Source: Chlorokybus atmophyticus
Taxonomy: Eukaryota; Plantae; Mesostigma and Chlorokybus algae
Direction: 5' to 3'
Assembly (NCBI GenBank): GCA_009103225.1
Contig: RHPI01003169.1
Coordinates: forward strand, 62,001-126,000
Length of the DNA stretch: 64,000 bases
Shown: in pieces, positions 1-64,000 of the stretch
Numbering within the stretch: the stretch's first letter is position 1
How the letters are laid out: every line of letters begins with the position of its first letter
Notes under the pieces: model-generated
Told to the model about the DNA's origin: nothing
Databases searched by the model: none
The model's input: only the letters and a program-made list of their open reading frames with translations
Translations under genes and position numbers: made by a program

Positions 1-100
1 CCTTCACTTTTATCTTGTTGATACAAGTGGTATATATATATAAATACCGCGGTATATATATGTATATATAAAAATATATCTATATCTATATGTATGACCA

Positions 101-135
<35 letters not shown>

Positions 136-686
136 ATTTGTATATATACATATACCGATAGTGCCGTTGTATGCAGCTGTTGGTGCATGCGTGATGCATG
201 CATTGCGGCACGTGAGACAATATAAGGTAGGCGTGTTAGGTTATATGCTTTACAAACGCGTTGCAGGGTGTATCGTGTCGTCGTAGTCTAGCTGGTCCAT
301 TGTTAGGTCATATAATGTTGCTTGCTAACCCAACAGGTCCTGCCGCGCAGATTCGAAACTCGGCAATGGAGAGACGAAAACCCGTGTGCACCTGTGGCTA
401 TTTTGGTTTGATCATGCATTAAGTTTAATCCCCTTAATACATGATCCAACCCAATAATAGTACATGTGGATATTATTAAGTTCAAGAAAAGACGGATACC
501 GAACTTAATGCACACCAGCTAATTGACCTTAATGACAGCTCGATATCAAACAAAGTTGTGGCTGCAGCCGCAAAGAGTGCAAAAATGGATATGTTGCTTG
601 CATATGAATCCCTAATTAAGTTATAGCTGGATTTCCAATTCATTTATGGGCAAGGCCGAACTGTTGGGGGGCCATTTCTATCGGTG
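1..686. mobile_element. Partial non-autonomous CACTA/CMC-like DNA element; one end at 686, other end not seen
   Basis: Ends in ccatttctatcggtg (672-686), the same terminus as 13644-13658. About 190-686 is an imperfect reverse complement of 866-1400. Confidence 0.6.
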
Positions 687-835
687 GCGCTTCCTCTGTT
701 AAGGGGTCTGTGACGGTGACGGTAGGCCTGAGAAGGCATGTCCTCGTCTGCTGCTGCCTCAATGGCCTGGGTCTTGCGTCTTTAATGTAATGCAGCGACA
801 GCGAACATGGCCGCTACACATGGAAGTGCGGCTGC
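687..835 (-). mobile_element. Fragment of the RNase H-integrase linker of the DNMT-Ty3 family; continuation of the older copy at 13659-23142
   Basis: Collinear with ~4470-4618 (ggcatgtcc.cgtctg.tgctgcc...gcagcgacagcgaacatgg). It stops where the sequence starting at 13659 (caggacccaact) picks up. Confidence 0.75.
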
Positions 836-856
836 GCAGCCGCACTTCCATGTGTA
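815..856. repeat. Perfect 42-bp palindrome
   Basis: tacacatggaagtgcggctgc|gcagccgcacttccatgtgta. Confidence 0.95.
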
Positions 857-1774
857 TGCATGCAGCACCGGAAGAAATGGCCCCCCCAACAGTTCGGCCT
901 TGCCCTCAATTTAAATGGAGATTTAGCTATAAAATCTATTAGAGAACCGCATGTAAGCAACGTATCGGATTTTGCATTTCACCTGCTGCAGCCACAACTT
1001 AGTTTGGTATCTGACTGCCATGAAGGTCAAGTAGTTCGTGTGCATTAAGTTCGATATGCGTCTTTTTTTGAACTTGGAAAAAGTCCACATCATGTACTAT
1101 TATTGGGTTGGATCATGTATTAAGGGGATTAAACTTAATGCGTGATCAAACCCCAAAATGTTAGGGCCACAGTTCGCGGCAAAAACCCAAACAGTCACAA
1201 CGCAACGGGATTTGCGCCTATGTTGCCGGGTTGCGAACCTGTGCGGATGTGCCTGCCGGGTTTGCAAGCAACGACCTATGACTTAAACCCTGACCGACAA
1301 GACTAACCACAAAATACATAGGATATCGAGCGTAACAGCTATTACTTTTTTAACTGCCTCAATTGTCTAACGTGCCGCAAGAATTGTTGCATGGATTGCA
1401 TGCATGGATATTGTAGTTAAACGTACATATGTATATGTACGTATAACTACTATACATATATATATGCACATATACTTATGCATATACACAATATATACAT
1501 ATATAAATATATATACATAAATACATACATATACATACATAAGCTGGTAGCCGTTTATGTATATACGGCTACCAGTACCTGTGTTTTTATTTCTGATACA
1601 TAATCGTGAAGGAAATTACGGAGATGTAGGTGACTTGGGGATGAAGAATGTATTAGACCTGCCGTCCCGTCAAATCGCTTTATAACTAACAGATGTCGGC
1701 ATTAAGTTTCCTACATCACCTGTTGGCCAGATTGTTTGCGTTGAGTTGGGGAAGTCTTTAACTCATGTGCTAGT

Positions 1775-2902
1775 TGTCGTGCCTGCCATGGTCGAGGGCA
1801 ACTTTGTCTCGGACAGGCTGCGGAGGAGTGCTAGTGCTGCACGCATGCTAGTGCCGTGCATTGCATTGGAGTCATATAAGCAAAAGACAACCCCCCAATC
1901 GTGGGCATAGGCTTGAAGATGAGCCTACGCGGTGTTGAGTGCAGTGGATGAGCCGATGCCGCTCGCCACCTTTGTGTACAGACTGTGTCGTAGTGCACAC
2001 AGTCAACAAGCCACTACGATAGGTAGTGCTGTGGACACAGTTCTTTGCATGAGTGGATAGAATGATACACTGTTAAGTGAGGTGAATGAGTGTGCAACAC
2101 GTGGACAACACCCTGACTATTGAAACAACACACCACCGTCAAGCTCACAGCAATAACAGGCACAGCGCACAAGAGCATGCACCGTGTCTCACGCAGTAAG
2201 GGAATTCTTGGCAACCGGGGCAGCGTGCTTCCAGTTCAAGTCGCTTCACAAGCTCTTTAGAAACAGAGTCTTTACTTCTTAGTACTCCTAGTACTCACAG
2301 TACTCACTTACAGTGTCACCAGCCAGTCTGGTGACGTGACTTCCTACTTATACATGTCAAATCATGACTGTGCAGTGCCACGCGGGCACTAGGCCAACGG
2401 TCACATCGAGGCCTCATGCTATTTCGGAAATCTCCTAAGACTCGATATAGCACATTTGTTATTAACAGACTTACAACTGATCAGCTACGCGCAGTCCCTA
2501 CAGACGGGTTTATAAAGTAGCCCTAGCTACATGCTACATGAGCGGTACAGTAGCTAGCAGTAGGCTGGGGCTCGCGCGGTCTTCATGCCGGTAGCCCGGG
2601 CGTGGGGCTGGGTGTAGGCATGCTCGAGAAGGACTGGCATGCGAGGGTAGATGGCATGACAGCTGTTGTGCCTGCCATGGTCGAGGGCAACCTTGTCTCG
2701 GACAGGCTGCGGAGGAGTGCTAGTGCTGCACGCATGCTAGTGCCGTGCATTGCATTGGAGTCATGTAAGCAAACGACACCCCCCCAATCGTGGGCATAGG
2801 CTTGAAGATGAGCCTACGCGGTGTTCAGTGCAGTGGACGAGCCGATGCCGCTCGCCACCTTGATGTACAGACTGTGTCGTAGTGCACACAGTCAACAAGC
2901 CA
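1775..2902 (-). repeat. 3' terminal repeat block: A (1775-2013), B (2001-2661), gc spacer, A' (2664-2902); polypurine tract at ~2903-2910
   Basis: 1775-2013 matches 2664-2902 with fewer than about 10 differences. 2001-2661 matches 12411-13073. The sense-strand agggggg directly precedes A'. Confidence 0.9.
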
Positions 2903-2948
2903 ACCCCCCTGAGATTCTGGGGTAGCCCTCTGCTCCAGAACTCAGTTC

Positions 2949-4523
2949 CTACCGACTGTGTGGGGGACCGTTGATGCGGCAGTCATTGCACCAGTACTCC
3001 CACAAGGGTACTGCGTCCAGTGGAGGGTCAAGGCAGTAGCAGTGCATGCCTTGATTACAGCCGTCGCATAACATCATCAATGGGTCGTCGTCGGCGCTGC
3101 CACACTTCTCGCATCGGGTGCTGCGCAGCGGACGCGGGTGCTGGATCTTGGTGAAGCCAGCAATGTAGGGGAGATGACAGGGCGCGCAGTTGACCATGTT
3201 ATCCTTAATGCGCTCGCCTCGTTGTCCCAACAGGTCCAGTACCCCTGTGGGGTGCACCTTCAATACCTTGTAGACAGCACGCCCGACGGAGGTATCGAGG
3301 GTGTCGCGTGTAGACGCCATACGGTAGACGAAGTCTCCTGACTCGAAGCGGCGCTCCCGCTCCTTGTAGAAACCACTGCGCACACGCTTGTAACGCAGCG
3401 TGTCGCGGTGCTGCGCGATGCGCAGGTTGTTGAAGGCCATGGGGACTGTGTGTTCGAACAGCGCACTGCGCACTGTCAGATCATACAACATCTCGTCGGG
3501 GTTGTCGAGATTGTCCACCACTTTGTCGACCTCCTGCTGTGCGCGGAAAGGGAGTAATGGCTGCCTTTCGAACAGTAGATAGTATGGGCTGTACTCTCGC
3601 AGGGCTGCCTGCTTGGACAGCCGGTAGCCCATTGCTACCCATGGGAGGTGATCATCCCAGGTATTCTTCTCGTAGGCAAGGACGTACTTGCGCAGTGCCT
3701 TCTTGATGGTCTGCACGGTACGCTCGGCGAGGCCGTCGGCCTGCGGGTGGTCGCGTGAGGTGCGACGGTGGTCGATGAAGCATCTGTCGATAAGCTTGTT
3801 GAAGGCTCCTCTGAACTTCGTACCCTGGTCGGTGATGACTTCAGCGCAGCTGCCGAAGCGTCCGCGTACATGGGAGAGGAAAGCCTGGGCTACTCCCTCG
3901 CTGCTCTTGTCGGGCAGGGGCACCAGCTCCACCCACTTGGAGAAGTGCTCGATCATGACGAGGATGTAGCGGTTGCCTCGCGCTGAGGGCGCTAGGTCTC
4001 CGAGGATGTCCAGTCCCCAGCGGTAGAACAACCCGGAAATGGGAAGGGGATGCAAGGTGGCATTGCGCGTGTTGAGGCTGGCGCGAACCATGTCACACTG
4101 CTGACAGTTGCTGACGAACTCCCGCACCTGTCTGTGCACCCCATACCACCAGTACTGGGTCCTGACCAGGCTGACCGTGCGCTTGACGCCGAAGTGCCCG
4201 AGCTTGGTGTGAAGGGAGGAGATGATGCCTTCACGTGCAGCTAGTGTGGGGACCTCCTGATCTGCATTTTGTATCCGTCGATACAGCCTGTCGTTGGCCC
4301 AGCGGTAACGCTGAGTGCGTTGCCGGACGCGGTCCTTCTCGCGTGCGCTCATGCCTGCTGGAAGTTGTCCAGTCTGAAGCAGTGCGAGGGATGGCTCGTC
4401 CAGCCAGATGTCTTGTCGCGTGTCGGTGGGTGCCAGCTCCTCATCATCCACCTCAGGGTCGGCAGCGACCGCTTCTTCTGATAAAGAAGCTGTGGTGATG
4501 ATGGCGGGCTCGAGAGCGGGCAT
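2949..4523 (-). CDS. Integrase (HHCC zinc finger, DDE core) with C-terminal PHD finger at 2979-3113
   Basis: H..LGH...CQQC; WGLDI, TDQG, AERTVQTIK; CEKC-x11-CDGC-x4-H-x2-C-x13-WC-x2-C. Confidence 0.92.
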   Translation of the reverse strand: MPALEPAIITTASLSEEAVAADPEVDDEELAPTDTRQDIWLDEPSLALLQTGQLPAGMSAREKDRVRQRTQRYRWANDRLYRRIQNADQEVPTLAAREGIISSLHTKLGHFGVKRTVSLVRTQYWWYGVHRQVREFVSNCQQCDMVRASLNTRNATLHPLPISGLFYRWGLDILGDLAPSARGNRYILVMIEHFSKWVELVPLPDKSSEGVAQAFLSHVRGRFGSCAEVITDQGTKFRGAFNKLIDRCFIDHRRTSRDHPQADGLAERTVQTIKKALRKYVLAYEKNTWDDHLPWVAMGYRLSKQAALREYSPYYLLFERQPLLPFRAQQEVDKVVDNLDNPDEMLYDLTVRSALFEHTVPMAFNNLRIAQHRDTLRYKRVRSGFYKERERRFESGDFVYRMASTRDTLDTSVGRAVYKVLKVHPTGVLDLLGQRGERIKDNMVNCAPCHLPYIAGFTKIQHPRPLRSTRCEKCGSADDDPLMMLCDGCNQGMHCYCLDPPLDAVPLWEYWCNDCRINGPPHSR

Positions 4524-4550
4524 GTCCCCGTCTGTTGCTGCCTTAGCAAT

Positions 4551-5753
4551 CTAAGTCCTGCGTCCTGAGCGTAGCGCAGCGACAGCGAACATGGTGGCCA
4601 CACCTGAAGGTGCAGCTGTAGGACCCAACTCATATCGGGCGCCTGTGGCGTTGTTGGTGCTGAGGTGGGGGTTACAGCTGAGGCCATCCGCATCCTGGTT
4701 GGCAAGGCCTGCGCGGTGTTCCACCTCGAAGTCGTACTCCTGGAGCAGCAGCGCCCATCGTGCTAACTTTCCTGTCAAGTGCTGGTTGTTCATTAGCCAC
4801 TTGAGGGGTTGATGGTCAGTGACCAGTTGGAACTGCCGTCCAAACAGGAAGGGTCGGAAGAAGAAGATGGCTGTTACGGCAGCAAGCGAGCTGGGCGTAA
4901 TACATAAGAACAGAAGTAGCCATAATTACAACCATGGTCTTTTATGGCTAAGATGGCCGGACCCTTGTCGTAACAATTGGTATCGGGGCTGACAACCTAA
5001 AGGTCGTGGGCTCGACTCCCAAGGGGGATAGAGCGGCGATTTTATGGTTGACAAAGATCCGGGGATGAACCCGCGGCCTTGGGCAAGCCGCAGGTAGGAA
5101 AGACCCGCGACCTTGAGCAAGTCGCGGTTAGGGGACGGCAAGAACGCGACGCGGCATGGCCGGTCGCTAGAACGTTCGCCAGCATGCGAGCGAGAATGTT
5201 TGCCAGCGTGCGAACAAGAACGAGATCGAGGATCTCGAGAACGACAATGCGGGCTGGGCAAGTCGCGTTGAGTCGCGCAAGAGGCGCCGGCCGAGAGAAG
5301 CATTGGTCGAGACAGCTCGGTCGCCCGCGGGGCGGAGGGCTGAGAATCCCTATAAGGATACGCACGAGGGCGTGCTAAGTTCAAATGGGGAGGTGTGTTA
5401 CGGCAGCAAGCGAGCTGGGCGTAATACATAAGAACAGAAATAGCCATAATTACAACCATGGTCTTTTATGGCTAAGATGGCCGGACCCTTGTCGTAACAA
5501 TGGCCCACACTGCGGCGAGACACTCCCCTTCGTAGCTGCTGTAGTTGGCCTCAGCACTGTTGTTGCTGCGGCTGGCGTACGACACTACGCGCTCCTTCTT
5601 GTTGTTGTCGTGCTGTACGAGCATGGCCCCCATGCCGAGCTTGCTCCAGTCTGTGTGCAGGATGAACGACCTGGTGTAGTCAGGGCGTTGCAGAATGGGA
5701 GCTGTGGTGAGGCGGAGCTTCAGCTCCTGAAAGGCCTCATGTTGTGCCTCCTT
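4551..5753 (-). pseudogene. RNase H domain; stop codon at 5751-5753 and interrupted by a TRIM
   Basis: FILHTDWSKLGMGA, YEGECLAAVWAI, then after the TRIM: TDHQPLKWL, KLARWALLLQEY, NQDADGLS. Confidence 0.85.
4872..5499 (+). mobile_element. TRIM (628 bp): LTRs 4872-4975 and 5396-5499, iMet-type PBS, PPT
   Basis: 104-bp tgttac..gtaaca repeats differing at 1 base. PBS tggtatcggggc at 4978. PPT aaatggggagg. TSD atggc at 4867-4871 and 5500-5504. Confidence 0.95.
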
Positions 5754-6840
5754 TCACAAGAACTCGGTGTCCTTTTTCAGTAGTTCGTTGAGAGGCCTTG
5801 CAATCTTGGCAAAGTCCTTGACAAACCGGCGGTAATAGTAGGCAAGGCCGAGGAAGGCCCGCAGCCGCGTGAGGTCTGTGGGGGCAGGGATAGCCACCAG
5901 TGCCTCCACTTTGGCCTGCTGTACGTACACACCATGGGGCACAATCATGTGTCCTAGGTAGGGTACCTTGTGGGTGAAGAAGGTGCACTTGTCAGGGTGC
6001 ACCGTCATCCCGACTTCCTTCAGCCTCTGTAGCACCTCTTCGATGTGCTGGAGATGCTCCTCATTGCTGTGACTGAAGATGAGGATGTCGTCGATGTAGC
6101 ATCGTGCGAAGTGCAACCCCTTGAGGGCTTTGTCCATGACGCGCTGGAACTTGGCCGGAACGTTCTTCAGTCTGAAGGGCATGACCTTCCACTGGTACAG
6201 CTGCCGGTTTCCCCAAAAGGAAGTCTTGTGCTTGTTCTCCTCCTTGATGGCGATCTGGTTGTACCCTTGGCGCATATCCAGGATACTAAAGACCGCGCAG
6301 TCTCCTACATCGTCAAAGATGCCTTCTGCGGTAGGCATTGGATACCTGTCCTGCTTGGTCTTGTTGTTAAGGGGGCGATAGTCGCCACACATGCGCCGGT
6401 CTGTCAAGTTGCCTGCTGAATCTTTCTTCAGGGGCATGACGGTCGCGGCCGCAAAGTCCGATGTGGACTTCTCGATCAGGCCTGCATCTAGCAGCGCCTT
6501 GCACCTCTGTTCCACCAAGTCTTCTTCTAGCTTGGAGAGGCGGTACTGTCTTCTGAACACCGGTTCGGTGTCCACTAGTTCAATGTCCATCTGGTATGCT
6601 GTGCAGATGCCTAGCTCCTTCACACTGAAGCTGAATTGGCTCCTCCACTTGTTGAGGAGAGCCTCGAGTTGCTCTCGAGTCTGGCCTATGGTCAGCGGTC
6701 CAATGGCGTGGGACCACGAGGTAGCGTTGGCGACCACTGGAATGTCTTCCACAGTGACTGCTGCCTGCTCCTCCATATGGGCGGTCTCGAGGGCGGTGTG
6801 TGCTGCTTTGGTCTCTGAAAAGCGAGCAATCCACCCCCCC
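5754..6840 (-). CDS. Ty3/gypsy reverse transcriptase domain
   Basis: RMCGDYRPLN, FSILDMRQGYNQI, VMPFRLKN.PAKFQR, CYIDDILI. Confidence 0.95.
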
Positions 6841-9800
6841 AGCCAAGTGTTCGAGCTCCTGAAAGGACACATGGCGGTCCTGGAGAGCAAAGCACATTTC
6901 CAAGTACCACACCATGCTGTTTTGATCCATGGCGCGCCCTAACAACTGACACTGCTGACTGGTTGTCAGCGTGGAGCCTGTGATGCTGCCTGAAAAGAAT
7001 CCCATAGCACGCTCGCGCTCACGGGCATTGGGTTCTTCCAGCTGTCCAGTGTTGGAGTCTAACATCATGCCGCCGCCTCCATTGCGGAACGCGTAGGAGC
7101 CTGGATAGGACACAAGTGTGGGTAGTGCGCGGCGCGGCTGACCAGGCTGATTGCACTGGTAGAAGTGGTGGTGGTCAAGGCGTGTAACCGGTTGCGCTGT
7201 GCGTCCAGGGTCCAGGATGTCATCGACGGCGAGATTTCGTGGCCGATTGCTGTATAGGTATTCTGCCAGAAACAGGTCCTCCACAATGGCCAGGTTGGTC
7301 CACTTGGCGCGGACGCGGTGTGCGCGAGATCCATGACGCGCGGCGTTGATTTTGAGAGGATGCCCCAGCAAGGAGCATACTTGTCGATAGGCCTTGGCGA
7401 CGTGATGCCGCTTGTCATCCTCGGAGTGCACATTCTCGATGATGTACCCCAAGGGCCTAGCGATCTGACTGGTCTGCAGGAGTTCGATGACTCTCATTAG
7501 CTCCCAGAACAGCTGTGAGCGAGGATCAGAGAGCTCATGGCCTCTGCCTGCCCTGGAGTGCCCTTGACACTCCCATCCTGCTATCAGCAGGTCAAGGTTG
7601 CCGACTGCCTGCAGGTGATCATTGGTAATCCAGCGGATGTCCTGCGGCAGAGCCTTCTGGCTCCCTTGCAGTGCCGACAGCGGTAGCTGCTGCGGGTAGC
7701 ACTGGTGCAGCTGTCGTAAATGATGGCTCAGAGCCTCCTGTGCATGAGGGTCAGGGTCACAGTAGAGGTACTTGGTGACTGTTGTTCCAGTGTTGAGGAC
7801 AGCCGCAAGCCCACTGCCTATGCCTCCAAACAGCTCTAGTACGGTGATGCCTTGTTGTCGGCGGAACATGTGGAACTCCACCACTCCTATAGCTATGTGG
7901 TACTGCTCCTGCACTGTAGCCTGGTCTTTGTAGACAGGGAAGTGTGCAGTGAGCTGAGGCCTGGTCAGTAGCATGTGTGCTGCTACTTGTGCGCTCCAAC
8001 GACACTCGGATGGCTCCTGAAAGGCCACTTCTTTGGTGACAGTCTCCTGAGACTCATCGTGCGGAGTAGGAGAGTCCTCTTCAGCGTTTAGGCTCAGGCT
8101 CGAGCTCGTTGCAGTTGTCCTCGGCTGCGTTCGGGCACGAGGCACACGTGAGCTTTTTGTAGGATTGTAGGTGGCTGCTGCGGCCGACCTTTGTTGCGAG
8201 CGGGCCTTGGCCACCAGTTTAAGAGGTAGGAATCCCTGCTCCTCTCCATCATCCTCATCCCAATGCGGTCGAAACCATGCCTGCTCAGTCCAACAGTCCA
8301 TCCCCATGCCGACAGGGAAGTTGCAGTCCTGTCCCAGCAGTAGGTCAAAGGACCCGGCATCGGTGACCACACACCTTTGTACAATCTCGGTGCTGTGGGA
8401 AGGGTTTAATCCGGTGAGGCGGATGCTCACAGCCTGCTTGGTAAGGCTGAGCACCTTGTCGCGGTTGCCGGTTGCGGTGTCCAGCTGGTAGGGACAGGGA
8501 AGCAGCTCAGCGCTGGTGATGCCGAGATCTCGTGCGAGGTAGCGCCCAATGATGACAGGCTGTGCTCCAGTGTCCAGCATCACGCGTTTAGGTGCCCGCC
8601 CATTGACGGTCACGTGCTTGCCTTGGTTGGCGATCATGGCTGCATTGGTGTTGTTGCGCAGCCTCTTGAAGCGACGGAACCTCTTGCGTGGAGAGACTGT
8701 TGCTTCACTATCATCTGCGGGGCCTGACCGTAGGGCAGCCAGGGCTCCTCTGCCTGATGGATCTTGTGGACCTCCTTGTCCTCGGCTTTGTCCAAACCGT
8801 CCTTGTCGCGGTTGCTGGTACACGCGTGGTGGCCTAGGCACTGGAGGTGCTGCTGCAACCTGTCCAAGTGGAGGTGCAGGAGGGTTGACCCTCTGTGCAG
8901 CTGTTGTCATGCCAGGAGGAGTGGCCAGTGGCTGTGGCGGGAACCCTGGAGGACCTGGTGTTTGCGGGACTGCCTCTCGTGCAGCCTGCTCCTCTGCATA
9001 GGTCCATCGCACAGCATGGGCTGCCTCTCTGACTAGTGTACCTTCCCATGTAGCCGTCGCATTGTTGTTCACGTCTATATAGCGATGGTTCTGAGGCATG
9101 GGCTGCAGGTACACTGTGCGTAGGAGCCGCGCTCTCATGTCGTGGGTGATGGTGGGCACCCTGAGGATCCCTGCCATGTAAGCATCCCATCTGCCGTTGA
9201 CCACTCCCACTTCCAGCACTGTTATTGCTCGTGTGCGTACAGTGAGCTGGGTCTCTGGCTGTTGGACATGCTGCTCGTAAGCAGTGGCGATGCGCCTGCG
9301 CTGACGTCCTGCCTCCACCCCTGGCAAACTCAGTATCGCCTCCAGAGCTCCCTCCAGAGTGTCAGTGGCGGCGGAAGCCACTTCATCATAGGCTTGCCGT
9401 ATGGAGCGAAGGAATGCGTCCACCCACGCTATTCTGGCGCCGAAAGCGAACAACGGGACTGCGGGATGGTTGGTAACCAGCCACGTCACTAACCGTGCGC
9501 GTGCCGCGTTGCCATTGTCTCGCATCCCAAGCATCTGCCGAAGTCCGATGCCTTCTTGCCGATGCAGCATGGTTGCTTGTCGCAACAGAGCAGTGCGTAG
9601 TTGTTGCTCTCCAACCAGTCCTGCTCCATCTCTTTGTGTACACCCTTGTGGTGTAAGGTAGCCCCTCCCTGGCTCCCTTTGGTCCTCAGGTAGATCCTCC
9701 ACCAGCGCAGGCAGCAACGGGGCGATCACCCCCCTGGTTTGTTGAGCCAACGCCCTCGCTTGGTCAGAGTTGGTCTCGACGAAGAGCGGAGTGGTGCTGG

Positions 9801-10320
9801 AGGATGGACCAGCAGTTGGTGACTGAGGTATTGGTGCACGTGTAGCTTCAAGAGCTTGTTCACGTGCAGCAATGGCGGCAGCTTGATCCTGTCGCCAATG
9901 ATATGCTTGTTCCAGTGCGTGGTAGCGCTGATGAAGACGAGCGGTTGTAGGAGGTCCGAGTGCTTCATCAGTGCCCAAAGGCAGGTCGGCTGCGTCGGCG
10001 ATGCGCTGCTGGACGGCGTCTCGGCGGTCCCGATACGTGTCCAACGGGCTGGGTTCAAAGGTGGTGGTTGGCATGCGTGCAGGCTGGCGCGGGGCGGTCT
10101 GCATGTTGTTGTGCAACGCCCAGAACAGCTGCAGAGCCAACTCCAACACTACAGGTGGGCTGTAGCTGATCAAAAACACCCTGTCACGCATCGGAGGTGC
10201 AGTGCCAGCAAGGATCTCATCTTCTAACTGGTGTTGAGTGAGTGCTGGAAGGGTGTGAACCTCTGGTAGCGGGAAGACGCGATCATCGCGGGCGACACGC
10301 GTGGTGCGCTCCCCCCCCCC
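6841..10320 (-). CDS. Polyprotein segment: ~550-aa unknown region + aspartic protease + DNMT
   Basis: Part of the 1297-aa ORF. Protease motif VMLDTGAQPVIIG at ~8550-8590. Confidence 0.85.
6925..7850 (-). CDS. C5 cytosine DNA methyltransferase domain inside the polyprotein ORF
   Basis: Motif I VLELFGGIGSG, IV IAGWECQGHS, VI IIENV, VIII HRVRAKW, IX/X RERAMGF..LLGRAM, all in canonical order and spacing. Confidence 0.88.
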
Positions 10321-12207
10321 GGCCGAAGGCGATGGTAGTGGGGTCTGCTCCGCGCAGGATGGTTTCCCATGCTCGTTCAGCTTGCTGACCAGTTGGGACA
10401 GCCTGAGTGACGTCGAGAGCGGGCAGAGTGGCTGCGCGCGTCGCTGCAGAGACAGCGGGCTCGACGATGGCAATTGTGGCAGTTGCGTCGGTACCGGTCA
10501 GTGGTGCGAGAGTTGTCTCAACGCCTACGGACAGAGGCACTGCTGCAGTGGGAAGTGCACCGCTCGCTGGTGCAGATTCGGTAGAGATGGCGGCTGTTGC
10601 CATTGTGCTCACCAGTATCGGTGTCACGGTGTCCATCGGTGTACCAGGTTGTGGTGCAACTGGAGTGGGTGCTGCTGACGTTGGTGGAGCCGACGTTGTA
10701 GCCGGTGTGGCCGTTGCTGCGGAGGCAGCACCACTGGTGGCTTCGGAGGAGGTGCCTGCTGATGTTGTTGCAGTTTCCCCTCGTGCTCGTCGTGATGGTT
10801 GCACGCGGGACGGAGTGTTCTTGACTCTCTCGCGTTTTGCAGCCATCAGCGCCCATCGGGCAGTGTAGCAGGCGCGGTAGTCCTGCTCCTTGTCTTCCTC
10901 CAAGCGTGCCATACGCGCCATGAGGGCTGCCATATGGTCATCAGCTGGTGGGTTGGCTGAAGCCTTGGCGGCAACAGCAGCAGCGCGCGGACGTGTCTCT
11001 GGTCCCTTACGCTGAGGAGGTCTGTTCTTCCCCCTGTAGCCTTGCTCTTCCTTGCGAACACTGGCGTTGTTGTTGTTGTTACTGCCACAAGCGTTGTTGC
11101 TGTTGTGGGCTCCAGTGTTGTTGCTATTGTAGCCACTGAAGTGGTTGCCAGTGTGGCCTCCAGTGTTGTTGCTGTTGTAGCCACTGAAGTTGTTGCCATT
11201 GTGGCCTCCAGTGTTGTTGCTGTTGTAGCCACCGGAGTAGTTGTGGTTGTAGCTGTTGGCGGGCCTCAATTCTGGGAACTTGAGCCAGCAGACTGACTCC
11301 AAATGACCAGTCTTGTGACAGTGGTGGTCGCAAACCAAAGTTGAGTATTCTTCGGTGCACTCCTTTTGATAGTGCCCATGCCGTCCACAGCGATAACACA
11401 GCACATGGGCAGCAGATGCAGCACGAGCTGACCGTTTCCCTTTGTCGCGTGCTGGTGGAGCGTCCCGGCCACCTGTTGCCAGGTGTTGCTGGAGGTAGAG
11501 GAGTACCCCACTCTGCGGCTGCCGCTTGCTGTACAGCTCTTTGTTCCTCAGTGATGATGGCAGAACGGTCAAGGATGCGGACTCGACGTGTGGCCTCCTT
11601 GGACTCAACTTCTGCAGGGGTCAAGTTGACAAGTACCAACTCTGGTTCCTCCTCCTCTGCCTGCTTGAGAGCTGCAGCTATGGACAAGCCTGTTACTGCA
11701 ACTGAAGCGGCAGGTGGAACGACACCTGCTGGACGGTGCAGAGATGCAGATGCTATGGTGCTGGCAAGCTCGCCATAGCCGTCTACTCGATGGAGTTCAG
11801 CAACGGACTTCCAGACATCGTGTGCTTCATGATCAAGATACTGAGCAGCAATGTAGAAAGAGATCTCATCTGACCAGTCTTTGTTCTTCAGAGCTTGCTG
11901 CCGCATCTTGAAGTGGAACTTGATGATGAACTCATCCAGCGAGGTGGTGCCGGCACGTCCGGAGGAAGCGCAGTGATGTGGTTGAACTGGAAGACTCCAT
12001 CTCGTGGTCGTCGCTGTCCGATGATAGTGGAGAAGCTTGATGACGAGGAGTAGAGTGGAGCGGGGTGAAGCTGGAGATGGAGCGCGAGCCTCTGCTGCTG
12101 CGGTCGATGCTCCCGTCACTGGTCCGCTCGTAGGTGAGGTTGGTGGTTGGGCTCCAATTGCTGAGGTCACCCTCGTCTATTGGGGAGAACGGGGTGGGCC
12201 TGCTCAT
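10283..12207 (-). pseudogene. Gag with two zinc knuckles, an N/G-rich repeat and an Ala/Thr-rich linker; frameshift at ~11965 and ~470-bp deletion at ~11472 relative to the older copy
   Basis: ATG at 12207 (MSRPTPFSPIDEG). CYRCGRHGHYQKEC and CDHHCHKTGHLESVC. 21110-21580 of the older copy has no counterpart here. Confidence 0.8.
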
Positions 12208-12398
12208 ACACAGCTGGTCCAGAGGTGAAAGGGTAGAGTGCTTGTGCTCTACCGTCTATTCTGATGCTGTTACCACCCAACACACTAGTGCTTGTGCGCA
12301 CTATGTGATGACAATGATAGCGAATGCCCAGCGATCTATCCCTGGGTGCAGACTGCACTATCTGATGCAGATTGCAACACACTCACTTGTGCAAAGAG

Positions 12399-12764
12399 GG
12401 TGACACTGTAAGTCAACAAGCCACTACGATAGGTAGTGCTGTGGACACAGTTCTTTGCATGAGTGGATAGAATGATACACTGTTAAGTGAGGTGAATGAG
12501 TGTGCAACACGTGGATACAACACCCTGACTACTGAAACAACACACCACCGTCAAGCTCACAGCAATAACAAGCACAGCGCACAAGAGCATGCACCGTGTC
12601 TCACGCAGTAAGGGAATTCTTGGCAACCGGGGCAGCGTGCTTCCAGTTCAAGTCGCTTCACAAGCTCTTTAGAAACAGAGTCTTTACTTCTTAGTACTCC
12701 TAGTACTCACAGTACTCACTTACAGTGTCACCAGCCAGTCTGGTGACGTGACTTCCTACTTATA
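12399..12764 (-). promoter_or_regulatory. Putative TATA box (12757-12764), transcript start (~12732) and self-priming site (12399-12413)
   Basis: 12399-12413 ggtgacactgtaagt is the exact reverse complement of 12718-12732. Sense-strand TATAAGTA lies ~30 nt upstream of 12732. No tRNA-type TGG PBS after the repeat. Confidence 0.7.
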
Positions 12765-13073
12765 CATGTCAAATCATGACTGTGCAGTGCCACGCGGGCA
12801 CTAGGCCAACGGTCACATCGAGGCCTCATGCTATTTCGGAAATCTCCTAAGACTCGATATAGCACATGTGTTATTAACAGACTTACAACTGATCAGCTAC
12901 GCGCGGTCCCTACAGACAGGTCTATAAAGTAGCCCTAGCTACATGCTACATAAGCGGTACAGTAGCTAGCAGTAGGCTGGGGCTCGCGCGGTCTTCATGC
13001 TGGTAGCTCGGGCGTGGGGCTAGGTGTAGGCATGCTCGAGAAGGACTGGCATGCGAGGGTAGATGGCATGACA
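12411..13073 (-). repeat. 5' terminal repeat (B only)
   Basis: Matches 2001-2661 with about 10 substitutions and one 2-bp indel. No A segment adjacent. Confidence 0.9.
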
Positions 13074-13658
13074 TAGTACTAATCATAGCACATGCAAGTA
13101 GCAGCCTTCTACATGTACTTGCTTGCCCTGCGGCCTGCTAGTAGCATAGATAGGTCGCGGGGTTGATCTTGGCAATGATGAGGTCATGAAATCATTAGGG
13201 TTTGTACCAGTGCAAAGTAATGATCGTAACACACACCTTTTTAAGTATACATCAGTGTACTATAAATGGAATCGTTCAACGTACATGATGATGTATAGCT
13301 TTAGCATGCAGCGTTAATGCATTTTTACACTGTCGCCGCGTCCTTAATTGCGTTGGGGAGTATAGTTGCGTCGTTCATAATTTGGTTACAACTGTGTTCA
13401 CAATTTACTCATGCCTTTCTCACAACACAAACCATTAATGACGTCAACGCTGAATCCTCAACGTTGTTAAGGATTCGGTGCTTACGATTGTTACTAGCGG
13501 AGTGCCGTTTGTGACAGGTTGTAACAGTATTTTGGCTACAATCATGACATATATATGGATCTGCCGTGAAGTTTACAAAATCTGCAAATTATGTCCGGCT
13601 GCGTCCATTACAAAGTTGCGGATTCAGCGTGACTTGCCGAAACCCATTTCTATCGGTG

Positions 13659-16600
13659 CAGGACCCAACTCGTGTCAGGCTCCTGTCGCATCGTCGGTGC
13701 TGAGGTGAGGGTTGCGACTAAGCCCGTCTGCGTCCTGATTGGGCAGGCCTGCCCGATGCTGCGCCTCAAAGTTATACTCCTGCAGCAGTAGTGCTCACCG
13801 TGCCAGCTTGCATGTCAGGTGCTGGTTGGTCATGAGCCACTTTAGTGATCGGTGATCAGTTGGAACTGCCGTCTAAGCAGCAAGGGCGGAAAAAAAAGAT
13901 GGCCCATACTGCGGCGAGACACTCCCCCTCAAAGCTGCTGTAATTGGCTTCAGTGCTGTTGTTGCTGCGGCTGGCATACAACACTACGCGCTCCTTCTTG
14001 TTGTCATCGTGCTGCACGAGCACTGCTCCCATGCCGAGCTTGCTCCAATTTGTGCAGGATGAATGACATGTCGTAGTCAGTTCGCTATAGAATGGGATCT
14101 GTGGTGAGTTGGAGCTTCAGCTCCTTGAAGGCCCCTTATTGCGCCTCTTTCCATAGGCACTTCGTGTCCTTCCTCAGCAGCTCGTTGAGTGGCCGCGCGA
14201 TCTTCGTGAAATCCTTGACGAACTGTCTGTAGTAGTCGGCAAGGCCGAGGAAAGCATGCAGTCGCGTGAAATCTGTGGGGGCAGGAATGGCCACTGGTGC
14301 CTCCACTTTGGCCTGCTGTACATACACACCGTGGGGCACCATCATGTGCCCTAGGTAAGGTACCTTGTGGGTAAAGAAGGTGCACTTGCCGGGGTGCAAC
14401 GTCATCCCTACTTCCTTCAGTCTCTGTAGCACCTCCTCGATGTGCCTAAAATGCTCCTTATTGCTGCAATTGAAGACGAGGGTGTTGTCGATGTAGCAGC
14501 GTGCGAAGTCCAATCCCTTAAGGGCTTTGTCCATGACGCGCTGGAACTTGGCAGGCGCATTCTTCAGTCCGAAGGGCATGACCTTCCACTGGTACAGCTG
14601 CCAGTTGCCCCAGAAAAAGGTCTTGTGCTTGTCCTCCTCTTTGATGGCAATCTAGTTGTACCCTTGGCGCATGTCCAGGACACTGAAGACTGTGCAGTCT
14701 CTTACATCTTCAAAGATACCTTCTGCAGTAGGCATTAAATACCTGTCATGTTGTTAATGGGGCGATAGTCACCGCACATACGCCGGTTTGCCCACTTGCC
14801 TGCGGAGTCCTTCTGCAGGGGCATGACGGTGGCCGCAAAGTCCGATGTGGACTCCTGGATCAAGCCTGCATGTAATGGAGCCTTGCACATCTGCTCCACC
14901 AAGTCTTCTTCCAACTTAAAGAGTCTGTATTGTCGTTGGAACACCGGTTCGGTGTCCACCAACTCGATGTCAATATGGTAAACTAAGCAGCTCCTTTACG
15001 TTGAAGCTAAAATAGCTTTTCCACTTGTTTAGGAGAGCCTCAAGTTCTTCTCGTGTCTGGCCTGTAGCCAGCGGTCCAATGGTTTGAGACCAGGAAGTAG
15101 CGTTGGCGACCACTGGATTGTCCTCGACAGCGACTGCTGTCTGCTCCTTTATGTGGGCGATCTCGAGGGCAGTGTGTGCCGCTTTAGTCTCTCGAACGCG
15201 ATGTTACACCCCCCCCCCCCCCCCCCCCNNNNNNNNNNNNNNNNNNNNNNNNNNNNNNNNNNNNNNNNNNNNNNNNNNNNNNNNNNNNCCCCCCCCCCCC
15301 CCCCCCACACCAGGTGTTTCAGCTGCTTGAAAAGGACATGGCGGTCCTGGAGAGCAGAGCACATCTCCACAACAACCACACCATGCTGTTCTGGTTTATG
15401 GCGCGCCCCAACAACTGACAATGCTGACTGTCGATCAGCATGGAACCTGTGATACTAGCTGAACAGAATCCCATGGCGCCTTCACGCTCGCGAGCATTGG
15501 GTTCCTAGCCGGCCTGTGTTGGAATCCAACGCCATGCCGTCGCCTTTGTCACGAAAGGCGTATGACCCTGAGTAAGACACAAGAGTTGGGAGCGCACGGC
15601 GTGGCCGACCAGGCTGGTTGCATTGATACTCGTGTCGCGTGATCGGTTGTGCTGTGTGTCCATGTTCCGGGATAGCGTCGACGTTAAGATCGCGTGGATG
15701 ATTGCTATGCAGATGCTTAGCAGCAAAGAGATGCTCCACTGTGGCCAGGTTGGTCCATTTGCGCGGACACGATGAGCACGAGATCCATGATGTGCTGCGT
15801 TGATTCTGAGAGGATGCTCAAGCAAGGAACACACATGTCAAAACCTGTTGGCCACGTGATTACGCTTATCGTCATAGGAGTGCACGTTCTCAACGATGTA
15901 CCCCAGAGGCATGGAAATCTAGTTGCTCTGCAGGAGTTTGATGACGCGCATCAGCTCTGAAAAAAGTTACGAGCGAGGATCATAGAGTCCTTGGCGCCTG
16001 CTTGGGAGTGTCCTCGACACTCCCAACCTGCTATCAGCACGTCGATGTTGCTCACAGCCTACAGGTGATCCGCAATGATAAAATGGATGTCCTGTGGCAG
16101 TGCTTTTAGACTGCTTTGCAGTGCTGATACTGGCAGCTGCCGCGGGTAGCACTCATGTAGGCGGCGCATGTGGTGTGGCTCAGGGCAATCTGTGCCTGTG
16201 GATCAGGGTCACAATAGAAGTACTTGGTGACCGTCGCGCCGGTGTTGAGGACAGCGGCAAGGCCACTACCTATACCTCCAATGTTCCAACACGGTGATGC
16301 CTTGTTGTCGGCGAAACACGAGGAACTCCACTACTCCAGTGGCCACCTGGTATTGCTTCTGGAATGCAATGTAGTCCTTGTAGCGAGGGAACCGTGCAGT
16401 AAGCTGTGGTCTGGTCAGTAGTAGATGTGCAACCACTTGTGCGCGCCGGCGGCGTTCGGATGGTTTCTGTTGGGTCACTTCTTCAGTGGCGTCCTCCTGA
16501 GACTCAATGTATGGGATAGGAGAGTCCTTGTCATGGTTGTGGGTGGCCACTGCCGCTGACCTGATTATGGTTGTCAAAGCTGACCTGTAGGTGGCTGTTG

Positions 16601-19600
16601 CAGCTGATCTTTGGTGAGAGCGAGTGCGAGCCACCAGCTTGAGAGGCAGATATCCCTGAACTTCTCCATCCTCCTCATCCCTATGGGGACGAAACGATGC
16701 CTTCTCCGTCCAGCAGTCCAGCCCCATGCCAACAGGAAATTAAAAGTCCTGTTCCGGCAGCTAGTCGAAGGATCCCGCGGTGACCACACACTTTGGTATG
16801 AACTTGATGCTGTGGGGAAGGTCCAACCCTGTCAAGCGAATGCAGAAGGCCTGCTTGGTGATGCCAATCACCCTATCGCGGCTGCCGGATGCTGTGTCGA
16901 GCTCGTATGGGCAGGGCATCCGCTCAGCGCTGGTGATGCCGAGGTTGCGTGTGAGGTAGCGCCCGATAATGATAGGCTGGGCTTCAGAGTTCAGCATCAC
17001 GCGCTTGGTTGCTCGACCATTGATGGTAACATGCTTTGGGGTTGTGGCGGGTGCGTTTGCTGCTACCTCTACTTTGTCTTGCTCTACTCCCTTGCTGCCG
17101 TTGCACTTAGTGTTGTCCTAACCTAGGCCCCTTGCCCCTGGTGCTAATGTATACATGAGATTGGCTGTGTATGTGAGCTTGTGCGTGGCTGGTGCATGGC
17201 TGTGTACTAAAGAGCACTGCATTGCACACCACCTGGCCCCTACTACTTGCTACCTGGCCCCTCAAGTGCTCAGATTTATGCTTGCCTGCGTTGGCAATCA
17301 TGGCTGCATTGGCGTCGATGCGCATACGCTTGAATCGTCGGTAGCGTCTGCGTGGGGTGGCTGCTGCTGCTGTCTCCTCCGATGGTGTTGAGCGCAGTGC
17401 GGCAAGCGCCCCTCGACCGGCTGGGTCTTGAAAATCTTTTTGTTCGCGGCCTGGCTCGAATCGTTTAGGTCTTAGTTGTTAATATACTCGCTGCGGCCTG
17501 GGAGCTGGCGGTGCTGCTTGTGGCTGCTTTGGTTGTGGCGCAGAGGGATTGCGCCTCTGTGTGGCCGTAGTTATACCTGGCGGTGTAGCTAGAAGTTATG
17601 GAGGAAACCCTGGAGGACCAGGTGTTTGTAGGCCCGCCTCCTGTGCAGCCTGTTCTTGTACATAAGCCCAGCGTACAGCATGAGCCGCCTTCCTTGACCA
17701 ATGTACCTTCCTATGTGGCTGTTGGATTGTTGACCACATCACCCCAGCGATGGTTCTGAGGCATGGGCTGAAGTTCCTTTGCGCGCAGGAGCCGCGCTCT
17801 TATGTCGTGGGTAATGATGGGAGCCCTTAGGATCCCTGCCATGTAGGCATCCCATCTGCCATTGATTACCCCCACTTCCAATACCGTTGTTGCTCGTGCA
17901 CGCACAACGAGGTAGATCTCTGGTTCTTGGACATGCTGCTCGTATGCAGCTGCGATGCGCCATATTTTACATTTACTCTTCTTAAATTTTTAGTAAAGGA
18001 GATGCTGCCATAAGGCATCATATCGCGATGCGGGTAAAGGATAACTCAAAAAGCAAATGTCCATCTGTAATCGATGGAATAGGGTCAAATAGAGAATGAT
18101 TAATTACACCAAAACCAGCTCAGAGCAGCAGCCTGGTTAAATGCGTAGTCTTGTTCTAATGTCTTTTTAGATTAATTGCAGAGTAAATCGATTTTTTATC
18201 GATTTTTTAGAGCAAAAAAGGAACTTCGCATCCAGTAAAGTAAGGCGCAATTTTAGTGCAGTTTAGAGCCAGACACACAAAGTATGCACTTTAACTGCTG
18301 TGCAACAAGTAGACGTCATTTCCTTCAAAACTGATTTTAGATGCCGCTCTGCAGTCTGTATTAAAACAAATCACACACGGGCTCAGTGCTGCTGCCTGTT
18401 TATCTTCGCTACAGTACAGGTAACTTAAGTTTTACCATCAACTACTGAATCAGCGCAGCAACAACGCAGCTGCGCACCTATGCAGGCGCAGTGCGGTAGA
18501 TAACCCTCCTGCAGCCCAGCCCACGCAGTAAAGTAAAGTGACCGTGCTGTCTAATAAAAGTAGGATGCAGTCTGTTTCCAGACGCCAGAGCGAAGTTATT
18601 AAAATTGCATTCTCTTACCAATATGACCTACATCGAAAGGTGGCCCACTTGAGTTTAGGTGATCTAATTAAAAAGATTTATAAATTTCACCATTTCTAAA
18701 AAGAATTTGAGAGTTACAATTCCATCTACACACTAGGTAGTAATCGTGTTAGAAAATAGATTTGATTAAAACCTCAATAAAGTAAAGCGCAATGCTCACT
18801 CTCTTATTGTTCAGTCAAGCAGGTGCAGTTGATGGTGCAGTATGATGGGCCTTGCTTTACCTGGCAGTGCAGTGCTGTCAACATATTTTATCGGTACACG
18901 CTGCATCTGGTAGCTTCCTAAACTTTATAGTTTCTAATGAGTTACAAAAGTGTAAAGATGTATAGCCGCTGCGGTGTTACTAGTAACTGAGCTATTTTTA
19001 GACTTGGCGTATTTGAAACCTTTTATAAATAGATTGCTTGAGCCGTATGCTTGGAAACAAGCACGTACGGTTGTCGCGCTGCTTCCACTCCTGGCAACTT
19101 CAATATAGCCTCTTTAGCTCCTTCTAAGGTGTCAAAGGCTGCCGAGGCCACCTCGTCATAGGCTTGCCATAGCGAGCGAAGGAAGGCGTCCAACCATGAC
19201 ATTTTGGTGCCAAATGCGAACAAAGGGACTGCGGGGTGATTGGTGACCGGTTAAGTCACTAATCTCGTACACGATATATATATATTGCCACCTTCTCGCA
19301 TCCCTATGATCTGTCTCAGGCCGATGCTTTCTTGTCAATGTAGCATGGTTGCTTGTCGCAACAAGGCAGTGCGAACTTGCAATCACTAGGCCTGCTCCAT
19401 CCCGTTGTGTACACCCTTGTAGTGTAAGGTGGCCTCTCCATATCTCGTTGATCGTCAGGGAAATCTTCCATCATTGCGGGGCGATCACCACCTGGTTTGT
19501 TGGGCCAGCGCCCTTGCCTTGTCAATATCGATCTCGACGGCGAGAGGTGTTGTGCTGAACGATGGGCCAGCGATTGTTGGTTGAGAAACGGAAGCACGAG

Positions 19601-22600
19601 CAGCGGCAAGGGCTTGCGCTCGTGCATTGCAATTTGGTCCTACCGCCAAGTGAACGCTTGTTCCGCGCGAAGCGCTCGTCAAGCCGAGGAGTAGTGAGGG
19701 TCTTCGGTGCTTCGATGATACCCATAGGCATGCCAGCTGCATCGCTGGTGTGCTGCTGCACATTGGGTTGCCGGTCTCGATACGTGTACAGCGGACTTGC
19801 CTCAAATGGCTCGTAACGGACTTGTGCGGGCTGGCGTGGCGCGGTCTACATGTTGTCATACAGAGTCCAGAACAGCTGCAGGGCCAACGCCAACACAACA
19901 TGTGTTCTAACCACAAAGACGCGGTCTCGCATGGGAGGTGCCGTGCTGGCAAGGATTTCATCCTCTAGTTGCCGCTGGGTCCGCTCTGGCAGGGTGTGAT
20001 ATTTATTTAGGGGAAAACCGCGATCACTGTGTTCAGCGCGCGTGGTGCGCTTTTTTTCTCGCCGAAAATAAATGGTAGTGGGATCTGCTCCACGCATGAT
20101 GGTCTCCCATACGCGCTCAGCTTGCTGACCTTGCTGAATAGGCTTAATGGCGTTGAGGGCGGGCAACGTAGCTGCGCGCGTCGCTGCAGTGGCAGCAGAC
20201 TCTACGATGGCACCGGCAGTGGTTGCGATAGTGCCGATAAGTGGCGCGAGAGTGGTCTCAATGCTCGCTGACACAAGTGATCCTGTAGCTGGAGCGGGAC
20301 CGGTGCGATCTACTGCTACAGAGTCGGTGACAGCAGTGGCTGACGCCATCATGCTCACCAGTGTTGGCGTCACGGTGCCCATTGACGTACCAACTCCTGG
20401 TGCAACTCGAGTAGATGCTACTGACGTTGACGGAGTCTTTGTACACGGTGTGGCTGTTGCAGCACCACTGGTGGCTTCAAAGGAGGTAGCTGCTGACGAT
20501 GTTGTAGCTTCCCCTCGTGCTCAATGGGATGGTTGAACGCGTGACGGAGCGCTCGTGACACGAGCCTCGTGACTCTCGCGCGCTTTGGAGCCATCAGTGC
20601 CCATCGGGCAGAGTAGTAGGCGCGGTAGTCCTGCTCCTTGGCTTCTTTTAAGTGTGCCATACGCGCCATGAGGGCAGCAATATCGTCATCAGTTGGCGGG
20701 TTAGCTGAAGCCTTGGCGGCAACAGCAGCAGCGCGCAGACGTCCTTCCAATCCTTTACACTGGGGAGGACGATTCTTCCCCCTGTAGCCTTGCTCTTCCT
20801 TGCGAGCGTCGGCGTAGTTGTTGTTGTCGTTATGATCTCCGGTGTGGTTGCTGTTGTAGCCCTTAGAGTGGTTGCCGTTGTGGCCTCCAGTGTTGTTGAT
20901 GTAGCTATTAGCAGGTTTCAACTTAGGGATCTTGAGGCAGCACACTGACTCCAAGTAACTAGTCTTGTGACAATGGTCGCAAACCAGAGTTGAGTACTCC
21001 TCGGTGCACTCTTTTGGTAGTGCCCATACCGTCCACATCGATGATACAGCAAATCAATATGAGCTGACCGTTTCCCTGTGTCGCGTGCTGGTGGAGTGTC
21101 CCGGCCACGTTCGCGGCACCCAAGTAGTTGTGCTGGCTACAGGCCGTGAGGCGCTGCGGTTGGTGTCTAGCACTGCCTTTTTACACACCAAGCGCTTGTG
21201 GATGGCTTGTGCAGTCTCGAAAACTTCCTTGAGCGTGTGGCCAAGGGGCCTGCTGTAGTTCAGGGACAGGCGCGTCGACTCGCTCAGGGTGGCATCCAAC
21301 TCATTGACATACACCACTGTAGCAGCCTCATTACTGACGATGTTATTAGTGTCCTTCAACAGCCCCCTCAGTCTGGAGTACAGGCGTGGAGGGTCCTCGT
21401 TGGGCTTGCGTCGAAACCGTTTTGGCTCCTCCACTTTGCTGGTGGTCTAAGGTGGGAAGGTGCGACGAAGTGCAGCGTATATGTCCGTGAGTGGAAGGTC
21501 AGAGATGGCGGACCTGCAGTGATGGCTGGTGCGCGCAGTGCAACTGATCCGAGGGTGAAAGCACTGCCTCCCCGCACGAGAGCCAGATGTTGCCAGAGGT
21601 AGAGGCGTGCCCACCTCAACGGCTGCAGCTCGTTGTTCTTCAAAGATAGCAGCAGAACGGTTCAAGATCCGAGCCCATCGTACGACCGTCTTAGTCTCAA
21701 TCTTTGCAGGGGTCAGGTTGACGATCACCAACTTATGCTCCTCCTCCTCTGCCCTCTTTATGGCTGCAGCTATGGACAAGCCGGTGACTGCAGCTGGAGT
21801 GGCAGGAGCGATGGCTGCTGTGACGCAGATGCTATGGTGCTGTCGAGCTCGCCATAGCCATCAACTCGATGTCAGCAACAAATTTTTAGACATCGTGTGC
21901 ATCATGGTCCAGATATTGAGCAGCAATGTGGAAAGAAATCTCACCTGATCAGTCTTTGTTCTTCAGAGCTTGCTATCGCATCTTGGGGCTGACTAAGATT
22001 TGATGATGAATTTGTCCAGCGAGGTGGTGCCAGCATGTCCGGAAAAGCGCAGGGATGTGGTTGAGCTGCAAGGCTCCATCTCATGATTGTCGCTGTTGGA
22101 TAGTCGATAGTGGGGAAGCTTGATGGCGAGGAGTAAACCGGAATGGAGTGAAGCCGGTTACAGAACGCGAGCCTCTGCTGCTGCGATCGCTGCTCCCGTT
22201 GCTGGTTAGCTCGTCGGTGAGGTTGGAGGTTGGGCTCCAGCTGTCCAGGTCACCCTCGTCTATTGGAAAGAACGGGGTGGTCCTGCTCATACAGCTAGTC
22301 CACTGGTGAAAGTGTATGCATGGTAGAGTGTTTGTGCTCTACCGTTTATCTTAATGCTGCTACCACTCACCACACTAGTGCTTGTGTGCGTACTATGTGA
22401 TGATAGTCATAACGAATGCACAGAGATATATCCCTAGATACAGACTGCACTATCTGATGCAGAATGCGACGCATTCATCTGAGCAAAGAGGGTGACATTT
22501 TGAGTAAACAAGCCACTACGATAAGTAGTGCTGTATACACAGTTCTTTGCATGAGTGGATGATGTATTACACTATTAAGTGAGGTGAATGAACAAGCAAC

Positions 22601-23142
22601 TCAGGGATGCTATGTCTTAACTGATGCAGCAAACACACCACTGCCAAGCTCATAGCAATAACAAGCACAGCGCACAAGAGCATACACTGTGTCTCACGCA
22701 GCAAGGCAGTTATAAGCAACCGGGACGGTGTGCTTCTGGTTCAAGTCGCTTCACAAGCTCTTAAAGTCAAATTTTTTTCTTTTCTTACTCACTCAAAGTG
22801 TCACCAGCGAGTCTAGTGACATGACCTCCTACTTATGCATGTCAGATCATGACCGTGCAGTGCCACGCTGGCACTAGGCCAATGGTCACATCGAGGCCGT
22901 ATGATACTACAGAGATCCCCTAAGACTCGATATAGCACATGAGCTGATAAAAGATTCCTAACTGATCAGCTACGCGCGGTTCCTACAGAGAGGTCTATAG
23001 AGCAGCCCTAGCTACATGCTACATAAAGTACGAAGTAGCAGTAGGCTGGGGCGCGCGCGGTCTTCATGCTGGTAGCCCGGGCTTGGGGCTGGATGCAGGC
23101 ATGCTCGAGGAGGACTGGCATGCGAGGGCATCTGCCATGACA
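13659..23142 (-). mobile_element. Older, decayed copy of the same DNMT-Ty3 family (B repeat ~22501-23142, gag, unknown domain, PR, DNMT, RT, partial RH)
   Basis: Collinear with 4620-13073. DNMT motifs IAGWECRGHS and IVENV retained. Many stops and frameshifts. N gap at 15229-15288. Confidence 0.9.
17962..19070. mobile_element. AT-rich ~1.1-kb insertion into the older Ty3 copy, unclassified
   Basis: Interrupts sequence that is contiguous at ~9290-9310 in the younger copy. Ends in a hairpin, ccgtatgcttg-gaaa-caagcacgtacgg. No clear TSD or TIR. Confidence 0.5.
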
Positions 23143-23229
23143 GATGCAAGCCATTGGTTAACGCGAGCCTATCAAGCAATGCTGCCGGTATGGCACGCAT
23201 GGTGGGCGGAGATAGTGGGATTGGCAGCG

Positions 23230-24600
23230 GTGCACTGCAACTGAACTATGACAGATATGATGGCGTTTGCGAGACTCTAAAGCTTCAAGAACACCACACG
23301 CATGGCGGCACAAAAGCGGCAGCATCTGCTATTGCAAACTTTTGACTTTACATCACTATACACGGCCATCAATCATTACAACTTGCTGCAGCGTTTTCAC
23401 TGGCTGGTGAATGCCACTCTCGATGTGCAATGGCATCAACACCGAGCCACACAGCGACATCTGTGTGATGCATCAGTACTGCAGATGGACGGCCGCAAGC
23501 ACTTACAGAACAAACGACGCGGGCGTATGGCGTGTTAAAGATATTCCTACATCCAGGCGGACGGTCAGCTTGCCCTCTGAATAGGAATGGCCGCGAGAAG
23601 GCTCTAGGCGAGGACTCAAGTCAAAGGTTCCAGGCGCGGGCTCGAGTCCGGAGTCTGGCAACTTCCAGGCCTGCACGAGAATCGTTACATAACTCGGTGG
23701 GTACTGCACCGATTTGGGCGTTTCAGAGCTCAGTAGATAGCCCTTGGAAGTAGCTACATGATGCTTTTTGAACGCAGCAATCAAATAAGTGTAGCAAACG
23801 TGGTGGCTTTTTGAGTAGTCAGGTGTATTCCTGGCGGGTATAAAACCCGCGGACATGATGGCAATAGATGGTCTTAGTCTTGCTGTTGCAGCCTCTTGGC
23901 GTTGGTGTTGGGTGGCGTGCACACATGTGCATATGTAGTTTTGTCAACACATCTCAATATGGCGAACCTTCACACAGCAGGAGCTGCACGGCATGTTGGA
24001 GTTCTTGTTGCGCAATCTATGCATACGTACTGCTGCAGACGAAGTGTACCGGCAGCGCATCGGTGCACCAATGGGAAACAACGCCGGAGCCCACTTGGCC
24101 CACTTGGAATGGATACCAGTTGCGCCAACAAGGAGAGACGCAGCTGCTGCAACAGTACGCGCAAGGGGTGCTGCGATATATTGATGATTTGTGCGTGGTG
24201 GGAATGCCACGGATTCAAGGACTGCAGTACAAAGCGCCTGGAGTGCTAGGGGGCGGACTGTACCCGCAGCATATCCTCACAATCACGCGAACAGCAGCGG
24301 CAACCACACTGCCATTCCTCGACATGGCCATCTTTCAAACTGCAGACGGCCTGTGTACGAAGCTGTACTCCAAAAGGGATTTGCTAATGTACGCGGACAT
24401 CCCTCGGCATCGTGCACCCCTACCCGCTTCAAACGTGTCCAGTAGCATCAAACTAGGCGTCATACAATCACAATACGTGCGCTTCACGAAGCTGTGCACG
24501 TACAGGTCGCACTTCATATACGCCATGGTGGAGCTGTTGGTGGCGATGTGGACAGATGGTCACCCCTTGAGACGCCTACTAGCGACACTGAGATAAAGAA
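23230..24600 (+). pseudogene. Penelope-like element reverse transcriptase remnant
   Basis: QTFDFTSLYTAI, VYRQRIGAPMGNN..AHLAHL, LRYIDD, LPFLD, TKLYSK, IKLGVIQSQYVRF, in shifting frames. Confidence 0.75.
23582..23660 (+). ncRNA. tRNA-Leu(CAA)-derived sequence (SINE head or tRNA pseudogene) within a ~320-bp insert in the PLE
   Basis: atggccg..ggctctaggcg..actCAAgt..ggcgcgggctcgagtcc..tctggca resembles the eukaryotic tRNA-Leu(CAA) pattern. Confidence 0.5.
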
Positions 24601-26098
24601 TGATGCGTGCGCAAGCGTATGTGTACTGCACACCGCCCGCTCTCCTCTACAAGCTAGTGTATGCAGCGCTGAAGCGTCACCCCAGAGCGCGACAACAAGA
24701 GCACGGGGAGCAGGCTGATTGGTGAACACAGCTTGCCAGTGCGAAGGACCCAGCCCCACCAGCCCCACCACCCAACCCAACCCGACCCTAACCAGAACAT
24801 GCACTGCACAAGAGCACATGAGCGGTACAAGCCAAGTGCCAGCAGCACTGCGCGCACAGCACTGCAGACGTGGACTGCAAGGGTGCATGCAGCATCGCAC
24901 TGCAATCAGTGACGCAGCAAGCAACAGAAGCGCAGGGAGGCGAAGGGGGAGGAGAGGGCGAGGGAGTCGTCATCGCTGCTGCTCATGTGCATGTTGTTAA
25001 CACTTACAACGATCAACCAAGCCCGTGTGGCCAGGTACTACATGCATATGGTATAGCAGTCGGATGCATGTACTGCTATGGCTAACGGGGCGTTGGCAGA
25101 GTAGGTAGTGAAGTTAGCTAGTGACAGTAGCCCGGTGGTTTACATGAACGGTGTTGGAGGATGCGGACATGATGCTGGGTCCATTGCATGTGTCGCGCAT
25201 GTGCATACGTGTTGCGCATTTTCTGTACACAGTCAATATACGTGCATCACACCATGCCAGTATGAACAGCAAGTAAGGTGTATCGCTCTGCAAGTGCCTG
25301 AAGCTACTGTACTTGCATATGCACAGTCTTGCCTATGCATGTAAGTCACTTACATCTTGCCACGACTTTGCCTACGAATGTATGATTAAGTGAGTGGGCA
25401 CTAGTGGTGGCGGTACGTATGGTAAACAGACATGCGTGCATGCAGGTTGTTGTCCGTTTGGTTTGCCACTGCTCCTACTTCACCAACTTTGACCGCACAC
25501 ATTGCACGCGCGCATGCACATAGCTAGGTGAGGGTAGAGAGTAGGCTAAGCTGCGGCTATATGCCCTAGTGTAATAAGTCTTCCTGTGTGTACAACAATC
25601 TCTAGTCTACTATGTGTGTGTTTTGCTTGCCGCTAGGTGGATTGGGAGCATTGATTACTGCACCTCATATGTAATCTGGCCCAATGGTCGTGCATTGGCA
25701 TAAGGTGCGTATTCGCATTGTAGTGGAATAGGTGGCATGGAAAGCATGATAACCATGTGCAAAGCACCTTGCACGCACCATCCTCGCATGACATAACCTG
25801 TAAACTGGCTTGACAATGGAGGCTTCATCATGGCATGCAAACAGCACACTCACTTCGCACAAGCAACCTCAAGCAAACTTGTTCCTGCACAACTGGCTCC
25901 ATCACAGCCAAGGAAGCTCCAGCCTCCAAGTTATTTTGATATCTGCCATTATTTTGCACTGCAGCTCAGCCGACCAGCAACAGTCTTGATTGAAGGAATG
26001 AAACCTGCATTCTGGCATGGCAAACGAATGGTGGCTGCTGCGCAACCATGCATCAGCTCTCACAAATTGTGCAGGCAGCTGTATGGCAATCCACCTGC

Positions 26099-27424
26099 CT
26101 ACTTCTTGGACTTTGCATGCTGTCGCCGGGCCTTGCCCGGCCTCGGCTTCGGCGGTCGTGCGGATTTCTGGCCTTTGGGACCACCAGCAAACTTGAGTTT
26201 GCTGGCCCTGTTGGGTCCCTTGAAGCCGCTCATGTCAGCAGCCGAATCTGCATCATTCTGCTTTCGCAACCTCGTGGGCCCACCGAAACCGTACTTCGTG
26301 TTCTTTTTCTTTGCCTTCTTTGATGGACCCTTCCCGTCTTTCATACGCTCACCAAGTGCGGGTGATGAAGACTGCAATGCATATTCTTCAATCCATCAAG
26401 CAATACTAAACGAGCAAAACGAAACTGCATGCTCAAGCACGTAAGCAGGTGACTACCTGTTTTCGTTTCTGTCCGCGTCCGGCTTCATTGGCCTCGAGGC
26501 CCACCGGAAACGCGCCGTCATCCGCATAACCTGAGTTCTCCCTCTGCTTGCGCCATTGTTTGATGGATTGAATGTCTTGCTTCTTTGCCTGCGCCCGCTC
26601 TTTGGTCTTCTCAACCTGCACCTCCTTTGCATACCGCTTCAACTCCCTTTGCCTTCGCCTTTCTTCAGCCCCCTCCACCTGCGCAGTTGAAGAGGCAACA
26701 TTAGTAACAACTTAAACCAGCTTCAATGCTGTGACTTTGCCCATCCAACGTGCAATTTGAACAGCAACATGTATGCCTATGACATGTATCTTCCAATGCT
26801 GTAACAACTAAAGTCGGCTTATAGTGACAACAACAAAGGATGAAGCTCGGGTAAAGCTGAAGCTATACACCAATAGTACTGACCTGACGTTGCTCATATA
26901 ACAACTTGTCCTTCACACGCTGCATGTGATCATCCGTCTTGACCATCTCAGCATAATAGTCGTCCGGCCGCTGCCAAGGCATGCCCGCCTTCACAAGGTT
27001 CACCACTGCCATTTTCGCGCTATCCAAAGCCTGATAGACAGAACGGCAAACCACAAAGTGATTTGGGTATCAAATATACGAAGTAACAACACAGCTGCGC
27101 AACAAAATGCAACTCAACCAATGTGTCTGTGACTAATACCTGAGTGTAGAACGCTAGCTCGCGTGCTTGGTCGTCGTTAACGTCCACTTTTGCGTCGGAT
27201 GGCGGCGATACAACCGTGAGGGTATCCAGCCATGAGGTTGCGTTCTGCGTCCACTGAAAGTCATCCAGCTTCTGCAGAAGACCCTCTTTGTTGTAGATAG
27301 GCGGCCTTCTTACTGCGCCTTGGGTGTTGCCGGGCAAAATGCCGGCCGCCTCAAGCTCACTGTCATAACCGCTGTCGTCCGACTCGTCGCCCTCGGACGA
27401 TCCGTATGGGTCAAGCTCTGCCAT
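26099..27424 (-). CDS. EBP2: rRNA-processing protein Ebp2, 4 exons
   Basis: DDQARELAFYTQ|ALDSA; RPDDYYAEMVKTDDHM; ELKRYAKEVQ; KYGFGG..KQND; KPRPGKARR. GT-AG introns. Confidence 0.92.
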
Positions 27425-27505
27425 GCCGTCTGGAAAGCAGCAGTGTAATGTAACACCAATCTGCTTATCTGACTTCGCAACACGACTATGCAACACAAGC
27501 CAAAC

Positions 27506-27568
27506 GAGCCCAAGTTGGGCTGGGCCCAACACAGCCAATGCTGCAGTTTCTGCGCAAAAGCTAGGGTT
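27506..27568 (-). promoter_or_regulatory. Site II (TGGGCY) motifs plus telo-box upstream of EBP2
   Basis: gagcccaa, ttgggctgggcccaa and tagggtt. This combination is established for plant ribosome-biogenesis promoters. Confidence 0.4.
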
Positions 27569-28369
27569 AAGGCGGTTGCATGCGGAGCGCTATGTCTAGC
27601 ACAGTCGGTGCTCAGCAGAGCTGAAAGGCAGAGCTGGAGTCAAGTCCTTGTTCGTCTTCTGCTTCGACTACACCTGCTCCTCCTCGTTCGACCTCTAGCT
27701 CTCTTGCTTCAAGCTCTCCGTCGCCTTCTTGATCTGAGCTACTGCTGCAATCAGCAGATTCCCCAGCCAGCAAGTCGTCCCAGCTCCACTCAAAATCCTC
27801 CTCGTGGCCCCAGGCGCTCCGCAGCAGCTGAACGTACAGGATGAGAACCAAGACCTCTCCTTCAGAGGGCTGATAATTGGACATCCCCCATGCGCGTGAC
27901 ACACATACCGCCGCCGCCGCCACCGCCGCCGCTACGGTGAAGCAATTAGCCCTAATCTTCGTGCCTGGTACCTTTGGTATTGGCATAATATGCCAATACC
28001 AAAGGTACCCCCTACATGAATACAAGGTGACCAGATTTTGGACTCCAAATTGCCACGCAACCTGTTATCTTGCACTCACATGAACGCAACTGGATGCTTA
28101 AGGTTTATGCTGGTAGGAAGTGTAAGGATAATGCTTGTAAGAAGGATGCAGTCGGTGCTTAGGTTTTCAGGGTAACCCGAAGCAAACCGCAGTGGCGGGA
28201 AGTGGTGTTGGTGGCGGCGGTGAAGGAGGCGGCGGCGGTGGGGGAGATGGCTGCCGTTGACGCTGTTGAGTCAGGAGGTTGCCAAGCAGTGTACTTCGGG
28301 CGGTAGAACAGGCTTTGGCCGCATTGTCAGTTGACGGAGAGCTCTGCGGCATCCCGCCCTACCGCAGCT

Positions 28370-31300
28370 ATGAAGCCTTTTGGGGGTTTTGGGCAGACAA
28401 CCCCAGCTTTTGGCCAAAGCAGCAGTCGTAAGCACATCAATGCAATCGTTCTTGCATTTGTCTTTGCACTCGCTGCGATGGTGTTAAGGCATGAAAAGCT
28501 TGTTATTGGTCTCAAATAGTTCGTCAGCTTGAGCGGCGTTGCGATCTCCGACCCAGGGTGTTGGTTGCAATGTCGCTGGTATTCTGGCAGGTGCATACAC
28601 AGCTTACTATCCACACCGTTGCTTCCCCTGCGTTGTTTTGTATACCATTCTATACTCTTCTGCAACTTTCAAGCAGGCATGTTGTCGTGTGGATGCCGTA
28701 AGTGTTGTTAGACTCTCTATTCCTGCAGATCTCCTGTGCATGCACTTAATAAGCGCAAGAACTTTCCACTTGCGCTTGGCATGCGGCTCGTTCTCCTGAG
28801 CTCAATTCCAACTGTTCTTGGCATTGCAATCGTCTCTGGTTGGACTGTGCACGTATCTGGCTGAAGCTTGGGGTAGTCACTTATTGCGCACTATTACAAC
28901 ACCTTGCACCTGCCGTAAATCTGTTCTTGCAGTCAACGCGTTGCTCGTATCAAATTTGACGGGTGCAACTTGGACAGCGTGACACCGCTGGTTTCCCACA
29001 TTCCCACAAGCCAGTGCGTCTTCTGCTTGACACATGCAGAGTGTTCATATTAGCTAAAATGCCAACATGTGGCCGGATCAGTGTGGGTAAGTGTTGCGGA
29101 CATATAGCAATCCTCTAAACTGTGGCTGTGGACAGCGTTTGGGGCAGCTGCAAGCGCGCCAGCTTTTGGAGCAAAGCCAGCTTTTGGTGCGACTCCTTTC
29201 GGTGCACAGAGTTCACCATTCGGGGCGAGCACGCCATCTCCATGGGGTGCCCAGACAACACCTGCTTTTGGAGCAACTGCAACTCCATCGTTTGGCATGA
29301 GCACACCAGCCTTTGGTGCGGCTAGCACACCAGCCTTTGGTGCTCAGCCTTTTGGCCAATCCGGTGAGCACATCAACAGGACATTACTTATGATTGTGAC
29401 TACTCTGATGCTGTTGTGTCCAGCACGTTTACAGAAGTGCGGCTTGTTTGATGCATGATCTCTGCCGGCTGCATAGCTTCAGCTTATAGGATGGTGTGGA
29501 CTGACTGTTTGCTTAACTCGTCGTGCGTGCAGCACCCACGCTCAGCTTTGGCCAGAGTGCTCCTGCCTTTGGAGCTGCGCCAGCTTTTGGAGCCACACCT
29601 GCCTTTGGTGCCACCACACCAGCCTTTGGGGCGTCAGCACCTGCCTTTGGTGCTTCAGCACCCGCTTTCGGGGCATCTACACCTGCTTTTGGCAACAGCA
29701 CACTCTTTGGGGCGCAGTCATCTCCTAGTTTTGGTGAGTTTCAGCCATGCACGACATGGAAGACTGACTAGGACCGCCATTCCCAGGTAGGATAGTTGGC
29801 AACTTGCAGGCCCTAACTCCCGTGTCTATGTTAACAGGCGCGGCCACAACGCCAGCTTTTGGCACCACTGGCTTTGGTGCAATGGGCATGGGGCAGCAGC
29901 AGACTGGCACTCGGATTGCTCCTTACCAGCCAACGCAGGTGATCTGCTGATACTGTTGTATATACAATATTTGGGTAGTGCCAGGTTATGCAGGGTGATT
30001 TGTTTGCGTCACAGCCATAATCTTGACCACTTTGTGTGCAGGAGCAAGACAGCTCAGGCGGAGTTGCTGGGCAAATGAGCAAGTACATGTCAATGTCAGC
30101 TATGCCCCAGTACCGCAATAAATCCGTTGAAGAGCTCCGTTGGGAGGATTACCAAGCTGGCAACAAAGGCGGTAGGAATCAGTTTATCTGCATGCAAGCT
30201 TCGCTTCTAATGTTGCATGTGTCTGGTTGTCAGTAGTGGAAACAGAGCATGTTTGTGGTCACTGTTGGCAGTCAACTGGCGTCTTGTCCTTCAAGCATTG
30301 TAACTTGCTTGCTAACAAGTTGTCTCATGTGGCAGGACCTGCTTCTGCTCCAACACCTGCTCCTACCAGCGGCATGTTTGGGCAGGCACCTGCGGCGTCA
30401 GCGCCTTTCGGGGCGCCGGCAGCAGCACCGGCATTTGGTGCCAATTCAGCACCGGCTTTTGGCTTCGGTGCTGCCGCAGCTACATCTAGTCCATTCGGGC
30501 AAACCAGCACTCCTTTTGGAAGCACAACCCCAGCTTTTGGCACACCGGCCTCCACACCAGCATTTGGCTTTGGTGCGGCATCGACGCCAGCTTTTGGGAG
30601 CGCTTCATTTGCGCCACAAAGCACTCCAGCCTTTGGAGCAGCAACAACTACTCCAAGCTTTGGTTTTGGCGCCACAAGCACACCTGCATTTGGACAGGCC
30701 TCAACACCGTCGCTGTTCAGCACACCCGCATCCACACCTGCATTTGGCGGGAGTCCATTTCAGACACCGCAAACGACACCGTCTCTCTTTGGACAAGCGA
30801 GCGCACCAGCTTTTGGAGCACCGAGTACCCCAGCATTTGGAGCAAGCACAGGCTTTGGTGGCTTTGGGACTGCTGCGTCAACACCCAGCTTTGGCAGCCT
30901 GTTTTCAAGCTCAGCAGCAGCTACAACCGCAGGGTTTGGAAGCGCGTTCGGTGGCTTTCCCAAACCAGCTCAATCTGCAGCCAGCCCCTTTAGCTTTGGC
31001 ATGACATCTGCGGCTGCACCTAGCACATTCAGCTTCCCATCCATGTCAACTGTGTCATTCCCATCTTCCACGTTGGCGGGTGGGGTGTTCGGAGCCCAAC
31101 CCAGCGGCTTTTCTGGATTTGGGTCGCTGCAGCTACAGCAACCACAGCCGCAGCAGCTTCCGGCGCAGCAGCTGCCTATGGCCCAGAGCAATCCCTTTGG
31201 CACCATGCCACCCATGCCACTGCTGGGGCCCGCTGTTGTTAGTGGCATTGCACAGGCAACACCCGGACGGCAAGCGGCCCCTGTTGCACACATAGCACCT

Positions 31301-34300
31301 CGCACAATTACGCCCAGGTCTTCCGCGAGGGTACGCCCAAGACGAGCAACAACTGCATTAAACACCAGCAAGGTATGAAGTTTCGCTGTTGCAGAGGTGC
31401 ATATTCAGTGTGATAAATTGCTGACGTGTGCCTGCAGTTTCCTCTCTTTGAAAGCGGCCCTGAAACACCTGCTGCAAAGCTGGATACCTTCACACCCCGT
31501 GAAAATCCACGGCGGCTTTTCATTCGCGACACGCCGCCCAGGGGCGACAACCTGCCAACACCTGCAAGAGGAGGTCGTATAGACGAGTCTCCATCCAACG
31601 GCCTGCAACATAGTAATAACGGCACACCACAACAGGCTGGAGAAACCACCCCTGCAGAAGGTGACACACACATAACAGATGGTGTAATTGGTTGTCAGTA
31701 TACGCATGTTGGCGTGATGTCATCTGGTCCGTCATTAATGAACTTGTCCCTTATTCAAGTTGAAGCTACTTTCATTTGCTCCGCAGCAAATGGCGAGGCT
31801 ACCCCTGGTCCCTCACAGAGGACTCCAACACTAACAGGACGATTGACACCAGAGCAAAAACGGCTGGTAGAGAGAGATTTTTCCATTGCTTCACCGCAGC
31901 CAACTTTGGGGAAGATAACTGTAGAGGACTCGCGTGTCGTGGGCCGCGCTCCATCGCAGCATGCAGAAAATGGCAATGGGGCGCCTGCCAGTTTGCCAAC
32001 ACTTCCTGATGATTCCTCATACTACATGGAGCCCAGCATAGAAGACCTGGCTGAAGCAGCTCGCACAGACCCCAGCGCGCTGAGGAGAGTGCACAACTTT
32101 ACAGTTGGACGTCGTGAATATGGTGCCGTGACATTCCTTGGCGTGACCGACGTGCGTAATCTGGATCTGCGCAGGCTGATTCAGTTTGGACAGAATGAGG
32201 TTCATGTCTATCTTGATCAGGACGAAAAGCCTGCTGTTGGTCAAGGTCTCAACAAACCTGCGGAGGTGACATTATTGCATATCTACAAGCTGGATAAAAA
32301 AACGCGAAGGCCTGTCTCTGACCAGGCACAGATAGAAAAGTTCCAGAGGAAGTTGGAAAAATGCACTATTGAGCAGACCGGTGGTGAAGGTGAATTTTTA
32401 GAGTACAATCCTCAAGGCGGTGTATGGCGTTTCAAGGTTCCGCATTTCAGCCGCTACGGTTTGGATGTTTCAGACGACTCGGATGAATCTGATGCGGAGA
32501 CATCAAGCAGCCAAAGCGAGGAGCAGGCATCAGACATGACCGATACCCCTGCGCCAGCTGTTGCTGCCAGAACTGGTGCCCGTTTAGAAAGCCGAGCGAC
32601 GAGTGCCATGACAGACATGGACTCGGAGGACTTGCAAGCTGACTCCTATCAGAGTAACAGTTCAAGTGACTCCGAAGCACCTGCAGGTGCTCCAGCGCAA
32701 GATCTCACTCACTCACTGCCCATGCAGCTTGGCGTTGACGCAGTTAGCATGCAGCGGATGCGGGAGTCGCTGTTTGCATTGGATGATGACGATACGCCAG
32801 TACCTCCAATACCATATGTTGCGCCTGTTCGACCGCTTTCTGCCAGCACTCCTGGTCGCATTGCAACCAAAGCCGCAGCAGCCAGGTAGCTTGGTGTTGT
32901 ATGAATATCAGACGCAGGGTAGTCATCAGGCAAGTTGCAGAATTATCAGACATGGACACCATATTGCAAAGTGTGGGGGAGGAGCTGCTGGTGTCACTGG
33001 TAGCGCTGTGTGTGCGGCAGGTGGTAGGTGTGTAGCTGTTGGGCTTATCAAACACGGATAGCTTGTGTCAGTAGTTCGTTGGTCGGTTTGCAGCAGTTGG
33101 CAGTTTTTGTGTCAGAAGGATGCGCTCAAGTAGTCAACCAGTAGTAGTTGAGAGCGCGTGGCATGTTGCAGCTGCACCTCACTGTATGCCTTGTTGCAGA
33201 ACGCCTGGACGTAGACAGGCTGTCTCAAAGCAGTTTAAAATCCAGCAGCGGCAACAAGCAACACCACTGCATCCTTTGCCAGTCCAGATCTACAAGAAGC
33301 CTCGCCAGCCAAGCCCCGGATTTTGCATGCACTATTCCAGACCTGCTGTCCCAGATGGCCCTGAAGGCATTGTTGTAGATGCTGCTTTGTTCATGGGTCA
33401 GTCATATCGTGTCGGCTGGGCTGCAAATGGCTCGTACGCTTTTGCTGGCGATGGATTGCTAGGCTCCTCCCGAGTAACCATCAGCAAGCTTGAGACTGAT
33501 CCTGAAGCACGCGGCATAGACACTATGGAAGTCTCCTCTCAAGCACCTGGTCAGATGCAACAGCGCTGCACGAAAGCATTGGAGATTGCTTTGAGGCACA
33601 GTCAATGCACATTTGTTCAAGATGGCGCACCAGAGTGGGCGCTTCAATGCGATCGTCAGCAACTGCAGTTGCTGTGTGAAGAGTACCAGCAAGCCTTACA
33701 TGAAGAAGGTAAAAGTGTCGCTGCTGTTTTGTGTTGCTTGCTCGATGCGAATCGGTTAACCAACTTTCTATGCTCAGTCCCCAGTCAAGACGCTCAGAGT
33801 ACCGTAATGCGGCAAGAAGAGCTGTCATGGCATCTTGTAAAGGTGCTCTATGCGAATTTACAGGGTGAGGGCCTCGGCATGAATATTGAGGAGGGCAGGG
33901 AGAGCCAAGTGGCAGTCAGCGATAAGCAAGTGGTTGTGTCTGCCATGAAGCGCAGAGCGGAACTCAGTCATTGGCTGCAGGTATCCAAAGTCAATCGTAC
34001 TAAGCGTGTCTGCATACGTGGCATCACAGCCGTTTCATACCGCCTGACAACCAGGCCAACAGCAACATTGCTGTTTGTGCAGCTTGCAGTGCAAAGCACA
34101 GTTGAAGAGGAAGCAACAGCACCCGAACTGAATCCTATGCAGCAAATCTTCAGTCTTCTGACCGGACGCCAGGTACATCCTCATCTCACACCGTACAGTA
34201 ACTAGAACTTGGCATGGTCCTCTGATTGACACCTTATTGCTGATCACTCTATCTGACACAACCTCCCGCTGATCTCAGCTTTACAAAGCAGTTGCTCTGG

Positions 34301-35696
34301 CATGCGACAGTGGAGACCCCAGGCTGGCAACTCTGCTGGCCCAAGGTGGATGCGCGTCTCAACATCGCCAGGATTTGTCGAATCAGCTGCAAATCTGGGA
34401 GCTGGAGCGGCTCAGTGAAGGTCACATAAGCCATGATCGACTTGATGTGTACCGCTTGTTAGCGGGCGACATCACTGGCGTGGATATGTCTAGGTTGGAC
34501 TGGAGGCGGTCTTTTGGCCTCCAGCTGTGGTACGGTTGCCACCCAGTGACACCCGTCCCAAGTGTGGTGCAGCAGTTTTCACAAACTGTCCAGAGTGGGC
34601 GTGTTGCGCCACCTCTTCCCCTGTATCTGGAAGGCGGCTCAGTTGCAGCAAGGCAGCCCTCAAGGCACTTGGACGTCTGCTACCTCCTTATGCAGCTGCA
34701 TGCTGGTTTGCCGGTGGAGTCGAGTGAACTTCTTCATCCTGCTGCATACACTGCAAACGTCCTGGACCACCATCTGGCCTGGCATCTGCACGCAGGTATG
34801 CCTTGTGGCTGTTGCAAACGTCTCCACTCACCTCTCATTGCTAAGTATAGTATCTGCTAGTGATAAAAATACAATGTGTGTTTGCAGTGCTACGAGCAAT
34901 TGAGGCCATACAAGGGGAGGACGACATGTTTCAGTTGCACATGAACTACGCTGCACAGCTTGCTGGGTTGGGACTTCCTCAGTGGGCGCTCTTCGTGGCA
35001 CTGCATTTGCCCAGCACTCCTGAGTATGCGAGCGTGCGAACTTCAGCAATTAAGGAGCTTCTTCAATTGCATTGCCTGCAGTGGAGTACAGGTGCGGATG
35101 ACGATGCGCAGAACAACCAGCCAACACAACGAGAGTGGGAAAGCTTCCTCACTGACACGCTGAACATACCGCTGCCCTGGTTGGAGGAAGCCAAGGCGCT
35201 GGTGGCGCAGTACTTTAGGCAGTCGGAGCAGCAGTTGAACCACCTGCTGGGAGGGCAACAGTGGTCGCAGGCGCATCAAGTGTTGATGGCGGGCGTGGCG
35301 TACAAGCTGTTCTTGAGGCAGAGACCTGACCAGCTTTGCACATATGCGCAAAAGCTGGCGGATCACAGCGCGGTTATTGCTAACTGGAGTGTTGGTGGTG
35401 GCCTGGTGCTGGACTACTTCACAGTCACTGAGCAACAAGGGAGCGACAGTGTGCCAGACACTGCCTCTGTGCTTTCACGTTTGCGTCAGGCTGTCGTCAC
35501 ATGGTCTGCTGGCGGCGTGTATGCTCGCGCCGTTTTTGCGCAGATGACAGACGCAGTACAACAGTTGCACGCACAACGTGCACCCAACGATTATTCCTCA
35601 CTCGCAACAGCAGAGCTTGTTGAGGATGATCGCGCATGTCGTGTCCAGGACGCTGCCTCGCGCTTCATGCAGTGTCTACCAGCTGCGATGGTGTGA
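28370..35696 (+). CDS. NUP98: Nup98-Nup96 precursor, multi-exon
   Basis: PAFG/FG repeats. GLEBS motif [20 protein letters not shown]. Autoprotease domain ending in WRFKVPHF|SRYGL (32443-32451). Nup96 region ([13 protein letters not shown]). Confidence 0.95.
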
Positions 35697-36713
35697 GTCT
35701 CCACTTCTGCCCAATGCTTCTCCTTCCAAGTGGAGGATGACGCATTGAAGTGGACGCTGGTGTAACTGACCATGAAAGCGCGGAGAGAGTGGTTGGGTGC
35801 AGAAGGTTTAGGTATTGTGCAGTGGTCTAAGAATTCATAAGCAGTTATGATTACGATATATCTGGCAGCTGCTGTTCGGGTAGAACTTGCGCCTGGCCTG
35901 TTCATATTGGTGACAATTACATCTTTGTTGAGATCTGCAAAGTAATTTTGCTTGTGAAGTGCGTGCAATATGTTGCTTTCAGTGCACACAAGAAATGAGC
36001 CATCTCAACCAACACGGTCATGACATTCTCTAACGATCATTGGGTGTTATGTATATGGTATAGCAATGGGGCCATTAGAATAATGCAACACACAGCCAGT
36101 TAGCCTTTGGCTTCTTGGTGGCAGCAAGCAGCACGAGCAGCAGACGGACTCCCACTTCCACTCTCCCGTTCTCTTCACCCACACCCTCACTCCCGCCGTC
36201 CCCCTGCAGTCCCGCATCCTGTAATCCTCGTTGAGGGCCCCTCTGCCCCGCCCCTCTGCCCTGCCCGTCTGCTCCACGTCTCCGCCTCACGTCACCCTCG
36301 CTGTGCAGTGCGATTGTCAGCACTGCAGCGTGTTCTGCCGCTGTGTCGTTGCTGGCAGTTAGGTGCTGCCGGTGGGGTTGGGTGGTGGGTTTGTGCGTGC
36401 CATGGCAACCGAGGATGGCAAGGAGTTGTAACAACAGCGGCGCAGCTACCTGCACAACGAGAGAGGCGCAGAGGGAGAAGGAGACAGGTTAGGCCTTGAC
36501 CCGGACTACGAGACCAAAGTGCTCAACCAGCCCCCAACCGCCAGTGCGCTGCCACGACCTTATACTCTCTCACACCTGCTTAGATCAGTAATACGGCTGC
36601 AGGCATTCCATGCCACATAGCCGTTAGGCACATCAGTCCGTTACGTATAGGTAGCGCAACCCATGATCGTTTTGGCAGCATTGTTTTATCTCATAAAGCA
36701 TGCATGCATGCAT

Positions 36714-36953
<240 letters not shown>

Positions 36954-38331
36954 CTTTATACTAGCCGCCCAGTTTGTGTTCTAAAACATTCCTGCAAGTG
37001 GTTTGCTGGCATACTATTTCGCACTCAATTGCTTTACAGGTATGTGTTGACATGTATGATACACCAAGGGCACGTTTATCGATATTTTATGTTAGTTGTT
37101 GCGCGGTTACTGACTGAAAGCATGACTTTATGTGAGACAGCGGCTTTGTCTTTGTTACAATTGAATACCTCAAGGTTTTCAACGGTACATATGATATCTT
37201 TTATTAATCTAATATCAATATGTTACATAATGTACCATATATGGTACATACATTATAAAAATTATCATAGACTTAATAACCCAATGGCGATGATGATTGC
37301 TGATGTGCTGCATGTTTAGTTGATGTCATGACTTTCACCGCTATATTCTTTGTTCATTTGGCATTGATACCCCATGTTGTGAATCAAGGATTGGGGCCGG
37401 ACCTAGGTTTGGGCATGATTGAACGAACAAAGAACAAGAATCTGGACAACATGTTTACTTCGAGGTTCATACAACCTCATTTTATTCTTGCCGATCAAAA
37501 CAAGCGACATTTATCAATGACTGCAAACGAACCATATGAAAAGAACAACTTGTACACTATATGGTTTTAAATATAAGTCTTACAAACCCATGTTTAAGTA
37601 TCAAAGTTGCATACACAAACTGATATACACTTTTTAGCACAATTACATGTATCAACCAACACGACAAGTTGCATCATTAATGGCATATATTGTGCCGAAC
37701 AACATGTAGACTTAGCTATAGCTTAGTTAGGCCCCCGCCCCGTAGCTTTTGGCTTGTTTTTGCCGTATTATTAAGCTTTATTAGTGCTTGCTTGCTTGGC
37801 TGATTGACCCCAATCCATCTCTTGTGTACTATATATATGAAGCGTGAATTGCACAATACTGTGACGTCAAGTCACACCGCGTCATGTGTCATGTGGAGCC
37901 GCACTGCATTGCAGCGTGACCATGCATGATACTGCGTGACTGCGAAAGGTTTGTTCCCTATATGCGCCATGTATGCAGAACGAACAAATAACGATCTATT
38001 CACAACCATATTCACAACCCTTATTTCGTGCTGTTGTGACCATCGACGTAAAACGATCAAAGATGGTTCAATATCTCAGAAGATGATTGTTATGTCCCAG
38101 CCCTATTTGTGAATGATACCTCACACATTTACCATAAAACTGAGTGGATTGTATATCCCATACAACCCTGGAATCCTATACTCCAAACCTTTGTGGCTAC
38201 CATAAGCCATGGACTTGGATTGGACCAGATGGATTCAAGTTCAAAATCCTTGCTCCTTGTACCTTGCACTCTTGGCAGTCCGACAGCCCTCCACTGCCAC
38301 CAACGGCAGGGGCAGTTGTGCTGGAGCTGCA

Positions 38332-39189
38332 ATGCAGCAGGCGGCGGCGAGAGAGGGGCTTGCGGCGGAGGCGGTGGACGCGGGCAACGGCAACGCTAAG
38401 GGCAGCGGCGAGGAGCAGGCGGCGTTCCCGGCGAGCATAGGCGAGTCGGAGGCGGCGGCGGCGGCGGAGCGCAGGGCGGAGCTGGCCGCCCGCGTGGCAG
38501 ACCTTAAACGGGACCTTGCTGATTGGCGAACCAGACTTGACTCTCAGGTGCAACATCAAAACGACAATTGCAATGACAGCTTTACGAGTTTGCCTGCTTC
38601 ACGTTGCTTTACTGGAGTCCCTTTATTCTTATTATTCTGCCAGCAATTCCTGACGGTTATGTTTACGTGGAACTTGTTCACAATTGCTATTGGTCACTAA
38701 TGAATGCCTCTTATCATAAGAGTCTTATGCGAGGCTGTGACATACAATGACGAGCAGCATTTCTCACCACGACCGAGTACTGCAATTTGCACAAGACAAC
38801 ATCGCCTCTATGCGACATATTCGCAGTGGAATGCTCTGCAACGCATCATTTGCATGCACATTATGCGTTAGTACTCTGTCGGACTGCAGCATGAGGCTGT
38901 CACACATTCCGTAGCAGCATCACCAGCAGCAGCAGCGACAACAGCAACAACAACAAATTGAGCCCTATTCCTGATGTGAATCTGTGGTGCGAAGGTGACG
39001 GGGTACAGGTCGGAGCTGTCGACGCTAAGGGAGTCGCTGGGCGGGGAGGTGAACGCGCTCAAGGCGGAGTTTGCAGAGTTGCGGTCCACCCTCACCGCCC
39101 AGCTCGAGCTCTCCACCCAACTCGCCGCCACGGTAAAACGGCACACTGCTACTACCAAAATGAGAACAATTCCCACTGAACTGCTGTGA
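38332..39189 (+). CDS. Small coiled-coil protein, at least 2 exons (38332-38547, 38995-...)
   Basis: Heptad-rich DLKRDLADWRTRLDSQ|VTGYRSELSTLRESLGGEVNALKAEF joined in frame across a GT-AG intron. The 3' end is uncertain. Confidence 0.6.
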
Positions 39190-40323
39190 ACTTTAAGCAT
39201 GCATGTACGCATGCATATGCGCACACACCGGCATGCAGACACACAGCCGCGCACGCACACACAAACAGTGCCCATGAGCTTTTGTCTTGCCTTGCCCGTT
39301 GATTGGTTTTGTTTCTGGGTGCGTGCCATTGCTTTGGCTTTGGACACTGTGTTGTGGTTCCTGTGTTCCTGTTCTCCCCTAGTGGTCCAGCATCTCTCGC
39401 AGATTGTTGTCATCGACATTGACCTTGTTCGCATAGGTCTTGTTATTTTCGTGCGGGGATACATTCATGTATTGGTATAAAAGGTAGACTTTGTGCTGGC
39501 CTGGCTTGCGCAGGACAAGAAAAGGGAGGCTGAGGGAATTGCAGAGGTGTAGCATCAAAGAGATCTGCAACTTACACCACTGCACCTGGCTGCATTCTAT
39601 CTTCGTTGTGCCTTGCAACACGGCGAGTTTAGTCACTCCGCGCCTAGCAGCCATGTTGACAAAAGATGCAACGGGCATTGTGCTGGTGTCTGCCTACTCG
39701 TAGTTGTAATTACAGCATATACATTGTCACAATATGTAAATAGTATGCGCAGCTATCCTTTTGTCAGTCATAGGAAATGTGGTACACCAGCGTTTAGCGA
39801 GTGAAGATGTAGTCTTGGCAATTTCTTCCCGCATTGGATGTTGCAACATGCACCTTGCATGCAACAGTAGCTCCTAGGGATGTGTTACATGTAGCTTAGC
39901 GTCAAATAAAGGCCTGGTATATAAGCATGCGCGCATGCACCACAGCATACAAATCAATACCACAGTCCGGTAATCCCCTTCAATGCCACTAAGATGTAGG
40001 GACTTCTTAAACTGCTCTGCCCTCCTCGCTTGGCACACCATCAGCCATGAGGCCACTGCTTTCAAGATGAAGAAAGCACGGTGTCAACAGGAGCTACCTG
40101 CCAGTGCTCGATCTACAGTGCATGTCTGTCAAAAACTGGCAAATGGCGCCCACCACCAGCTTACCTCAGCTCCTGATGTGAGCATGCAGTGAAACATTGC
40201 AATACACAAACAACAACCTCTAGCACCCACTGGATGTTGTTACAGAACATATACGACTCAAAAATATGAATGGAGGCACATATACTGCGAAACTGTTTGC
40301 TGCAGCTGATAGCTGCATTCCAT

Positions 40324-42153
40324 CTATCTTTCGAGGATGCCCTTGACATACACCTTGTCCTTCTCCATGAACTGCAGGGTCTTGCGGAAGCGCTCAATCT
40401 CCTCCTCATCGCCTTCCACGACGACATCCGTGGTCGAGTCGTCGTCCGCTGTTATCATCTTCACCCTCATCTGCTCCTTACGCGATGCCCGCTGCCAGTA
40501 GTAACCGCCGCTATGCACCAATGAAAGCATGTCAGCCTTAAGACGGGTTGATGGTGTCAAGGACATGACGCACATGCCAGGACTGGAACCAACTGGAACA
40601 ATTGTAACCTTGGCCACTAACATGTGTATAACTAAGAGTGAGTCCGGCCAACGTAGTGAGCACACGAGTGTGTGCACGAGTAAGAGGGTGAATAGATTGG
40701 TAATAGATAGAAGCAATGCAGCAGATGAAAGGATGATTGCTTGTATAAAGGCTTGCATGCCGTTCATGGACGCAATCAACTGAAGGCTTACGCGAGAGGG
40801 GAGAAGAGGGTGAGGTAGTACGCATTGCTGCCAATGGCCGGCTGAGCGATAGACAGCACGAGGGCGGTAGAGCCCAGGCCCATGAAAGCGCAGAACGTGA
40901 GGAAGGCAGCCTGGCCCCTGGACGGCGCCACATTGCCCTCGAACACAATGGTCTCCCCAGCCTCTGCCACCCGATAATTGTTGGACAGGAAGAACGTAGA
41001 TATGTCACGCGCCAGCGACTTCAGCGGCTTCATACTTGGCCCATCAACCTGCAATATGTACACTTGTCAATAATCGGTGCGTGCACATGCGTGCATGCCT
41101 GCAGGTGTTGCATGAGTATGTGTCTGCACTTGCGTGTATGCGTCTGCGTGTATGAAGACACATACACGCGTGAATGATGGGATCACATGTAACCACAACA
41201 GCTCTTCTTGTTACCATACTGAGTACAAACGTAAGCACAGCAACAGCTAACACAAACCATCACTCACTTGGAACACCCTTCGTTTGACTTTGCTCTTTGT
41301 TGAGCGCTTGATGAGAGACCATAGGCCTGGCAGGCTCAGCGCGAACAAGCCAAGAGCAGTCCAGTACGACGCGCCGATGTTAATGCCCCCCTCAGCTGCC
41401 TCTGTTGCCACGTCAGCTGCATGCGCCACCGCTGTGTCCTGCAGAGTCACATTAATAACACTGTGTCTTGCAAGTACACTTAACTGTAGCATAGCGCGAA
41501 AAAGTTTGGAAGTAATACAGATATGAATGAACGACGAGGCACATCCAATCACAGACCAATAATTGAATCAAATGCCATGTGATTGCTTCATGTGGACTAG
41601 ACGCGTTCCTGGGTTGTTGACAAGTAGTTGGATGATGCTGCATGGGCCAACAGCATGCGGCCTTCTTGTTCGTTTCTGCGTGCATGCATGCAACACTACG
41701 AGAGATCTGCGTGAGATCAATTTGTACCAATATCTGGACACATGGAAACAGCAAATGCTATATTTCTTCATACTCTACCACTTGACTGAGACATAGAGGG
41801 AAACCACCAAAACTTGCCGCCAGCATAGTACACATGCAAATAGACATGCACGCAAGAAACTGTAAAAGCTACCACAATAGACAGGGCAGCAAGCGCACCA
41901 CAAAAAGGGGCGTCAGAGCAGCTGCCAACGAAGCAGCGGCAGCAGTGGAGGCGGTGGGCCTGCTGTCCTCCTGGACGGAGGCGGAGCAAACCCTAGCTGC
42001 TGTCCGTGTGCGCCTTGTTGCGGAGGATAACACTGTCCGCGGTCGGCGCAGTCCCGTGCGCGGCGCAGACCTCGCAGACGGTACTTCGAACAACAGTAAG
42101 AGAGGCGCGCTGGCCCTCGCCGCCGCCACCGCCGTCGCCGCCGTCGCCGCCAT
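40324..42153 (-). CDS. CCB1: Cofactor assembly of complex C subunit B, CCB1 (cytochrome b6 heme ci attachment), with plastid transit peptide
   Basis: GLWSLIKRSTKSK; FEGNVAPSRGQAAFLTFC; LSPLA|GGYYW; EGDEEEIERFRKTLQFMEKDKVYVKGILER*. A/S/R-rich N-terminus. Confidence 0.92.
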
Positions 42154-42888
42154 GCTGGCACTGCACTGCTCTACATCGCAACACAGACACACTTCAGGGC
42201 TGTCCTTGGGAAGTTTAATGCTGATGGAAGTTCCTTTGTACCAGGCGCCGACCCCTGGTACTAGGTCGACAGCATGCTCAATGTCGGTGTGATTGTGGTT
42301 GAACGCGAAAAACTGTCGACGTTGCCAACCACTAGGGCATGCTGGAGGCAGCGGCGGTGGTGGCGGCGGCGGTGGTGTCGTTCTACTCGTTGTCCTTCCG
42401 TTTTGCCTGTATATAGTTCCTTTTGTGTGTCGAAGGCTTGCCGGGCGAGCTACGTGTAAATTCAAGCGTTGGAGCAGCGGCGAGATTGCTAGGTGAGCCG
42501 CGTTGCACCTGGCTAGGGTCACTTCATGGGGTGGGGAGTAGCCTTGTGTTAGTTGAGTTTTTCTGCCAGCACTGTGGCCCATGGATTCATGACTCTTGTC
42601 TATGCCATTTTGAGTTTGTTCTGAAGGTTGCGAGCAATACACGCACGCATTTGCTGCTTGTCCGCGGTTGCCAGATGTCAGTTGCATGACACTTGCCCTG
42701 CCTGCGTGCTGTTGGCCTGGATAAAGTAATATTGCAACTTTCACGCCACCTCATAGTTACGAAGACACATATCAGGAGGCCAAGGAGCTTGCATAAGCTG
42801 CAACCAACTTCTTTGCCATGCCGCTTACAGTGTGCATGCATGCACTCTGCCTTATTCGCGCCTTGGTTGTTAGCACTACACTCTAAGC

Positions 42889-44111
42889 ATGGCGGCGGTG
42901 GCGGCTGCGCATGGCGAGGACAGAATGCGCGGTGGGCCGCACCGGGACAACCACTTGTCAGCGCAGCAGCACAGCAGGCCTGGAGCGCCTCGCTCGCAGG
43001 CCCAGGCCATCGCACTGAAGGAATCCGTGCCGGAAGTCGATCGAGAAAAGGTACTACTTGGCCGTGTGCTTATGCTTGTGCGTGCGCGCGTGCATGCGTC
43101 TGCAATTGTGCGCTTGCTGATGGTTATAGTAGTAGTGTGTAGACGCCTCCACAAACCACTACTTACTCGCTTCATGTCTTCCTCTCTCCCTGTCCTCTGT
43201 CAACCCTGACTAGTAATGTTGCTTTGCAGACATGTCCGCTGCTGCTGCGTGTATTCACTAAGGTGCGAAAACGCTGGGCATTGTTATGGATGTATACATG
43301 TCTTGATATAATGCAAACGCCCCGACTTCTTTGTAAGCAGCACGTGTCACGCAGACTGGCGGACATCACACAGTTGAAGACTTTGCCGTAAGAGGGAAAG
43401 AGCCCGCGCAAGAGGTACCATCATTATTCGAAGTGGCTCGCCTCTCACGCTGTGAACATATATGTGAATCGCTGTAGTTACATATTGTTTATCGTGCAGC
43501 TGCAAATTTACACCTGGCCGGATGCTACGCTGCGCGAGTTGACAGATCTGGTATGTGTATTCAACGGCCAATGCTGTTGCCTGCCAGGTGTTGCCACAGT
43601 TCTGTTAGGAATCAAAGAAAAGTAAACCGCAATTAAGCCTGATCCATACACAGGTAAAAGAGGTGGAGCCAAGTGCACGCAGGCGCGATGCACGGTTGTC
43701 TTTTGCCTTTGTGTATCCGGATCGGCGAGGGCGGAATGTAATCAGACAGGTATGTTGACTTGTGATTGAAGGTATTGTCTTGGTTCAGTTTTCATGCAAT
43801 CGCAATCTTCAATCTTGCCATTGTTTGCCATTGTGTTGAACAACTCAGCACCACAATGATGACTAGTGGATGAGCTTGGTCCATGCACAACAGGTTGGAT
43901 ACACGTCTTCCATTCCTAGAAGGGGTGAAGACGACAACAAGATGTTGCAGCAGTTGAACTTTCAGGTACGTCATAGTCGCAGCAGGTTAGGAGACACAGT
44001 GCAGTCAAAAGATGCCTCTTCTTTTTCATTGGTCAGGATTGGTCAATGTTGTGGTTTTGTGGTGGCTCGCAGACAGGAGACTTTTTGGACGTGGCGATAC
44101 TCACATCCTGA
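42889..44111 (+). CDS. SAP18: Sin3-associated protein 18, 7 exons
   Basis: VDREK|TCPLLLRVFTK|TGGHH..EDF|LQIYTWPDATLRELTDL|VKEV..ARLSFAFVYPD|..FQ|TGDFLDVAI, assembled across GT-AG introns. Confidence 0.93.
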
Positions 44112-45118
44112 CTGCTTCTGAGTAACGTGCCTGAGCATGTTTATACCTTGTACATGGCAATGAAACACACACGGTGGCGCATGCGGACATTAGCCGAGCT
44201 CAAGCAACCATGTCAATTATAAGAGGCGGTGGGTTGCATGCGCTTTGCGAGTCCATGGTTGCACCGACTACATGCGTAGTGTTTTTGACATACTCATCAA
44301 AGGCATTGGCGTAGACTTTGATGTAGTAAACAATGAATCAGACCTATTGTTGCACATATTGATGAGCTGACACATGTTGCTCCTTCCCACTCAAACTCCC
44401 TTTTTTCTGTGGTGTTAGCAAAAAACTGCGACCAAACGACTTGTGACATGAGGCATGTCATTTTGGAGCTGTACTCTTGTTCGCAGCTGCCCCTACAGCC
44501 CATGAAGCGCACAACTGCGGTGCATGTGGTCAAACTGACCATACATGCATGCACGCATAGGCTTTCCAATGATGCAAGAGTGCTCACGCGCAAGCAAACA
44601 CAAGCAAGCACGCATGCACATCAGGAGAGATAAAACATGGGTTTACAATCACACACATACTCACAGTACATGCTCGAGACAGGCGCGCTCAGCTAGTATG
44701 AGACTCACCTAATATCACGCTTCCCACAAGCCAAACACACTCACACCCATCCACACACCCACACCAGCCAGCCAGCAGATCGGCGAGAGCAACTATCAGG
44801 GCATAGGCAAGGGCATGCTAGGCTATGTGTTGGTAGCTAATTGCAAGAGCGGGATGACTGCAAGGGGGCGGAGCAACAAGAAGCGGGGCAGCAAACAGCA
44901 AGCAGACCTGTTGGCACAGGGCCGAGGGTTTGGAGCAGGCGTGTATCACAGCGGCAACGCACAGCAACAGCGAAGGGTGAAGGTGGGGGCGGGGATGCTG
45001 TGCTGTTGTGCAACGGCAGCGACAATGAGGCCATGGCGGCTGGAGCTGAGTTTGTGGTGGTCCATACTCCGCGTGCTGTAACACCCGTAGCAGTTGCAGT
45101 ACCGCGATCGACTGCAGC

Positions 45119-47420
45119 CTAGTTGACGGTCAAGTAGCCGTTGGTGCTAACAGGCAGCTTGTAGGCAGTTAGATTGTTAAGCATGCAGTGATGACACAAA
45201 GCTAACAGCAGATGCATGCATGTGCAGTCAGACACTCTGCTCCCCACACATGCGTAACCACTTTCCTCACTAACATATGACGAGGTTGAACGCCTAACTG
45301 CCACCAGGACGTACAGCTGTTGGTAAGTCATACCATACACTCGTCCTTCCATCATGTACATCTTCGCGCGCAACTCGTCTAGCGACATCCGCATGTCATA
45401 GCCTTTGGCAACCGTATCACGCAATAGCTGCACCATTTCCCACATGAAATGTTCTCGCAAGGTGCAAATGCGTATGAACCTTACGAAGTGTGACACTACC
45501 ACCCCCAACTTGGCGGACTGAAAAATGAGGCTGTTCGGGGTGGGGTGCCCTGTGCCTCGGCAAGTATCTGAACGAGGTAGTGTTTAGTTTGTTGTACGCA
45601 CGTGTGCAACACCCAAGACTTGTTTGCAAGATCATCAAGTCCAAAAAAGGTATGGTGACTTCTTGAGCTGTCTGAGATTGTGTGAGCATGTGCAATGGGT
45701 ACAAGCCTCCCCCCGGCGCTGCTGAGTCCAGGTACTGACACGCTGCTAATTCCGAGAGGTCCACCACTAGCAAGTCGTCCATATACCTCAGGACATGCTT
45801 AGCAAAGTGAAATGCTAGAGGTTTTCAGCCCATTAGCCACCAACCCGTGCTTGAAGTCAAGCTTGGTAGATCATTGTTGGCAATATATACCTCAGCACGG
45901 TTGCCCATGGGTATACCAATAACCTGTTGGTGCAGTTAATCCTGCGCGATCTGAACAAACAAGTTATGCACAATGAATTGTAGCATGTGGTGCAAGTCTT
46001 GTACTGTCAACACTTTCGTTTGCCCCTCACGTGTCACTGCTGTGCCTTTGACCAATGTGTGTGTCACATCAAGCGCTTGCACATAAAAATGCAAATGTGT
46101 TTTACGTTATGTGCGCAACACACAAGCAAAAACTTTGTTTACCAAGCCTTGCATACGTTCCAGCAAGTCTTGGTGCTCAAGGTTGGTGTCTAGAGTGGTA
46201 AATTAAACAATTGCAATTTTTAACATATCATGCTTTTCGACGGCATTCTTGGATGTGTTGCAGTCAGGCAAATTCCCGTGAGCTTTGCATGATACAGCTC
46301 TGCATTTATTCTTCCAGTGCCTAACTTCACAGACAATCCACCACCTCTGTCATAGCCTTATACCCATGAGTTTTAGCCACAAAAATGCATTAGCCAGAGT
46401 GGTATAAAAAGCAGCAGCGATAACCATAAGCTTAGGTGGGTCTTTATGCAACTTAACTGACATGTATAAGTGAGGCAAACGTGCAGACACTCCCTTTTTG
46501 GTGTGTAGGAAGCCATGCTGTTGGTTGTAGGCTTGGTGTGCAATCATGCCTGCTTCCACCATGTGTGGCACTAAATGGTAGGTACGCGTGTGTAATGAAC
46601 CACTGGCCACAAAACACGAAGTGTGTTTTGTGGCCATTGTGGCGTTATCATCGGATCGTTTCGTGACATCCCCCNNNNNNNNNNNNNNNNNNNNNNNNNN
46701 NNNNNNNNNNNNNNNNNNNNNNNNNNNNNNNNNNNNNNNNNNNNNNNNNNNNNCCCCCACCACCCACCCACTCAGGCATCTAATGTCCTCATTAGATGTG
46801 AGTTTCACATGGCATCTCATCACGTAGCAGTGGAAGCGCTTTGCAATCATCACTGAGCAATCGCAGCGCGCATTACGCCGCTTAGTGACCGACTGTTAAT
46901 TGCCATCAGGCAAGTCGCGCGGTACCACTCAGCGGCGGCTCCAAGTACGTGCAACGCGTTGGAATGACCAATTGTTGCCCAGCAAGTCGCGCGTTGCACC
47001 GAGCAAATGCGCGCAACCCATCATTTTTTGATCGATAATAACGATCTCAAAAATCCTTCTTGATCTGCCGCGAGGCGGTTTCGACCTCATGACCTTCGGG
47101 TCTCAAGCTCCGATGACCAATGTAACGTACCACTAGGCCACAAAAGCACGAAGTGTGTTTGTGGCCATTGTGGTGTTATTATCGGGTCATCCCGTGACAG
47201 CGTGGCCAACTCTGATCATGAGCACCTTGTGGATGACATCCTGGACCCTGCTCCTTGGTCATGTTTGTGCGCAACTGCTGCATATAGTATGCTTTGTAGA
47301 CAATTGACAAATTACCCACACACTTGTCCACTTGTGTTATTACCATTGTTGTTTGTAAATCCTTACAACGTTCACGGTCAATGTTGGTGGGGCATGACCA
47401 AGGGCAGGATATATATACCA
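45119..47420 (-). pseudogene. Second Penelope-like RT remnant, interrupted by a TRIM
   Basis: VDKCVGNLSIVYKAYY; LPHLYMSVKLHKDPP; QVIGIPMG; MDD; IPFLDL; GVVVSHFVRFIRIC. Confidence 0.75.
46591..47199 (-). mobile_element. TRIM: LTRs 46591-46668 and 47121-47199
   Basis: ~79-bp tgtaa..gtgaca repeats. TSD gcgtg at 46586-46590 and 47200-47204. PBS tggtcatcggagc on the minus strand. G-rich PPT at an N gap. Confidence 0.85.
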
Positions 47421-47552
47421 CGAAACACAGCATCAAACAAACAGGCTACGTACTGAGCGTCCATGCCTATCATACACACACAAGTTACACCCAGCCAAAC
47501 ATTGGCAAAGGCAAGGCCAAGTTAATCGAACCTTATAAGCCCCCGAAGTCAC

Positions 47553-48400
47553 TCACGGTGCCCGCCATGGCAATGTCCGCTTCGGAAGCTCTGGCGCCCA
47601 CCTGCAAAGGACTCCAATCCGGCATGGCTGCCACGGCGGCCGCCCCCGTTCCACTAGCGCCAGACCTTGCGCTCGCTGCAGCGCCACCGCCACACGCTGC
47701 CTGAACAGCGCCATGTAGCCGCTGAGGCGCTGTGCGGCAACCCACGCGTGTACAGCGCCTGCCTTGCATATGATTTCAACACATTGGCAAACACCACCCC
47801 CACCGTAGATGTCTACCGCCAGCGGAAAGAACTTGTCCGCCAGTGGGTGGTCGCTGTACTTGCGGCGTATGAAATTCTCTGCATCACGTGGCGCAGCGCC
47901 TTGCGTCACGCCACAAGCTGTGACCGTGACGTTGAGCAGCTACCATTGATCACGCACGGGCTTTGAGGCCACCAGATCCACCCGCCGTCCTTGAGTTTCA
48001 CCAGGGTGAATATGCATGAAGCCTGTGTGTTCACGTGACATTACACATACCCCACCTCACGCAGAATCACAAACATCTCATCACGCAAAGCGTCATGCGT
48101 CGCAGTGCGTCCTCGCCCAACCGGACAGCGCAGCAGATGCGACCCTTGCGGCGAGAGCGTGACGCCGCACACGCACTTCGTCACATACGCCAACATGGGA
48201 TGCGGCAGACTGAGTAGATTGTGTAGCGCCGTACAACAAATTTCCGGTGACATGCGGAGAGCCGGGCAGGTCGGTAAAGCTGTCAGCCACGCCCCCGCGC
48301 CCGTGGTCGCCGCCGACAATCGATGCGACAACTCCTCCGCCGTCGCTCCACTCTCATAAGCCTTCAGCATTTTAGCAACGACAGTGGCGCTCAGATCTTC
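47553..48400 (-). pseudogene. 3' part of a non-LTR retrotransposon ORF (zinc knuckle + restriction-like endonuclease type)
   Basis: AGAWLTALP..CVCG..SHLLRC..GR..THDALRD; then RRKY..FFPLAVDIYG; RVAVALQRAQ. Confidence 0.65.
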
Positions 48401-49199
48401 CTACAGCTTGACCGCCGCCGTGCGCGCCAGAGCCGAGAACGGCGGTAAAAGTGGGCACCGCCGGTGGCAGCAGGTCACAGGCGGCCCTCAAAGCCGTCTG
48501 AAAAGGAAGACCCCCGGTCTCCACTCGTCAATTGCCGAGACAAACGCCGCGAGGTAGTGTGTCAGCGTGTTAGTGGTAAATAGCCGTAGCCTGGTGGTGG
48601 CGTTGTGATATGAGTGGCTGCAGGTGCTGTGTGCTTGACACCATGCATGTTGGCTGAATGCTGCACACCGTGCATGCTTGCATTACAGCATACCACTTGT
48701 ACACTAGCGTAGTGGGCCTACAGATGTCATGGTTGTGATGCAGGTATGACTGTTGTATTCAGCGCTTGTCCTACTGCACCACGTTGTGCATTTGTGCATG
48801 CACGTGGGTGTTCCATTGCCCTACCCACCAGCACTCGCATGGTGGACAGCCGAATATTGTCTGCAGTTATGTTGCATGCTTTCCGTCTGCACACGCTGCC
48901 AATCATCTGACATTGCTTGCATGTCATACAATTGTGAGCTATATCAACAAAATAGCTGATGGCGTTTACACAACTGACGCTCAACCAGGGTGGTGTCTGC
49001 GCTGCATGTGATGCCTGCAGCAGCAACTGGAACGTGTGTGAGGCATCCTGCTGCATTGGTACCCTGAATTTCTGTACACACATGAGAGATCACACTGTGT
49101 CCCAAGAGTACGGATGCTCTTACAGGTACACGGTTTGTCAAAACTACTGCAATGCCAGCACACCACATGACGGTTTGTGGGTGACCTAGAGATAATGTA

Positions 49200-50916
49200 C
49201 TATAGATTGACGGGTGCAGCTGCAACAGTGCTGCGCGAGTTTGCGGCTAGCGAGATGAGGCTATGCGAGGCCTGCCACAACAGTTGTGAGAGATGAGGTT
49301 AACAAAACACTGGCCAAGAGGCACCCTGTTGTAAAAATGCGCGAGCATGCAATGTGCAAGCATGACGCAATCACGAAAGCATGAAAGGAATGCAAGAACT
49401 GCATGCAGTGCGCCATTATTGCGCAGCCTCATCACGCAGGGCGAAAAGGCAAGAAGGCTACTTCAGTGTCAATTAAGCACTGACACACTCTATGTGCATA
49501 AGTACCACCATGCATGCGACTGCTGCACGCAGTCCACCTTGACAAGTTGGAGCAGATGGAGTTCACAGGCATGCAGAGTGTTTGCATATATGCACATGCA
49601 CAATACAATGGAGACGATGATGCCTTCTTGCCAATGACATGCAGACTAAGCACAATGCATGCATATGCAAAACTGCATGCTAAACGAACAAAGATGCACA
49701 CATAATGATTGGTCCATCCAACCCACAGTCCAACCTGCAGGATGTCCAGACGGCAGGCTCGACCGTGCCACGAGGTGCAGACCGCAGCGGCGGCCCAAAC
49801 ATGGGAGACGCGAGCGCGAGAGGCGCGCACGAGGGCCACACGTGCGCGCGGTCGTACCGCCAGCACCTCTGCGTCCCCTGGGCCCGCACCTGAATGTGTT
49901 GTATACAGCTTGGCATGTGCCATGGCACCAAACCCACGAACCAATTTCTCAGCCTTCGTGCATGGCATGCACCAAGAACAGTAGAGCACTCGATTGTGTG
50001 CTTCATGTTCATGAAGCGACCAACTCATAGCAGCCCTTTGTGTGTAACCCTGTGTTGCTACATTTGAAAGAGCTAGTCGCTTCTGGCAGGTTCACTCTCC
50101 TGCACTGTCCCAGTGAAGGCTTGCAAGCTTGCACAACCGACAGCTGATTACATCTTGCACAGCAACGCGAGAAGCCATTAAGCTGCGAGCTATTGCAAGG
50201 AGCTGCAAGCTTACAACAGCCGGTTGCACGAGCTTTTAACGCCTTGCCGATGAAGGCCAGGAGCTATAAGCTTGTACAAGCTCCAAGAAACCAACGAGCT
50301 GCTGCTTGTCGATGCAAGTGATTCCTGTCTTACACCCAGAAGGGGTTGCTAGCTCGCACGAGAGAAGCGCTGTATGCGGGTTGCAGGCACACCAAGAAAG
50401 CAGCAGGGAGCAGCTATGAAGCTACAAGATACTGCGATGAGGTGCAAGTATGTACACGGCTTAGACAACTTGCAAGCTTACAAGAGCTGCAAGAAAGCAT
50501 GCACACAAGCAGCAACGAGTTGCTGCTTGTGTGCATGCTTTCAGCTACTTACAGTTGAGACCTGAAAGCTTTACAAGCTAGATCTGGCTGGTCACGCAGT
50601 TGCTTCCGTGGCCGCGCAATGCACAGTGAAGCGAGGCTGGGCATGGAGGTCTACGGAGGAAGGAAACATTACCTGCGAGGCCGAGCTGGCGAAGGGCGTA
50701 GTCAAGGACAAGGGCGGCAGTGTCCTGGCTGAAGGGCTCCACACCCGGCCCGGAGTACTTCACCAGCAGATAGCAGTGCGGGCTTCGCAGCGTCACCGTC
50801 CTCTGCGGCGGACCTTGCCACTGCTTCCCCTCCTGCTCCCCCTCTTCCTCCTGCTTGGTGTCCTGTTCTTCCTGCCTGTTGTCGTCCTCGTCCGCCGCCT
50901 CTGCTGCGCTGTCCAT
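49200..50916 (-). CDS. RPP14: RNase P/MRP subunit of the Rpp14/Pop5 family, 3 exons (50916-50673, 49889-~49735, 49271-49200)
   Basis: CYLLVK..ALRQLGLAG|..VALVRASR..VWAAAAVCTSWHGRACRLDILQ|ASHSLISLAANSR. Exon phases are consistent. Confidence 0.7.
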
Positions 50917-50977
50917 CAGCTTGATCTCCCGCTGGACCTCTACTTAGGACAAATTAGCAGCGACACTTTTCTGTCCG

Positions 50978-50996
50978 TTAGGGTTTTGGCGCCAAA
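50978..50996. promoter_or_regulatory. Overlapping telo-box and palindromic E2F site in a 244-bp bidirectional promoter
   Basis: ttagggtttt overlaps tttggcgccaaa between the divergent ATGs at 50916 and 51161. Confidence 0.5.
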
Positions 50997-51160
50997 GGCG
51001 CCGGCGGCGGCGGCGGCGGCGACGACGCTGGCGTGGGTGTCGTAGTTGTCAGGGCCGTGAATCTGGGTGTCGGTAGTGAGGTTGTCGGCGTGGGTGTTGC
51101 GTGAGAGTTTTGGGCATGTAGGTAGGTTGGGCCTTGGGTTGGAGGTTAGTGGAGGCTAGC

Positions 51161-53775
51161 ATGGTGCGCAGCTGCAGACGAGGAGCGGGTGTTGCAGGGT
51201 TGCTGCTGCTGCTGGTGCTGCTGGTAGTGCAGCTGTCTTTGCCGTCGCATGGAGCTCCGGTGCGGCTTTCACCACCGAAAGGCATGTCGTCAGCGTCTTA
51301 ATCAGTGCTAACGGCGTCGTTCGCTTTGGCACGATATTAAAGACGGCTTGCATGTTGCAGAGGAAGAGTTTAGTGGTTACTTATGGTCGCTTCGGGTTGC
51401 ATGTGTAGAGCGCACGTAAAGTTTTGGCAAAGAGTTTCCGAGTGTGCGAACTACCACGCACGCACAATCTCACCTCGCACAACGGTCATCTGGCGCAGGC
51501 TTGGTCACCTTTGGTTTTCATAGTATCTTTCAGGAGTGTCCATCGTATATTGGTCTGTGCGGTATTTCTTGGATGCAGTCCCGTGGCAGGCTGCAGTATT
51601 TCTTGCACGCAGACCATAATTGCTGATATCAAGCACCATCAGCACTAGGTGCATGCAAGCTTGTGTCTCGAGCGTCAGTATCGTGCATATCATGGCGTAA
51701 TTGTTCGGGTGGCACTTGCACCAGGCTGATGTGATATGCTATTGTTGAACTGCCACATTTACTGTGCACGTCTTACATGCGCACACCTTTCTTGCACAAG
51801 CAATGCACAAGCTCACTGGTGAGGTGGGTGCTTGCAGAGGTTCACATAAGGGGTCAACTTCAGCCATTGGTGCGTTCGGATGAAATTGCAACCGCGAAGG
51901 GGAATCTCTTGCACAGCTATGTCATTCCTCGAAAATATCGTCTGAGGCAGCCCTGGCGTCTGTTTCATGAGGTACACGTGCGCGTGCACGTTTCCATATT
52001 ACACAACATATCCAGGACAAGACAACACGTTCACCTGCGGCTGTTGCTGCTGCTGACTTGCCGTTGTGCATAGTTACGAATAAGTACGTCAGAAGTGGCG
52101 GAAACCCTACGACCTAAGATTGAAGGAGTAAGCATTACGTGGCTTGGTTGAGCTCGACTGCATTGCCTTGCTGGCTATGAGGTGCTGATCCTGCAGCCCC
52201 TTTGTTGCACCAGATTTGCGTAAGCACAAATGCCAGTGCAGCAGAGGGCGGGTGCGTCCGGTTGTCAGCACGCCGTGATGTATATCATGGCAAAGCGGCA
52301 TTCAGCGAGTCGCCATACGGAGATCCTCTGTACTTGGACATCACCTTGAACGGTGCTTCGGGTTACTACCACCTCGGAGTTGTGGAGGGTACGCATGCTG
52401 CTAGTGTTGAGTATACGCGGTGGGGGACAGGATGCCAAACCATCACCTTGCTGCTTTGCAGAGTTCGCTAGATGGCGGTTGCTAAGTCTTGTTGGAGGGA
52501 TGGCGCTTCTTGCGTTGGCTCCTGTCCTGTCGGCTTCCACGCCATTTTATTACACGTCCGGCATGACGTTCACAATTGTTGCTTTGGGCCTCATCATCCT
52601 GTATCAGGTGCGTGCAGCCTCCTCCAAACCTCAAGCAACCTACCTGCATTGCGCCAAGCCACTATGCTCATACACGCATCTGTTGTTCGTATACAGGTTC
52701 TTAGGTCCATACCCGGTGTTGGTAAGCGGCCAGCCTTTGTTATCACCAGCGGCGCCATGGTAAGAGTCTTAGTTGTTGCCAGGGTGTGAAGCCCTTGCAG
52801 CAAGCCGTCGCTTTTCATTGGTTCAGGTGTCCATGGCAGCCATGTGACTGGTGTGCATTGGGTCAGGTCACAATTTGTAGCTAATCATTGTTTTCACTGT
52901 TTAGACAGCAGGTGTGGCGTGGCTTAAACGCAACTACCTTTGGGTACTGCACCAATTGGGTTGGGAGGACTTGCCAAGCTACGCTATCTATGTCATCTTT
53001 GCGTTTCTGTTCATTGGGGCAGCGATCGGCTTCTGGCTGGTCAACAAGTACGTAGCTGCCTGGTGCTTTAGAACATTCACTCAAGCCACAGGAACAGACT
53101 CATCTGCTCTGGAGTGTGACTGTTGGGGCATGCTTGGTAGGTTTCTGATGGATAAGGACGGTCCCAAGCGGGAAGTGCAGGACTTTGTCAAGTGGGGAAT
53201 GCGATCGCTCGCGCTCTTGTTCATGTTCCAGTCGACTGCGGACACACCTGCAGCTGTGGCGATTGTTACAATAGCGCTTACTAGTATGATTCCATACGCG
53301 AACTCGATCTACGGCCTCATGTTTGGCGCTGGGTCGAGGATTATGGCAACACTGGAAAGGCCTAAGGCGAAAGAGCATTACCCGCCCCCAGAAGCAGCTG
53401 CTGCGGCCAATGGACATTGGCTTTCAGAAGAGGAGTGGCGAGAGCAGGGCGAGGTAACGCAAGTGATACTTGTGTTGCTTACCATTCAGCCTATCAAGGA
53501 GTGCTGAGTAGTTAGCTGAGTATGTGGCAAAAGCATTGCTGCCGACCGACACAATGCAATGCATGTGCGGCTGGCCAAGCTGGTTTCATGACAATAGAGA
53601 TGAAGTATGGCTGATGCGTGGGTTGGTGCTGCAGATATGCACCGCTGCGCAGGTGGAGAAGCTGATTGCATCCCCAGAGTTTGTCAGATGGGCCAAGAAA
53701 CACCATCGTCGCATAAGTACCACACGCGATTCATTAAACGATGACTCCAGAGCACTGTTCAAAGAGGACTCGTGA
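51161..53775 (+). CDS. NEMP: Nuclear envelope integral membrane protein (NEMP/TMEM194 family), multi-exon
   Basis: Signal peptide; LLALAPVLSASTPFYYTSGM; several TM segments; WLSEEEWREQGE..LIASPEFVRW. Confidence 0.85.
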
Positions 53776-55752
53776 CAGTGTGTAAGGTTGTCCTGTGGCC
53801 ATGCAGACCTTGTATAGGTGAATATTCAAGCATACGCCTATTTGCCTCCGGTGGCATGGGTGAGCATATTTGCCAGCAGTGCTTGCAGTGGCCACTCATG
53901 CATGCAGTGTTATTGCATATGCATGCGCATGGCCGTTTTTAGCGTTAACAGGACCGCGGCGTGTGGTTCAAAGGCGGCTTTGCAACTCCTGGTTTACCTC
54001 CTGCTTATAATTCTCATCAGTTGATTATCATTCCAAAATCCGTGTGGAATCGAGTTGTGAAGGCATGCATGTCCATTGCATGCGTCTGTACTAGCAGTGC
54101 AGGACTTGTAGATGTTGGCAATTACCTTGCCATGTTACAATGCTTAGAACTTGTTACAATTAGTACGCTGTAGGGTATAACAGAGGGGCCACAAGCAAAC
54201 AAGCAGACACGCAACAACCAAAGCAGTATAGACCACCACAAGGCACATACAACTAGCTAGCTATGGGGCTGGACCTATGTGCATGCAAGGCAGGCAGTGA
54301 GGCAGGCAGTAGGCAGGCAGTAGCAGCTATGATCGCCCTGCCAAACTACCTGCACAAGGTAGGAGGCAGGCAAAGGCTTGGGTGAGGCAGTGTGACACCG
54401 GACGGCAAGGATGGCAAGGATGACAAGGACGACGACGATAGTGCTGATGCATTTGGGGTGTCGAGTCAAGTGCATTGCACCTGAAAATCACATCACTGTG
54501 GCGACCAGCTTCACGTATGCAGTACGTGTGAACGAGAGGAAAGGTGAAATGAATAAAAACAGATTTTCTATATGTTGGTGATACTCACAGTGACAGTAAG
54601 TGATGATGACTGCAAGAGACCGAGCTACGTACGGCAGGATGCAACAACGTTGAGCGTGCGTCACATCGCTGTACGAAATGCGGGTGATAAGGCTCGGATT
54701 AGGTCAGAGGTGAGGTGATCGGGTGATCGCGCGACACGGATAGGGCAGGCCGCTTGGGACCTCTGTACAGACGGTACCTACAAATGCTTCAACGTACATG
54801 CATTCACACTCCAACCCTGTAATTACAGTCTAACCTTATAGATAGATGTATATTCGAGAAGTGCATATCCACGATAAGTGCATGGTTTTGCCAAACACCA
54901 ATGCACTCTATTGTTGGTACAAGGCAATGTAAGTGCATATCCCAGATAAGTGCATAGAAAGCGGTCGTCTCGATGGTATGCACTTATCGGAAATACATTG
55001 TACACTCGTTTCAAGCACAACCTCGATCCAAGCACATGCTTTGCGGGAACCAACGTGCACAAGGCAAATCACTCCCCTATCTTAGCACTATCACACTCGA
55101 TGTAAGCACCCTCGATCACTGCCTTTTGTGACTTCAATGAGAGTAACAAAGTTATAATGCATTGTTTATAGATGAATTGTTGTTTACGCGCAGTTGTGTG
55201 TACACAGATGCACAACATATAGGCTATGTGCACGAACATGCATGTGCATACACATACATACTCACGTGTGTGTATGTGTGCGTGCGTGCGTGCGTGCGTG
55301 TGTGTGTGTAGGTTTTATGAGTGTAGCAAACATTTGAGTTACACCCTATCTAAGTATGACATATATACAAATTCAAAAAAATGTGCATTATACAGATTGA
55401 TATGTATACATGTATTTCGCATACTATTACATATACATATACCACGATTTATATAGCTTTGTATACATATGTGAATACATATATACATATATGTGTACAT
55501 AAACAGATATATACGTGTGTGCACACATATGTGCACATATATACATATATGTGCATAGGCATGTAATGGATTCCCTCGATCTGGGCACACAATGTGCTTA
55601 ACAAGGTTCTTGCAGTAGTCACAATGTGCTGAGTTTGAAGGTGTCAAACCTCGCTGTAAGCACAAAGTGGTTGATTACCAACGATGTGCTTTAATCGAGA
55701 GCAGACTGTATGTGAAAGCCTCTACAATACAATACCTGTGTAATATGGTAGG

Positions 55753-57720
55753 TGTGTATGAGCTCTCACGCGATGCAAGATGTATATAAAAAAGGTTGCT
55801 AACTTTAATCTTACATTAGTGTGCAAAGTTGGGCATGTATTGTAACACTACGCTATGTCCTCTTTAGTGGTAGAAGTTGTAACAGGTTCAGCATTTGTCT
55901 GTACTTGTGTTGGCTGCGAAGGGCGTACCGATGGCAAGAAAACGATATTCCGAAAAGCAGACCAGGGTGTTTCGCGTAACCTTACAATCAGATGCATAGT
56001 ACGGTCAAGACAATGTTAGAACACAGGTGCCATGTAACCGTGTGATTGCTACATGAATGCAATTGGACGGTAATGATCAACTAAAGTTGCGCAATCGAGA
56101 CAACACAACGCTTACGCGCGACGGCGTGATTGATGTATTATACACATTGTAAGTTAGGGTATGGTGGGAGGGTCAACAACAAGCTCAGCGCCGCCGCCGC
56201 CGCCGCCGCCGCCGCCGTCGATGTTGCTCTGCTCAAACACAACAACTACTACTACTACGACGACGGCGTGCAAGCTTGCAGCTCCGGCGCTCTGCAAGGT
56301 ACGTTGCGTCAGCTACCGAGTGCGCGGCTCGGGGCTGTGACATTGACAGAGGGTGCAGGCTTAGGGCGCGTTCAACGCCAATGTAACGAGAAGGTACACT
56401 AGATTACCACAAATCGACCATAAAAGCACCAAGTCTTTTGTGGTCGAGTGGGCTGTGACATTGGTCATCGGAGCTTGAGACCCGGGTTCGATTCCTGCCT
56501 TGCACACGAATTCCGCGGTCGTTGTTTCTCGATCCAATAACATCGTGAATGGTCACTTTATAAGTGCCATCATCGATGGGTCGCAACTTGCATAATGGCA
56601 GTCGCACCGAACTGACCAGTTCAGTCGGCGCGGCAGGGCACGACCTGCCTATCGCGGCGACGCGACCTGTTGGGCCGGCAGCGGCGCGCTATGCGCGCGT
56701 TGACCGGTATGGGCCTAAATTGGCCGGTCCTTGGGTGGTGGGGCCGGTAACCGACCCTGAATCAGACCCCTGGGAACATTCCCCAGCTGATGAGCGCCAG
56801 CTGCCGAGGACGTCAGCGTTCTTGAATGGGGGGGAATGTAACGGGAAGGTACATTAAATTACCACAAATCGACCATAAAAGCACCAAGTCTTTTGTGGTC
56901 GAGTGGGCTGTGACAGCCCGCCTACATCCTCTGCGGTGGCAAATTCACTGACTGCCAATGTCACGCGCTGTCAGCCAGTGACGTCGGCAGGAGTATTGGC
57001 CAGTGTATGAGCTCTCACGCGATGCAAGATGTAAATCATAATGGTTGCTAATTATAACCTTACACTAGTGTGCAAAGTCGGGCATGTACCATGACACTAC
57101 CGTCTGTCCTCTTCAGTGGTAGGAGTTGTAACAGGTTTGGCAATCGTCTGCACTTGTATTGACTGCTACCCTCCCTCTCAATGTAAATTAGTAGACAACA
57201 CTACTTGGAGGGAACAAACGCGTTCTAACCAATACTCGATTGCCCACATCACTGGCTGACAGCGCGTGACATGTACGTGTATGAGCTCTCACGCGATGCA
57301 AGATGTAAATAACAATAGTTGCCAGCTGAAATCTTACACTAGTGTGCAAAGTCGGGCATGTCCTATGACACTACGATTTGTCCTCTTTAGTGGTAGAAGT
57401 TGTAACAGGTTTAGCAATCGTCTGTATTTGTGTTTACTGCTACCCTCCCTCCCCCAATATAAGTTAGTAAACAACACTGCTAAAAGAGAACAATTGCGTC
57501 GGTACATGCCCCAAAGCTATCTGTCGAGACATTGCATCAAAGTTCACATGAGCGGTTGCGTCCACCAGCAATCGTTTTTATTTGTATTGACTGCTACCCT
57601 CCCACGCAATACAAATTAGTAGACAACACTGCTAGAAGAGAACAATTGCGTCTGCACATGCCCAAAAGTTATCTGTCGAGACATTGCATCAAAGTTCACA
57701 TGAGCAGTTGCGTCCACCAT
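55753..57720. repeat. Dispersed/tandem direct repeat blocks
   Basis: A ~165-bp unit starting gtgtatgagctctcacgcgatgcaagatgta at ~55753, 57003 and 57276. A second ~140-bp unit tandem at ~57430 and ~57585. Confidence 0.8.
56382..56915 (+). mobile_element. TRIM: LTRs 56382-56460 and 56837-56915
   Basis: 79-bp tgtaac..gtgaca repeats with few differences. PBS tggtcatcggagc. PPT gaatgggggggaa. TSD not clear (gccaa vs gcccg). Confidence 0.85.
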
Positions 57721-57779
57721 CAGTGTTACTCACGTCACATGCGCAGGCACGGACTTTCCACAGTCCCTTTAAGCCAATG

Positions 57780-58700
57780 CGAAGCGCGACGCACACGGCA
57801 ATTGCACGTCGGCAATGGGACTCTACTGCAGCGCAACATGCAGCAACGGGCCATGCTCGCCTTGGCCGATGTGGAGCGCATCAGTGCTGGAGCTACTCAT
57901 GAGAATACACACGCTCGGCGGGAGCTTGTGTGGCAGGAGTTCATGGGCTACTTGCAAGCACTACATGTTGCCATAGAAGATGTCACTCCTACAGTGGTGA
58001 CGACCTTTTTAGCCGGGCATTGGAACAATGTGCACATCGACAAAACCCAGCGCAAGGATAAGGATGGTGCACTTAAAATATTCAGCAGCACCACCAGAGA
58101 AACCATTATGCATTTGAGCGCTGGTTTCAGGTGGCATGGTGGAGTGGGCCCGTGGAGCACAAATCATCCCGCAGGCAACCCTTGCGAGTCTGTGGTTATG
58201 CATGAGTATCGCGCTGGCTATGCCAAAGTGACCGCTCAAGCTGGCGTGCAGCCCGTGCCTGCCATACCTTTAGCTCATGCCGACATGCACATACTGGTAT
58301 GCTACTTTCAGCAGCAAGTGCAGAGTACTGGACTAGTGCGGGCCACCTAAAAGCGCAGTCCTCTGTCGTAACTACGCATTGTGCATGCTTGTGGTGCATA
58401 TGGCAAAGAGGTAGTGGAGGTGCCCGCATAAAAATGGAACATAAACTGATGGACGGCACAGAAGTCTTTACACAAGCCACCCATCTTAAGAACTATAGTA
58501 CAGGGCGGGTACCACCTATTAAAATTCGCAAGAGCGACTTGGGTGTGGAGTTCTGCGAAGTACTGGAGCTGAACTTGAGCCAGGTACATGAGAGCCCCTT
58601 TAGCATCAAGAAAGGCCCCATCTTTCGTCCGCTAGCCCGCAACAAAAAATAATGGGAGGAGCGCAGTATCAGCGGTGATTGCGCATCTCATGCATTCGTT
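57780..58700 (+). pseudogene. Tyrosine recombinase remnant of a DIRS/PAT-type element
   Basis: GVGPW..PAGNPCESVVMHEYRAGY, a motif typical of DIRS/Crypton recombinases; GPIFRPL. Catalytic residues not confidently seen. Confidence 0.7.
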
Positions 58701-58879
58701 AAGCATTGCCAAAGATGTGGCATCTATCGCCCTCACCTGGGACTGCACTTATTCTGACGAGGTGGTGCGCAGCATGCGCTACGCACGGGTGTATTTTTGG
58801 AAAACATCTAAGCTCAGGGGTTGTAGTACTACTCCTTGGTAATGAGCGCAAAGTATGCATTTGTACTTGCACAACAGGT

Positions 58880-61080
58880 ATGTACCTCTGGTTCCCATGT
58901 GATGTAAGCCACAACATACGGATAGGATGCCGGGTTGATGGTATTGTCGGTTACTCTAGCGCCTTTCACAAACCAGTCCTTGTGCTTGCCCACATGACGC
59001 ATGTCTTGCTTGCGCCAAGCCGTGCCAGCAAGCCACCATACAGCAAAGTGCCATTCTGGCAGTAGCACAATAGCTAGCATTTGATAATGCTGAAATAATG
59101 CGATTACTTGCAAGAGGGCGAACGGAGGGTGAAATTATAACAGTCCCTTGCCTGCCTTTATCCAAGCTTGCCTCCAATCGGAGGTGAGTACATTGCCCAC
59201 GCTGCCCGGCATCGGCACAGCTGACATGCACGCTGCAGATTTGGCATTGCAGTCCGCTGCAAACACATCCAGACACGCTTGCCTAATATGAACAGAATCC
59301 ACGTTGTGGGTGTGTATGCCGGTGCCCAATCCCTTATGCCCGGTAGCTTAGAGAGCGCATCCTCAGGTGCCAAACTCGCACGTGGCTCTCAAACCATAAA
59401 GACCGCAAAATCTCTTTGTTAAATGTTGCCATCAACGGTGGAATGCCAATTGCACAACTGGGTGCGATGCTATTAACTTTGTCAGATTGGCCACGGCGGG
59501 CTACAATCGCCAACAATCCTCATAGTGGCATGATGCAACGCTAGTTGCTATCGTATTAACTCCAAACTGGCAGCTACACATGCCGATGCCTCCTTCACTG
59601 CTGAAGGCAGCCCTTGTTGCCAAGGAGCAAAGTTCCCCACCATCGCCGCCCATGGGCTTGTAGCACCCCAGCCCACGGTGCCAGATGCATCCACGTGCAA
59701 CTTGTGTGCCACTAGCGGCTTCTAGCACGCCGAGCCATTATATGCCGGCATGCGTCGCTGCAGCCACAACAAGAAGTCTATTAAGAACGGTAGTGGTGTA
59801 AACTCCTCATCCCAGTTACTCAGATCAGTGGTAGCAGCCAGCGCGCTTACAAGTATGCGGGAGCAAAGGCGAAGTTCATTGCCACCAGTTTGCATGTTAC
59901 CTTTGCCAACATGCGCTCGGTGATCACATTTGCGTTCATCATCTTGTGCGTCAGCTCTAATAGTTTTCGTAGCTTGTCAGGGGGTATGCTGAACACACCA
60001 CGCTTGGTGTCCAAGATCGGCCCAGCCGCTTGACACACAGTTGCAGCTAGAGCACGCACTTCTTTAGGGTGACAAACATGCTTAGATCTTTCAGCAGCCG
60101 CAATAATCGCAAGATGCGCCAGCAAATATAGCGACGATTGGCATGGTTGAGGTGCATGTCAGCAATGTATGATAAACAGCCTATGCCGAGGCTGGGCAGC
60201 CCAGCTTGCGCAAGGGTGAAAAGATTGTGGACATCAGCTTTGTAAACAGCCAACAGGCTTGGTTGAGGCCAAACGATAGCATATGCTGTTTACAGAGCTG
60301 ATGTCCACAATTTCAACGATATTCAACTCTTTCCAACTCCATTGCGAAATAGGGCTTGCTACCTGCATGTGTTGGCACATAATGATGGCCTGACTTCAAG
60401 TCCGCTGTTATATGGTAATAGCCTTTGCATGTGCAGCAACGCATCCTCCAAGTGCTGAACTGAAGGAAATGTGTGCCAAAAAGGCATTAATGTATCTCAG
60501 ATCCATGATGAGGCGCAGGCGCTTGCCGCTTTCGTTGTCACCCACTTCAATTTCGGTAATCACCTTCACATCTCAAGGGTGTATAGCGAAAATCGCTCCT
60601 GAGCGCATCAAATTGTTCTCCTCGTGCACAAATGCTCGGTGCTGTGTAGCTGCCTATCGCGCAATCTATCTACTTGAAGTTGGAGCTTCCCTTTGCATCA
60701 TTGCCTCTACATAATCGGGAATGCAATCCTCTTGCAGCAACATCTGCTTCACCTTTGCCCATTTCTTCGGCTAGGTTGCTGATGTGCCCACCCAATCCAA
60801 CTTGTGTCCTTGACTCGACCAGTGTAGCACATGACGCTTGTTATCTTGCCCAGTGATAGTCAACCACGTGCCCCACGCTGCTTGCCGTTGACAAGGTGTA
60901 GCAGCCATAAAGTGATGGCTATTTAAAGTTGCTGAGCGCACACCGTGCTGCCACTGTTGCTTGTCACACTTAGGATCCATAGGCTCATCCTGCACCATAT
61001 TAAGCTCACGCCAGAGGTCACGCACCAAGTGCTCTTGCTCAACATCTGAGCACAACACCTTCGCATTGGCGGCTCCGCAA
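58880..61080 (-). pseudogene. DIRS-type RT - RNase H - adenine-methylase-like (MT) remnant
   Basis: KRLRLIMDLRYIN, DLKSGHHYV, LSFGLNQACWLFTKLM, YIAD, FSIPPDK; MT: LDVFAADCNAK..FHPPFAL..IVLLPEW. Confidence 0.8.
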
Positions 61081-61082
61081 GC

Positions 61083-64000
61083 TGTAACAGTCAAGGCCGA
61101 ATTCTGTGATTTTCATTGCCGTTTTAGGCCTTATTTGTAAGGTACATGTTTTTAATGACTTGTGGCGGATATCGGCGAGTTATGAGTCTGCCGCGGATAT
61201 CGACCGGGGCCCCAAGACCAGTCCGGAAGGTGCCAGAAAACGGAGGGCCAGTCGAGAAGGGCTCGACCAGATTTTTGGAAGGGCCTGGCGCCAAGTAGTA
61301 TAACTTGACCAAATGAGCAGCAAATTAGGAGATCTTTGGTGCGTTGGAAAGGTCTAGAAGTGTACTACAAGATTCTGCAAGAATATCTTAGCTTCTAGTT
61401 CCGTCTAGCGCTAGAATCGTCTAGACAGTAGCATGTGCAGACTGGTAGGTATAAAAGTGACATTCTACAACTTGCAATACAACCTTTAGCTCCCTAGTTT
61501 CTTGTGTGCAAGCTTGGTGGTGGTTAGCAGGGGTTGCTAGCGTGTGCCCAGCGGTGTGTGCTTGCTTGTGTGACGATCCAAGGCGATACACAAGTCGGTG
61601 TGTAGCTTCGAGCGCATGCGCGTGCGTACGCGAGTGGCGGGGCGTGCGTGTGTGCTTGGCAGAGGGGGCAAGGTTCCGGTGTGAATACCGTGTCTTGGTG
61701 AGAGGGTTGTGGATTGGACCAACTCACAGGTGACAAGGCACGAGCACCGTCACAACTGGTATCGGAGCACAGTTTACGAAGGTGAGAGAGAAAGTGTGTG
61801 GGCGTTTACACTTTTCATCCGGAAGCGGAGTGTAGTGTGTTAGTAGAGATGGAGGATGCTCGCATGGAAGAGCTTCAAGCTGCCATCTTGGCACTGAGGG
61901 AAGAGCTTCATCACACTCTAGCTGTAACAGTCAAGGCCAAATTCTGTGATTTTCATGGCCGTTTTAGGTCCTATTTGTAAGGTACATGTTTTAATGACTT
62001 GTGGCGGATATCGGCGAGTTATGAGTCTGCCGCGGATATCGACCGGGGCCCCAAGACCAGTCCGGAAGGTGCCAGAAAACGGAGGGCCAGTCGAGAAGGG
62101 CTCGACCAGATTTCTGGAAGGGCCTAGCGCCAAGTAGTATAACTTGACCATATGAGCAGCAAATTAGGAGATCTTTGGTGCGTTGGAAAGGTCTAGAAGT
62201 GTACTACAAGATTCTGCAAGAATATCTTAGCTTCTAGTTTCGTCTAGCGCTAGAATCGTCTAGACAGTAGCATGTGCAGACTGGTAGGTATAAAAGTGAC
62301 ATTCTACAATTTGCAATACAACCTTTAGCTCCCTAGTTTCTGGTGTGCAAGCTTGGTGGTGGTTAGCAGGGGTTGCTAGCGTGTGCCCACCGGTGTGTGC
62401 TTGCTTGTGTGACGATCCAAGGCGCTACACAAATCGGTGTGTAGCTTCGAGCGCATGCGCGTGCGTACGCGAGTGGCGGGGCGCGCGTGTGTGCTTGGCA
62501 GAGGGGGCAAGGTTCCGGTGTGAATACCGTGTCTTGGTGAGAGGGTTGTGGATTGGACCAACTCACAGGTGACAAGGCACGAGCACCGTCACAAATGGTA
62601 TCGGAGCACGGTTTACGAAGGTGAGAGAGGAAGTGTGTGGGCGTTTACACTTTTCATTCGGAAGCGGAGTGTAGTGTGTTAGTGGAGATGGAGGATGCTC
62701 GCATGGAAGAGCTTCAAGCTGCCATCTTGGCACTGAGGGAAGAGCTTCATCACACTCAAGCGGCGGCACAAGCACAACGCGAGGCGTATGAGCATGCGAT
62801 GGCGCGTGTACAAATTCCCATGGCATCAAGCTCGCGCGTGCATGTGAAGGTGCCAAAGCCCAAGCCATTCAAGGGTCAACGTGATGGAGATGCAGTGGAT
62901 GAATGGATCTTTCAAGTATCGTCTTGGTTGAAGCTCACGGAGGTGCCCACGCATCTGCACGCGGAGGTTGCAGCGACATTGCTTGAAGGTGCAGCACTTG
63001 TGTGGTGGAGGCATCGATGTACGCGAGTTGCAAACGGGTTGGCGCTACCATTGACCACCATGGAAGAGTTGGCACTGGAGGTCAGGCATCAATTTGTTCC
63101 CGTTGAGAGCGTGAAGGCCGCACGCGACAAACTTGCAGCCCTTGTGCAAATGGGGTCGGTGATGGCGTACACGGCCGCGTTTCAGCGATTGGTGATGTCC
63201 ATACCCAATATGACCGAGGAGGAGCAGTTGGACAGGTATACACGTGGTTTAAAACCTTTGGGGCGTAAAGAAGTGGAGCTACGGGACCCGAAGACACTCG
63301 CGGAGGCTATACGCATCGCGGAGCGTCTCGACGCGTTGTACTTCAAGTCCACCACAAGAAACACTGACTGGAGGCAAAGGCATGGTGATCAGCCCCGGGG
63401 AGGCTTTCAACATGCATGGAGACGAGGAGAACCAAGTTCAGCACTTGCCAATGGAGGTGGAGCTGACTCTGGGCCTGCACCAATGGAGGTGGGTGCCATA
63501 CACACACAGGGAAGTGGGGCGAAGCACGGCTGACGTGGTGAAAGAGGTAAAGGTGTGCGCAAGTGTTATGCGTGTGGGTCGACGGAGCATTTGGCGTACG
63601 GATGCCCCAAACGAAGCACGCAAAGGCCAACACCGGATGGCAACCCTCGCCGTGATCGTCGCGTCAACACCATGGAGCAAAATGGCGTGGAGCAGGAAAA
63701 CGACTTCCCCCAGTAGGTGAGGAGGCTACTGCTGGGGATAGGAAGGAGCCTCATGCACGGACGGATGCTGTGACATTTCCATTAAAGAAGCAAGAGGAGA
63801 TGGCTTTGAACGCGCCAATGGTGGTGAGTTATGCAAACGAGGAGACAACAAAGTACTTCGGGCTTCGAGCACACATTTGCGATGACCAAGGACGATGGAG
63901 AGAGTGTAAGCTCATGATTGATAGCGGTGCCAACAGCAACTTCATGAGTATTGATATCGCGCGGCGTTACGGTTGGCTTTCGTCATTACGAGGAGGTGAA
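61083..64000 (+). mobile_element. 5' part of a conventional Ty3/gypsy element with duplicated LTR-PBS-gag start (LTRs 61083-61754 and 61923-62593)
   Basis: tgtaacag..cgtcaca repeats, each followed by PBS tggtatcggagc. Confidence 0.92.
62688..63717 (+). pseudogene. Gag with zinc knuckle and internal stop at 63531-63533; protease start (LMIDSGAN) at ~63912
   Basis: PKPKPFKG..VDEWIFQ, LLEGAALVWW, YTRGLKP, PAPMEVG, CYACGSTEHLAYGC. Confidence 0.88.

Follow-up and report, generated by a model that had tools for sequence, protein, structure and literature searches.

A DNMT3-like cytosine methyltransferase domain in the Pol region of a split-repeat Ty3/Gypsy retrotransposon of Chlorokybus atmophyticus

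Within a 64,000-nucleotide stretch of Chlorokybus atmophyticus DNA (contig RHPI01003169.1, positions 62,001 to 126,000; hereafter the window), we identified a Ty3/Gypsy retrotransposon whose Pol region carries a domain that is, almost certainly, a DNMT3-like C5 cytosine methyltransferase. Elements of this kind are already known, and the window alone is not surprising to a specialist. The family to which the element belongs proved to be large, with two alternative positions of the methyltransferase and two natural versions of its active site.

The domain is encoded by a minus-strand ORF of 1305 residues, 6580-10497(-), in which an aspartyl protease (residues 629-724) is followed in the same frame by the methyltransferase, whose Pfam match begins 220 residues further. 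PF00145 matches residues 948-1031 (E 1e-8, 35.5 bits; curated cut-off 22), so the HMM search proposed in a sequence-only reading of this DNA did return the expected profile. Motifs I, IV, VI, VIII, IX and X follow each other in the canonical, unrearranged order, which is not that of DRM enzymes. The AlphaFold model of the domain, built from an alignment of 28 sequences, has a mean pLDDT of 86. A Foldseek search with this model placed DNMT3A at the top (E 3.5e-17), the best matches being DNMT3A/B/C, and VIA superposed it on DNMT3A with a Z of 26.1 and an rmsd of 2.6 across 259 residues; the best prokaryotic CpG methylase reached a Z of 22.3 and M.HhaI 21. The family profile likewise matched DNMT3A in the PDB (E 1.5e-16) ahead of M.HaeIII (1.8e-6) and the DRM-type structure 4onj (3.7e-6). 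The closest solved methyltransferases in sequence and fold are those of DNMT3, and the claim of the sequence-only reading that C5 methyltransferase motifs stand in frame with the protease is borne out by the profile match, the fold and the motif order. The catalytic domain of human DNMT3A is the best match among solved structures and shares the motif order, but the two are only ~20-26% identical; the window domain reads GWECQ where DNMT3A reads GSPCN, has an insertion of ~25 residues between motifs II and III, and is accompanied by neither a PWWP nor an ADD domain.

The element spans positions 1775-13073 (11.3 kb) on the minus strand, begins with TG, ends with CA and is flanked on either side by TAGT, a 4-bp target-site duplication. 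Self-comparison of the window showed split repeats in the arrangement A-coding-B-A-B. The features are listed in Table 1.

Table 1. Features of the element and of the related copy in the window
Feature	Position	Strand	Basis or remark
Target-site duplication TAGT, left	1771..1774	+	
Repeat B2, element 3' end, ends CACGACA	1775..2013	-	
Repeat A2	2001..2661	-	self-comparison
Internal B/A junction CACAACA-GC-TGTCATG, two bases joining both element ends	2655..2670	-	
Repeat B1, ends CACAACA, behind G-rich purine tract	2664..2902	-	95.9% to B2
Integrase, H2C2 zinc finger and DDE core	2949..4550	-	PF17921; PF00665 32.3 bits, just below cut-off 32.6
PHD finger at integrase C-terminus	~3113-2979	-	PF00628
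RNase H region, stop before it at 5754-5756, split by nested insert	4617..5753	-	frames, match to older copy
Nested mini LTR element, non-coding, 628 bp, not host-element sequence	4872..5499	.	
Reverse transcriptase (RT), ORF 5754-6938	5943..6422	-	PF00078 E 3.7e-30
C7 run, frame shift between methyltransferase and RT	6834..6840	.	ORF frames
DNMT3-like C5 cytosine methyltransferase domain	6880..7860	-	PF00145, model pLDDT 86, Foldseek, VIA
Motif X GRAMD	6939-6925	-	domain continues to ~6880
Motif VIII RVR	7317-7309	-	
Motif VI ENV	7437-7429	-	
Motif IV GWECQ, catalytic Cys	7578-7564	-	
Motif I ELFGGIG	~7836-7816	-	
Aspartyl protease, in ORF 6580-10497 with methyltransferase	8326..8613	-	PF13650 E 6e-8
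Gag region, two frames, CCHC zinc knuckle	10283..12176	-	PF00098
Repeat A1, element 5' end, starts TGTCATG	12411..13073	-	98.2% to A2
Target-site duplication TAGT, right	13074..13077	+	
Older, decayed copy of same family, 73-83% identical	13657..23142	-	self-comparison

The window copy is defective: it has a frameshift at or close to the C7 run, one stop at 5754-5756 and another just upstream of the integrase at 4551-4553, the nested insert, and shifts and a deletion in gag, where ~470 bp of the older copy's sequence are absent near 11472. The contigs of three of four runs carry a C7 run one base shorter (81.4 of 92, 45 of 45 and 5 of 5 in depth, which we did not take as copy number; 0 of 3.04 in the fourth run) and also differ from the window at 5754, so that both breaks look private to the window copy or its assembly. 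At the corresponding place in the older copy (15209-15307) a long run of C is accompanied by a gap of Ns, and this site therefore seems unstable or hard to assemble. The methyltransferase had been described as embedded in the polyprotein between protease and RT. Because the RT of the window copy lies one frame off and two relatives, P0226 and P0290, join protease, methyltransferase, RT, RNase H, integrase and PHD finger in one ORF, this description holds for the family and not for the window copy as it stands.

Behind A1 the window element shows no canonical tRNA primer site, and its replication route is accordingly a guess. Neither a tRNA gene nor a relevant Rfam family was found, and the element contains no complement of the 13-nt shared segment that would hint at self-priming. 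The tyrosine recombinase that is the hallmark of DIRS elements is not what the window element uses, as it has a DDE integrase and a 4-bp duplication. Pfam revealed no Dam domain or chromodomain in six window ORFs and two intact relatives. The nested mini element (4872-5499) has TG...CA repeats of ~105 nt and a 5-bp duplication, ATGGC. It also contains TGGTATCGGGGC, a primer-site-like segment, followed by a tRNA-arm-like stretch, and its CpG observed/expected ratio of ~1.2 is unlike that of its surroundings.

The older copy in the window allowed selection on the domain to be estimated. Its methyltransferase (~15330-16320) has four stops in the aligned domain and, as the sequence-only reading had noted, keeps both W-E-C (there GWECR) and ENV in an alignment of the two copies; its integrase, 3' repeats and CA-NN-TG junction were not found. 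Comparing the two copies, we obtained a dN/dS of 0.147 in the methyltransferase domain; RT has 0.218, RNase H 0.192, the protease 0.271 and the linker between protease and domain 0.368. Three further pairs of close relatives gave 0.12, 0.076 and 0.095 for the domain, and distant pairs gave 0.19-0.27 or were saturated; the RT comparison with locus L002 was set aside, as a break in that copy spoils its RT. The methyltransferase domain is under purifying selection. A dN/dS near 1 combined with a variable catalytic Cys had been named as grounds for dropping the proposal; the close pairs lie far below 1, and the Cys is constant across all 120 aligned domains. Related contigs show 107 differences over 7280-7660, and among the 40 listed 24 are silent and none falls in the Cys or ENV codons.

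Several other aspects of the two copies deserve mention. Their synonymous divergence is 0.6-0.96 upstream of RT (6880-10200) and 0.37-0.43 in RT and RNase H (5500-6485), a difference that hints at recombination between element lineages. The stretch from the zinc knuckle to the protease (8700-10260, minus strand; ~520 residues) has no Pfam match, yet its dN/dS of 0.22 marks it as a conserved part of the polyprotein. The older copy is interrupted at 17962-19078 by an AT-rich insert of ~1.1 kb ending in a hairpin (19041-19072) that resembles domain V of group II introns (38.2 bits, cut-off 40, E 2e-4), with no domain VI behind it.

Two homologue searches yielded 124 distinct representatives. The methyltransferase stands between protease and RT in 38 of them (the first order, that of the window element) and follows RNase H and precedes integrase in 81 (the second order); 5 are unassigned. 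In the domain tree as well as in the RT tree the two orders separate cleanly (FastTree support 0.996 and 0.949). Named hosts are Closterium for the first order and Haematococcus and Hariotina for the second; none of the hits carries the name Klebsormidium. A metagenome scan confirmed at least 280 members among 599 pattern matches, and the 80 loci kept comprise 76 of the first order, 1 of the second and 3 with the domain alone; the domain is unbroken in 5 of the 80. Several of these loci sit among land-plant-type genes, and a PPR-DYW gene beside locus L024 shares a 90% cluster with genes of five Sphagnum species, which links this locus to Sphagnum. A profile search returned 525 clusters (at 50% identity) with E 1e-30 or better; 91 of the best 150 have the second order, 13 the first and 46 are short and without an assigned order, and the clusters beyond these 150 may include host enzymes. 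None of 564 proteins is more than 50% identical to the window domain. One second-order polyprotein of 3602 residues (P0339) has PF00293 (NUDIX) among its precomputed domains.

A prokaryotic source was considered and rejected: 247 phage records match the domain, with at most ~30% identity among the 20 listed. Viral candidates comprised 29 loci that match only its N-terminal half, and another viral scan gave none. In bacterial genomes 2 of 94 pattern matches were confirmed, both of them whole retroelements on short MAG contigs. A tree of 32 element domains and 14 phage methylases, built by a quick method and without host DNMT3 sequences, groups the element domains (SH-aLRT 100) and the second order within them (98); it shows only the separation of element domains from those phage enzymes. 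The two bacterial loci, L081 and L082, are whole elements of the family on contigs of two cyanobacterial MAGs, and are likely to be eukaryotic DNA carried over in binning. The loci L083-L111 are phage C5 methyltransferases that share the motif IV AGWPCQG.

The Glu that precedes the catalytic Cys in the window domain had been noted as a departure from the canonical Pro-Cys motif, but it is nothing peculiar. We aligned 120 domains (the window domain, 4 loci and 115 of 125 proteins, 10 with matches under 250 residues being left out), and this position is occupied by Glu in 79 of them, by Pro in 38, by Asp in 2 and by Ser in 1; Glu is thus the majority state, though both homologue-search queries were of the Glu type and the Glu:Pro ratio may be biased. 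With a profile from 5 Pro-type and 3 Glu-type domains, Glu was found in 88 and Pro in 49 of the best 150 of the 525 clusters. The Glu of motif VI ENV is as constant as the Cys (120/120), and both Arg residues of motif VIII are kept in 117 of the 120 domains; Cys, Glu and the Arg pair are equally invariant in Glu-type and Pro-type sequences. The best 150 clusters agree, with Cys in 148 (2 gaps) and the motif VI Glu in all. S. pombe Dnmt2 is reported to be still active with a Pro-to-Ser change before the Cys (PMC5372726, seen in part), and we found no tested precedent for Glu replacing Pro in the portions of the literature consulted.

The ends of the window element recur across the family. The CA-NN-TG junction is present in 12 loci besides the window element, and a second-order locus, L057, has a similar junction behind a G run. 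Seven elements have both ends, and a 4-bp duplication was detected in five by script and in one (L034) by eye, with none in L025. The layout equals that of a two-LTR circle (LTR = B+A) opened within one LTR, which suggests that the integrase cuts the junction of circular cDNA.

A second recurrent feature is an in-frame stop between domain and RT in a Pro-type branch, where 22 of 23 aligned loci have TAG or TAA with CAA-CCY behind it; a second group has exactly TAG-CAR-YYA after the domain in 3 of 3 loci, and some of these loci may be one insertion counted twice. CARYYA is the readthrough signal of tobacco mosaic virus (PMC4132726, available in part). In the Glu-type moss branch no stop is common to more than 12 of 43 stretches, and a readthrough-type stop is absent from the window lineage and from P0226, P0290 and L024, the last of which also joins the intronless methyltransferase to RT and RNase H in one ORF. 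As the domain lies upstream of the stop in one branch, more methyltransferase than RT would be made there, and such a surplus would also suit a role beyond the cDNA.

Retrotransposons carrying DNMT genes had been described as already reported, and correctly so: KnitGypsy-Dnmt3 of Klebsormidium nitens (de Mendoza 2018, PMC5890265) combines Gypsy domains and a DNMT3 in Pol with DIRS-like repeats and a Ka/Ks below 0.2. Whether the window family is among such published elements had been left to a search. By the published description, which we know in part, and not by sequence, the window element matches the KnitGypsy-Dnmt3 architecture in every feature testable: the Gypsy order of protease, RT, RNase H and integrase, an intronless DNMT3-related domain in the Pol ORF (shifted by one base in the window copy, and with the stop between domain and RT in one branch here), DIRS-like repeats on a Gypsy body, conserved key residues, and a domain Ka/Ks below 0.2, which the family shows in its four closest pairs. 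The text of PMC5890265 available to us gives no domain position, motif IV, PHD finger, target duplication or readthrough stop, although its Fig. 4c or Supplementary Fig. 13 may show them. KnitGypsy-Dnmt3 was published as an acquisition of the K. nitens lineage, whereas the relatives identified here extend to Closterium, Sphagnum, Haematococcus and Hariotina. A later account names it 'Gypsy-DNMT3' of streptophytes (bioRxiv 10.64898/2026.05.21.726589), and such elements have been placed in streptophytes and dinoflagellates (PMC12344493 and the same preprint, each seen in part).

SymbioDIRS-Dnmt3 of Symbiodinium (PMC5890265) shares with the window family a DNMT3 in the Pol ORF, A-coding-B-A-B repeats and two domain orders per family. 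It integrates by a tyrosine recombinase, however, whereas the window element encodes a DDE integrase as well as a protease and is flanked by a 4-bp target duplication; moreover, its methyltransferase has demonstrated activity, whereas that of the window family is predicted from sequence. The EpiLTRs of Cymbomonas and Euglena (bioRxiv 10.64898/2026.05.21.726589) likewise combine a cytosine methyltransferase with a chromatin-reader domain in an LTR retrotransposon, but their DNMT is sister to DNMT4 and accompanied by an adenine methyltransferase and a chromodomain, whereas the window family has a DNMT3-like domain and a PHD finger. PMC6338049, as far as accessible, treats adenine and cytosine methylases together, as present in green algae and absent in tracheophytes, and the portions seen of PMC11982613, 10.1101/2021.11.30.470311 and PMC6453930 add nothing further on the element family. 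Relative to the literature consulted, part of it in excerpt, the Sphagnum, Closterium and chlorophyte relatives, the second methyltransferase position, the readthrough-type stop and the integrase-type ends go beyond published accounts; the literature matches listed, mostly without subscription papers, include no description of moss or chlorophyte members or of split-repeat Gypsy elements.

Based on these observations, we consider it likely, with some reserve, that the polyprotein's DNMT3-like enzyme methylates the element's own new DNA in the particle before integration. Intact copies would make a polyprotein of Gag, protease, methyltransferase, RT, RNase H, integrase and PHD finger, from which the protease would free the methyltransferase domain, unless this stays tied to RT, and the domain would be packaged in the particle. 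There it would use SAM and Cys103 to methylate cytosines on double-stranded cDNA, probably in CG as other DNMT3s do. A cDNA methylated before integration would arrive pre-marked like host DNA, and the integrase would cut the CA-NN-TG junction, probably of circular cDNA, and then insert the element. That the domain is catalytically active in intact copies is predicted with good confidence from its sequence; that own cDNA is its main substrate we favour only slightly. The DNMT3 domains of two Symbiodinium DIRS elements established CG methylation de novo in yeast (PMC5890265, in part). For the Gypsy domain of Klebsormidium the same source reports no methylation in yeast, a result judged inconclusive because DNMT3B failed as well. 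The window showed no element-specific loss of CG: the CpG observed/expected ratio is 0.70 in the domain and 0.71 in the coding part, while the neighbouring Nup98 gene has 0.63 and the remainder of the window 0.78. It is 0.89 in a second, partial retroelement region (61080-64000).

The enzyme could instead act after integration, in a complex with integrase and PHD finger, methylating the new insertion and flanking chromatin and thereby damping expression or setting local chromatin. The PHD finger at the end of the integrase speaks for this. Its closest solved relatives include those of UHRF1/2, BAZ2A/B, KMT2C/D, ATXR5 and KDM5 PHD1, and its cage position is Gly and not aromatic in 136 of 161 pattern matches. 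Such a Gly would mark readers of H3K4 in its unmethylated state, a class to which the ADD domain in animal DNMT3 belongs; the UHRF, BAZ2, KMT2 and KDM5 PHD1 fingers prefer unmethylated H3K4. The second order also puts the domain directly before the integrase. In the window element, however, RT and RNase H separate the two and the domain would be cut away, and the ordinary CHG/CHH silencing marks on the Klebsormidium copies are explicable by host enzymes (PMC5890265, in part), so that we regard action after integration as unlikely. Less probable again is that a large dose of the enzyme acts in trans, with host DNA, competing elements or the DNA of invading viruses as its target. The stop after the domain in one branch would yield methyltransferase in Gag-level amounts, and an anti-viral use has been put forward as speculation (PMC6338049, in part); but the window lineage, P0226, P0290 and L024 have no such stop, a single particle coating its own cDNA would fit a high dose equally well, and the K. 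nitens methylome is described as plant-like in the accessible text of PMC5890265.

The negative yeast assay of the Klebsormidium domain (PMC5890265, in part), the loss of the Pro-Cys motif and a second Gly of motif I that is variable in the second architecture could also mean that Glu-type domains are weak or dead enzymes, retained as DNA- or RNA-binding modules. This sits poorly with Cys, Glu and Arg residues that vary no more in Glu-type than in Pro-type domains and with at least six swaps between Pro and Glu on the 32-sequence tree, as expected for two tolerated states, and we judge it slightly less probable than action in trans. We give practically no credence to the methyltransferase being a passenger gene or an assembly chimera without a role in the element: the window copy is indeed broken in several places, but the first order recurs in the older copy, in 76 of the 80 metagenome loci and in 38 of the 124 protein representatives, and the domain is under purifying selection. 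Returning to methylation of the element's own cDNA, a wider picture, which we offer as doubtful, would be of one large and old green-lineage Gypsy clade, from chlorophytes to peat mosses, that packages a DNMT3, which has moved between two Pol slots, and doses it at Gag level by readthrough in one branch. Its circular cDNA would be opened at CA-NN-TG by a DDE integrase, so that DIRS-like replication free of a tRNA primer would be combined with retroviral-type insertion and pre-methylated copies be delivered to H3K4-unmethylated chromatin.

The window, with a GC content of 52.2%, also contains CCB1, NEMP and EBP2 genes near the element and a Nup98-Nup96 gene at 30036-35696 (plus strand), whose exons are long and whose two parts share one locus. 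In a length-limited search the best Nup98 hits among the 120 of 145 listed were land-plant proteins at 50-54% identity; together with CCB1, the Nup98-Nup96 gene points to a photosynthetic eukaryote, probably from the green lineage. An inverted repeat of ~690 nt with 70% identity occupies 52-1534, and a segment between its arms (688-834) resembles the linker from RNase H to integrase in the element. At 61080-63533, a Ty3-type gag ORF comes after two tandem 840-nt repeats (97.5%); this may be a further element whose ends are complex and which the window edge truncates.

The family provides a handle on the question posed in 2018 of whether the Gypsy-borne DNMT3 is active, and on what. Hundreds of divergent domains can now be assayed; they occur naturally with either Glu or Pro in the active site and at either of two places in the polyprotein, and some of the hosts, namely Haematococcus, Closterium and Sphagnum, are culturable. 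The split-repeat structure of these Gypsy elements, so far unexplained, becomes open to test through the 4-bp duplications and the CA-NN-TG junction. If these domains do methylate their own cDNA, transposons across green plants would write the very mark that their hosts use for silencing.
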